Source: Dimorphilus gyrociliatus (taxonomy: Eukaryota; Animalia; Annelida). From it: a stretch of 41,970 nt of DNA. Both the position numbers and the translations under genes were made by a program. The notes under the pieces are model-generated. The model was not told where the DNA came from. It made no database searches and was given only the letters and a program-made list of their open reading frames with translations. This document shows, one piece after another, positions 1 through 41,970 of this stretch; the stretch's first letter is position 1, and every line of letters begins with the position of its first letter. Location: contig CAJFCJ010000101.1 of assembly GCA_904063045.1 (NCBI GenBank), positions 1 to 41,970 of the forward strand, given 5' to 3'.

Positions 1-567
1 AACCTTTAAACAAATGTTTAAATTAAAACGGTTTATTCGCAATAATAATACTTAAGCAAGTAACAATATGAGAGTTCGATAGCAGAGTAGATAGTTTGTA
101 AAGCAGGTTGCCAAATTACCAAACTGTCTTCAATGTTGAGGAGTAGATGGATGGTTCCAGTGGAGGTTGTTTCCAGATGATTTTCCCAGGTCCTTGGGTC
201 CAGATGGAAGCTGCATGCCAAATGAGAATAATGAGGATTTATATACTTTGAGGTTTGTCTCTGACATCCAATCATCACTTTACAGTTGCCGAAATGTGTA
301 GTTCATATTTATCTTTAGTAACAGGATGTTACAAGGTTCAACATTTAGGAAGGTTAATTGAATTATAACTTGGCCACACCCTAGGCAAGTTAATTAATTA
401 TAACTTGGCCAAACCTTTATTGGTAATTAAAGATGACCTTCAGCTGACTAATCAGACTTATGTTTGGCAATGTTATAGCATTTTCTTGCGTAGGTTTTAA
501 GATGTACATGTATATGTTGCATAAAATAATAGAGTTCAAGCATGTAAAATATAACCAAAGTTGTACA
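1..567 (-). repeat. 3' LTR of element 1 (about 62 bp missing beyond the window start)
   Basis: Matches 8539-9111 except for 6 single-base indels and 2 substitutions. Begins TGTACAAC on the minus strand directly after the PPT. Confidence 0.97.
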
Positions 568-568
568 A

Positions 569-582
569 CTTCCCCCTTCTTT
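569..582 (-). other. Polypurine tract of element 1
   Basis: Minus strand reads AAAGAAGGGGGAAG, then T, then the LTR start TGTACA. Confidence 0.92.
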
Positions 583-598
583 GTGAAGATGAGTCCCT

Positions 599-925
599 TC
601 ATCTTGATTTAATGAGAATTACAGGTGGTTGTTCTTCTTCATTAGTTTGATGTTGACTAAAGCTACAACTTTGTTTCATTAGTTTTGGGTTTTCAGGAGA
701 GTTATCTGTGCTCTCACTTGGGGTAGCAATTTCTTCTCTTTGTTTTCTTCTTCCAATAATATAGTTGAAATGATGATACATACCATTGACACTACAATAC
801 TCAAACAAATATTTCTATGATAACATAAAGTGTTTTCCCAGGTTTATAGTACAACTATGGAAAAACTTTTTAATTCCAGATAAATTGGGTACAATGCCAT
901 TTTTCTCTGCAACAGTGACATGTTA
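599..925 (-). pseudogene. env: Frameshifted C-terminus of element 1 env (membrane-proximal region, TM helix, cytoplasmic tail)
   Basis: Allowing about 4 single-base deletions recovers VAEKNGIVPNLSGIKKFFHS, YYKPGKTL, LSIVVSMVCII and YIIGRRKQ. These align with element 2 FANDLGIDAALSPTQHLFSSWIRKPFKIL..YFIGRKN. Confidence 0.7.
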
Positions 926-2580
926 TCATACCTTGCCTGCTTCTGTTCCAGTGAACTGATAACTTGCTTAATTTTTGAGTGCTGGTATGCAATATCCTTC
1001 TTTACCCCATGGTGGAGTAGATCAGCTAATCTGGCAATTTCAATTTTTGGTTCAGAAAGGTGATTGTGGATATGTAACTGCATGGATTTTGCAGACACAG
1101 TGTGAAATCTGCATCCTCTTTCTGAATAATACACATACGTTTTGTCTTTCATTGGTTGGTTTCTTATAGGATTTAATGGGTTGTGAGTTGTTTTGTAGAA
1201 TAACTTGTTAGACTTACACTCATTATAGGTAATCTCTTCAGGATTGACTTGCTGTAAAACATGAGTAACTGGTTCTACTTGGAAAAGCAGGTTGTTCATG
1301 GTGACAAGTAAAAATTGAGAACATTTGTTATTCTTTTTTATCATGCTTAAGTCACAAACTACTTCTGTTGAGGCTATTGGTGAACATTGTTTAATTATAG
1401 CTAATTCTCCCATCTGACTACTGTGCATTCCCAACTCATTTGTTAACACTGTGGTCAATTGAGGATCCAAATTTGCTAGTAATGCCATCATTCTGCTTCT
1501 TTGAACAAATTGATTGCAGAGAAGACTTGACAGCTGTTGGGTAAACTTTTTTAAATTCTTAAAATTTGAATCAATACCATGTAGTAAGGTAGATGTTTGG
1601 GCAGCTTCTCTCATTTCCAATGGGAATTTGTGGTATGGGTTTTTACTTATCTTATGTTTCAGTTTTGCTTCCTTCTTCATCTGCTTTTTAGCCATTCTCA
1701 TGTGTAGAGTAAAATAAATTCCTTCATAGGTAATCTTAAATTCTCTGGCTGGTGGTCCTTTATACCATATGCCCAATGTTGGTAATACCTTCTTTTTGAT
1801 TCTTTTCTCACTGTATACATATTTTGAAATCGTGACAGATTGTCTTGTTGCCCTTGTCCAATTGACTGCTTGCAGCATTTCTTGGATATAATAGTTATCC
1901 AGCTCCCAGTAAGATGGACTAATGGGTTGTTGTAGATGATATATCACAACTTCCTTGAGTGTGCCTTTATTTCTCATTAGTTTATACTTTGTGTTTGTTT
2001 CTCTGTACCATTGGTTAAGACTTGGTAAGGGGTTGTTTCGCTTGTATAGTATAATTTGTTCTTTAACTTTATTGGGATAGTTTAATAGTCGTTTTTCTTC
2101 ATTTTTGCCAATCTTCTGATATTGTAGCAAATTGTATAGGTGTTCCTTGCTTGTTTCCTGTATTAAACTCTGTTCCTCCAGTGGTACTAGTACTTTTGTT
2201 CCAGGACCACCAATTCCATCAATAAACTTATCTTGATAAGGGATGTCCAGAATAGAATACCCTGGACAAGAATAGTGACCAGCAAATTTGATACAACTAA
2301 TTCTGTTGCTAATTTTTATCCATGGTGATTGTTGCCCAAGTGTGTAATTATTCTTGAGGTTTCTAAAGACAATAATTGCCTCTTCTGTCTCACAATAGGA
2401 CTGCCCTGGTAAACAATCTTCCAGGTAGTCCAGATTAGTTGTAATTTTCATATTAGGAGGTTGCCAATATGCTTTGCCAAACTGGATAATTGTGGTGTAT
2501 TCCAGCACCTTGGTCGTTGTTGGCCATGTGTAGGCAGCAGGAAACTGATCTTGGTGGATCCAAGTGTTTCTTTTCACCAT
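844..2580 (-). CDS. env: Env ectodomain of element 1 (class III / gB-like fusion protein), in frame with the upstream ORF across one TGA at 2602-2604
   Basis: Clearly homologous to element 2 env. Contains LLCNQF..MMALLANLDPQ..GELAIIKQCSPI, resembling the gB domain III helix and domain IV entry. The 21 nt between the stop and the ATG keep the frame. Confidence 0.8.
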   Translation of the reverse strand: MVKRNTWIHQDQFPAAYTWPTTTKVLEYTTIIQFGKAYWQPPNMKITTNLDYLEDCLPGQSYCETEEAIIVFRNLKNNYTLGQQSPWIKISNRISCIKFAGHYSCPGYSILDIPYQDKFIDGIGGPGTKVLVPLEEQSLIQETSKEHLYNLLQYQKIGKNEEKRLLNYPNKVKEQIILYKRNNPLPSLNQWYRETNTKYKLMRNKGTLKEVVIYHLQQPISPSYWELDNYYIQEMLQAVNWTRATRQSVTISKYVYSEKRIKKKVLPTLGIWYKGPPAREFKITYEGIYFTLHMRMAKKQMKKEAKLKHKISKNPYHKFPLEMREAAQTSTLLHGIDSNFKNLKKFTQQLSSLLCNQFVQRSRMMALLANLDPQLTTVLTNELGMHSSQMGELAIIKQCSPIASTEVVCDLSMIKKNNKCSQFLLVTMNNLLFQVEPVTHVLQQVNPEEITYNECKSNKLFYKTTHNPLNPIRNQPMKDKTYVYYSERGCRFHTVSAKSMQLHIHNHLSEPKIEIARLADLLHHGVKKDIAYQHSKIKQVISSLEQKQARYDNMSLLQRKMALYPIYLELKSFSIVVL

Positions 2581-2601
2581 TAAAGGTTTTCCTTGAAAAG
2601 A

Positions 2602-5424
2602 TCATTTGTCTTTTATCATCTGTCTGCATTGATCATGAGTTACTTTGATAACTGAGTTAACAATCCTCCTCTTCTTTGCTCCAAAGAAATAGTAAGTGTA
2701 AAAATTAGTTCTTAGATACACTTGACATTTTACTGCTCTTGTTTCAATTTCTTCCAAGTTCAATTCATAGATATCAGCTGTAATTGTCTTGGTTTCTTGT
2801 GATTCTATATTACAAGTTGGCTCATCTGCTAGATCAAATGCCTGGCTTGGTAGTTGGTTAGAACAAAAGTATAACGGTGGTTTAAATGTTAAGGTAATGT
2901 TTGCACTTGTAACATGGGCACCTTGGTAGGATGGTTTTGGGACTGTTATTGAGTGGATGCAGCCACAGATCACCATTACAGTCATCACTAGTGGAAGCCA
3001 CAACATCTGTTTCATGTTAGCTCTTCCTGTGTTGGCTATAGTTGAATGGTTGAAAATTTTGTGTTGTTGTTCCACTCTGATAGTTATTCCATCTTCTAAC
3101 TCTATATATTGTGGTTCCACTTCTTGTTGGGAATCTAATTGTTCAGAGATGATTTTAGTCTCATCTAAAAATATGACTGACTCATTGTCTGTGTCACTTG
3201 TATTTTCTTTCTCATCTTGGGATGAATCTACCACTATGAGGGACTCATTATCTGAATGGGTTATGTCAATAATTTCACCTTCAATAATTATTGACTCATT
3301 ATCCGAATGGGTTATATCAATAATTTCACTTTCAATAATTATTGACTCATCGTCTGAACTAGATATTTCATCTTCTCTATCAGAGATAATGTTTGCCTCT
3401 GAATCTGTATTTTGATCCAGTTCATTATTTGTTTCTGTGTCATCACTTTCAGATGAGCTTGAAGGTTCATTGAGACTGTAATTACTGTCTGTTTTGAAAG
3501 TATTGCTTGTGTCATAACCAGTATCAGAATTAGTAACTTCCATCTCTGAGTCATCACTATCTGAACTTTCTGATGAAGAGTCATGCTGTCCCATCATGGC
3601 TATAGTGACTTTGTTTAGTTGAGGTTGCCTTATTCTTTCAGCCAGGTTCCCTTTCCTTCTATCAAATTTGAGAGAACACTGTTTAGCTTCAAAATTGAGG
3701 TTTGCTCCCACAGTTTGTAGGAAATCACAACCAAGTATTATTGCTATGTCTAGATTTTCCATAACTATAAATTCTTGTTCCATACTTTCTCCAGCAAATT
3801 GGATATTCAGCTTTACGCTTCCTTTTTGCTTTAAAGCTTTCCCATCAGCTGAAGTTATAATTGGTAAGCCAATTGTTTCTTTATCCATAATTGTAACATC
3901 CATTAACTTGATTTCTTTTTCAGTAATAAAGGATCTCAATGCTCCTGTGTCACACAAGGCGATGACTTCTTGGCCTTTTTGATTCTTCAAACGGAATTGG
4001 AAGTCATTTCTTCCTTCTACCTGAGAAAGATATTGGAGGTGTGTTATTTCCTTCTCCACAAGGTGAAAGATTGTTGTTGCTTCTTTCCCTGTTTCCAACT
4101 TATTAGATTCATTGGCTAGTCTTAATCTGCTACCATGTACCAACTTGCATGTATTATCATCCATTTGTATTTCATATATCCACTTTTGATGATTGACTTT
4201 TGTTATTCGGTATGGGCCTAACCATTTTAAAGAAGGGATTTTTGTTATTGCAATTCTTGCAGCATCATTTCTTAAGAATACTTCATCATCAACCTCAAAA
4301 TATTTTGGAAGATTGAGATTTCTATTCTTTCTTTCCCTATATTGTTCTTTTGCCATGATGGATTTACAGAAGGCTGTAGCTCTTAACTGTACTAATTGCT
4401 GCTGGTGATTGAATACAAATAGTACATTTGTTTCAGGAGAGGTAGTATGCATTGTTACATCAATCAGTGTTCTTGTGCTGGTGCCAAAAAGAAGTTCCTG
4501 GGGTGGTAGTCTTGTACTTCCTACAGGTGATTGATTCAAAAATGCTTGAATCAAGGGTAGGTTTGCAACCCAGTTATGCTGATTTTCTTCCACCACTAAT
4601 TTATTGATTTCCTTCCTCACTTCTCTATTTCTTCGTTCAACTAGTCCATTGCTCTGGCTTCTATAAGCTGTTGTTTGGATTTTCTCAATACCTAATACCT
4701 TCATAAACTCTTTAAAAGCTTTACCAACAAAGTTTCTTCCTTGATCTGTCAACATTTGTTTTGGAATTCCAAAAATGGGAAAAAATCTGTTGAAAAGAAG
4801 GTTTGCAATTTCTTTACTGGTTTGCTGTTTGAGTGCATATAAAACTGTGTATCTACTGAAATGATCCACTATCACAAGTATGAATCTGTATGACTTAACC
4901 ATGGGTAAGGGTCCCATTATATCCATGGCTACCAACTCCATTGGTGATGCAGGGTGAAAGGTTTCTACCAAAGGGTATACTCTACTCCTACCATTCATTT
5001 GTTCACACAAAGTGCAATCCTTTATTGAATTCTCAATCATAATCTTTAATTTTGGGTGCCAAAAGGTCTTTGTAATTATTTGTAATGTCATTCTGGGTCC
5101 ATGGTGATTGTGAATTTTATTTTTATGGAATTTAGGGAGCAGAGTTAGCATCAAATGGTCAGGTAAAACCAGAATGTTTCTTTCTTCAAGGATAATCCAG
5201 ATCATTTCCTTGTGAACAAACATCTCCATTATGAAAGGTGTAAAAGTTCCAAAATAAGGAATAGGTAGCTGACCATCCAATGTTAAATATTCTTTAATTG
5301 ATTTTAAATTCACATCTTTTTCTTGCTCTGACTGTAAGTCAACAGAAGACAAATCAATTTTCTCTTCACTGTTATCACTGGTAGCTACAAAAGTTAACTC
5401 TGGTGTATGTTCATACTGTTCCAT
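2602..5424 (-). CDS. pol: Integrase, second aspartic protease, acidic repeat block, signal peptide and env N-terminus in one frame
   Basis: HHCC (H..HH..CTLC), DDE (MDIMGP, TDQG, VERRN), GPY motif, ALCDTGA..IILGCDFL protease, D/E/S-rich region, hydrophobic MKQMLWLPLVMTVMVICGCIHS. Confidence 0.93.
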   Translation of the reverse strand: MEQYEHTPELTFVATSDNSEEKIDLSSVDLQSEQEKDVNLKSIKEYLTLDGQLPIPYFGTFTPFIMEMFVHKEMIWIILEERNILVLPDHLMLTLLPKFHKNKIHNHHGPRMTLQIITKTFWHPKLKIMIENSIKDCTLCEQMNGRSRVYPLVETFHPASPMELVAMDIMGPLPMVKSYRFILVIVDHFSRYTVLYALKQQTSKEIANLLFNRFFPIFGIPKQMLTDQGRNFVGKAFKEFMKVLGIEKIQTTAYRSQSNGLVERRNREVRKEINKLVVEENQHNWVANLPLIQAFLNQSPVGSTRLPPQELLFGTSTRTLIDVTMHTTSPETNVLFVFNHQQQLVQLRATAFCKSIMAKEQYRERKNRNLNLPKYFEVDDEVFLRNDAARIAITKIPSLKWLGPYRITKVNHQKWIYEIQMDDNTCKLVHGSRLRLANESNKLETGKEATTIFHLVEKEITHLQYLSQVEGRNDFQFRLKNQKGQEVIALCDTGALRSFITEKEIKLMDVTIMDKETIGLPIITSADGKALKQKGSVKLNIQFAGESMEQEFIVMENLDIAIILGCDFLQTVGANLNFEAKQCSLKFDRRKGNLAERIRQPQLNKVTIAMMGQHDSSSESSDSDDSEMEVTNSDTGYDTSNTFKTDSNYSLNEPSSSSESDDTETNNELDQNTDSEANIISDREDEISSSDDESIIIESEIIDITHSDNESIIIEGEIIDITHSDNESLIVVDSSQDEKENTSDTDNESVIFLDETKIISEQLDSQQEVEPQYIELEDGITIRVEQQHKIFNHSTIANTGRANMKQMLWLPLVMTVMVICGCIHSITVPKPSYQGAHVTSANITLTFKPPLYFCSNQLPSQAFDLADEPTCNIESQETKTITADIYELNLEEIETRAVKCQVYLRTNFYTYYFFGAKKRRIVNSVIKVTHDQCRQMIKDK
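3242..3350 (-). repeat. 51-bp tandem repeat (2+ copies) encoding ESIIIE(S/G)EIIDITHSDN
   Basis: Unit gactcattatc(t/c)gaatggg..aataattatt starts at 3242 and 3293, with a partial copy at 3344. Confidence 0.95.
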
Positions 5425-5522
5425 TTTAACTGAAATAGAGGGAGAATTCTCCTTTTTGATCTTTCCATGAATTAGCTCTTCAAATGTTACTTTCCTTGGG
5501 GGTGTATATTCTTCTAATCTTG

Positions 5523-7946
5523 TTAATGCATCTGCTCTATTTTTTGTCCTGTCACATAGTTAATTGTAAATTTTAAATCCATTAAAGCCATGACCCATTT
5601 TGCTGTGCTGACATTCAATTTGTTTTGCTTAAATGTTTGTACTAGACTCTGATGGTCAGTATATAAAAAGAATGGCTTGTCTTGAAGGTAATGTAAAAAT
5701 TTCTTTACAACCCAGTAAACACCAAATGCTTCCTTTTGATAGGCTGCATATTTCATTTGATTATTGTTGAATTGTTTTGAAGCGTAGGCAATGGGTTTCA
5801 TTGTTTTCTTCCCATTCTCATCTACATAAACTTGTTCAAGAACTCCTCCTACAGCTACATTCGATGCATCTGTTGTTAAGTGAAAATCTTTAGCAAAATC
5901 AGGTAGTTGTAATACAGGAGGGTTAACTACTGCATCTCTCAACTTGAAAAATGATTGCTTGGCTTCCTCAGTCCATTGCAATTTATCCTTTTTCCCATGT
6001 AGTTTCATTAACATATACAGAGGTTTAGCTACTCTTGCAAAATCTTGTATAAATTTTCTGTAATAGCCACAAAATGCAACAAAGCTTAGTAGTGAATTTG
6101 CAAACACTGGTGGCTGTAAATTATATAATTTATCTGTCTTGGACTTATCTGTTTCAATCCCCTTTTCTGATACAATGTGTCCCAAGAATTGAACTTGTTC
6201 TTTCAAAAACACACATTTACTTAGTTTAATCTTAAAATTGTACTTTTGAATCTGTTGAAGAATGGTCTCCAATGCTTCCCAATGTTGGTCCAGCGACTTG
6301 GTAAATATTATTATGTCATCAAGGTAGTTTAGGCACAAATGCTTTACATCCTTTAGCACAAATGAATTCATTACATAACTAAAATGAGGAGGGGCATTGG
6401 TTAATCCAAAAGGCATCTTAATAAATTCAAACAAGCCAAAAGGTGTAATAAATGCTGTTTTAGACCTATCTTCTTTCTTGATGTTAATGTGGTGGTATGC
6501 ACTTGTCAAATCCATTGTAGAAAAGAATTTATTTCCTCCTCCCAAATGGTCAAAAAGATCATCTTGATTTGGCAGTGGATACTTGTTTTTAACTGTCATT
6601 TTGTTTAGTTTTCTATAATCTACACACATTCGTAGACTACCTTCCTTCTTTCTTACGAAAACAATTGGTGAAGCCCAATTGCTCTTGCTTGGTTGAATAA
6701 CTTTGCTTTTTACCAATTCAGCTATCTGTTGCTTACATTCTTCTTGTTTTTGAGGAGGCATTCTATATGGCCTTTGTCTATATGGTGTTGAACCTGGTTC
6801 AAGAGTTATTTCCAAGGGTGGTACCTCTGGATTGCCAATATCAAATCTGTCTTCTGCAATAGTTTCTTTATATTTTGCCAGAATTTGGGTAACTTTGTTC
6901 TTCATCTTGGGATTTTCTTGTTCAATTGTTGTCTGAAGGGTATGTATTTGACTCTCATTCTTTTTCATAATAAGAGGAACTGGGTAAAATCCTTTGAAAG
7001 ATAAGTGTTGTGTTCCAACAGGGTAATTCTTTTCTGTACCTGGCTGGAGTATAATCTGTCTCTTGCCAAAGTCAAGGGTAGCTCCATTTTGTTGTAGAAA
7101 GTCACACCCAATAATACATTGTTGTGTAATGATTTTGTTGATCAGAAAGCGTTGTTTAATAATCTTTCTATTAAAATAAAGTCTGAGAATGATTTCTCCA
7201 CATATCTCAATGCTATTTCCTGAAGCATCTCTAGCATTTTTCACAGTTTGTTCTGGGAAGGATGCTTTTCCTTGAACTTGTCTTAATACCTTTTTTGAAA
7301 TGAAAGATCTGTCACTACCAGAGTCTATCAAGGCATCAAACTTAAAACCAGTATTAGTTTCAAATTGTCCAATAAATGTTGAGGCATTTCGCTCAGATTG
7401 TTTGCTTTGTAACAGCTGACAAGTGGATTCGTCACTATCTGAAAAACAGAGAATATCTTGAACTTCGTCGTTTTCTGACATGCTTTCATTGTCTAATGTT
7501 TCTAATTTTTGTAGCTTAGGTTCCTCTTTCAGTATCGTCTTTGCTGGTTGATTTTTCTTATAATACCTATTTGTTGTAGTTGGTGCATACTTTTGGACTT
7601 TTTGGCTTGAAAACTTTTCTTTAGTAGCATTTTTGTTGTCAGGTACATGCTTTCTATTCCAGAAATTTGGGGTTTCTGTAGAAGCATCTTTTCTGATTAC
7701 CTGGGTCTTTTTGGTCTCTTTTCTTTGTTGAGTTTCCAATTTTGACACCATTGTGATCGGTTTTCTTTGAGTTAGTTTTAATGAAGTTTCTGCTTGCTTA
7801 GCAGCCTCATATAGTTCTGCCAATGTTTGACATTTAGGATGTAAGGTGTACACTAAATGTAGAATATCCTGTTGTAATCCTCTTTGTAAAACTTCCATCA
7901 GTTTTATTTCTTTCATAGTTGCAAGCAATTGTGGTTCCATTGGGCT
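5523..7946 (-). CDS. pol: Gag C-terminus, protease 1, reverse transcriptase and RNase H of element 1
   Basis: LQRGL..TLAELYEAAKQAE gag helix, DALIDSGS..IIGCDFL, WASP, YLDDII, TTDAS, YTDH. One extra A in the run near 5543 would restore NRADAL and fuse this ORF to the integrase frame. Confidence 0.95.
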   Translation of the reverse strand, partial: SPMEPQLLATMKEIKLMEVLQRGLQQDILHLVYTLHPKCQTLAELYEAAKQAETSLKLTQRKPITMVSKLETQQRKETKKTQVIRKDASTETPNFWNRKHVPDNKNATKEKFSSQKVQKYAPTTTNRYYKKNQPAKTILKEEPKLQKLETLDNESMSENDEVQDILCFSDSDESTCQLLQSKQSERNASTFIGQFETNTGFKFDALIDSGSDRSFISKKVLRQVQGKASFPEQTVKNARDASGNSIEICGEIILRLYFNRKIIKQRFLINKIITQQCIIGCDFLQQNGATLDFGKRQIILQPGTEKNYPVGTQHLSFKGFYPVPLIMKKNESQIHTLQTTIEQENPKMKNKVTQILAKYKETIAEDRFDIGNPEVPPLEITLEPGSTPYRQRPYRMPPQKQEECKQQIAELVKSKVIQPSKSNWASPIVFVRKKEGSLRMCVDYRKLNKMTVKNKYPLPNQDDLFDHLGGGNKFFSTMDLTSAYHHINIKKEDRSKTAFITPFGLFEFIKMPFGLTNAPPHFSYVMNSFVLKDVKHLCLNYLDDIIIFTKSLDQHWEALETILQQIQKYNFKIKLSKCVFLKEQVQFLGHIVSEKGIETDKSKTDKLYNLQPPVFANSLLSFVAFCGYYRKFIQDFARVAKPLYMLMKLHGKKDKLQWTEEAKQSFFKLRDAVVNPPVLQLPDFAKDFHLTTDASNVAVGGVLEQVYVDENGKKTMKPIAYASKQFNNNQMKYAAYQKEAFGVYWVVKKFLHYLQDKPFFLYTDHQSLVQTFKQNKLNVSTAKWVMALMDLKFTINYVTGQKIEQMH

Positions 7947-8416
7947 TTCCATATTTCCTCCACAGTAGGCTCTCCATCCAGAGCCAACACCAAATCCTTT
8001 GCAGGACCAGTTAAATAATCTAAAAGATTTGCTTTCACAACATCTTCTCCTATCCAACCATAAGCATAACATGCCTGATTAAAGTCTTCTTTGAATTTTG
8101 AACACTCCTTGCTTCCATCATACAACTTGAGAATAGTTCTTTGAGGGCGGTCCCAAGCAGCCCTTAATGCTTGAATTACTGTTGTGATATCAACATTTGG
8201 GTTCTGTGCTGGGTGATGTGTTCCATCTCCATGATCTGTTGGAATTGTGATTCGATTTCTTTTCATTTCACTCACCAATCTGTCATAGTCTTCAATTAGT
8301 CTTTGTTGCCTTTCTGACATTCCTGCTGGCTGAATTGTAATTGTTGGAGTTGCTGGGGTTGAAGGGTTAGAGTCTGTAACTGCCCCAGTGGCGTTTCCAT
8401 TTCCTTCTTCTGCCAT
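7913..8416 (-). CDS. gag: Gag N-terminus of element 1 (frame break near 7945)
   Basis: First ATG after the PBS (MAEEG). YDGS..FKEDFNQACYAYGW..LLDYLTGPA resembles a retrotransposon capsid domain. No CCHC knuckle seen. Confidence 0.8.
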   Translation of the reverse strand: MAEEGNGNATGAVTDSNPSTPATPTITIQPAGMSERQQRLIEDYDRLVSEMKRNRITIPTDHGDGTHHPAQNPNVDITTVIQALRAAWDRPQRTILKLYDGSKECSKFKEDFNQACYAYGWIGEDVVKANLLDYLTGPAKDLVLALDGEPTVEEIWKAQWNHNCLQL

Positions 8417-8454
8417 ATTTACTTTCTCAAAACTTTTGAATAAACCAAAAGAAT

Positions 8455-8472
8455 ATCCTGTCGACTGCGCCA
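8455..8472 (-). other. Primer binding site, tRNA-Ser type
   Basis: TGGCGCAGTCGACAGGAT, 4 nt after the LTR end. Close to the tRNA-Ser PBS of Drosophila 17.6/297-type elements (TGGCGCAGTCGGTAGGAT). Confidence 0.9.
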
Positions 8473-8476
8473 AATT

Positions 8477-9111
8477 TGTACTGCTCTTGCTGGCAAAATC
8501 TATGCGTTTGCAAGTTATAACAATACTGGTTCTACTCGAACCTTTAAACAAATGTTTAAATTAAAACGGTTTATTCGCAATAATAATACTTAAGCAAGTA
8601 ACAATATGAGAGTTCGATAGCAGAGTAGATAGTTTGTAAAAGCAGGTTGCCAAATTACCAAACTGTCTTCTAATGTTGAGGAGTAGATGGATGGTTCCAG
8701 TGGAGGTTGTTTCCAGATGATTTTCCCAGGTCCTTGGGTCCAGATGGAAGCTGCATGCCAAATGAGAATAATGAGAATTTATATACTTTGAGGTTTGTCT
8801 CTGACATCCAATCATCACTTTACAGTTGCCGAAATGTGTAGTTCATATTTATCTTTAGTAACAGGATGTTACAAGGTTCAACATTTAGGAAGGTTAATTG
8901 AATTATAACTTGGCCACACCCTAGGCAAGTTAATTAAATTATAACTTGGCCAAACCTTTGTTGGTAATTAAAGATGAGCCTTCAAGCTGACTAATCAGAC
9001 TTATGTTTGGCCAATGTTATAGCATTTTCTTGCGTAGGTTTTAAGATGTACATGTATATGTTGCATAAAATAATAGAGTTCAAGCATGTAAAATATAACC
9101 AAAGTTGTACA
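8477..9111 (-). repeat. 5' LTR of element 1 (635 bp)
   Basis: Termini TGTAC..GTACA, TATA-like AGTATATAAA, AATAAA near the 3' end, and a duplicated aattataacttggcca motif in U3. Confidence 0.97.
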
Positions 9112-11091
9112 CCAGTTTGTTAAAATGGGCAAAATGTCTTCATAGTTTAATTGACTAATGTTGATCATAATTCCCGTTGAAGCAATTTTGTATTTGGAGG
9201 CTGATTGTGAAATATTCTTGATGGGAACATCTCTAAATGAACTATCAGAAATAATAAGAAATTCAGTTTTTATTGGTATGTTTGGTGGTAATAATTTTGA
9301 AAAAATTTTAGCTTCTTTGTCTGACAGGAAATTCTTCCCCCATTCTCTATAGAGATCAATCAGCTTTTTATCCTTTCTGTAGTTATTTTTCAATACCATT
9401 CTCCATCCCATATATTTTCTGGTATTATCTGTTATACTTAAAACAATTGAATTTACTCCATCAATACTCTTCTTTGTTGTGTCTATTACTTGATCTTGAG
9501 ATCTTCTCTCTTCCAATGCCAACCATGATTCTTCATCAAACAAATCCAATTCACTAGAATCAATAGAAGTATTAAAAGTTGTTTGTTTTGGTGAGGAGGT
9601 TCTTAATGGTGATTGAAATGAAACATTTTTTGACCAATGTAATTTTGTTACAACAGAATTTTGATTACAAGCATCCATAATTGTCTCATCTAAAATGTTT
9701 CTTACATTTGGGCTTGTTTCCATTATTTGTTCTTGAGCTCCCTCTTCTATCTCTTTTTCATCCATTTCTTCATATTCTTTCAGATTATCATTTTGTTGAG
9801 TAGTTGGTGTAGCAGTTGTATCAGAATGATTATCTCTTAAAATGGTTTCTTGTAATTCTATATTACTTGCATCTTTATTTGGAAAATGGTTATCTTTAAC
9901 TGGCTTATCATTTGCATCCTTGTCAATGACTGTTGTTTTTTCCATTTGCAGATCACTAGCATTTTTCTCTCTTACTGGTACATCTTTCATAATAATATCA
10001 CTTGTATCCTTCTCAATTATAGATGTTTCTTTCAAAATATTTTCTGGTATTTTTTCTATTTCCTTGTCAGTAGTACCTGCTTTCTCTTTTTCAAGTTTTT
10101 CTTCAATTGTTGTTCTATTATCTGTATCTATTTGTTTAACAGCAATCACATGATTTCCAACTTTTTCATCTCTTACAGCTATTTCTTGCAGTTTCTTACC
10201 ACTTGTATCTTTCTCTATTGCAGATGTTTCTTTAAAATTCTTCTCACTTGCAGTTTCTTCAATAACTGATGTTTTTTCCATTTGCAGACAACTGGTATTT
10301 TTCTCTCTTACTGGTATTTCTTTCATTGTAGTTCTATCAGCTGTATCAATATGATTTATAGCTTTTTCATCTCTTATAATTGTTTCTTTCAGTTTCTTAC
10401 CACTTGCATCTTCCTCTATTATAGATGTTTCTTTCATTTTCTCTTCTGGTGTTTTTTCCATTTCATTGTTAAGTGTACCTTTCTCTTGTTCAACTATTAT
10501 TTTCATTGTTGTTCTGTCAGCTGTTCCTATATGATTTCCATCTTTTTCATCTGTTGTAGTTGTTTCTTTCAGTTCCTTCTTTTTTCTGTCTTTATCATTT
10601 TCTTTACTTCTGATACAAATTTCTATCAGACTTTGTTTTGTTTTTTCAACAAATTCCTTGTTCAATTTGATGGATTTTTCTAGAAAGATTTTTGATATCA
10701 ACCTTTTGATTTCATCTTCATTGAAATGTTTACATAATGTACTAATATTATTAAAATAATTTTCCAATAGAACATATTGTTCCAGGTTTTCTAAGTATCG
10801 TTTTTCAATTAAAGCTTGAAATTCTTGATAATCTTTTCTCATTAGCTCTTGAAAAGGTTTAGAAATATTAAACCTATTATTAAAATATAAACATTCAAAT
10901 GAGCTACAGATTTTCTTATATGAAACACCAACATGTTTTTCAATCTGCTTCTCAATAATAAATTTTAATTGTTTATAAATGTCAAAGTTTAAAGTCTTGA
11001 AATTCAACTTAAAACATTCCTTTTTTTCATATATTTCAGGGTAAAACCATGGATGATTCAGTGTTTTTGTTTTCCTTACAGGTTCATTCAT
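9001..11091 (-). CDS. ORF A: unknown protein with helical N-terminus, 15-aa repeat linker and SGNH-like C-terminus, truncated by element 1 at 9112
   Basis: 696-codon ORF. Splice-acceptor-like tttttgttattcctataag just upstream of the ATG. EFLIISDSSF..QLNYEDILPILTNW aligns with ORF B. The last 36 aa are read from the LTR. Confidence 0.75.
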   Translation of the reverse strand: MNEPVRKTKTLNHPWFYPEIYEKKECFKLNFKTLNFDIYKQLKFIIEKQIEKHVGVSYKKICSSFECLYFNNRFNISKPFQELMRKDYQEFQALIEKRYLENLEQYVLLENYFNNISTLCKHFNEDEIKRLISKIFLEKSIKLNKEFVEKTKQSLIEICIRSKENDKDRKKKELKETTTTDEKDGNHIGTADRTTMKIIVEQEKGTLNNEMEKTPEEKMKETSIIEEDASGKKLKETIIRDEKAINHIDTADRTTMKEIPVREKNTSCLQMEKTSVIEETASEKNFKETSAIEKDTSGKKLQEIAVRDEKVGNHVIAVKQIDTDNRTTIEEKLEKEKAGTTDKEIEKIPENILKETSIIEKDTSDIIMKDVPVREKNASDLQMEKTTVIDKDANDKPVKDNHFPNKDASNIELQETILRDNHSDTTATPTTQQNDNLKEYEEMDEKEIEEGAQEQIMETSPNVRNILDETIMDACNQNSVVTKLHWSKNVSFQSPLRTSSPKQTTFNTSIDSSELDLFDEESWLALEERRSQDQVIDTTKKSIDGVNSIVLSITDNTRKYMGWRMVLKNNYRKDKKLIDLYREWGKNFLSDKEAKIFSKLLPPNIPIKTEFLIISDSSFRDVPIKNISQSASKYKIASTGIMINISQLNYEDILPILTNWCTTLVIFYMLELYYFMQHIHVHLKTYARKCYNIGQT
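9832..10569 (-). repeat. Degenerate 45-bp (15-aa) coding repeats in ORF A
   Basis: Units such as KETSIIEEDASGKKL, KEIPVREKNTSCLQM, KETSAIEKDTSGKKL, KDVPVREKNASDLQM. Confidence 0.85.
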
Positions 11092-12522
11092 TTTGAATTG
11101 TAAACTCTCAATTCTTTTCTTATAGGAATAACAAAAAAAAAAAACAAAACATAAATAAGCATCAATAACATACTTAGAAAATCAATAAGTACATAACCTA
11201 ACCCTATATATAGAAATAGATATAGATAATTATATTAATTCTTTTTTTCAAACCTGTTTGTGATATTCTTCCTCAATAAAAATTAGTTAAAATTTTGGAA
11301 GAGATAAAAAAGAGTAACTGTAAATTTAAAAGCAAAAAAAGCCATCTTATTTAGAGTTATTCTGTAAGGAAAAATGTGAAATTCAACAAGAAAGAACTTT
11401 GCATATTTATTGAAATAAAGAACCTAAAAGGTAAACTTTATTTTCATTGGGAATATACAAGTTTTTAGAAAAAATTAAAAAGCTATGTAGAATTTTGTAA
11501 TAAAAAACTTTGTATATTTATTCCATTGGAATGAAGAACTTAAAAAGTAAACTTTTTTCAATGGGAATATACAAGTTTAGAAAATAAATAAAAAAGCTAC
11601 CAAAATAAGGGTTTATATGTATTTTTTTTTATACTAAAAGTAACTTTTTTGAATTTTATAAGAAAGGAGGAATATCTCAATATATTATATCAACACATCA
11701 ACACCAATAACAAATAGTTAAAAAACAGAATAAATTCATAGCCAAGGGCTGTAAATTTATTCAAGAAAGACAAGACTCTTCAATACAAAACATATACTAC
11801 TTACTTTGATAGTAAATTTCAGAAGATTCTTTCAAGATAGCTGTTGTCAGGTTTTGATCCTGTAGAATTTGCAATATGCTGATTAAGACTTTGGTTGGGA
11901 TGCTGTCAGAAGATTTCCAGTCCACAAAGTAGTAGAGATTCAATCAGTAAAAAATTGATTCTGTAATAAATGTAAGTAGAAATTACTAACAATAATTAAT
12001 GAATTTAACAATTATATGCATCTGTTAATTAAAATATTTAAAGAACTGATATTTATTTCAATACACCAAAAAAGTTAAGAAAAACATAAATCTTACTAGA
12101 AATAAAGTCTGGGATGTTGAACTATCCTTCTTCTGTAGTGGAATAGATGAAAGCTATCACACTTTTGGTGAAGAGAAGACCTCTATGTTGAGAAAGATTT
12201 ATTATAACATAATATTTAAAAATAATGTAACATATAACATATAACTAACTGTGTAATCCAAGCAAAATGGAGAAAAAAGCAGCAAATAGCAAATCAATCA
12301 GCAAAAAATTCTCTCTGTGTAAAGAATATAAAATGAATATTATGAAGAAACCATTAACTGAATATAGTAATTAAATTAACACTTCTATTAATTAAATTCT
12401 ATAGTTAAAGAATTAACATTTCTTTCTTTCTTTCTTACATATCGAATATTTGTTTTTGCTTGTAAAATTTTTTTTCATCTAATCGAATAGATTTTTGCAC
12501 AATGTTAACAGGCTTGAAAAGC

Positions 12523-12680
12523 TGATTCTAATGATATATAATATGTCTATATTCCATCAACTGTTTATATGAAAAAAGTTAAGAAAAGATTAGAACTTAC
12601 TTGAAACAGAGACTGGTCTGGTGAACAGTCTTTTCTCTATGGTAGCAGATGAGAGAATGTGCAATAGCAAGGTTTATATA
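12523..12680 (-). promoter_or_regulatory. Putative promoter and non-coding first exon of ORF A
   Basis: TATATAAA (12680-12673), 30 nt, CCATAGAG, GTAAG donor at 12600, then a 32-bp motif (12523-12554) identical to 17011-17042. Confidence 0.55.
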
Positions 12681-13811
12681 CACTTTAGCATAGAAAACCC
12701 CCATCATGGCAACAAAGCCCTTGATAAGACACTATCAAAACATGTCACTTGTCACCTTTTCAGATTATATCATTTAAGATAAGGGCCTTCTTGTGAAGAA
12801 AGTGGCTCTCATAGTGTCACCTCTTAACCTTTGAATTATATTTCATAATGTATAGACAAAATTATATATTATATTTTTCTATTTAAAAAAATAGATTGAA
12901 ATTCATTGACAATATCCAATAATCATTACAACTAATTGAACAGTCTTCATAATTCAATCAATTAATATCTGCTTAATTAATTAATAATTTTATACTATTT
13001 TATATATTTAATTATTTATTAGGATATGGTTAGTTTTCAATACTCTTTTAATAATTTTTTGTTATGGTTAAGGGCTAAAGTTAGGGTTAGGTAGAATATT
13101 GCCCAATTCTAATATTCATTCTCATTGTATAATTGCAACATTGAATTATTATATGAGTATGCATATTGAACAAGGTGCCAATGGAAACAATATAAATATG
13201 TATATATATATAATTTTCTTTAAGCAACATTTTGTATGTAGGTCAATGAAAATCTTAAAAAATTAGTACAAGTACACTGTAAGAATTGGAACAGTAAAAT
13301 TCCATCAATTTCTTTGAAATTCGAAGGAAAACAATATATTAAAGCAATAGTTGTAATACATTTAATTACATCCAGCATATAAACATTTAAAGCAACTATA
13401 AATTCATCCTAAAATAGATGTTCTTCTACCAACTTTTGTATTATGATAGTACTTGCATTTAAGCTATTTAAACAGTATTTAAACTATGTTTTATATTATA
13501 GGAGTTAATTTATTCTAAAAGGAAATAGAATTGTCTACAATTTAAAAAAAAATTTGTCAATTTGGATCAGAATTAAGGATAGACAAGGTGCTTAAATTTG
13601 AACTAATATCTTATTAAAACCTAAAATTGTCAATATCTTAAAATTAACTTTTCTCAGCTTCTATTTGACAGATTTCATTGATTTTTGAAGCAAATTAAAG
13701 ACCACAAAGCGAATTTGTTTATTCTCTGTAAATTTAAGAGCAATAAGTATGCTGTGCATTTAAAAAACATGATCTCTATGAGACAACTACCATATAAAAT
13801 ATACAAGTATA

Positions 13812-15323
13812 TTACAATTCATTACAGAAGTGTTTGAGTAGGAGATGTTGATCTTGTTGACAAAGCTGATTATAGCCACCGTTTTCATTGATTAATCTGC
13901 TCTGTAATGGTTGAGGAAGTGGTATAAAGCTCAATCCAGCTCTCTTCATATTTCTCTGAGTATAAGCTGTAAAATAGTTAGTAGGGAAATATATCTTTTT
14001 GAGTTTGACTGACTGATTGAAGATTTCTCCAGAAGAAATATTAGGTTTATGTTTAGAGAAGAAGAATATTTTTTTAAATGAAAACTTCCATTTCTGGCAT
14101 ATTTCAATTATGTCAACAAATTTCAATTCCCTAATTTGGAAAAACACAACATTTTTGCTGGTTCCCATAGTTGTATCCTTGATCTGGAAGAGTTGTTTCT
14201 CTGACAGTCTATCAAAGGAGCAATCACTTATCAATACACAATCATAATATTCTTTTCTACATTTCATTTTAAGGGATTTATCCAATTTAACATTCTTTAT
14301 CTTTACATATTTAAATTTGTTTAAATCCATAACTTTTTCCTCTTCTTTTCCCTCTGGAAGCTCTTGCTCTTTTTGTTTCTCTTCTTGGTGGCTTTTTTCT
14401 TCTATACCTCCTTCAACTGTAGGCTTCTTTCTCTTGAGTGACTCTTGTTGTTGCTGCTGCTGCTTTGGTTCTTTTGCTTTCTCTTGCTGTGGTGTTGTTC
14501 TTTCAACTCTTTGCTTCTTAGTTTGTGGTTCTTCTCCTTGATTTTCTCTTCCTGAATCTTTCACCTCCTTTACTTTAGGAATCTTTCTCTTTTTAGTTAA
14601 CCTTGGTACAGTTGTTTGTGTGCTTCTTTCTTTGAATGTTTTAGATATTTGAACAGCAATATCATGTGTCTGTGGCTTCTTAACTTGAACAGCAATGTTA
14701 TGTGTTGGTGGCCTATCAACCTGAACAGCAACCTCTTTAATAACTTGTGTATTTTCTATTTGTTTTGGTGGAGATGCTTGATCTATAACTTCGTTTTCCT
14801 TAAATTCTCTATTGCTTTTCTTCATATTGTCATAAAAATTAAGAACATCTTGATAAAATTCATCATAATATGATTTGGAGAAATGCTTCATATTCCTTTT
14901 AGTATTTAAAACTTCTCCATTTACAAAATGTAATACTTTAATTAACTCTTCCTTAGATTCTAAAAGGTTTAACAATCTTTTTAAATAGAAGTATTGATTA
15001 AGTTTCTTTTGCAATTCATAAAAATTTTTGAAGCATCTTTCTACTGTATTTATCAGCTGTTTTTTGCCCTCAAATATATCTTCAAATATGTTATCCTCTT
15101 TATTATCTCTATAATATTCTAATTTATTTTTGCATCCAAGATCTGTTCTCTTAATTTCATTTTCTAAAAGGTGATCCCAATGATTAGCAACTTTACTGTT
15201 TTCTGCTTTGAAATAGCATTGTAGAATGTATCTTAGTTGGAATTTTAAATTGTTAATGTTTACATCAACATCAGGGTGCATATAAGGCAGAGTTTTGAAT
15301 GGCATAAACCATTGTATATTCAT
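13812..15323 (-). CDS. ORF B: paralog of ORF A with AVQ/TQT repeats and an SGNH-like C-terminal domain
   Basis: 503-codon ORF from the ATG at 15323, directly after an acceptor-like ttgtgcAG. DCVLISDCSF..RELKFVDIIEICQKW matches ORF A. Confidence 0.75.
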   Translation of the reverse strand: MNIQWFMPFKTLPYMHPDVDVNINNLKFQLRYILQCYFKAENSKVANHWDHLLENEIKRTDLGCKNKLEYYRDNKEDNIFEDIFEGKKQLINTVERCFKNFYELQKKLNQYFYLKRLLNLLESKEELIKVLHFVNGEVLNTKRNMKHFSKSYYDEFYQDVLNFYDNMKKSNREFKENEVIDQASPPKQIENTQVIKEVAVQVDRPPTHNIAVQVKKPQTHDIAVQISKTFKERSTQTTVPRLTKKRKIPKVKEVKDSGRENQGEEPQTKKQRVERTTPQQEKAKEPKQQQQQQESLKRKKPTVEGGIEEKSHQEEKQKEQELPEGKEEEKVMDLNKFKYVKIKNVKLDKSLKMKCRKEYYDCVLISDCSFDRLSEKQLFQIKDTTMGTSKNVVFFQIRELKFVDIIEICQKWKFSFKKIFFFSKHKPNISSGEIFNQSVKLKKIYFPTNYFTAYTQRNMKRAGLSFIPLPQPLQSRLINENGGYNQLCQQDQHLLLKHFCNEL

Positions 15324-17010
15324 CCTGCACAATAAATATTAAACACTAAATTATTCATTGTAATTATGGCTATTATTTAACAAATATATTAAATCTTTAA
15401 TTTAACTTTTCTCAGCTCCAACTTGACCAATTTTAGCTCTGTTTTGACCTACGTTTAGCCCATTTCAATTCTAAACAGCCTATACAAGAATGAAGATTAA
15501 CAGTTTGGGTTTTCTACCGTAAAAATTCAGTTGAATAATTTACATTTAACAGGACAATGAGCAAAAACTAGACCAGATAGAATGAATCTGATAAAAGATT
15601 AAATTTGGGTTTAATAATATCTCTCTACATTCAAAAAAGCAAGTTTCTAGCTGTAATATTAAAGGAGCTATAGGCCTATTTGTGTACATATCTTATAAAA
15701 TATTTATAGAAAATGATCACAAGTTAACCCAAACTTATCCTAAAAAGATTATTACTAATAAGACTGTTGCCTATCCTATTAATCTATCAAATTTGTAAAC
15801 AATTAATGCATCTCTTTATGTTTGAACTATTATTAAATACATTATTTTGAGTCCTATTTATCAAAATTGAAAAATTAATTTTTCTCAGCTATTACCTAAC
15901 AGATTTTAAGTCTGTTTAAACCTACATTTAGCTTATTTAATTCTACATTTATATATTTAACAACTATGTTAAAATATTGTGATTTTCCATGTCAAAAATT
16001 AAATATTTGACAGAATTTTTACCAGCCTACAGCTCACAGATTAACAACTTGATATAAATTTGATATTAATTATTTAATTTAAGAGCAAAGACTTTTTCCT
16101 ATACACAAGGAAATACTACCTTGTAATACCTACTATTTAAACATCTTTACATATTTTTGATTAAAAAAGTTAATTTTTTAAAGAAAGAGACTTTACATAA
16201 GTTAACTCTGCCTAATCTTCTTCTTAAATTAGTGTATTACCTAATATCCATGAAAAGAAATATGTCAAATCTTAATGTTTTCTATGCAAAAAGTGACTTA
16301 AAAAAAAAAATTTTAACAGCAAATAACAGAAAAACTACAAATGATAAATTATTTTCATTAACTGATTTGAATTTGGCATAGTCTACTCTCCTTATGTTAA
16401 GAAAATCAAGTTTCTATTATGTAAATTAAAGAAACTATGGTGGAAAAACCAAAAACTTATTTAGTTTAAGCCTACCTTATAAAAGCAAAAGCAAATGATG
16501 CTATTCCTACTTCTAATAAGATAACTGTTTCTCTGTTAATAGAAACATTGCTCAAAATTAGATTACTATAAATAAGAGCATTTTCTTTCCTAAAAAACCA
16601 GGTAAATTCAGATTCAAAAGAAAAGGAATTAACCAGAAAACCTGACATAAAACACATTTGGTCAATTCAGAACAAAGTTCAAGGAATAGACCAAAATTCA
16701 CAATAGATATCTTACTTTGAATTAGATATGAATGTTGGGTTTGGAAAGAGAAGAGAAGAGAAGGCAGTGATGGGTTGGTGAAGAATCTCTTGAGAAGGCT
16801 ACTTTAGTAAGGCAACTGTGAAAGGTCAACTGTGGTAAGGCAACAGGTAAAAGGCAACTGGTTGCAATTGAAATATCTGTAAAAAAGTTGGAAAATATTG
16901 TTAAATAGAGTGGAAAAAATAGCAAAAATTTGTCATTTAGCGTTTATGTGTAAAATATTTTTTCGTCCAATTCCTTCACTGATTGCTTGAGGTTAATGGG
17001 CGTAAAAAGA

Positions 17011-17164
17011 TGATTCTAATGATATATAATATGTCTATATTCGGCCAAGCATTTCCCCCTGAAAAGTTAAAAAATGTGATTAGCTTACCAAGGATAATTG
17101 GCAATTGCAAGGTGTTCACTCTATGGTAACGAATGTAAGACTAGAGAAGTATCAGGTATATAAA
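17011..17164 (-). promoter_or_regulatory. Putative promoter and non-coding first exon of ORF B
   Basis: TTTATATA, 30 nt, CCATAGAG, GTAAG donor at 17088, then the 32-bp motif. Spacing matches the ORF A copy. Confidence 0.55.
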
Positions 17165-18518
17165 GGCAGCATTGTTTGTTTGAAAATCTACTGTGACACA
17201 AAGGATGAATGTTCTATGAACAGTTTGGCAATTGTTTAATGCCCAACAATTAATCCAAAATGTGCTTGTTTAAATTGTCTGTTCAGAGAAGGAAAGATTA
17301 ATTGAATATATCAATTAACTTGTGACATTTGATAATTTCGTAGCAAAGTATTTACAATTTGTTAAAAGCTTTTTTTTTTTTATTGAATATTAATTGAGAC
17401 CAATTTATTTTTTCCTTGAAAATGTTTAAAATTGACTAGTTTAATTAAGCTTTGATACTCTTACAAATACCATCTTTTTTATGTGCATATTCCTCTAAAA
17501 TATAAATAACAACCATTCACTGAATTATCAAAATCATATTCATATTTTTCTTTATTCATTTCCTTCAAAAATATCTGTTATTTAAATTTTTTATTTTTTT
17601 AATGAAACTTGAATATTTGTTGAATAATTAAAGCATGAAATAGTTTATTAAAATATTAAATTAAACACATACATTTCTCCACAACATTTCATGTCAACAA
17701 CATTCCTTTATCATTTATACCAATTTTTGGTGAAAATTCTAAATTCTTTAATTTTCATCAGAAATTCATGTTCTATATATCAATTTTCATTGAAATTTTC
17801 AGCCGATTACGAATCTGCAATCAGATTTTACAAAATACAAAAAAAAAAATATTTTTTCCGCCTTTGATTTGACTTCAAAGAGACTTTAGTCCTATTGTTG
17901 GTGCTTTGTAGTTGATTAAGAGGATATACTTTCCTACGCCATTGTTTTTTCTACCTATATCTAATGATCCAATTAGCATTGTAAGCATGTTAGATAAAAC
18001 AGAGGATCATAGGCAAACTAACTGTTAATTAATTCAAACAAGAACAGCAAATCACAGAATTTAATTTAATATTGTTTAGCATATATATCTACATAAATTT
18101 TGTAGGGGTTCATTCTACATTGAACCACGGGAACAATTCTTTCAACTTGTATTCTTCCAGACTACTCTACTCTCTGGATATTTTCCTTGCATCCTATTTC
18201 TCCTTCTCTCTCATCTTGTAAGTATTGGTTGGTTGTTAAATTGTATCTCTGTGCTAATGAAGATAACATATCTAATGTTGTCCTTTTTCTAGAACAGTTA
18301 CCAAATGCTATAAGAAAACTTCATCAGAATCATCCTTTCATCAAGTTCCAATCCTTTCAATCTTGAAAATCCAGAAAGAAGTTTCTTCATTAGTTTCATC
18401 TTTATTTACTTGCTGAAGATAACAATATTAGTAGGTATACTCAATGTCTGTGTCAAAATAGCATTGTGTCATATTTTTAACACAATGCTAGTGTTCTCTT
18501 TGCTGTGTAAAAAAAATT

Positions 18519-19230
18519 TTCTGGGTCACTTGACCTATTTTGCTAAAGGAGCTTCCACAATAATATTGGAAATTTAATGGCGAATATTTAAAAAAAAAAT
18601 GAGCAAAATCGGCCCAGTAGTTTAGGAGAAAAATTACCAAATAGTTTTAAGAGGAAAAGTAGAATATTACTATTATTTTGTTTTTTCTCGGCACCTCAGA
18701 CAAAAAGTAGGTCAAGTTAAGTAGGTCATTGACAAATTTTCATAAATTAAACAGTTAAACAGAATTTATTTAAAGAGAATAAGATTGTTATATATATTTT
18801 GTTATAACTGAAAGGAATTATCAATTATTTTGGACCATATATGTAAAGGTGTTCAAAATATTAATATTAATATTAAAATCTGTGATAATATTTGTTAACT
18901 TGAATATGCCATTTTTCTTAAATGGCCTGTTGAATATATTTGAAATTTGGATGTTTAAGAATCTAGGATTAGGTCAAATTGTGTTCTTTTTTCTGTATTT
19001 TTTTTCTGGGTCACATGACTTATTTTGCTATGTGTGCTTGCACCATATTATTGGAAATTTAATGGTGAAAATTTAAAAAAAGAGATGAGCAAAATTGGTT
19101 CAGTAGTTTATGAGAAAAGTTATAAAACAGTTTTAAGTGGAAAACTAGCAAATGCCATTGTTTTGACTATTTTTCATGGCGCCCCAAAAGAAAAGTAGGT
19201 CAAGTTAAGTAGGTCATTAACAAATGACCT
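18519..19230. repeat. Two diverged ~220-bp direct repeats, MITE-like (18519-18735 and 19003-19230)
   Basis: Shared ctgggtca..tgac(c/t)tattttgc start, attggaaatttaatgg core and aaaagtaggtcaagttaagtaggtca end. The ends are imperfect inverted repeats. Confidence 0.7.
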
Positions 19231-21329
19231 GTCAATTAATTTTCTATATTTGTTTTGAATAGTAATGGAGTCTTGGATGGCTAGAGGTCAACAGCACTAT
19301 GCAGTTTTCATAAGGCTTGAGAATATGCTTGTTGATTTTGATGAAACAGATGTGTTTATCCTATATATTACTTTATGTGAAAAGCAAAAAGTATTGATGA
19401 GATTATTCCACAAGGAGACCAATGATTATATGCAGTCTGCATTAAATTGCTGTGTTGAAAAGAATCTCAACAATCAAGAGAAAAATTGAAGAGTTAGTTC
19501 TAATTACTGGAAATAAATTCATATTTTTGTCTATTGTGTTTTCTAGAATGAAATGTCAATGAGAATAATAAATATTCCTTCTTTCTTTCTTTCTTGTGAA
19601 ATTAAAAAAGGATAAATTTGCTTCAAATTTCATAGAGAAATGGTATAAAAAAAGGCTATATTTTACTATTGAATATATAGGATAATTGTTGATTGTCTGA
19701 TGAATTCCCCATGGGGGGTAATAACTATTAGGTCAGCAACTAAATATTTGTAATGGCTACACCTTACTATCTTCTTTTATATAGATTAACTACTTTTTAT
19801 ATAGATTAATATATACATTATATACCTGCTGTTACTTTTTCACCTAAATTTAACCCTCCTTATTACATAAGAGTTGATGAACTTGTCAAAAAAGAACCCT
19901 TTTATTGTTCTCCATGATGGTCTTCTTGATAAGGCAAGTGTAATGAAAACTAATTTATCAAGTACTTTATCTTGACATGATTGTAGTTCTTAACACAATG
20001 TTAGTTCGTGGGAATGAAAAACAAAGGTTGATTCACTGTCACTTATAACACTTATGGGCTAGGTTTTGTAACTTTCAGATCACTAATTTTTACAAATTTT
20101 ATATTGATTTCAGTTGAAATTTTGTGTAGAATTCGAATATGTTAACTAAATAAAAGTATTCTGATAAAAATTTTTTTTTAATAATGATTTTATCGATTTT
20201 CCTCTTCTGTTTTATAGAAAAATGTATGATAACTTTGATGTATATAAATAATAAACAATAGAGAAGAGTTAAAATTTGTTAATGAAACTGTAATTTCATA
20301 TTAAAAGTATCTTTTTTTTATAGTTCTGTTTTAATTAATATATTTCATATTTTTAGAAATGATATTGTCTGCATAAAACTGTTTTTATACTTATCATCTT
20401 ATTATTATTCATATTAATTTCATATTTGTATACATCACTTCTTCAAATTGTATCAAATGCCATGAAGGTGGAGTTTTTCTCTTGAAGATAATTTTTTCAA
20501 CTTTATCAACAATTAAATGAAATGGATCAATTAAAGTTAAGTGAATTATTGGATAAATATCATGAGTTATATTGTCAAATTGTTGCAATTATGTTTGATA
20601 TTAATGATACTCTCTGTTCTGTTCATCATAACTTATTCTATTAGATATTTGTTAGCAAAAACTATGAAAAAAAATTAAATATCATAAAATTTATTGCTAT
20701 TTTGTTTTGCAAAACTAGACTTCAATTCTTTTTATGATAAATCAAAATCTTTGTTTCCATTTCTGAGGAAGAAGTTTCTTATATCTCACTTCTGTGAAAT
20801 ATTCCAATTTTTTTGTTTATTTATTTATTAGCAAAACATTCAAATTTCTGAAAATGTATTCATGCAAAGATCTGATTTTTAATTTAATTTTATTATCTTT
20901 TAGTTTTTCTATGTTTTTCTTCTGTTCTGTTTCTAATAGATAATTTATGTCTGTTAAGTCATTTAAATATATTTTGTTTATGAAAACATAAACATCTGAA
21001 ATAAAAAATTCTATATAATCTATTGTTAATTTTAGAAACATGGGTATTTCAATTCTAATTATTTATATTTTTTATTAATTCATATCAAATTCTATTTAAA
21101 TTTGATTTACCATTTATTTAGCTTTAAATTATCATTTTTAAGTCAATTTGTTTCAGTTAACTTAAATTAAAATTTTATTTATTTTTGATAAATGATGAAT
21201 TTTAAATTTAAAGGAAGTTTTATTTTCTTTTTCAATAAAAATTAGCAAAAATATATACACTTAAGGAAAATTAATATTGCTTAAAAACAAAATTTTATTT
21301 AATGAATATGAGAATGGAAATTTCATTAC

Positions 21330-24300
21330 TATTGAATATAGTTGCATCTGTAGCAATCATAACAGCTCCTTTCAATATCAAGATCTATATTCAGAGAATA
21401 GCTATTCATGAAGCAATCAATATTTTTCCCAGAATCAAACATCTGGCTTTCTTCTCTGCCATTCAAATAAATATTGCTATAAACATAATAAACACACTCC
21501 TGGAGTATATATGGAAAAAAAAACATTGTTCAATTGATGAAATGGAAAATGTCAGCCAAGATAATTTTTATCATTTTTGTTGTTCTTTGTCTAATCACAG
21601 TAATCCAAAAGTTGACTACTTCAATAGACAGAGGAAAAGCTATTTTTCAGAAAAATGCAATTACATTGAAGTTGATTAAGAGAATAGCTGTTAATGAAAT
21701 GTTTTCATTTTTTTGGTAGAATCAAATATCTGACTTTCTTCTCTGCCATTCAAATAAATGTTCTTCTAAGCGTAATAAACACACTCTTGGAGTATATATG
21801 GATAAAAAAAATGTTGTACAATTGTTCAAAAAGAAGAAGTTAGGGTTAGAACAACAAAAGTGATAAAAATATTATTGTCTGACACTTTTTAGTTGAAGGA
21901 AAGGTAATAAATTTACTTTGTGGGTGTCTTTTTTACCTTTAAAACAAATTTTATTTGGAAAATAGATATCCTTTTAAATGTAAGACACTTCTTAAGTAAG
22001 TTTTGAAAAAACACATGTAAAATCAAGTTCAATCAGATAAAAGCTGTTCATGAAAAAATTTAATATTTTTCCTAGAATCAAACCTCTGACTTTCTTCTCT
22101 GACATTCAAATAAATGTTGTTATAAATGTAATAAACACACTCCTGGAGTATATATAGGGATAAAAAAAAAGTTGTTCAATCCTTGAAATGTAAATAGTCA
22201 GCCAAGAAAATTTTTATCATTTTTTTTTCTATTGTCTAATCACAGTAATTCAAAAATTAATTATTTGAATAGACAGAGGAAAAGCTATCTTTGAGAAAAA
22301 CAGTTGTAAAATCCATGTAAAATCAAGTTGATTCAGAGAATAGCTGTTCATGAAACAATTTAAAATTTTTCCCTGAATCAAATGTACAACTTTCTTACTG
22401 TTGTTGAAATAAATGTTCTTATAAATGTGACAAACACATTCCTGAATTATATATGGATAAAAAAAATAGTTGTGCAATTGTTCAAAAGAAAAAGTTAGCT
22501 AAGAAAATTTTTATAAAGTTTTTTTTATTTTGTCTATTCAGAGGAATTGACTAAATTGTACAATCATTGATTTGGTAAATTGGAAAAATCTATGTAAGAA
22601 TATTTCTATATATTTTTTAATTTGTTTAATCACAAGAATTCAGTAGTTAGCTAACCTAACCCTGAAATTAATTTGTGAAGAATTAAATATCTGTCTTCCA
22701 TTTCTTTTCAAATACATATCATTTTAAATGTCATAAACACACTTCCCAAGTAAATTTATATAAAATGTATTATTGTTCATTTAGGAAATTAGAGAAAAGT
22801 TAGCAAGCAATTTTTTACTATTTTTTTTTCTTCTTTTCAAATGAATTCAGAATTTAACCATTTGAATGGCCAGTACACTGTCTTATTTTACAAAAAATGC
22901 ATACTACAGAAGGAAGTCAGATATTTGATTCTGTCAAAGAAAGGAAAATTTTTTATGGTCAGCTATTCTGACTGAAATGGATTTTACATACGTTTTTCTC
23001 ATGGATAGCTTTTCCACTGTCTATTCAAACAGTAAACTTTGAAATTTTTTGAATGAAGAATATACAAAAAAATACAAAAAAATATTGTTTGCAAACTTTT
23101 TCTAATTGCAATGGGTACATTGCATGAATATTCTACACCTAACCTTAACCCTAAAAAATATTAATTTTCGTCAACATGAATTAAAAAGGAGTTCTTAGGG
23201 AAAAAAAATACATTTGTACTTCTGAAATTTACATATCAATTCACAAAATTGTTTGAAGTCTTTAAATGCATTTTTCTCCAAAATAGCTCTTCAACTATTT
23301 ATTGAAACAGTTAACTTTGGAATTCCTGTGGTTAGAAAAACTATAACAAAAATGATAAAAATATTCTTGGCTAAATTTTTGAACATTTGAACAACGTTTT
23401 TTTTATCCATATATAGTCCAGGAGTGTGTTTATTACATTTTTTAAAACATTTATTTGAATACCAGCAAGAGAAGTCATATATTTGATTCCAGGAAAAATA
23501 TTAAATTGTCTCCTTAACAGTTGTTAATTTATCTGTTATTCTTTGACTGAACTGGATTTTACAATCATTTTTCTCTGATATAGCTCTTTGATTATTAATT
23601 GGAAAAGTTAACTTTTGATTTCCTGTGATTAGACAAAGAACTTTAAAAAATTCAGAAATATTCTTGGCTCACTTTTTCTTTTTGACCAATTGTACAACAT
23701 TTTATATTTTTTATATACTCCAGGATTTGTTTTGAACAATGTTTAATATGATATACATATACTCCAGCAGTGTGTTTATTACATTTATAAGAACATTTAT
23801 TAGAAAACCAGATAATAAAGTCAGTTATTGGATTCTGGCAAAAAAAATTGAACAATGTTTTTTTTATCCATATATATTCTTCAGGAGTGTGTTTATTACA
23901 TTTATAACAACATTTATTTGAATGTCAGAGAAGAAAGTCAGAGGTTTGATTCTGGGTTAAATATTATATTGTTTCATGAATAGCTATTCCTTGATTGAAC
24001 TGGATTTTCCAGGCGTTTTTCTCAAAGATAGCTTTTCCTGTCTATTCAAACAGTTAACTTAGGAATTACTGTGATTAGACAAAGATATACAAAGTCATAC
24101 TAACTCTGGAATATCATAATAGAACAATTTTTATAAATTGTTAAGAAATTTATATCTAACTTCTCTCTATGCTATTCAAATGAATGTTCTTTGAAACGTC
24201 AGTTAACTGTTTCAATGCAGTGTATTAGTAACTTATATTCGAGAAAAGGGCATACAAACATAGGTTGATTGAGAGAATAATCATCATTAAGAACTCTCAA

Positions 24301-25458
24301 GAAAATTGAAAAATTTTAATATTTTGTCAAGAATTTCTTATCTAACTTCTCTCTATGCTATTCAAATGAATGTTGTTTAAAACGTAAAAATCACAGTGTT
24401 TGTATGTTTATAGATGAAATTAAAAGATGTTAAATCATCGAAATTCAAAAATTAATCATTTTGAGACTTTCTGGTTCAGAAAGTATAACCCTAAGCTTTA
24501 TAGACTTTGCTTTTTGTTCAAATCAATTTTGTAAGAGTATTTTTAGGCTATTAAACTGTTCATTGAAACAGTTAAATTCTGAATTCGTTTGATGAATTTC
24601 TCTTGAAAAAATAAATAGTGAAAAAATTCTTTGCTAAATTTTTAGGAATTGAATGATTTTTAATTTTATCTCAATATACTTAAACAGTTTCTTCATAACA
24701 TTTCAAACAATATTTATTTTCAAATAAAGTATAAAATGTTATTAGGAGTGTGTTTATTACATTTAAAAAGATATATATTTGAATAGTTTAAACAAAGTCA
24801 GATATGAATAGGCATCTATTATTGTTGAAATTTGGACAATCTTTGCAAACACTTAAATCAATTGAAAACTAATAGCTGTGTATATCTTAAACGTGATATA
24901 TAGTTCATAATATATATATACTATTAGATTGTGCAATTGTTCATTTGGTGAATTTGAAAAGTTTAATTGCTTAAAATGCTCTTACAATATCTATATGGAT
25001 GAAAAGCAAAATCTATAAGGCTTTGGGTAAGGGTTATATTTCTTTAACCAGATAGTCTCAGAAATGAATAATGTTGATATTTTTTTAAGAATGAATTCTC
25101 TGGGTTTCTTTTCTTGTAATCGAAAAAATATTGTTTTAAACATAATAAACACTCTCCTTGTGTAAGTATAAACGAAATTAAAAGTTGTTCCATAACTTAA
25201 CTAGAAAATGTTATCAAAGGAAAATTTTATTTATTTTCCTTTTTTTCTGGCATTCAAATAAATATTGTTATAAACGTAATAGACACACTCCTGGAGTATA
25301 TATATGGATAAAAAAAACGTTGTTCAATCCTTCAAAATGAAAAAAGTTTTTTTTTTTACCTTTATATACTGCAGGAGTATGTTTTGAACAACATTTAATA
25401 TCACCTATATACATGACACTGGTGTGTTTATTATGTTTAAAAAATCATTTATTCGAAT
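21330..25458. repeat. Degenerate ~290-300-bp repeat array with copies in both orientations
   Basis: Marker aataaacacactcctggagtatatatgg on + near 21487, 21774, 22130, 22430, 22735 and 25280. Reverse complement near 23410, 23770, 23880, 24750 and 25420. Confidence 0.85.
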
Positions 25459-26271
25459 TGTACACTACATTCGTCAGCTATATTCTACAATAGAGAAGTA
25501 GTATTGAACCAGTATTGTACTATGCAGATAGCACTGATAAAGATAAGCAGTAGTGACCTAGTTTCGCATAGGGCAGTGCATACACATTATGCAGTAATAA
25601 AACCTATTGAATTATATAAAGAATATTTGCTATTTGCAACCTAGCATTAATATTACAATTTATTAATCCATAAATTTATGATTTTGAACTAAAACTAGTT
25701 CAATTAATTATCAATTATGCTTAAATTCTAAGTTTAGATTATATTCACTATTCAACAGTATTGTATACACAATACTGTTCTTTTTAACATGCATTAATCA
25801 GATATACTTCCTCCTTATATGCTGATGCTAAATTTACTAACTCAATCAATTGAATATCATTATTAAGGTAGAATATAAAGACAGTCAAATATACAATCTA
25901 CATGTTTTCTTGATTGTTGGACTTGTGCTACTAAAATTGTTACATCTTATGCAACTCTCCAACCTTCGAAATTCAACTATTATTTAGAAGAGGAAAACAA
26001 TAAAAACATGACCATATTTAGAACTTTTCTTTGTCTTCAAATGTTACTTTTGTTTTTGTGAACATGGAAATTTGTCAACTATCAACCCTTAAAAGAGTAT
26101 ATAAACCCTACGAAATTAACAGTTGATAGTTCAGTTTTCTAACTGTCAGCTAGTTGTTTAAACTAGCTTGTTTAGAACTAGAAGCTCATTTTACTCAATA
26201 CATATTCTTTGGACGAAATACTGGTGTTTTCTTAATCAATTTCTACCAAAATTGCCTTTGTTAGACTATTT
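25459..26271 (+). repeat. Truncated 5' LTR of element 2 (last 121 bp, PBS and gag start deleted)
   Basis: Matches 33062-33871, then jumps into mid-gag sequence. No PBS follows. Confidence 0.95.
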
Positions 26272-26694
26272 AAAGGAAAAATTGTTAATCATGTGGAAAA
26301 AGATGGAAAGATTAACTCAGTTAATCAGTATATTAAATTGGCAAAAAGAGCAGAAATATTTTTTGATAATGCAAGAAAAGAAAGCGAAAATGAATTCAAA
26401 CAGTACAAAAGGAGATTTGACAACAATCAGAGTAACTCAAATCAAAATGAACATACATTTAAACCTTTTTCTCAAAATAGATTTCAACAACAAAGAAATG
26501 GAAATGCAGGAAATAATGAAAAAGGCAGCTTTAACAGACTAATACATGTTGGACCTGATGAACCTAATGAAACTGAAATTTCTAAAGGAAGAATGGCAAT
26601 ATTTAATCTCAAAGAAGAGAAAATCGCACATTTTAAGTGTACTTCTTTGGTAAAAGGCAGAAAAGATTTTGCAATTTCGAATGAAAAATCATAA
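26272..26694 (+). pseudogene. gag: Gag C-terminal remnant of element 2
   Basis: IVNHVEKDGKINSVNQYIKLAKRAE parallels element 1 ILHLVYTLHPKCQTLAELYEAAKQAE. It is followed by an N/Q-rich stretch with no CCHC knuckle. Confidence 0.65.
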
Positions 26695-27778
26695 TGGAAG
26701 AGAGGTTATTGCTTTATGTGATTCAGGAGCACTTTTGTCATTTATTACAGAAAAAGAAATCAGGTTAATGGATTCTAAATTCATCAAGAAAGAAACTACT
26801 GGCTTACCAATCATCACTTCAGCAGAGGGAAATGCTTTAAAGACAAAAGGAAAAACAAAACTGAATATTCAATTTAATGGAAGAATTATGGAACAAGAAT
26901 TCTTTATTATGGAAAAACTAGATATGGCTATAATACTTGGTTGTGATTTCTTAGAAAATGCTGGAGCTCTTATTGATTTTGCAACAAAACAAGTTTCTCT
27001 TCCATTCTTTATCAGAAAAGGACAACCAGTTAGAAAGTTTTTGCAATATAACGAAAATCACCAAACAAAATTTGGAAAACAAGGCAGTGTAAAAAAAGTA
27101 ACTGTTGGAATGATGGGACAGTATTTTGAAGATTCTGACACTCCATCTGAAGTTTTTGATACTCCATCTGAAGTTTCAGATAGTGTGGACTCAGAAATGG
27201 AAGTTACTGATCCAGATACTGGCTATGATACAAGCAACACTCATGGTTCAAGCATAGTTTATGAGGGATTCAATGGTTTTGATTCAAATAGCAATTATGG
27301 CACAGATGAAAGTTCCAGTACTTCTGAAAATTATGATACAGAAACAAGTATTGAATCAGATCACAGCCCAGACTCAGATTTGGATATAATCAATGGTACA
27401 AGCTCATCTGAAGATGAAATTAGTGATTCAACTGATTCTGATCATGGTTCAATGATTGTTATAGACTCATCTGAGGAAGAGCTTGATAACATAACTGAGC
27501 CTGATAATGATTCAATGATTGTTATAGACTCATCTGAAGAAGAGACCAGTAACACAATTGAGTCTGACAATGATTCCATAACGGTTATAGACTCATCTGA
27601 TGAAGAGACTGGAAATATACCTAAGTCTGACAATGACTCAGTTATTCTCATAAATTCCTCTGAAGAAGAAACTGAAGACTTGGCTATGGAAATGGAAATG
27701 AAACCACAATATAGAATTAGAAGATGGAATAACTATCAAAGTGGAAAAAGAACAAAAGAAAAATCCAGTAACACCTGA
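26669..27778 (+). CDS. pol: Aspartic protease plus acidic repeat block of element 2
   Basis: ALCDSGA..IILGCDFL. Frame breaks near 26670 and 27712 are both read through in frame in the element 1 homologue (DFQFR; PQYIELEDGITI). Confidence 0.9.
   Translation: MQFRMKNHNGREVIALCDSGALLSFITEKEIRLMDSKFIKKETTGLPIITSAEGNALKTKGKTKLNIQFNGRIMEQEFFIMEKLDMAIILGCDFLENAGALIDFATKQVSLPFFIRKGQPVRKFLQYNENHQTKFGKQGSVKKVTVGMMGQYFEDSDTPSEVFDTPSEVSDSVDSEMEVTDPDTGYDTSNTHGSSIVYEGFNGFDSNSNYGTDESSSTSENYDTETSIESDHSPDSDLDIINGTSSSEDEISDSTDSDHGSMIVIDSSEEELDNITEPDNDSMIVIDSSEEETSNTIESDNDSITVIDSSDEETGNIPKSDNDSVILINSSEEETEDLAMEMEMKPQYRIRRWNNYQSGKRTKEKSSNT
27449..27672 (+). repeat. 63-bp tandem repeat (3.5 copies) encoding (M/I/V)(I/T)(V/L)I(D/N)SS(E/D)EE units
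   Basis: Units start at 27449, 27512, 27575 and 27638. A separate 21-bp duplication (DTPSEV) lies at 27137-27176. Confidence 0.95.
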
Positions 27779-30700
27779 AATAGAAGAATTACAGTTGGAA
27801 AGTATTGAATTTGAACATTTGTCTAATCAAAATGTACACAATATTAATTCAAATACACTAGAAATTGACAATTATTTACATGTGTCCAAAAATAATCTTG
27901 ACAAGAACAGAGAAGAATTAAAAGAAATGATGAAGAATTATGAAGATATTATTGCTACAAATCAGAATGACATTGGTTCACCAGATGTTCCACCAATGGC
28001 AATTGAATTATTGGAAGATATAAAGCCTTTCAAACAAAGACCATACAGATTGCCACCCAACAAACAGCAGGAATGCAGGGATCAATTAAATGGATTATTG
28101 GAAAATGGTCTAATTAGAGCAAGCAAAAGCCAATGGGCTTCACCCATTGTTTTTGTGAAAAAGAAAGAAGGAACATTAAGAATGTGTGTGGATTACAGAA
28201 AACTTAACAAGCAATCAAAAAAGAATTGTTATCCAATTCCACATCAGGAAGATTTATTTGATAAGCTTGGAGGAGGCCACAAATATTTTTCTATATTGGA
28301 TTTAACAAGTGCATTTCATCATATTCCAATTAAAGAAGAAGATAAGGAGAAAACTGCTTTTATTACACCATTTGGTTTATTTGAATTCAACCGCATGCCA
28401 TTTGGTTTGGCTAATGCACCTTCACACTTCAGCTATATCATGGCAAATTTTGTTATTAATGGATTGGAAAACTTCTGCATTAATTATATGGATGATATTA
28501 TAGTTTTTACCAAAACATTGGAAGAACACTTTGTAGCTCTACAGAAACTTATGGAAAGAATCAAGGAAAAAGACTTCAGAATTAAACTGAGCAAATGTGC
28601 ATTCTTACAAGAATCAGTTCAATTCCTTGGTCATAGAATTACACAGAATGGTATTGAAACTGATCCTGAAAAGATTCAGAAAATAAAAGATGCCAAATTA
28701 CCTATGTTTGCAAATACTCTGTTGAGTTTTGTGGCATTTTGTGGTTATTATAGAAGATTTGTTAAAGATTTTGCAAAAATCACAAAACCTTTGAGAGAAT
28801 TATTAAAAGTACACCAAAAGACAGAAAAACTGAAATGGACAAAAAAAGCAGAGGAAGCTTATGAAACACTAAGGAATGCAATGACAGAGCCCCCAATCCT
28901 TCAACTGCCAGACTTTACTAAATCATTCTATTTAACAACAGATGCTTCTAATTATGCAGTTGGTGCAGTTCTAGAACAAGAATGGGAAGAAGATGGAAAG
29001 AAAATAAGAAAACCAATTTCTTTTGCTTCCAAGCTCCTAATCAATACACAACTAAGATATGCAGCTTATCAAAAAGAGGCTTTTGCAGTATATTGGGCAG
29101 TACAAAAATTCTCCCATTATCTACAGTATAAGAAATTTTTTCTCTACACTGATCACCAAAATTTGGTACAAACATTTGTACAAAACAAACTGAATACAAG
29201 TACTGTTAAAAGGGTGATGGCACTTATGGATATGGATTTTGAAATAATATACATACCAGGAAGAACTAATAGAGCAGACTGGATATCAAGAATTGGTGAA
29301 ACTGATGAAGTAATTGATTTTCGTAATTTACTTAAGGAAAGATTAAATGAAGAAAAACAAAATGGCAATACAGTTCCCCAATTAGCAGAAAGAAAGGATA
29401 TGCTTAAATGCTTTTATATTGATACAGAGGACTTAGAAGAATTAGATGATTGTTTAGATGACAATCTAGACAATGATTATGATGAAGACATAACTGAAAT
29501 CCAAGCCCAGATTATGAAACTAAAAATCACACCAGTTGAAATAAACTTCTATAGAGAACAAGTATTAGATACTCCACTAATGAAAGTTGTAGACAAATTG
29601 GAAGGAGAAAACATTGATAATGGGTCTTTGAATGAATATGGAAACTTTATTGAATCTATGTTTGTAAAAGAAGACCTTGAATGGTATCTAAATGGCTGTC
29701 AACCACTACTTGTAATTCCACTATCAACTCTAACAAACTTACTTGGACAAATTCATCAACATCAACTATTTGAGCACTATGGTGTAGACATAACAATTCA
29801 CACTTTGGAGCAAGCTTTCTGGCACCCAAAGCTAAAGAAAACAATTAAAGATCACATAAAGAGTTGTGAATTTTGTGAGCAATTAAGAGCACCAGGCAAC
29901 AAACATCTGTTGGTTGAAACACCTCACCCAACTTTACCAATGCAAAGAATAGCTATGGACATAATGGGACCTCTGACTGGACATGATTCTTACAAGTATA
30001 TACTTGTCATTATAGACCACATGTCCAGATTTACCAACATATTCCCTCTAAAAACTCAAACAGCTGAGGAAATTTCTAAACATTTGTTTTTCAACTATTT
30101 CCCAATATTTGGTATCCCAGAAGAAATTCTCACAGATCAAGGAAGGAATTTTCTTGGGGAAATCTTTACAGAAATGGTGACATCAATGGGAATACGAAAA
30201 ATTAAAACAACAGCATTCCATAGCCAAAGTAATGGAATGGTAGAAAGAAAGAATTTGGAAATTTGTAGAGCACTACATAAACATGTAGTTATGGAACAAT
30301 TAACAGATTGGACAAGACAGTTACCATTAATTCAGACATGTTTAAATCAAATTCCAGTTGGAAGCACTGGCAAAACCCCACATGAAATATTATTTGGATT
30401 GAAGAATAGAAATGTTTTAGACCTGTTAATGGAAGTTCCAAGATTAGAACCAACAACAAAATTCTTATTTGATAGAAAACATGAACTTGAAGAAATTAGA
30501 GCAACAGCACTTTGCAAATCTGTTCTAAAAAAGAAGGAATATAGAGATAGAGTTAATAAAGCTATTACAAGAAAACCTCCAACTTACAAAATTGGTGATT
30601 GGGTACACAAAAGAAATGAAAACATTGGTCAAGGAATGAACAGAATAAATACAAGCAAATGGAGTGGACCATATCTTGTAACTGCTACAGATACTACAAA

Positions 30701-32303
30701 ATGTTTGTATAAATTACAAATATTGGCAGATAAAAGAAAATTCTACCATGCTAGTAGACTAAGACTAACTAACAAACAAGCTATAACAGTTAACACAGTG
30801 ACAGTAAGGAAACACCAAACAAATGGTGTAATGCTGCCTATCAGAGGATCAATAATTTATACACTGTTAGCAATATGCTGTTTAAACTTGGTCCAAGCAA
30901 ATGTATCCATAACAAAAGCAAACATAACTGTAAGAATGCTACCATCAGTACAGTTTTGTCAAGGACAACAAGTACACCAATCATTTGATTTAGCAGATGA
31001 ACCAGTATGTACCTTTGAAACTAAACAAATGATCAAAATTGTAGCTAACATCTATGAAATTAAAGCTGACAATTTGGCAATTCAAGCTGTCAAGTGTTTA
31101 GTGAAAAGAAGAATCAATTTCTACACTCATTACTTTTTTGGTGCAAAGAAACACAGAATTGAAAAACAAACACTTGCCTTAAGTGAAAAACAATGCAGAA
31201 CAATGCTATACACACACAAAACCTTAAATGGACAAAACCTAATTGAAAAAGGCAAACTTCTTATGTATAATGAAAACAAAGGACCAAATTACAAATGGCC
31301 AAGAACCACAGTGGTGGAAGAATTTACAACAATCCTTCAAATTGGCAAGGCTTATTGGAATCCAAGTCAAGATAAAATAACCACAAATTTGGAATATTTA
31401 GAAGACTGTTCTATTAAACAAAAATTTTGTAGAACTTTGGATTCAATCATTATATTTAATCCAGAAAAAGGCCAAAGTCTTCTAGGCCATGTTTCACCAT
31501 GGAAAATAGTTTCCCATAATGTGGAATGTCTAAAACTTGGAGGATATTTTTCCTGCCCCAACTATGCAATAATGGATTTACCTTACCAAGACAGATATAT
31601 CAAAGGATATGGTGGTCCTGGTACCAGAGTATTGGTACCCCAGAAAGAATATGACTTACTTAGAACTGATCTTACAAATTCTAATTATGCTGACAATAAA
31701 ATAATAGAGGATACAAAATACAAGATCATTTCAAATAAAGAAGTTAATAGATTGGAGAAATATATTGGAAAGAAATCATCACTAAGAAAGGCCAATGTCA
31801 CAGAAATACAAGATATTTTAACATATAATGATTGGTATAGAGATGGTGACAAAACCTACCATATGCTGATAAAAAATCATGCAACACCATTAGTGAGGAC
31901 TTGGTTTGTCAAAGAAATTATTTCTCCAGACATCTGGGATATTCACAACAAATACATACTAAAAATGCTGAAAACAACAAAGCTAAAACCTGCCAGACTA
32001 GTAAGATCACAAGATTTTGAATTGGACAAAAAACCAGTTACTTTCAACCCACTCCCAAACATGAACATTTGGTATCAAAGCCCAAAAGATACACAATTTC
32101 AAATTCATACAGAAAATGGCAAATATACACTTTTACAAAGAAAACCAATAAATCACAAATGGAAGAGGAAACAATTAGAAAACATAGAGATTCCAGAATC
32201 ACACCAAATAAATATAAAAGATGCTATAAGAACAGCTGCACTACTAAACAATATTGACAAAAATTTTCAAAATTTACAAACAGTTTTTAAACAAGTTTCA
32301 TAA
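27741..32303 (+). CDS. pol: RT, RNase H, integrase, signal peptide and env ectodomain of element 2 in one frame
   Basis: RMCVDYRKLN, YMDDII, TTDAS, H..H..CEFC, MDIMGP/TDQG/VERKN, then MLPIRGSIIYTLLAICCLNLVQA and Cys-containing env. Confidence 0.95.
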   Translation: MEKEQKKNPVTPEIEELQLESIEFEHLSNQNVHNINSNTLEIDNYLHVSKNNLDKNREELKEMMKNYEDIIATNQNDIGSPDVPPMAIELLEDIKPFKQRPYRLPPNKQQECRDQLNGLLENGLIRASKSQWASPIVFVKKKEGTLRMCVDYRKLNKQSKKNCYPIPHQEDLFDKLGGGHKYFSILDLTSAFHHIPIKEEDKEKTAFITPFGLFEFNRMPFGLANAPSHFSYIMANFVINGLENFCINYMDDIIVFTKTLEEHFVALQKLMERIKEKDFRIKLSKCAFLQESVQFLGHRITQNGIETDPEKIQKIKDAKLPMFANTLLSFVAFCGYYRRFVKDFAKITKPLRELLKVHQKTEKLKWTKKAEEAYETLRNAMTEPPILQLPDFTKSFYLTTDASNYAVGAVLEQEWEEDGKKIRKPISFASKLLINTQLRYAAYQKEAFAVYWAVQKFSHYLQYKKFFLYTDHQNLVQTFVQNKLNTSTVKRVMALMDMDFEIIYIPGRTNRADWISRIGETDEVIDFRNLLKERLNEEKQNGNTVPQLAERKDMLKCFYIDTEDLEELDDCLDDNLDNDYDEDITEIQAQIMKLKITPVEINFYREQVLDTPLMKVVDKLEGENIDNGSLNEYGNFIESMFVKEDLEWYLNGCQPLLVIPLSTLTNLLGQIHQHQLFEHYGVDITIHTLEQAFWHPKLKKTIKDHIKSCEFCEQLRAPGNKHLLVETPHPTLPMQRIAMDIMGPLTGHDSYKYILVIIDHMSRFTNIFPLKTQTAEEISKHLFFNYFPIFGIPEEILTDQGRNFLGEIFTEMVTSMGIRKIKTTAFHSQSNGMVERKNLEICRALHKHVVMEQLTDWTRQLPLIQTCLNQIPVGSTGKTPHEILFGLKNRNVLDLLMEVPRLEPTTKFLFDRKHELEEIRATALCKSVLKKKEYRDRVNKAITRKPPTYKIGDWVHKRNENIGQGMNRINTSKWSGPYLVTATDTTKCLYKLQILADKRKFYHASRLRLTNKQAITVNTVTVRKHQTNGVMLPIRGSIIYTLLAICCLNLVQANVSITKANITVRMLPSVQFCQGQQVHQSFDLADEPVCTFETKQMIKIVANIYEIKADNLAIQAVKCLVKRRINFYTHYFFGAKKHRIEKQTLALSEKQCRTMLYTHKTLNGQNLIEKGKLLMYNENKGPNYKWPRTTVVEEFTTILQIGKAYWNPSQDKITTNLEYLEDCSIKQKFCRTLDSIIIFNPEKGQSLLGHVSPWKIVSHNVECLKLGGYFSCPNYAIMDLPYQDRYIKGYGGPGTRVLVPQKEYDLLRTDLTNSNYADNKIIEDTKYKIISNKEVNRLEKYIGKKSSLRKANVTEIQDILTYNDWYRDGDKTYHMLIKNHATPLVRTWFVKEIISPDIWDIHNKYILKMLKTTKLKPARLVRSQDFELDKKPVTFNPLPNMNIWYQSPKDTQFQIHTENGKYTLLQRKPINHKWKRKQLENIEIPESHQINIKDAIRTAALLNNIDKNFQNLQTVFKQVS

Positions 32304-32873
32304 CTTTTATGCAAAGAATTTATCATGAGAAACAAGATGATAGCCCTACTTACACCACTATCACCTCAACTACCAACAATACTTGGATATGGTACATGTG
32401 ACCAAACTCAGCATCTCTTCAAGATCAAGAAAAATCCTTTGGATGCAGAACAAAATCAATATGCCATACATTCTGGCAAGAAGACATTTATCTATTATAC
32501 AAGGAAAGGATGCAGGTTCCAAACAGCAGCAGCACAATCAATCAGAATGAAAATCAACAGTCAAATTGAAGAACCAAAACTAGAAGTTGTCAGACTCACA
32601 GAATTATTACAACTAGGTATAAAAGAAGATGTGGGCAAGAAACATTATCAGATACAACAAGTTTTGGAATACATACAGGATACTTTGACTAAGCATAGAG
32701 AGCATATTAACTTTGCAAATGATTTAGGAATTGATGCAGCCTTGTCACCAACACAACATCTATTTTCTTCATGGATAAGAAAACCTTTCAAAATACTAAT
32801 AGACACACTTCTGCCAATTATACTCTTGATTGGAATTGGATTCTTCATCTACTTTATTGGAAGAAAAAACTGA
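32304..32873 (+). CDS. env: Env C-terminus with TM helix, same frame as the upstream ORF after an in-frame TAA
   Basis: LLCKEFIMRNKMIALL aligns with element 1 LLCNQFVQRSRMMALL. TM helix LLPIILLIGIGFFIYFIG followed by RKN. Confidence 0.85.
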   Translation, partial: LLCKEFIMRNKMIALLTPLSPQLPTILGYGTCDQTQHLFKIKKNPLDAEQNQYAIHSGKKTFIYYTRKGCRFQTAAAQSIRMKINSQIEEPKLEVVRLTELLQLGIKEDVGKKHYQIQQVLEYIQDTLTKHREHINFANDLGIDAALSPTQHLFSSWIRKPFKILIDTLLPIILLIGIGFFIYFIGRKN

Positions 32874-33045
32874 AAAGAGTTCAATTTACCAGACTGTCTA
32901 AACTACTGACAAAAACAAAAAGATTACCTTCAGCTCCAACAGCCTGAATCAGAAGAAATAGAACTGCAAAATTATCCTATGTTCAGAAAAAGTGGTGATA
33001 ACATAATTGTCACAAGTCCTAGACCTTTCGTGGAAGCAAGGTCTT

Positions 33046-33057
33046 AAAGGAGTGGGA
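33046..33057 (+). other. Polypurine tract of element 2
   Basis: AAAGGAGTGGGA, 4 nt before the 3' LTR. Confidence 0.85.
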
Positions 33058-33061
33058 TGTT

Positions 33062-33992
33062 TGTACACATACATTCGTCAGCTATATTCTACAATAGAGA
33101 AGTAGTATTGAAACCAGCATTTACTATGCAGATAGCACTGATAAATAAGCAGTAGTGACCTAGTTTCGCATAGGCAGTGCATACACATTATGCAGTAATA
33201 AAAACCTATTGAATTATATAAAGAATATTTGCTATTTGCAACCTAGCAATAATATTACAATTTATTAATCCATAAATTTATGATTTCGAACTAAAACTAG
33301 TTCAATTAATTATCAATTATGCTTAAATTCTAAGTTTAGATTATATTCACTATTCAACAGTATTGTATACACAATACTTTCTTTTTAACATGCATTAATC
33401 AGATATACTCCTCCTTATATGCTGATGCTAAATTTACTAACTCAATCAATTGAATATCATTATTAAGGTAGAATATAAAAACGGTCAAATATACAATCTA
33501 CATGTTTTCTTGATTGTTGGACTTGTGCTACTAAAATTGTTACATCTTATGCAACTCTCCAACCTTCGAAATTCAACTATTATTTAGAAGAGGAAAACAA
33601 TAAAAACATGACCATATTTACAACTTTTCTTTGTCTTCAAATGTTACTTTTGTTTTTGTGAACATTGAAATTTGTGAACTATCAACCCTTAAAAGAGTAT
33701 ATAAACCCTATGAAATTAACAGTTGATAGTTCAGTTTTCTAAATATCAGCTAGTTGTGTAAACTAGCTTGTTTAGAACTAGAAGCTCATTTTACTCAATA
33801 CATATTCTTTGGACGAAATACTGGTGTTTTGTTAATCAATTTCTACCGAAATTGCCTTTGTTAGACTATTTGTGGATGAACTTTAAAGGTTCTATTTGAA
33901 CCAGTACTTTGGCAAGTTGGTAAATGATTGGAAAGGACGATTACAGTTGTGATGAACCAGAAATTCCTACAATTACAATACAACAAAGTACA
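33062..33992 (+). repeat. 3' LTR of element 2 (931 bp)
   Basis: TGTAC..GTACA termini, GAGTATATAAACCC TATA-like motif, followed by the TSD. Confidence 0.97.
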
Positions 33993-35440
33993 CGAATGTC
34001 AGCAAGAAAAGTTATATATTTGATTCTTGGAAAAAAACAGATGGAATTAAATTTAAATGTTAAATTCATTTAAAAATTCACATAGAATATTTTTTCACTT
34101 TCATTTTTCTCTGGCTCTGAGTGAAAAATTTCATCAGTAGGCAGTCTATTCTAGTCAGTTTGAATAGAGTGTATATAGATGACATTAAACGTTGTTTAAT
34201 TGTTAAAATGGAAAAAGTGAGCCAAGAATATTTTTATCATTTTTGTTTTTCTTTGTCTAATCACAGTAATTCAAAAGTTATCTGTTTGAATAGACAGTGG
34301 AAAAGCTATCTATGAGAAAAACTCATGTAGTCATAGAATATATGACAATTCAAACAGCTATTCTCCAACTGAACTGCATTTACATATGTTTTTCTCAGAA
34401 CAACTTTTCAGACTGTCTTTTCAAACAATTAACTCCTCAATTCTTTTGATTATATTTTAATATATTTTCTTTAAGAAGTACACAGCATTTAGTTATCTAT
34501 ATGAACAGGAAATGCTCACAACAATAAGTTTAAGCAATATTTTTTAATTAGCTCCATAGCAATTCAAATATATACTACACTGAAACAAATCATAATATTG
34601 AGATTACAAATTGCAACATTTGAAAATTTTAACTTTTAAATTACTTTGAACAAAGAAATGCAAAATGTAAAAAGATTCTGTGCTGAATTTTTTGTTTTCA
34701 GCAATTGTACAACTTATAATTGTCAGAAAATTCATTTTTAACAATTAAAAATTAACTTTTGACAAAGTATAAAATAGTTTAATTCTGATATTTGAGTGTT
34801 TGATTGATCACTTCTCAGTCAAGTATGGGGAATAAAGTCTAAAGGCTTATTTTGGTTAATAAAAAACAACAGTTGATGGAGAGAAAAGTAGTCAAATGAA
34901 CTAAGAAATATCAAAAATTAAAAAATTTTAACACAATGAATCCCTAAAAATCATAAATTTACAATAGAATAATATTATCATTTTATCTTTTCCTTGTCCA
35001 ACTGATGGACTTGTTTTTGTCAGTTAACTGTAATACCCAGTGCATTAGCTTAATTGGAAAAAAAACGCATACAATTATCAGTTACTGAGAGTAATTAAAC
35101 AAGCTCTCAAATATCAATATTGTTCATTTAAAGTTCTTTGTTTAATCACAGGAATTCAAAAGTTAACTCTTCCAAAAGATAATCAAAGAGCTATGTCAGA
35201 GAAAAATGATGGTAAAATCCAGTTCAGTCAAAGAATAACAGATAAATTAACAGCTGTTAAATTTTCTGAAAAATAGCTTTTCCTATGTCTATTCAAAGAG
35301 TCAACTTTTAAATTACTGTGATTAGACAAAGAACAACAAAAATGATAAAAATACCTTGGCTGAGGTTTTCCATTTCAGCAATTGAAGAAGGTTTTTTTTA
35401 TCCATATATATTCCAGCAGTGTATTTGAATATCCAAACTA
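33993..35440. repeat. Continuation of the ~300-bp repeat array after element 2 (patchy)
   Basis: Joining the flanks gives catttattcgaat|gtcagcaagaaaagt, matching the array unit catttatttgaatgtcagagaagaaagt at 23911. Further copies at about 34200-34330 and 35140-35420. Confidence 0.75.
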
Positions 35441-35542
35441 ATTTAAAATTGTAACATTTATTTATTATAAAGAGCTTTATCTATACGTTATATTAAAATA
35501 GTCATATCCATTTAAAGTTAACACATTCCTTTTGGATAGAAG

Positions 35543-36893
35543 ATGAAAATAAAAGAACGAATCAGCACAGTGCTCAAGCTACTGAAATGCAGTCCAAATT
35601 TTAATGAAAATATAGCACAGGCATACCAAGATTGCAAGAATCTGAAGGATAACTGTAAAATGTTGCTTGGTTTGTGGGAAGTGCTAATAATGAACTGAGA
35701 ATAGAAATATTTGAAAGATTGAAAAAGATAGATTTTAGTTCAAACATAGAAAATGATCTTACATTTCAGATTGTTAAATTGAAAATGAAGGAAAAAGTAG
35801 ATAAAAATAGGATTTTGCAGCTTTTAGAAGAAACAAACATAGTATTTAGAAAGAAAATAGAAAAATACTGGTAAAATATAAAATTCTACAAAAAAGAGTT
35901 AAATATATGCAATTAAACCTCATATTTTAAATGACAAAGATTTTTACAAAGAAATGTCCTATAAGCTGATAAAAAATTGTATATTGGAAAGTAAAGAACC
36001 TTTAAAATGATATAAGATAGTTTAGAAATCATAAAAATAATTGTGATACTTGGATTTTAAAATATCTTTAAGAGATATAGATGTCAGAAATCATGAAAAA
36101 CTGAGAATAATTGTGATATTTTGTCTAATCTCTGATATAAGTCATAATGTTTCCAATATAAATTACCCATCTCTGGTATAAATTACAATATTTTGAATGT
36201 CAAACAGACTGGAAATATTTTAAGTCTGATTAATGGTGGAGATTTTCACAGATTGGAGAGATACTATGAAAAATGAAATAAAATAATGCACAATGTGATC
36301 TGCATTATAGCAATCTGCACAAAATATACTCTCTAATTCTAAGATTAGCAGATATAGCAGGACCTTCACCACAAATAGTTAATATTTGCAACAAAGATTG
36401 GCAAAAAAATCTTTTTGACCAACAGTTAGTGTTTAGATCAGCAAAAGAGCCATTTCGTGATTTCAAAAATCTACGATCTTTCTAAAAATAAAACTATAAA
36501 AACAGTATCAATATTGATTTTCTTATAAAAGAACTCAATTTAGTTCTCCTTAAATCAAGAAATACAATTCTAAGAAAAGTGACAGATAAAAAAGAAACAA
36601 AGAGATGGTGGCTGGATCATTATAAACTCAACACTGAATTAAAAAATATTCTCAATTTCACAATCAGTTACAATTTTCCAGATTCTTTTCTGATATGCCA
36701 AGATGAAGACCTGATAAGTTTTCCATTCAAACATACACATTCTCCGGAAAGCAAATATATAATGAGATTGCCATGCACAGAATTCATTATGGACAAAAAA
36801 AGCACTGATATTACAGAAAATATCAAATTTAATATTATAACAGGTGAAAATGTCAATAAAATGGAACAGAAGATACAAAACTTCTTAGATTGA
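35543..36893 (+). pseudogene. Decayed coding-like region of unknown product
   Basis: Successive protein-like fragments in shifting frames (MKIKERISTVLKLLKC.., LRIEIFERLKK.., DKKETKRWWLDHYK..) with stops. No family recognised. Confidence 0.3.
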
Positions 36894-37305
36894 TATTTTT
36901 ACAAAACTGGTAGAGGAGGAAGAAGAATTCATGGGACTCTATCCTAAAAAGAGTAACAATTTTATGAAGAAATAGTTCTTTGAATTCAAATTATTGTTTT
37001 CATATAATAATTTTCAACTACAATTAAGAAATTCAGAAAGCTTTAATGATTAACTATTCAACATTAAAGTTTGAAATGCTTTTCATTGTTCCTGTTTTTT
37101 TTATCTCTGTGTTTTGATTGTTAAATTTCGGATCTTTAGCATTCATTGGTGCTGGTTTTTCTTGAAATATCAACTCTAGCACCATTTCCATTTGTTTTTC
37201 TTATTTTGTTTTCTGACTTTGTTATTTATTATTAGACTAAATAAATTACTAGAATCACTATCAAATATATCATTTTTCACTATTTCTGAACTACTTCTCT
37301 CAAAA

Positions 37306-37956
37306 TCATTGAGCTCTTTGATTCCAGTGTCTTTTTAATATTATAAATTGTACTTTGTTGTATGTATTGTATATACATACTGGTTCATCTGCTAAATCAA
37401 ATGATTGGTGTACTTGTTGTCCTTGACAAAACTGTACTGATGGTAGCATTCTTACAGTTATGTTTGCTTTTGTTATGGATACATTTGCTTGGACCAAGTT
37501 TAAACAGCATATTGCTAACAGTGTATAAATTATTGATCCTCTGATAGGCAGCATTACACCATTTGTTTGGTGTTTCCTTACTGTCACTGTGTTAACTGTT
37601 ATAGCTTGTTTGTTAGTTAGTCTTAGTCTACTAGCATGGTAGAATTTTCTTTTATCTGCCAATATTTGTAATTTATACAAACATTTTGTAGTATCTGTAG
37701 CAGTTACAAGATATGGTCCACTCCATTTGCTTGTATTTATTCTGTTCATTCCTTGACCAATGTTTTCATTTCTTTTGTGTACCCAATCACCAATTTTGTA
37801 AGTTGGAGGTTTTCTTGTAATAGCTTTATTAACTCTATCTCTATATTCCTTCTTTTTTAGAACAGATTTGCAAAGTGCTGTTGCTCTAATTTCTTCAAGT
37901 TCATGTTTTCTATCAAATAAGAATTTTGTTGTTGGTTCTAATCTTGGAACTTCCAT
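37306..37956 (-). CDS. Integrase C-terminal domain plus env signal peptide fragment (216 aa)
   Basis: Identical to the element 2 protein from MEVPRLEP to DEPVC, then reads through the deletion junction. Confidence 0.7.
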   Translation of the reverse strand: MEVPRLEPTTKFLFDRKHELEEIRATALCKSVLKKKEYRDRVNKAITRKPPTYKIGDWVHKRNENIGQGMNRINTSKWSGPYLVTATDTTKCLYKLQILADKRKFYHASRLRLTNKQAITVNTVTVRKHQTNGVMLPIRGSIIYTLLAICCLNLVQANVSITKANITVRMLPSVQFCQGQQVHQSFDLADEPVCIYNTYNKVQFIILKRHWNQRAQ

Positions 37957-38074
37957 TAACTTTTAATTCTCAACATTAATTCATTAATTTTTGAAAGCTA
38001 CACATCTACTTCCTTGGCTCTGGCTTTGTCATTCTCATAAACCAAAATAACATTCATTGAAGTAGCATTGTTGG

Positions 38075-38089
38075 CTGTCAACTGCTCCA
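38075..38089 (-). other. Degenerate tRNA-Ser-type PBS of element 3
   Basis: TGGAGCAGTTGACAG, 4 nt after the LTR end. Two mismatches to the element 1 PBS over 15 nt. Confidence 0.75.
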
Positions 38090-38093
38090 TATT

Positions 38094-39028
38094 TGTACTT
38101 TGTTGTATTGTAATTGTAGGAATTTTTGGTTCGTCACAACTGTAATCGTCCTTTCCAATCATTTACCAACTTGCCAAAGTACTGGTTCAAATAGAACCTT
38201 TAAAGTTCGTCCACAAATAGTCTAACAAAGGCAATTTCGGTAGAAATTGATTAACAAAACACCAGTATTTCGTCCAAAGAATATGTATTGAGTAAAATGA
38301 GCTTCTAGTTCTAAACAAGCTAGTTTAAACAACTAGCTGACAGTTAGAAAACTGAACTATCAACTGTTAATTTCATAGGGTTTATATACTCTTTTAAGGG
38401 TTGATAGTTCACAAATTTCAATGTTCACAAAAACAAAAGTAACATTTGAAGACAAAGAAAAGTTCTAAATATGGTCATGTTTTTATTGTTTTCCTCTTCT
38501 AAATAATAGTTGAATTTCGAAGGTTGGAGAGTTGCATAAGATGTAACAATTTTAGTAGCACAAGTCCAACAATCAAGAAAACATGTAGATTGTATATTTG
38601 ACCATTTTTATATTCTACCTTAATAATGATATTCAATTGATTGAGTTAGTAAATTTAGCATCAGCATATAAGGAGGAAGTATATCTGATTAATGCATGTT
38701 AAAAAGAACAGTATTGTGTATACAATACTGTTGAATAGTGAATATAATCTAAACTTAGAATTTAAGCATAATTGATAATTAATTGAACTAGTTTTAGTTC
38801 AAAATCATAAATTTATGGATTAATAAATTGTAATATTAATGCTAGGTTGCAAATAGCAAATATTCTTTATATAATTCAATAGGTTTTATTGCTGCATAAT
38901 GTGTATGCACTGCCCTATGTGAAACTAGGTCACTACTGCTTATCTTTATCAGTGCTATATGCATAATACAATACTGGTTCAATACTACTTCTCTATTGTA
39001 GAATATAGCTGACGAATGTATGTGTACA
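38094..39028 (-). repeat. 5' LTR of element 3 (935 bp)
   Basis: Full-length TGTAC..GTACA copy, roughly 97-98% similar by eye to the element 2 LTRs. Confidence 0.96.
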
Positions 39029-39547
39029 TTTACAAAATTCTAAATCTAAATTTTTAAGAAAAAATATTTCAAAATGTGCACTTAGATATAAGGGTACATT
39101 AGAAAGACTTCTATTTTATAGGAATTAGACTGGTGCAACTATAGAAATACTTATATTTCGTAGGAATTATAGTGGTGGAACTTTAGAAAGACTTTTATTT
39201 TGTAGAGTTAGCTTTTAGTACTTTAGAAAGAACTCTATTTCGTAAGAAATAGACTCTTTGACTGTAACAGATGGTGGCTACTTGGGGAATTAACAAAGGA
39301 ACAAAGAACATGGAAAAGATGCAGGTCAAACACCAGATGCTGATGAGACAGGCCTGTTTGCTGTGGCACATGTTTGGCATGTGGCCCTAATCTTAAGATT
39401 ATATTTTATATGTGTGATATAACAGTCTTTCATATTTTTGTTACATGAGAATTGTGAGACTGTTAGATTTCAACTTTGTAATCCTTTGACCACTTGAACC
39501 CAAGCTTTGGAAAATGTATAAAAGGAAATGCATTTCCTCAGCTTGTC

Positions 39548-39794
39548 AGTTCAGTTCTTTAACAGTTAACTGGTTGTTTAAACTTACTTGTTTAGAACTA
39601 GAAACTCATTTACTCAATACATATTCTTTGGACAAAATACTGGTATTTTGTTGAATTATTTCTACCGAAATTACATTTGTTAAGACTATTTGTGGACAAA
39701 CTTGAAAGGTTCTAATTGGACCAGTACTTTGGTAAATTGATAAATGATTGGAAAGGATGAATACTGTTCTGAAGAAGCAGAAATTCCTACAATT
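39548..39794 (+). repeat. Older diverged LTR fragment (R/U5 region) related to the element 2 family
   Basis: Colinear with 33728-33974 with many substitutions (tttagaactagaa(a/g)ctcatt, actcaatacatattctttggac, ccagtactttgg, agaaattcctacaatt). TATA-like gtataaaagg at 39516. Confidence 0.85.
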
Positions 39795-40598
39795 GAAAAA
39801 TTTCAATTGGAAGGCAATGTTGCATTTTTTGTATATTCTTCATCAAAAATCCAGAAATTATTGAAAGGAAAAATCAAGCCATACATCAAATCTTTGTATT
39901 TCATTCTTTTCAGGGAAATACATTAGTAAATGAGAAAAAAATTGGTTCAAGTTCATATTTTGTCTTCAGTTAACTAAAAAAAGAGATAGAATTTTCAACA
40001 ACAAGGGTTGATAAAAGAAAAGTTTGCAAATTGCTCAATATTTCTGTTTTGAGGAATTAGTTCACTTTATCTTTGATAAATAGCAAAGAACTATTTTGAC
40101 TATCAATTCTTTTGCAAGTTGATTAAAATCTATTTTTAAGAAAAGTGTAGGCCTCGAAACATTTAATTTCAAATGAAGTGTAAATGAACACTCTCAACAG
40201 TCTGCTTTTCACACTATAGTCATTCTGTTTGAGTAAGCTGCATTTGTTCATTTCTATTGTAGGAGTCCCTTGTGTTATGACAATGTTTTATTAATTGAAA
40301 TTGAAATTGCTTGAAATAAACTATAATTGTATTATAATTTGTAAAGAAGGAAATCACATTGATTACTTCTCAAATTGTCTAATTAGCTCTTTTTTGTCAA
40401 ATTTCAATTTCCCCAAGATCTGTTTCTAATTGAGTACTTGTTTCATTTGAAAAATTTGAAATTTCTATATTTTTATATTTTTAAAAATAATATTTCAGAT
40501 TATTTTACTTAGTTTATTGTTTGCTGAGAATATGATTTTCTTCAACAGTAGAATAATATTTTTTTTATCTTCTTAAATATTCTCCATACTTCTTTCAG

Positions 40599-41526
40599 TC
40601 AATGTTTTCATAAAAGATTGGTGATGGGTATCACTAAATATGATAAAAGTTATGCTCAAGGTCATGTTAAATTAATGGTTGGAAAGTTTAGAGTTTATGA
40701 TGTTTCATTCACATTACTCAATTTGAATATGACAAATCATTTATGCAAATTTTTTGGTTATGACTCATTTATATCTTTCATATCAGAAAGTGATAACATT
40801 AGAGATACAAAATGCTTAGTTTTTGAAGAATCAATGTGTAAATTGTAAGAAAAAAAGTCAATAAATTTTTCAATTATTCCCAATCTTTCTCCTTTCAGTT
40901 TTTTTCCTTTGAATATAAACAGAAAGTGGAAAAACAATTGTGGCAGAAAATTATTATTAAAATGTTTTTTTTTTTAAATTTTGAAAAAAAAGAAATTCTA
41001 TTTTCACAGATTTTCTCACTATGAGAGAAAATGAACACTTAAATCTTTTATTTTTCAAATATCAACAAAACATTTATGAAGCTGGAAATGTTGGTGAAAA
41101 AAGGAAGGAGTATTGTCAAAAAAGTGCATTAAATATAGCATCAAAATGAATGGAAGCTTTTGATTATCCTAGGGAAAAAATTAATAAATCTTTTACAATT
41201 ATTCTAAACAAAAATGGAAAGTTAAAAATTCAAAAAATTAAACTAAAACAAACACAATGCACCTATAGAGAATTAGATGGTAAAATATTAATTTATTCTA
41301 CCAGTTTATTTTTAATACTTTTTCATTTCCAGATTTACATATTTGGAAAAGAGAAACTTTTATCAAAAATCTTCAATATATTGAAACTAGTTTTAGAGGA
41401 AAAACTCTAGATGTGTATGATATGTGCATTGCTTCAATTGACCATCAATCGGCTTGTCAGTCAGCTTGTCTATTAGGTTCAAACACTTTGGAAGTTAAAA
41501 AATGCGATTCTAAACCTACACACCAG
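40599..41526 (+). pseudogene. Spliced gene fragment with a divergent SRCR-like exon and a Cys-containing exon; one in-frame stop
   Basis: Candidate exons 40599-40837, 41010-41279 and 41333-41526 with AG/GT boundaries and matching phase-1 joins (53-bp intron). RLVMG..QGHVKLMVG..TNHLCKFFGY resembles SRCR RLVGG..EGRVEV..ANVVCRQLGY. TGA at 41147-41149. Confidence 0.4.
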
Positions 41527-41970
41527 GTAACCCTTTATAGAAGAATTGCAAACACCAACGTAATGTCTATACACAAATATTTCAGAATTTTACATATTTT
41601 AAAAATTGTGATACAGCCATTGACAATCATATTGAAAATTGCTATTTTGAACCACATTTATATCTAAAAGATGAAGTTTGCATCAATGTAGAATGTACAG
41701 AGTTTACAAATAATCAGAGACATATATTACCAATAGACTGGTTCCATTCTATTTATGAAACAACAAATAATTACAATTTATTAACTATAACTGCCAAAAG
41801 GAAATTTGAAAAGAATGCTTACTTTTTGAAATATTCAAAAATAACTGTTACACTTTCTAATAAATTATGCAACCATTTTGGTTATGACAATTTACATTCA
41901 ATTGGCAATTGTTTAAAAGTAACACCATACTTTTATCCAATTGGTGTTTTTTCAAATAAGGATACATTAA

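Follow-up and report, generated by a model that had tools for sequence, protein, structure and literature searches.

A second retropepsin between integrase and envelope in a Ty3/Gypsy element of Dimorphilus gyrociliatus, probably captured from a sister family

By textbook accounts, retroviruses and LTR elements have a single protease, which acts at maturation. Elements with the order Gag–Env–Pol were reportedly described by Sacco et al. in 2022. No description of a second or extra protease in gypsy elements was found in the literature; Sacco et al. 2022 might mention extra proteases. The HSV/gB-type ancient errantiviruses (Chary and Hayashi, PMC13524379) resemble the element considered here, element 1, in the order Gag–Pol–Env, LTRs, a primer binding site (PBS) of the tRNA-Ser type and a signal peptide before a class III fusogen; they occur in several near-identical copies, which is likely also true of element 1. 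The order Env before Pol is also present in nematode, bryozoan and flatworm elements (PMC13524379). The present analysis suggests that a second protease between integrase and Env is an apparently undescribed variant, the architecture of which is not unique to element 1.

The window, i.e., the whole stretch of DNA analysed, comprises 41,970 nucleotides of contig CAJFCJ010000101.1 (Table 1). Element 1, an LTR retrotransposon of the Ty3/Gypsy type, encodes an envelope of class III (gB-type). It has the Pol order PR–RT–RH–IN of Ty3/Gypsy (Metaviridae), LTRs bounded by TG..CA, a PBS and a polypurine tract, and its reverse transcriptase (RT) has its best matches among Ty3/Gypsy-type polyproteins, the RT tree containing no Bel/Pao or Copia outgroup. 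Its own protease, PR1, a DSG retropepsin, precedes RT in ORF 8078–5523, as a first, sequence-only reading of this DNA had stated. ORF 5559–2602 of the minus strand comprises 985 codons from stop to stop, or 940 counted from the first Met, and contains integrase (IN; Integrase_H2C2 at aa 133–189, rve at aa 205–300), a second retropepsin, PR2 (RVP_2/RVP at aa 529–631), an acidic linker and the start of Env, confirming the earlier claim that both junctions are in frame in one 940-aa ORF. Only the start of Env is carried, because the window copy is interrupted at 2602; further breaks lie in gag, at the border of RH and IN, and close to the env end, where the region expected to hold the C-terminal membrane anchor is frameshifted and hydrophobic pieces are located in other frames. 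Contigs of public runs X2 and X3 are longer than the window copy in the gag region. Element 1 extends past the start of the window, and its target site is thus out of view. Comparison of ORFs 11181–9001 and 15338–13812 revealed no significant similarity.

Table 1. Features of elements 1 and 2 and their coordinates in the window.
Feature	Position	Strand	Remarks
Element 1 5′ LTR (TGTAC...GTACA)	8477..9111	-	2 substitutions and 6 gap columns versus the 567 bases of the 3′ LTR in the window
Primer binding site, tRNA-Ser type	8455..8472	-	11/12 bases equal the Ser primer end (PMC13524379 supplement)
Gag region	7371..8416	-	broken near 7943 in the window copy; no Pfam match
PR1, element 1's own retropepsin (DSG), upstream of RT	7035..7370	-	
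Reverse transcriptase and RNase H	5560..6773	-	RVT_1, RT_RNaseH
Integrase: H2C2, core, C-terminal domain with end HGSRLRL	4111..5165	-	
5′ end of the putatively captured block	4003..4110	-	homologous to the element-2 Gag/PR linker; 15/36 residues identical, plus DNA alignment
PR2, second retropepsin	3667..4002	-	DTG at 3951-3943
Acidic Ser/Thr-rich linker with short repeats	3060..3666	-	29% D+E; 92/185 residues identical to element 2
Met and predicted Env signal peptide	2941..3015	-	19-residue hydropathy maximum of the ORF, 2.07 at aa 855
Env, class III (gB-type) fusion protein	760..2940	-	broken at 2602 and near 767-918 in the window copy
Polypurine tract	568..581	-	
Element 1 3′ LTR	1..567	-	clipped by the window start
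Element 2	25459..33992	+	LTR (cut), gag end, PR, acidic linker, RT, RH, IN, signal peptide, Env, LTR
Element-2 PR and acidic linker, upstream of RT	26560..27757	+	homologue of the captured block of element 1

PR2 and the acidic linker form a 1.05-kb block located in frame between integrase and the Env signal peptide. An intact-looking protease in this position had been noticed before, and Pfam matches to RVP_2 (29.7 bits, cut-off 20.3) and RVP (23.2, cut-off 20.7), together with the DTG and IILGCDFL motifs, support it. Features of retropepsins present in PR2 include the D[TS]G motif, the flap region, the hydrophobic-G-x-D motif and the predicted fold, the best PDB matches of which are Ddi1 domains (TM 0.67–0.76); such a best match is common among Ty3/Gypsy proteases. 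Where PR2 and the protease of element 2 differ (36 columns), agreement with the family profile is poorer for PR2 in 19 columns and better in 17. With moderate confidence, PR2 is predicted to be catalytically active.

The block has a homologue in the protease and acidic linker of element 2, a member of a sister family, as proposed earlier. PR2 and the element-2 protease share the 76 identical residues counted previously, here over 112 aligned (75% identity in DNA), versus 37/109 between PR1 and the element-2 protease and 31/108 between PR1 and PR2. DNA homology spans about 4110 to 3060, so the block begins approximately 35 codons upstream of the protease, and the DNA alignment reproduces the reported sharp end at ELEDGITI(R/K)VE. 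In a tree of 52 proteases, PR2 and the element-2 protease were grouped with support of 100/99, and PR1 was sister to that pair (96/89). Since PR2 is related much more closely to the element-2 protease than it is to PR1, movement between families, as the sequence-only reading had it, is the simplest origin; PR2 and its linker probably reached element 1 from the element-2 lineage through recombination. With RNAs that have the same LTR ends and similar PBS packaged together, two template switches would have put the donor Gag end, protease and linker behind integrase. The shared LTR ends TGTAC..GTACA claimed earlier were found, whereas the claimed common tRNA-Ser PBS was reproduced only as a PBS-like site (13 of the first 15 bases alike) behind the LTR of another element-2 copy at 38094; at 25459 element 2 has lost the LTR end, PBS and 5′ part of gag.

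The topology (PR1,(PR2, element-2 PR)) is also compatible with the reverse direction, in which PR2 and its linker stem from an old duplication behind integrase and subsequently took the place of element 2's normal protease, and extra proteases do shift between positions among relatives. This route is nevertheless improbable: it requires at least two events versus one, the short branch is that of the element-2 protease, whose distance from PR1 is normal for pairs at that RT distance, and the block starts with the sequence that continues Gag in element 2. It bears on origin alone and would agree with any function. Capture by element 1 would represent a clean case of a Pol module exchanged between families with RTs only 63% identical (RT and RNase H of the two elements).

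Element 2 is flanked by a 5-bp target duplication. Its integrase is followed by the signal peptide after 23 residues, with no protease between them. The Env proteins of the two elements are homologous (40% and 30% identity). The model of aa 1–303 of element-2 Env (mean pLDDT 76) matched herpes gB (E 1.5e-6) and viral (mononegaviral) G proteins (to E 1.3e-10), with TM-scores of only 0.3–0.45; the fold after the signal peptide is accordingly modelled as that of a class III fusogen, and is assigned to element-1 Env by homology. Element 2, with the same Env, without PR2 and with a donor-type protease in the normal place, is a natural control within the window.

Public runs X1, X2 and X3 of one study, possibly the source of the window sequence itself, and X5 of another were compared on element 1. 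Both junctions of the block are present in contigs of all four runs: on single contigs in X1 (2009–4762, 4 differences), X2 (1655–4884, 3) and X3 (1590–7167, 8), and on two contigs in X5, where the IN–PR2 junction lies on a contig of 3128 bases. Depth in the run contigs is even over IN, PR2, linker and Env. Record 25 of X5, about 85% alike, spans the linker–Env (3′) junction, the IN–PR2 (5′) junction of this approximately 15% diverged copy not being among the matches listed. The block is thus not restricted to one copy, nor is it explained by misassembly, the two doubts that the sequence-only reading had raised. The window assembly does contain many small errors or private breaks, but an artefact, whether misassembly or a nested insertion in this copy alone, is extremely unlikely given both junctions in four of four runs from two studies, the absence of LTRs and of a target duplication around the block, and the 25–35% DNA divergence from neighbouring element 2, which excludes a local chimera. 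The PR2 block is almost certainly a real feature of the family.

In X1 and X3 there is hardly any depth on the flank 15500–25460, yet both elements are covered, and element 1 accounts for 159 of 2891 X1 contigs, a pattern expected had assembly succeeded for multicopy DNA alone. Contig cover of the element without its flank suggests several element-1 copies more than 98% identical, contig depth not being equal to copy number. Run X6, set against element 2 only, contained no element-1 words, probably because it was bisulfite-converted (82 C>T and 29 G>A among 118 listed changes).

The sequence-only reading had proposed a search for a downstream retropepsin among RT–RH–IN hits in related genomes, but had not noted that such an arrangement occurs elsewhere. 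Among 120 long polyproteins, 12 were PF24664-bearing single-ORF polyproteins, 53 were other single-element rows, and 55 (P0014–P0063 and five more) were excluded from the counts, being gene models that span several elements; IN–PR endings or continuations of P0021 and P0063 result from such joining and were not counted. A retropepsin after integrase was found in 5/12 PF24664-bearing polyproteins (P0068, P0073, P0080, P0098 and P0118, unannotated Gag–Env–Pol polyproteins from ENA/JGI contigs) versus 0/53 other rows. The latter include P0131, with a tandem protease before RT, and four members belonging with env-bearing elements (P0066, P0087, P0072 and P0077), none of which has an extra protease. 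In the five, the catalytic Asp is located 47–76 residues past the IN end motif (58 in element 1), and a signal-like segment follows the protease in four, P0073 being without a membrane segment. Another extra protease lies right behind the Env anchor in six of the 12, and D[TS]G is kept in 10 of the 11 extra domains. Because the 12 relatives form one clade (support 99), outside of which elements 1 and 2 fall in the RT tree, the contrast does not represent five independent events; in the sister pair P0064 and P0068, only P0068 has a post-IN protease.

Word-based protein searches with the PR2–linker–Env stretch gave no match among longer or near-length proteins, and a full HMMER search with element-2 Env gave eight proteins, all Env-only pieces without names. 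None of 471 pattern matches in metagenome contigs and 167 in viral contigs was confirmed as a related locus. A protease scan found three loci at 26–29%; in L001 and L002 the protease precedes RT, and L003 has only a short RT match behind the protease.

Selection acting on PR2 itself is suggested. Pairwise dN/dS between PR2 and the element-2 protease was 0.28 (0.15–0.53), a value pooling both branches and the time preceding capture. Four-fold sites are identical in 35/57 codons of the block versus 35/102 in RT, RH and IN. Of the 29 listed differences between runs, too few for dN/dS, 18 are silent and 11 are not; the only one inside PR2 is silent. The open frame at about 30% divergence, previously taken as a sign of selection, does not by itself indicate selection after capture, since the block may have come from a relative of element 2, with most of the changes possibly arising before capture.

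It is somewhat unlikely that the block is a passenger that came in frame by recombination and rode with a successful lineage, with PR2 slowly decaying and only an open frame, to reach Env, or a spacer being maintained. The PR2 branch is longer than that of the element-2 protease (0.41 versus 0.10; relative-rate test 8 versus 3, p 0.23), and post-IN proteases of relatives change faster (in one pair, 74/103 identical versus 101/106 for the normal protease), so relaxed selection fits too; differences from the element-2 protease are not significantly rarer at conserved columns (10/37 versus 26/74 at others, p 0.52), and element 2 and 7/12 relatives are without a post-IN protease. However, the catalytic and C-terminal motifs are intact despite silent divergence of about 0.8–1.0 per site, a junction is still present in the diverged copy, and another RT clade acquired proteases in the same position, with the catalytic motif mostly kept. 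The main X5 contig omits 60 bases within PR2 (aa 546–566); were X5 DNA, PR2 would be non-functional in a successful lineage, in line with decay, but each of the three shortest skips listed for X5 has GT..AG borders, all on the same strand, a sign of RNA, and the 60-base skip is read here as an antisense intron.

PR2 and Env are separated by a hydrophobic signal-like segment (aa 855–873) that has a Met of its own at aa 849. Env would accordingly be released by host signal peptidase, leaving PR2 on the cytoplasmic side. The suggestion that PR2 might free Env from Pol is therefore not upheld, since PR2, upstream of the signal peptide, need not do so; more likely, it would sever Pol from its membrane anchor. 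By the known topology of polyproteins, the signal peptide would enter the ER and Env would be freed in the lumen, while Gag–Pol–PR2 would remain tied to the membrane on the cytoplasmic side. Tethering would concentrate PR2, leading to early dimerisation and a cut near the integrase end, and Pol would thus be freed before PR1 becomes active in the particle, with the long acidic linker serving as a spacer. That release from the anchor is the main role of PR2 has somewhat less than an even chance. The best explanation, at nearly even chances, is that PR2 and its linker were captured from the element-2 lineage and kept for cutting Gag–Pol off the membrane anchor. PR2 is accessory rather than required, since close relatives are without it; in element 2 and the seven relatives lacking it, PR1 evidently can do the job. 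Since Env has its own Met, it may be translated from an mRNA of its own, with the tethered form perhaps a minor product. Fusion of Env to Gag–Pol poses a topology problem, since the enzymes remain attached to the ER membrane. That two separate lineages have a second protease at this border suggests that the problem was solved repeatedly, and post-IN proteases give a direct test of processing in Env-fused polyproteins.

The linkers contain SIM-like motifs, two in element 1 and four in element 2 by a strict pattern devised here from the general consensus; the background is 0.023 per 100 aa in the 120 polyproteins. These would allow PR2 to bind and cut SUMO-modified host proteins (silencing factors) in a Ddi1/Wss1-like manner or, as a variant, the acidic tail to steer integrase to SUMO-rich chromatin, both of which are quite unlikely. 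Accessory proteases evolve faster, as would fit a conflict, X5 hints at spliced antisense RNA across element 1, and the best fold matches are Ddi1 domains. The element-2 count was reached in 0/5000 shuffles, a result overstated because its repeats are tandem copies of one unit, but that of element 1 was reached in 860/5000 and is not above shuffles, and the next 70 residues behind the relatives' extra proteases (7–21% D+E) form no such acidic array.

Tentatively, accessory retropepsins may be a recurring, selected module at cytoplasm–membrane borders of single-chain Gag/Pol/membrane-protein Ty3/Gypsy elements, working at the ER ahead of particle assembly and acquired on at least two occasions, in element 1 by capture together with a SIM-like acidic arm that may also target SUMO-marked host silencing proteins. 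The Gag–Env–Pol polyproteins share with element 1 the post-IN retropepsin, its patchy presence among relatives and its faster change than the normal protease. They differ in belonging to another RT clade and in having Env before Pol rather than Pol–Env; a small membrane protein stands behind the extra protease in place of the fusogen, the acidic array is absent, and the extra proteases do not group with PR2. Ddi1-type retropepsins, cellular enzymes with ubiquitin-related domains, resemble PR2 in fold and in the possible modifier-binding arm, whereas PR2 is plainly derived from a retroelement protease. In Tat LTR retrotransposons (PMC10508981), a second copy of a Pol enzyme, RNase H, was likewise added, more than once; there the extra copy adjoins the native one, which is degrading, while in element 1 both proteases keep their motifs and are far apart.

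Element 1, an env-carrying Ty3/Gypsy element, encodes two proteases, its own before RT (PR1) and a second one after IN (PR2). In the ORF 5559-2602, Pfam assigns integrase domains to aa 133-300 and retropepsin families, above the cut-off, to aa 529-631; structural matches of the PR2 AlphaFold model (mean pLDDT 74) were Ddi1 and retroviral proteases. The LTR pair differs by two substitutions and six gap columns over 567 bases. In element 2, the protease and acidic linker are located 5' of RT, and 23 residues connect IN to the Env signal peptide. The Env proteins of both elements are homologous; for the element-2 Env model, structural matches were obtained, at low TM-scores, to herpesvirus gB and to G proteins of mononegaviruses.

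Layout of elements 1 and 2 in the window
Feature	Positions	Strand	Remarks
5' LTR, element 1	9111-8477	minus	
PBS, element 1	8472-8455	minus	11/12 bases match tRNA-Ser primer end (supplement of PMC13524379)
gag, element 1	between PBS and PR1	minus	
PR1	7370-7035	minus	followed by RT-RH, IN
PR2	4002-3667	minus	3' of IN
Acidic linker, element 1	3666-3060	minus	directly after PR2
Met and hydrophobic segment, element 1	Met at 3015	minus	precedes Env
Env, then polypurine tract, element 1		minus	
3' LTR, element 1		minus	cut off at window start
Element 2	25459-33992	plus	5-bp target duplication; sister family of element 1

The homology of PR2 to the element-2 protease block, with its sharp end, was noticed in the sequence-only reading and was confirmed: 76/112 residues and 75% of bases are identical, versus 37/109 residues between PR1 and the element-2 protease and 31/108 between PR1 and PR2. 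At the DNA level, about 4110-3060 of element 1 aligns with 26560-27757 of element 2; the alignment starts ~35 codons upstream of the protease and stops abruptly at ELEDGITI(R/K)VE.

The PR2 block is real and is not an artefact of a single copy or of misassembly. The PR2-containing stretch was found in five of the six listed public sequencing runs, from two studies, and contigs of four runs (X1, X2, X3 and X5) were aligned to element 1. Single contigs of X1, X2 and X3 cross both junctions, with 4, 3 and 8 differences, respectively, and depth in these three runs is even across IN, PR2, linker and Env. In X5, which has a different study and species label, a 3128-base contig crosses the IN-PR2 junction and another covers the linker-Env junction; X5 record 25, about 85% alike, crosses the latter with more than 100 bases per side, so the capture predates that split. 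Where the window copy is broken (in gag, at the RH/IN border, at 2602 and at the end of env), the run contigs read differently; these breaks accordingly belong to this copy alone or arose in the assembly, and a single uninterrupted reading frame is probable for the family. In X1 and X3, depth is almost zero over 10 kb of flank, 7-16 on element 2 and 15-30 on element 1; 159 of 2891 X1 contigs map to element 1. Depth on the elements but not the flank indicates shallow runs assembling repeats only, and the PR2 form is therefore likely the form of the element 1 family, although contig depth does not equal copy number and X1-X3 possibly come from the window's own source.

A phylogeny of 52 protease domains pairs PR2 with the element-2 protease (100/99) and places PR1 as sister to that pair (96/89). 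Silent sites are unsaturated in PR2 (pS 0.48) and saturated in the RT, RH and IN core (0.78-0.80), and four-fold sites are identical in 35/57 codons of the block versus 35/102 in RT, RH and IN, although identity in small Env samples is high as well (9/13 and 15/31). The block thus shares a more recent ancestor with element 2 than the Pol core does. A single capture from the element-2 lineage is the shortest history and the likely one; transfer in the reverse direction is less probable. Template switching within a shared particle is an established recombination route of LTR elements and fits the LTR ends common to both. The PBS described as shared in the sequence-only reading needs a qualification: no PBS is left in the element 2 at 25459, and a similar site (13/15 bases) is seen only in the copy behind the LTR at 38094.

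Selection, earlier read from the open frame, is consistent with a pairwise dN/dS of 0.28 (0.15-0.53) between PR2 and the element-2 protease, but this value pools both branches and any pre-capture time. PR2 retains all catalytic motifs and may be functional. The PR2 branch is longer (0.41 vs 0.10); the relative-rate test between the two proteases was not significant (8 vs 3, p 0.23). Changes in PR2 relative to the family profile (19 worse, 17 better) gave no overall poorer fit, and conserved columns showed no significant depletion of changes (10/37 vs 26/74 elsewhere). That the block is a passenger carried along without function appears rather unlikely.

In X5, the main contig lacks 60 bases within PR2 (aa 546-566; 3864-3923), and two further skips of 59 (1183-1241) and 66 bases (8793-8858) occur in element 1. 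On the plus strand, all three read as canonical GT..AG introns, antisense to element 1; a random skip of that size would have such ends with a chance of 0.45%. X5 is thus probably RNA containing abundant spliced antisense transcripts of element 1, as an antisense promoter or a silencing locus of the host would produce; if X5 were DNA, the 60-base skip would inactivate PR2 in an abundant lineage.

Other features of the window were also annotated. An internal deletion at 26271 fuses the element-2 5' LTR to mid-gag, and an X1 contig there runs 549 bases further upstream, in sequence missing from the window. A second, rearranged element-2 piece (37374-39028, minus) contains, besides a complete LTR, a 587-base IN-end/Env-start fragment that matches the first copy at 100% identity. 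In X3, which has Tn5-type adapter ends, depth peaks sharply where the element-2 LTR starts (25462-26047; 4580 vs 66 in the next bin), perhaps reflecting open chromatin. The minus-strand ORFs 11181-9001 (726 aa), into whose 3' end element 1 is inserted, and 15338-13812 (508 aa) have a charged repetitive middle and ISD(S/C)SF near the end; they have no Pfam match, a weak, GDSL-like Atlas lead (0.76) and no significant BLASTP similarity to each other. Dense short direct and inverted MITE-like repeats, 60-93% alike, occupy 21300-25460 and 34000-35450, and cysteine-rich reading frames at 40552-41969 (plus) are perhaps host-gene exons.

From the top 120 long RT relatives, 65 single-element polyproteins were retained and 55 joined gene models excluded. 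The gB-type family PF24664 was found in 12/65, with the order Gag-Env-PR-RT-IN; these form one RT clade without elements 1 and 2, so the counts do not represent independent events. A retropepsin follows IN in 5/12 of them versus 0/53 of the others, with a signal-like segment after it in four of the five and its catalytic Asp 47-76 residues past the IN end motif, compared with 58 in element 1; in 6/12, a retropepsin lies directly behind the Env anchor. D[TS]G is retained in 10 of the 11 extra domains, which fall apart from PR2 in the protease tree. Given the separate clade and ungrouped proteases, the IN-protease-signal peptide order was likely gained at least twice. The post-IN protease is accessory, as it is present in P0068 and absent from its sister P0064. 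Polyproteins P0069, P0073, P0080, P0085, P0098 and P0118 represent Gag-Env-Pol elements with a single ORF and as many as three retropepsins; most of them also encode a second, small membrane protein 3' of integrase, and P0085 has ankyrin repeats in addition, as well as a weak match of ubiquitin-like type. Env of the window's kind, without a Pfam match, was found before Pol in the Gag-Env-Pol polyproteins P0066 and P0087 (E 3.6e-10, 6.2e-12), and thus occurs both before and after Pol.

The proposal that PR2 frees Env from Pol is not supported by its position N-terminal to the signal-like segment. If the chain enters the ER, PR2 would remain cytoplasmic, and signal peptidase, following the established topology, would free Env without PR2, leaving Gag-Pol tethered to the membrane. 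The tether may concentrate PR2, leading to early dimerisation and release of Pol; this is our best reading, held with slightly less than even confidence. Extra proteases of the PF24664 clade are likewise located at cytoplasm-membrane borders. A host-directed role of PR2 and linker is improbable: the element-2 linker has four SIM-like repeats (0/5000 shuffles, but tandem copies), whereas element 1 has two, a number reached in 860/5000 shuffles, and PF24664-clade relatives have no such array.

No account of a second protease was found in the literature covered, most subscription papers and Repbase entries being beyond its scope. According to PMC13524379, gB-type env-carrying Ty3/gypsy elements occur across animals; Pol is drawn there with a single protease, and recombination is reported to be infrequent. 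Rotifer elements, according to PMC5408684, have extra ORFs and dUTPase and the canonical PR-RT-RH-IN order. The PR2 arrangement of element 1 has an unannotated parallel in another RT clade, and a further parallel is the added RNase H of LTR elements reported in PMC10508981.

What the first reader, a model, noticed from the sequence alone, without database searches (positions are those of the whole stretch)
27215..27232. Conserved DTGYDT motif resembling a beta-TrCP phosphodegron inside the otherwise diverged acidic block
Seen: DSEMEVT(N/D)(S/P)DTGYDTSNT is conserved between element 1 (DTGYDT at 3508-3525) and element 2 (27215-27232), while the flanking low-complexity sequence is poorly conserved. 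Established: SCF-beta-TrCP binds D-pS-G-x-x-pS (Emi1 DSGYSS), and HIV-1 Vpu uses DSGNES to hijack it. Inference: a degron next to tandem SIMs could form an adaptor that sends SUMOylated host proteins to degradation, functionally like a SUMO-targeted ligase. It could alternatively just set the turnover of the protease precursor. The first phosphosite is Thr rather than Ser, which weakens the match.
Basis: inference. Interest (0 to 1): 0.7.

Follow-up and report, generated by a model that had tools for sequence, protein, structure and literature searches.

The report
Degron-like motif in worm retrotransposon
Two envelope-carrying retrotransposons, likely from a tiny marine worm, keep a nine-residue stretch unchanged inside a variable acidic region; it resembles the tag that the cell's beta-TrCP ubiquitin ligase grips and would, if binding were shown, let a jumping gene engage the host's protein-degradation machinery.

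Summary
DTGYDT is at both stated places. It lies in a predicted-disordered acidic block that follows an aspartic protease in two env-bearing Ty3/gypsy elements, most likely the Dingle family of the annelid Dimorphilus gyrociliatus. The unchanged unit is DTGYDTSNT. Between the two window copies alone it is not clearly beyond chance (longest-run P 0.14; best-window P 0.022), because the protease-plus-acidic module is shared more recently than RT or integrase. Two further subfamilies seen in public contigs change 0 of 9 motif codons but 5 of 10 flanking codons (P 0.022). So the motif is probably under modest selection. It is the block's only D-[ST]-G-hydrophobic-x-[ST] match, and the closest degron I found is Bora DSGYNT. 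Against it: both phosphosites are Thr, I found no D-pT-G degron in print, no lysine lies 8-15 residues upstream, and binding could not be tested. Best reading (about 0.4): a beta-TrCP-binding degron mimic acting as decoy or adaptor, not a self-destruct timer. The SUMO-targeting adaptor idea stays possible (about 0.1) but has no direct support.

The parts
27215..27241 (+). Invariant run DTGYDTSNT in element 2; core DTGYDT 27215-27232 is the degron-like motif
   Evidence: no replacement in two further subfamilies
3499..3525 (-). Same run in element 1 (core 3508-3525)
   Evidence: dN 0, dS 0.75 against element 2
27188..27214 (+). Acidic upstream flank DSEMEVTDP: similar but not invariant
   Evidence: 2 replacements versus element 1; 4 replacements in further subfamilies
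27110..27712 (+). Element 2 acidic Ser/Thr/Asp/Glu-rich block, 201 aa, predicted disordered, 2 lysines
3106..3597 (-). Element 1 acidic block, 164 aa, predicted disordered, 3 lysines
27403..27669 (+). SIM-like tandem repeats of element 2 (63-nt period, 4.2 copies; hydrophobic core followed by DSSEEE-type acidic run)
   Evidence: SUMO binding inferred, not tested
3160..3350 (-). SIM-like repeats of element 1 (51-nt period, 2.1 copies at 3242-3350, plus two further hydrophobic cores)
26669..26992 (+). Retropepsin-type protease of element 2, directly upstream of the acidic block, between gag and RT
   Evidence: Pfam RVP_2, RVP; active-site motif at 26717-26734
3679..4002 (-). Second protease of element 1, after integrase and before the acidic block and env; 69% identical to the element 2 protease, 30% to element 1's own first protease
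25458..33871 (+). Element 2: LTR - gag - PR - acidic block - RT - RNase H - IN - env - LTR. LTRs 25458-26271 and 33061-33871 are 97% alike. The frame is broken in this copy near 26670 and 27710, and there is a stop at the end of the 27702-32303 frame
1..9111 (-). Element 1: LTR (8539-9111) - gag - PR1 - RT - RNase H / IN - PR2 - acidic block - signal-peptide-like stretch (2950-3015) - env - LTR (1-567, at the window edge). LTRs are 98.6% alike. Frame breaks near 8000 and 5540, and a stop near 2602

Best explanation
DTGYDTSNT is the best-kept stretch of a predicted-disordered acidic segment carried by these retrotransposons, and it likely works as a phospho-dependent docking site for the host F-box protein beta-TrCP (a degron mimic). 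Shown: position, reading frame, lack of replacements in four lineages, and the match to D-[ST]-G-hydrophobic-x-[ST]. Inferred steps: (1) a host acid-directed kinase phosphorylates both threonines; the first sits in a T-x-x-D context, the CK2 pattern as I recall it. (2) The doubly phosphorylated motif binds the beta-TrCP propeller as Bora DSGYNT does. (3) Because the segment is nearly lysine-free around the motif, it would hold beta-TrCP without being efficiently ubiquitylated itself, so it acts as a decoy or adaptor like the viral mimics Vpu, LMP1, A49 and NSP1, rather than as a timer. (4) The element's protease may release the segment at the conserved hydrophobic junctions at each end (untested). 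What it would recruit beta-TrCP to is unknown; the neighbouring SIM-like repeats make SUMOylated proteins one candidate.
For: Longest identical run of the acidic block, with dN 0 and dS 0.75, the latter like the rest of the module (0.80-0.93), so the constraint is on protein and not DNA. Independent check on two subfamilies not used to define the motif: 0 of 9 motif codons versus 5 of 10 flank codons replaced, P 0.022; both motif differences are silent. It is the only D[ST]G-phi-x-[ST] in either block; shuffle P 0.008 and 0.025; 1 of 119 other pol proteins holds the pattern outside a protease-type active site. A random 9-mer of this composition holds it with P 0.0002-0.0004. Bora's DSGYNT, 4 of 6 identical, is a validated degron with Thr at the second site (PMC2287288, passages). 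beta-TrCP accepts non-consensus degrons (PMC13097077, parts 1-2 of 3). Several unrelated viruses use such mimics (PMC4324316, passages). Charge-hydropathy places both blocks on the disordered side. An abundant contig with an in-frame 168-nt skip beside the motif still keeps D-T-G-Y-x-T.
Against: The first phosphosite is Thr. All five peptides solved in PMC13097077 start D-pS, and my searches found no D-pT-G degron. The strict DSG pattern is absent from both blocks. On the two window copies the run is not significant (P 0.14), and for the 6-codon core the independent test gives P 0.11. The extra subfamilies are few, related to each other, selected for at least 80% likeness, and one rests on a single contig of depth 3.5. 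Loose degron patterns are common in such blocks (61% and 95% of shuffles). The degron model does not explain why S-N-T after the core is also unchanged. A relative with 69% identical RT (P0025) runs from protease to RT with only a short acidic stretch and no strict motif, so the segment is dispensable for the wider family. No relatives with the segment were found outside this organism's data, so deep conservation could not be measured.
Confidence: 0.4

Rival explanations
1. No special function: the motif is a remnant of recent common descent. The protease-plus-acidic module moved between element lineages recently, and some 9-residue run stays identical by chance in a 52%-identical block; the degron likeness arises because the block is rich in D, S and T.
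For: Run permutation P 0.14; module dS 0.8-0.9 versus saturated RT and IN; loose degron patterns occur in 61-95% of shuffles; 6-codon test P 0.11.
Against: Best-window P 0.022; independent 9-codon test P 0.022 with only silent changes in the motif, and the Gly codon is seen in three synonymous forms; strict pattern is rare.
Confidence: 0.27
2. A real phospho-motif for another host reader, for example an FHA domain (pThr-x-x-Asp; recalled, not from a call), which would explain why Thr rather than Ser is kept.
For: T-G-Y-D fits T-x-x-D in both elements; all three threonines of the run are unchanged.
Against: T-x-x-[DE] is common here (7 and 8 matches per block; 13-15% of random 9-mers) and the other matches are not specially kept. 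It does not explain the invariant Gly-Tyr. The in-frame skip variant would lose the +3 Asp. The Keap1-type pattern (recalled) fails at its last residue.
Confidence: 0.15
3. A true degron that limits the level of the element's own precursor (Gag-Pol in element 2, IN-PR2-env in element 1): self-restraint rather than hijack.
For: Same motif evidence as the best explanation; the precursors are lysine-rich elsewhere.
Against: Nearest upstream Lys is 40 (element 2) and 29 (element 1) residues away, against 8-15 or 9-14 in cellular substrates (PMC10487276; PMC4324316). The motif moved with the SIM-like repeats into two different polyprotein positions.
Confidence: 0.1
4. A constraint from polyprotein processing or folding against the adjacent protease, not from a host partner.
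For: The motif travels with the protease in both elements.
Against: It is acidic and polar, 25-36 residues into the block and at different distances from the protease in the two elements; the hydrophobic junctions at the ends of the block look more like cleavage sites (inference).
Confidence: 0.08

Closest known systems
Bora degron 496-DSGYNT-501 (Plk1-phosphorylated, SCF-beta-TrCP; PMC2287288, passages seen)
   Same: D-x-G-Y-x-T; 4 of 6 residues identical; Thr at the second phosphosite; same spacing.
   Different: Thr instead of Ser at the first phosphosite; Bora is a cellular substrate that is itself degraded; binding here is untested.
Viral phosphodegron-like motifs: HIV-1 Vpu, EBV LMP1, vaccinia A49, rotavirus NSP1 (PMC4324316 and PMC10487276, passages seen)
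   Same: A mobile-element protein with a degron-like motif; LMP1 is described as escaping degradation for lack of acceptor lysines, as this segment might.
   Different: Those motifs use Ser and have shown binding; this is an LTR retrotransposon segment inside a pol or env polyprotein, next to SIM-like repeats.
SUMO-targeted ubiquitin ligases RNF4, Arkadia/RNF111, HSV-1 ICP0, VZV ORF61p (PMC4584293, passages seen)
   Same: A cluster of three or more SIM-like hydrophobic cores with acidic flanks.
   Different: ICP0 and ORF61p carry their own RING there (RNF4 and Arkadia too, as I recall). This segment has no Cys and no RING, so it could only work by borrowing a ligase; no such link is shown.
Dingle Ty3/gypsy elements of Dimorphilus gyrociliatus (bioRxiv 10.1101/2020.05.07.078311, passages seen)
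   Same: Env-bearing Ty3/gypsy element; the closest named proteins are D. gyrociliatus gene models.
   Different: The three passages returned by my term search do not mention the acidic block or a second protease; the figure with the gene layout and the supplements were not visible to me.

Membership tests
beta-TrCP phosphodegron (D-pS-G-phi-x-pS) | Asp, Gly, hydrophobic residue and four-residue spacing of the two phosphosites | tested here: met
   DTGYDT; only strict match in each block
beta-TrCP phosphodegron (D-pS-G-phi-x-pS) | Serine at the first phosphosite | tested here: not met
   Thr in all lineages seen; no D-pT-G example found. I recall BCL10 having a Thr there, but the paper was not held. 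Not filed as a canonical member.
beta-TrCP phosphodegron (D-pS-G-phi-x-pS) | Ser or Thr at the second phosphosite | tested here: met
   Thr, as in Bora T501
beta-TrCP phosphodegron (D-pS-G-phi-x-pS) | Lies in an accessible, disordered region | tested here: met
   Charge-hydropathy prediction only; the AlphaFold model was uninformative, mean pLDDT 31
beta-TrCP phosphodegron (D-pS-G-phi-x-pS) | Motif more conserved than its flanks | tested here: inconclusive
   P 0.14 and 0.022 on two copies; P 0.022 (9 codons) and 0.11 (6 codons) on two more subfamilies
beta-TrCP phosphodegron (D-pS-G-phi-x-pS) | Acceptor lysine about 8-15 residues upstream (for substrates) | tested here: not met
   Nearest upstream Lys at -40 and -29
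beta-TrCP phosphodegron (D-pS-G-phi-x-pS) | Phosphorylation in cells and phospho-dependent binding to beta-TrCP | not testable with these tools
SUMO-targeted ubiquitin ligase | Cluster of SIMs | tested here: inconclusive
   SIM-like pattern matches: 4 in element 1, 3 in element 2; tandem repeats; SUMO binding untested
SUMO-targeted ubiquitin ligase | Own RING E3 domain | tested here: not met
   No RING family in the Pfam scan; no Cys in either block
Dingle Ty3/gypsy LTR retrotransposon | LTRs, PR-RT-RNase H-IN order, env-like region after integrase, D. gyrociliatus host | tested here: met
   best pol hit is a D. gyrociliatus gene model. The host and the env label are inferred from these hits, from position and; the env region had no Pfam match
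Dingle Ty3/gypsy LTR retrotransposon | Falls in the Dingle clade of a pol phylogeny | not tested
   No named Dingle reference sequences were held

The most novel reading that the evidence does not exclude
These retrotransposons encode a mobile accessory segment that joins a beta-TrCP-recruiting phospho-motif to a SIM array and so builds a SUMO-targeted ubiquitin ligase from host parts, removing SUMO-marked silencing or restriction proteins. It would be a transposon counterpart of ICP0 and Vpu without a RING of its own. The segment is found in two different polyprotein positions, and its SIM-like repeats have different periods in the two lineages, which suggests separate expansions.
Probability: 0.1. 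Interest if true: 0.85.

Novelty: new variant of a known kind. Interest (0 to 1): 0.4.

Why it matters
Viral proteins that mimic the beta-TrCP degron are known from viruses of mammals. My searches returned no listing that describes one in an invertebrate LTR retrotransposon. A confirmed case would show a transposon-encoded handle on SCF ligases, would add a Thr/Thr variant to the beta-TrCP consensus, and, if the SIM array works with it, would give a testable model of transposon counter-defence through SUMO-directed degradation. As it stands it is a six- to nine-residue motif in one species with modest statistics.

Tried and rejected
Wider alignment from other species: nothing found. Protein searches gave none at E<=0.001 among 6843 candidates and none among 1 candidate. 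The exhaustive search gave 157 hits, of which 150 were listed; nearly all matched the protease only, one (P0071) matched the end of the acidic block, and 1 of the 150 held an unrelated strict pattern. Viral contigs and metagenome contigs gave 0 loci. No whole genome is held. No RNA holder listed. AlphaFold model: pLDDT under 50 throughout, not used and not sent to a fold search. The protein atlas did not answer. Earlier findings: none. DNA-level conservation or gene conversion as the cause: rejected, since silent differences in the motif are as frequent as in the protease (pS 0.47 versus 0.49). An overlapping frame as the cause: an 84-codon alternative frame covers the element 1 motif, but no ORF of 80 codons or more does so in element 2. 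Degenerate protease active site (D-T-G): rejected, as there is no hydrophobic strand before it and no Pfam hit there. Keap1 and SPOP patterns (recalled): no shared match; the 'DTG motif' in PMC5339396 refers to the Nrf2 DLG motif and is irrelevant. Run X6 shows almost only C>T and G>A differences, like a bisulfite library, and was left out of all counts. The uncorrected site-wise P of 0.0006 ignores the post-hoc choice of window and is not used.

Full report
What the window is. The window holds two LTR retrotransposons of the Ty3/gypsy type, with protease, RT, RNase H and integrase domains and LTR pairs 98.6% and 97% alike. Element 1 lies on the minus strand at 1-9111, element 2 on the plus strand at 25458-33871. 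The closest named proteins are Dimorphilus gyrociliatus gene models; pol proteins from other organisms align at about 30-40%. The genome paper of this annelid names an env-bearing family, Dingle (bioRxiv 10.1101/2020.05.07.078311, three passages seen). I take these elements to be Dingle by inference; no phylogeny was run, and the figure with the gene layout and the supplements were not visible, so the paper may show features I could not see. Both window copies have broken frames; contigs of other copies differ from element 2 near both of its breaks, so I read those as lesions of this copy.

The observation. DTGYDT is encoded at 27215-27232 (+) and 3508-3525 (-), in frame with the protease upstream. 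It lies in an acidic block of 201 and 164 residues that is 65% D/E/S/T/N, has no Cys, and falls on the disordered side of the charge-hydropathy boundary. The block follows a protease in both elements but at different places: between gag and RT in element 2, and after integrase, behind a second protease and before env, in element 1. That protease is 69% identical between the elements, while RT-RNase H is 62%, integrase 44%, and element 1's own first protease 30-36% identical to the other two. Silent divergence is 0.80 for the protease and 0.93 for the acidic block, but saturated for RT and integrase. So the module was exchanged between lineages more recently than the backbone diverged, and its presence in both elements is weaker evidence than it looks.

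Is the motif more conserved than chance? The flanks are homologous, not unrelated: 52% identity over 164 aligned codons. Part of their apparent divergence is repeat turnover, as the SIM-like repeats have a 51-nt period in element 1 and a 63-nt period in element 2. DTGYDTSNT is the longest identical run, with no replacement and 3 silent differences (dS 0.75). Permuting identities over the block gives P 0.14 for a run of 9 and P 0.022 for a 16-of-18 window. For an independent test I laid contigs of 4 public runs (2 studies; the runs of one study may be the window's source) on 27140-27300. Two more divergent subfamilies appeared, one in all 4 runs and one in a single contig of depth 3.5. Over codons 27188-27244 they differ from the window by 5 replacements, all in the 10 flanking codons, and 2 silent changes, both in the 9 motif codons. 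One-sided P is 0.022 for the 9-codon run and 0.11 for the 6-codon core. These subfamilies share most changes, so they count as about one lineage, and the 80% likeness filter favours conserved stretches. A further contig in one run (depth 207) skips 168 nt in frame between the motif and a similar downstream stretch; read across, it keeps D-T-G-Y-x-T, but microhomology alone could give that. No relative with the block was found elsewhere. An unnamed relative with 69% identical RT (P0025) goes from protease to RT with only a short acidic stretch and no strict motif. Verdict: probably under selection at the protein level, on modest evidence from one organism.

Is it a beta-TrCP degron? It is the only D-[ST]-G-hydrophobic-x-[ST] in either block; shuffles give such a match in 0.8% and 2.5% of cases, and 1 of 119 other pol proteins has one outside a protease-type active site. 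A random 9-mer of this composition holds it with P 0.0002-0.0004, so the coincidence of best-conserved stretch and degron pattern carries weight, though I did not correct for the many other motif classes one could have tried. Looser patterns are worthless here (61% and 95% of shuffles). The closest validated degron I found is Bora DSGYNT, where both S497 and T501 are needed (PMC2287288, passages). beta-TrCP tolerates variation at the second site, but all five peptides solved in PMC13097077 begin D-pS (parts 1-2 of 3 read). Acidic residues can replace the first Ser (DDG in CDC25 and CReP; PMC4474599, passages). I found no D-pT-G degron (searches; term look-ups). I recall a Thr at this position in BCL10; the review supplement lists BCL10 as a substrate without the motif and the paper was not held, so this stays recalled. 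Cellular substrates have a lysine 8-15 residues upstream (PMC10487276; 9-14 in PMC4324316); here the nearest is 40 and 29 residues away and the blocks hold only 2 and 3 lysines. This fits a decoy or adaptor better than a timer, but acidic blocks are lysine-poor anyway.

Mechanism. Most likely (0.4) a host kinase phosphorylates the threonines and the motif binds beta-TrCP, as the viral mimics Vpu, LMP1, A49 and NSP1 do; every step from phosphorylation on is inferred. Rivals: chance on recent ancestry (0.27), another phospho-reader such as an FHA domain (0.15, recalled pattern, common in these blocks), a self-limiting degron (0.1), a processing constraint (0.08). The SUMO-adaptor idea needs two unproven functions to work together. 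The SIM-like cores are there (4 and 3 pattern matches; repeats), and known SUMO-targeted ligases use such clusters (PMC4584293, passages), but this segment has no RING. I put it at 0.1.

Novelty. Searches (listings only, apart from the papers named above) showed no report of a degron mimic or a SIM-plus-degron segment in an invertebrate LTR retrotransposon. The motif fails one defining feature of the canonical degron (first Ser), so I do not file it as a member; it may work like one. Rating: new variant of a known kind, interest 0.4.

Noticed in passing
window 3679-4002 (-) and 7023-7349 (-): Element 1 carries two proteases: its own before RT, and a second, element 2-like one after integrase that heads the acidic block and env. 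Loose ends of contigs in three runs match this element 1 layout, so it is not confined to this copy. Possibly more interesting than the motif itself.
   Followed up: partly
window 2950-3117 (-): In element 1 the acidic block is followed closely by a signal-peptide-like hydrophobic stretch of env, so unless cleaved it would be membrane-tethered on the cytosolic side; in element 2 it is fused to RT instead.
   Followed up: no
window 27224-27393: One contig of run X5 (depth 207, against 122 for the window-like form) skips 168 nt in frame between two similar stretches of the acidic block.
   Followed up: partly
window 37374-39028 (-) and 39548-39794: Truncated inverted copy of element 2 (587 nt of integrase/env 100% identical, plus LTR) and a more diverged LTR fragment.
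   Followed up: no
window 9001-11181 (-) and 13812-15338 (-): Two long frames (726 and 508 codons) with no Pfam match; the first has internal repeats and lies right beside the element 1 LTR.
   Followed up: no
window 21300-25460 and 34170-35430: Dense family of 60-300 nt AT-rich repeats in both orientations, spacing about 280-360 nt; satellite- or MITE-like.
   Followed up: no
P0001 (D. gyrociliatus gene model DgyrCDS14462): Gene model that starts with a fragment of this protease type (60% identity) joined to about 350 unrelated residues; probably an annotation chimera.
   Followed up: no

Follow-up and report, generated by a model that had tools for sequence, protein, structure and literature searches.

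A conserved SIM-type short linear motif, amplified in tandem in the acidic protease tail of Dingle retroelements from Dimorphilus gyrociliatus

In this study, we describe a short linear motif that, as comparison of subfamilies indicates, is conserved under purifying selection in the acidic tail of PR2, a retropepsin encoded by the Dingle retroelements of the annelid Dimorphilus gyrociliatus. The motif consists of Ser, four aliphatic residues, Asp or Asn, Ser-Ser and three acidic residues, and by sequence definition it belongs to the parallel, CK2-type class of phosphorylatable SUMO-interacting motifs (SIMs). Alignment indicates that the repeats seen in the tail are lineage-specific tandem amplifications (one to four copies) of this one conserved motif. 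We tentatively predict that the PR2 tail is a multivalent SUMO-binding module, a reading that we regard as plausible but short of probable.

The window, that is, the whole stretch of DNA that was analysed (41,970 nucleotides, contig CAJFCJ010000101.1), is AT-rich (29.7% GC) and contains two LTR elements, both of which we assign to the published Dingle Ty3/gypsy family of D. gyrociliatus. In the passages on Dingle in Martin-Duran et al. 2021 (PMC7854359), this is the dominant Ty3/gypsy family of the species, with an env that resembles herpes gB. Gypsy-type RT, RNase H and integrase were identified with Pfam in the family of both elements; the gB-like label for env is taken from those same passages of PMC7854359, and the env-like ORFs had no Pfam match. 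Element 1 lies on the minus strand, with LTRs at approximately 1-570 and at 8539-9111. Element 2, a Dingle copy on the plus strand, occupies 25599..33708 and is bounded by LTRs at 25599-26108 and 33201-33708, which correspond to direct repeats D1 and D9 (97-98% identity, spacing 7600). The RT, RNase H, integrase and env-like region of element 2 share a single frame at 27741..32303 (+), as judged from its translation and from matches to Pfam RVT_1, RT_RNaseH, Integrase_H2C2 and rve, and the junction between tail and RT is 85% identical to D. gyrociliatus gene model DgyrCDS14407. Where a copy of the element 2 family is intact, a single open frame of up to 2075 aa runs through gag, PR, tail, RT, RNase H, integrase and env. 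The copy in the window is defective: its gag is shorter than in copies that have ~410 aa upstream of the protease motif, and relative to other copies it carries a frameshift near 27710-27722, at the end of the tail. The families of element 1 and element 2 are both high-copy and recently active, and the relevant passages of PMC7854359 describe Dingle as the transposon that dominates this 78-Mb annelid genome, with recent activity and with copies clustered in closed-chromatin islands. Copies and subfamilies for the comparisons below were sampled from the genome at ~70 short loci.

PR2 of element 2 is encoded at 26669..27097 (+), where residues 9-111 match Pfam RVP_2 (4.6e-05) and RVP (2e-04), and its catalytic LCDSGA lies at 26714-26731. 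The tail follows directly, extending over 205 aa (27098..27712, +) from a VTVGMMGQ anchor to a conserved PQY junction. It is rich in acidic residues and in Ser/Thr, with 59 D+E (29%), 59 S+T (29%) and 2 K+R (1%), and contains 24 CK2-type S/T-x-x-D/E sites. The corresponding tail of element 1 is 168 aa long (3106..3609, minus strand), with 49 D+E and 4 K+R, and is represented by more than 25 genome copies that are 97-100% identical. In an alignment of the tails (alignment A1), those of the two elements are homologous end to end, sharing S-D-S-x-D-S-E-M-E-V-T, the motif DTGYDTSNT and the terminal QYIELEDG junction. DTGYDTSNT (27215..27241, +) occupies columns 182-190 of A1 and is invariant in all aligned subfamilies; as a second invariant motif beside the repeats, it indicates that the repeats do not account for all functions of the tail. 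The closing junction, MKPQY / IELEDGITIKVE (27698..27760, +), is kept in both element types, and it is here that the frame shifts in the window copy.

Judging from its composition and the lack of a domain match, the acidic tail (~170-210 aa) is probably disordered. An AF2 model of PR2 with its tail, built on a five-row alignment, had a mean pLDDT of 35 and a pTM of 0.22, with pLDDT below 52 along the whole chain, and is uninformative on tail disorder because the protease domain was modelled poorly as well. The tail matched no Pfam family. An exhaustive HMMER search found no relatives of the tail outside the genome, all 156 matches being to the protease alone; a word-based protein search with the tail-RT junction returned, among the matches listed, one D. 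gyrociliatus gene model only; and an Atlas feature search with the tail gave no usable match, although for a tail of such low complexity empty homology searches do not prove that relatives are absent.

The initial annotation had recorded four units at 21-aa spacing in element 2, and both the coordinates and the translation of 26669-27778 (+) agree with it: SMIVIDSSEEE begins at 27449 and again at 27512, followed by SITVIDSSDEE at 27575 and SVILINSSEEE at 27638. Together these SIM-like units span 27449..27670 (+), and in each of them a hydrophobic core is followed by D/N-S-S-E/D-E-E. Tandem Repeats Finder recovers the array as a repeat of period 63 (4.2 copies, 76% matches, 27403-27669), and a degenerate fifth unit, LDIINGTSSSEDE (27380..27418, +), is present in the element 2, L027 and L069 types. 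The element 1 array was likewise as first recorded, with a 17-aa unit present twice, together with LIVVDSSQDE and VIFLDE, in the translation and in the output of Tandem Repeats Finder (51-bp unit, 2.1 copies, 94% matches, 3242-3350). On the minus strand, it reads SIIIE-x-EIIDITHSDNE twice (3295-3345 and 3244-3294), then SLIVVDSSQDE (3211-3243), then SVIFLDETK (3154-3180). Just 3 of 51 nt distinguish the two 17-aa units, which are therefore a recent duplicate.

It had also been argued that two different repeat units had converged on the same motif class. In A1, however, the 17-aa unit matches the 21-aa unit except for one 4-residue gap; the two are homologous, and the argument from convergence fails. 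What is lineage-specific and independent in the two elements, as we read the alignment, is the amplification, the units themselves being homologous. Within the element 2 clade, one unit is present in L027, L030, L061 and L066, two in L069, L025 and L028, and four in the element 2 family. The cores of the element 2 family are MIVI, MIVI, IMVI and VILI, the third being ITVI in the window copy and IMVI in all other copies. Other subfamilies have VIVI, VIII or IIII(N), and those of element 1 are LIVV, VIFL, IIDI and III(E).

Several observations indicate that these units are more than low complexity, a claim of the initial annotation that we can uphold, and among them conservation across subfamilies is in our reading of the sequences stronger evidence than shuffle statistics. 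A strict pattern (four hydrophobics, D/N/E/S, two D/E/S/T, then D/E) is matched three times by the tail of the element 2 family, where 20,000 composition-preserving shuffles give an expectation of 0.003, an excess of ~1000-fold that is inflated, since the copies of an array are tandem duplicates and not independent. The same pattern occurred 0 times in 149 retropepsin relatives (70,243 residues). Across subfamilies, at least one unit is kept wherever the subfamily is intact, and in the junction-proximal unit D-N-x-S-V-I is invariant in A1 among subfamilies whose tails are 54-76% identical. Within the array, comparison of units 1-3 shows differences at 1-3 of 30 nt in the core and acidic flank and at 10-11 of 33 nt in the linkers (Fisher p 0.003-0.06), a divergence that is 3-10 times lower for core and flank. 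Because the units of one array are equally old, this contrast reflects selection or patterned conversion. The dN/dS of the tail ranges from 0.32 to 0.57 over eight pairwise comparisons, and that of the protease domain from 0.15 to 0.30.

One alternative regards the tail as an acidic spacer under loose constraint, in which repeats that arose by replication slippage or unequal recombination are tolerated and bind nothing specific, the cores persisting through recent common ancestry and AT-rich codon usage. Variation among copies is in line with such a spacer, including unit numbers of 1 to 4, tail lengths of 104-215 aa and a variant that is 168 nt shorter, found among the contigs of one public run, which contained only copy variants. 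The searches described above found no homologues outside the genome, and by analogy the junction domain of Ty3, which is reportedly dispensable, also counts in favour of a spacer. Radical changes of the core are present as well: three copies (L014, L015, L026) have K in place of I, the window copy has T in place of M, and several element 1 copies have T in place of I; the copies that carry them may be dead. The initial annotation had proposed that homologous spacers which remain acidic but lose the hydrophobic core would count against its reading, and our survey of other copies turned up one such tail only, in L067, a truncated copy with a 51-aa, coreless tail in which the protease is itself broken. 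With that sole exception, the core is kept while its surroundings drift. Against a passive spacer, moreover, dN/dS is below 1 in eight of eight pairwise comparisons, and tails of elements 1 and 2 are 54% identical, close to the value for RT-RNase H (56%) and above those for integrase (44%) and the env N-terminus (40%). Age alone cannot account for the conservation of core and flank over linkers in one array, and a functional role is suggested by the DTGYDTSNT and DN-SVI blocks, both of them invariant. We therefore consider a mere spacer unlikely.

In sequence, the motif resembles those by which host proteins bind SUMO. The hydrophobic core of a SIM comprises four residues, of which three or more are usually V, L or I, and has acidic or phosphorylatable residues on one side; in parallel SIMs these residues come after the core, and the flanking serines are typically targets of CK2, whose phosphorylation brings about an approximately tenfold higher affinity (PMC12751080). 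For the CK2-type phosphoSIM, PMC12751080 cites Stehmeier and Muller 2009. Dingle units have hydrophobic cores with at least three V, I or L, every element 2 core is followed by D/N-S-S-E/D-E-E, and both flank serines of the element 2 units lie in S-x-x-E, the CK2 consensus. Some units of element 1 have a weaker flank (IIIE-S-E, VIFLDETK), and SIMs as a class are so loosely defined that false positives are frequent (PMC12751080). The phosphoSIMs of PML, PIAS1 and Daxx likewise combine an aliphatic core with Ser embedded in Asp/Glu, S-x-x-E sites and a low-complexity region. The Dingle motif differs from these in lying within a retroelement polyprotein, joined to an aspartic protease, and in being known from its sequence and a fold prediction of weak support.

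The arrays resemble those of the SUMO-targeted ubiquitin ligases RNF4 and RNF111/Arkadia and of the viral SIM-bearing proteins HSV ICP0 and HCMV IE2, in which several SIM-like units are also separated by short acidic linkers (15 residues in Dingle), and tandem SIMs confer higher affinity for SUMO chains (PMC3631770, PMC3678163). In contrast to RNF4 and Arkadia, Dingle has no RING or ubiquitin-ligase domain, its enzyme being a retropepsin, and the length of its array is not conserved. Three or more closely spaced SIM-like units are not a shared property of the subfamilies, which have from 1 to 4, and since some intact subfamilies have a single unit, avidity for poly-SUMO cannot be the conserved function. 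The earlier proposal of a poly-SUMO-binding domain thus stands in part. Its SUMO-binding element is favoured by the sequence definition of a SIM, the conserved core and a fold graded as 'weak support', but its tandem element does not generalise, several subfamilies being single-unit.

The host has two SUMO paralogues, one SUMO2/3-like and one SUMO1-like, and a SUMO exon of the assembly is 98% identical to DgyrCDS13296. The annotated SUMO P0002 (86 aa) keeps the groove residues H-F-K-I-K...T..L.K-L, as numbered by comparison with PMC12751080 and with human SUMO1. In the N-terminal arm, where a consensus lysine would allow SUMO chains to form, P0002 reads M-G-E-K-T-E-N and so contains a K-x-E that is not preceded by a hydrophobic residue. 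A fold of the motif with host SUMO had been suggested in the initial annotation, and for P0002 together with 33 aa around unit 2 the ipSAE was 0.39, 0.39 and 0.38 against 0.02 for the best control, which passes the mark of the test and is graded as 'weak support'. At least 71% of contacts are shared between runs, and the pLDDT of the partner is at least 50. In the calibration of this procedure, 51 of 78 solved complexes attained the mark, as did 2 of 108 mismatched pairs, with peptides and disordered chains lying outside the calibration; a score of 0.60 or lower was given to just 5 of these solved complexes and to all 4 passing mismatches. The predictor may also remember known SIM-SUMO structures from its training. 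Taken as weak support, the modelled fold raises the odds of SUMO binding slightly, short of a demonstration.

Our preferred explanation is that the motif is a parallel-type, CK2-phosphorylatable SIM, for which we infer both SUMO binding and phosphorylation. On this view, the aliphatic core would join the groove of host SUMO as an additional beta strand, with the phosphoserine and acidic flank in contact with the basic patch of SUMO. Where arrays have been amplified, they would add avidity for multiply SUMOylated or poly-SUMOylated host proteins. Roles downstream of binding, such as holding the element at SUMO-rich chromatin or counteracting silencing that depends on SUMO, are pure conjecture at this stage, and so are the counter-silencing and integration-tethering roles proposed in the initial annotation.

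The place of PR2 in the two architectures bears on a further alternative. In the element 2 family, PR2 is the sole protease. In element 1, a PR2 homologue that is 64% identical forms a second retropepsin after the integrase (3610..3999, minus strand; Pfam RVP_2 6.2e-07, residues 490-586 of ORF 2602-5424), another, different protease (PR1) being encoded upstream of RT. PR2 and its acidic tail here sit between integrase and the env signal peptide, a signal-peptide-like hydrophobic segment at 2950..3015 (minus strand), ~30 aa past the junction that ends the tail. Since PR2 and tail are paired in both element types, the tail travels with PR2 and not with RT, and the link between PR1 and RT in element 1 is short and non-acidic, so that an acidic tail is no requirement of RT. 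This arrangement is also what would be expected if the cores were retropepsin processing sites and the tail a flexible linker, by which PR2 frees itself from the downstream RT in element 2 or from the env precursor in element 1, with the extra units as redundant cleavage sites. The tail always accompanies PR2 and closes at a junction common to both architectures, the best-conserved unit is the one nearest to the domain boundary, and the absence of an acidic tail between PR1 and RT counts on the same side. The variants SVIL-IN, SVIF-LD and SVIL-LD, moreover, resemble the hydrophobic P2-P1/P1' sites of retroviruses such as HIV-1. However, the conserved D-S-S-E-E-E would be superfluous for cleavage, wholly beta-branched cores (VIII, IIII, MIVI) are unfavourable at P1 of characterised retropepsins, and a cut would more plausibly fall at the invariant P-Q-Y / I-E-L-E junction. 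We think it improbable that processing explains the cores.

Another possibility is that the units are some other CK2-dependent short motif, as in acidic-cluster sorting or chaperone binding, or that they are self-associating strands that regulate dimerisation of the protease. The 24 CK2-type sites and the second invariant motif in the tail could be accommodated by the former, and in the low-confidence AF2 model five cores appear as strands with the highest, still poor, pLDDT of the chain, as the latter would have it, but that model is unreliable for the reasons given by its pLDDT and pTM. No search (Pfam, HMMER, Atlas) suggested an alternative partner. Its position ahead of the env signal peptide in element 1 means that the tail is not a cytoplasmic sorting tail of env, and the aromatic residue of an LIR-type motif is absent. 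We judge these explanations, taken together, to be distinctly unlikely. LIR, HP1-binding and sorting-signal readings were set aside, the tail having no aromatic residue and no PxVxL and lying upstream of the env signal peptide. As a separate observation, SIM, processing-site, spacer and other-motif readings of the tail are not mutually exclusive.

A bolder extension of the SIM reading is that PR2 and its tail form a SUMO-targeted aspartic protease, guided to SUMOylated host chromatin or silencing factors and either cleaving them or tethering the element to them. Element 1 would then have retained an ordinary protease for its polyprotein and captured the PR2-tail pair as an accessory module. 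The identity between families, which is higher for PR2 (64%) than for RT (56%) or integrase (44%), is compatible with a later capture of PR2, as far as such sequence comparisons go. In a retroelement, the PR2-tail pair would correspond to SUMO-targeted ubiquitin ligases or to modifier-guided proteases of the Wss1/Ddi1 type. We regard this as a very long shot.

With regard to known retroelements, the closest parallel by position is Ty3, which has a junction (J) domain between PR and RT (PMC11381356). The tail of the element 2 type is likewise a non-enzymatic segment between PR and RT, a likeness of position. In element 1-type copies, unlike Ty3, the tail is found between the second protease and env, and thus outside the PR-RT interval. 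To our knowledge, SIM-like motifs have not been reported in the J domain of Ty3. The passages on Dingle in PMC7854359, which deal with pol phylogeny and env, mention neither the acidic repeat tail nor the second protease. A literature search for SIMs in LTR retrotransposon polyproteins returned no description of such a feature. A conserved, repeatedly amplified SIM-type motif in the polyprotein of an LTR retroelement has thus apparently not been described before, none having been found.

In animals, SUMO has a central part in the formation of heterochromatin and in the silencing of transposons, and DNA viruses carry SIMs with which they engage SUMO. If the tail of PR2 does not bind SUMO, it remains a clear case of a conserved linear motif under selection in a retroelement linker. 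If it does, Dingle would be a simple system in which to study how a retroelement uses SUMO conjugates, be it in the targeting of integration or in the blunting of silencing.

Element 1, the minus-strand member of the two Dingle Ty3/gypsy LTR elements, encodes two retropepsins (window 2602-8551, minus strand); PR1 lies upstream of RT, and PR2, the protease that carries the acidic, Ser/Thr-rich tail, is encoded after integrase and before the env signal peptide. PR2 of element 1 is 64% identical to the sole protease of the plus-strand element 2. Since homology between the two elements around PR2 starts in the gag-end/PR leader and stops about 15 aa past the QYIELEDG (QY) junction that closes the tail, element 1 looks, from its sequence, as though it had received a gag-end-PR-tail cassette by insertion. 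More than 25 near-identical copies of element 1 are present, and in some of these the open frames reach 1824 aa.

Within the tail, the SIM-like (putative SUMO-binding) units are not the most conserved feature. The sequence DTGYDTSNT (window 27215-27241 in element 2, 3499-3525 in element 1) does not vary across all aligned tails, and the block just before it, S-D-S-x-D-S-E/D-M-E/D-V/I-T, is almost invariant. Both surpass the SIM-like units in conservation and therefore represent a second conserved short motif in the tail. Directly past the junction, element 2-type copies carry I-K-V-E (window 27736-27747), a textbook match to the SUMOylation consensus, hydrophobic-K-x-E; this consensus is not conserved, because R replaces K in the element 1 counterpart. 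Our search for the SUMO/ubiquitin-fold family also returned a host polyubiquitin gene (G000:C20:854272-855624) of at least six head-to-tail units of 228 bp each.

Between the two elements, two long ORFs of 696 and 506 aa (window 9001-15332, minus strand) contain internal repeats spaced at 201 bp.

Two of the annotated gene models look chimeric, with host exons fused to pieces of Dingle. In P0001 (DgyrCDS14407), which matches the tail-RT junction, the last tail unit, RT and integrase follow an unrelated N-terminal region, and P0066 consists of a protease fragment and an unrelated C-terminal region.

In the element 2 family, the open frame runs on from integrase into an env-like region without a stop (window 27741-32303; sampled genomic loci L002-L005), and in intact copies a single frame, up to 2075 aa long, extends from gag to env. 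Env in this family may therefore be translated within the polyprotein, or may be the product of an unseen spliced RNA.
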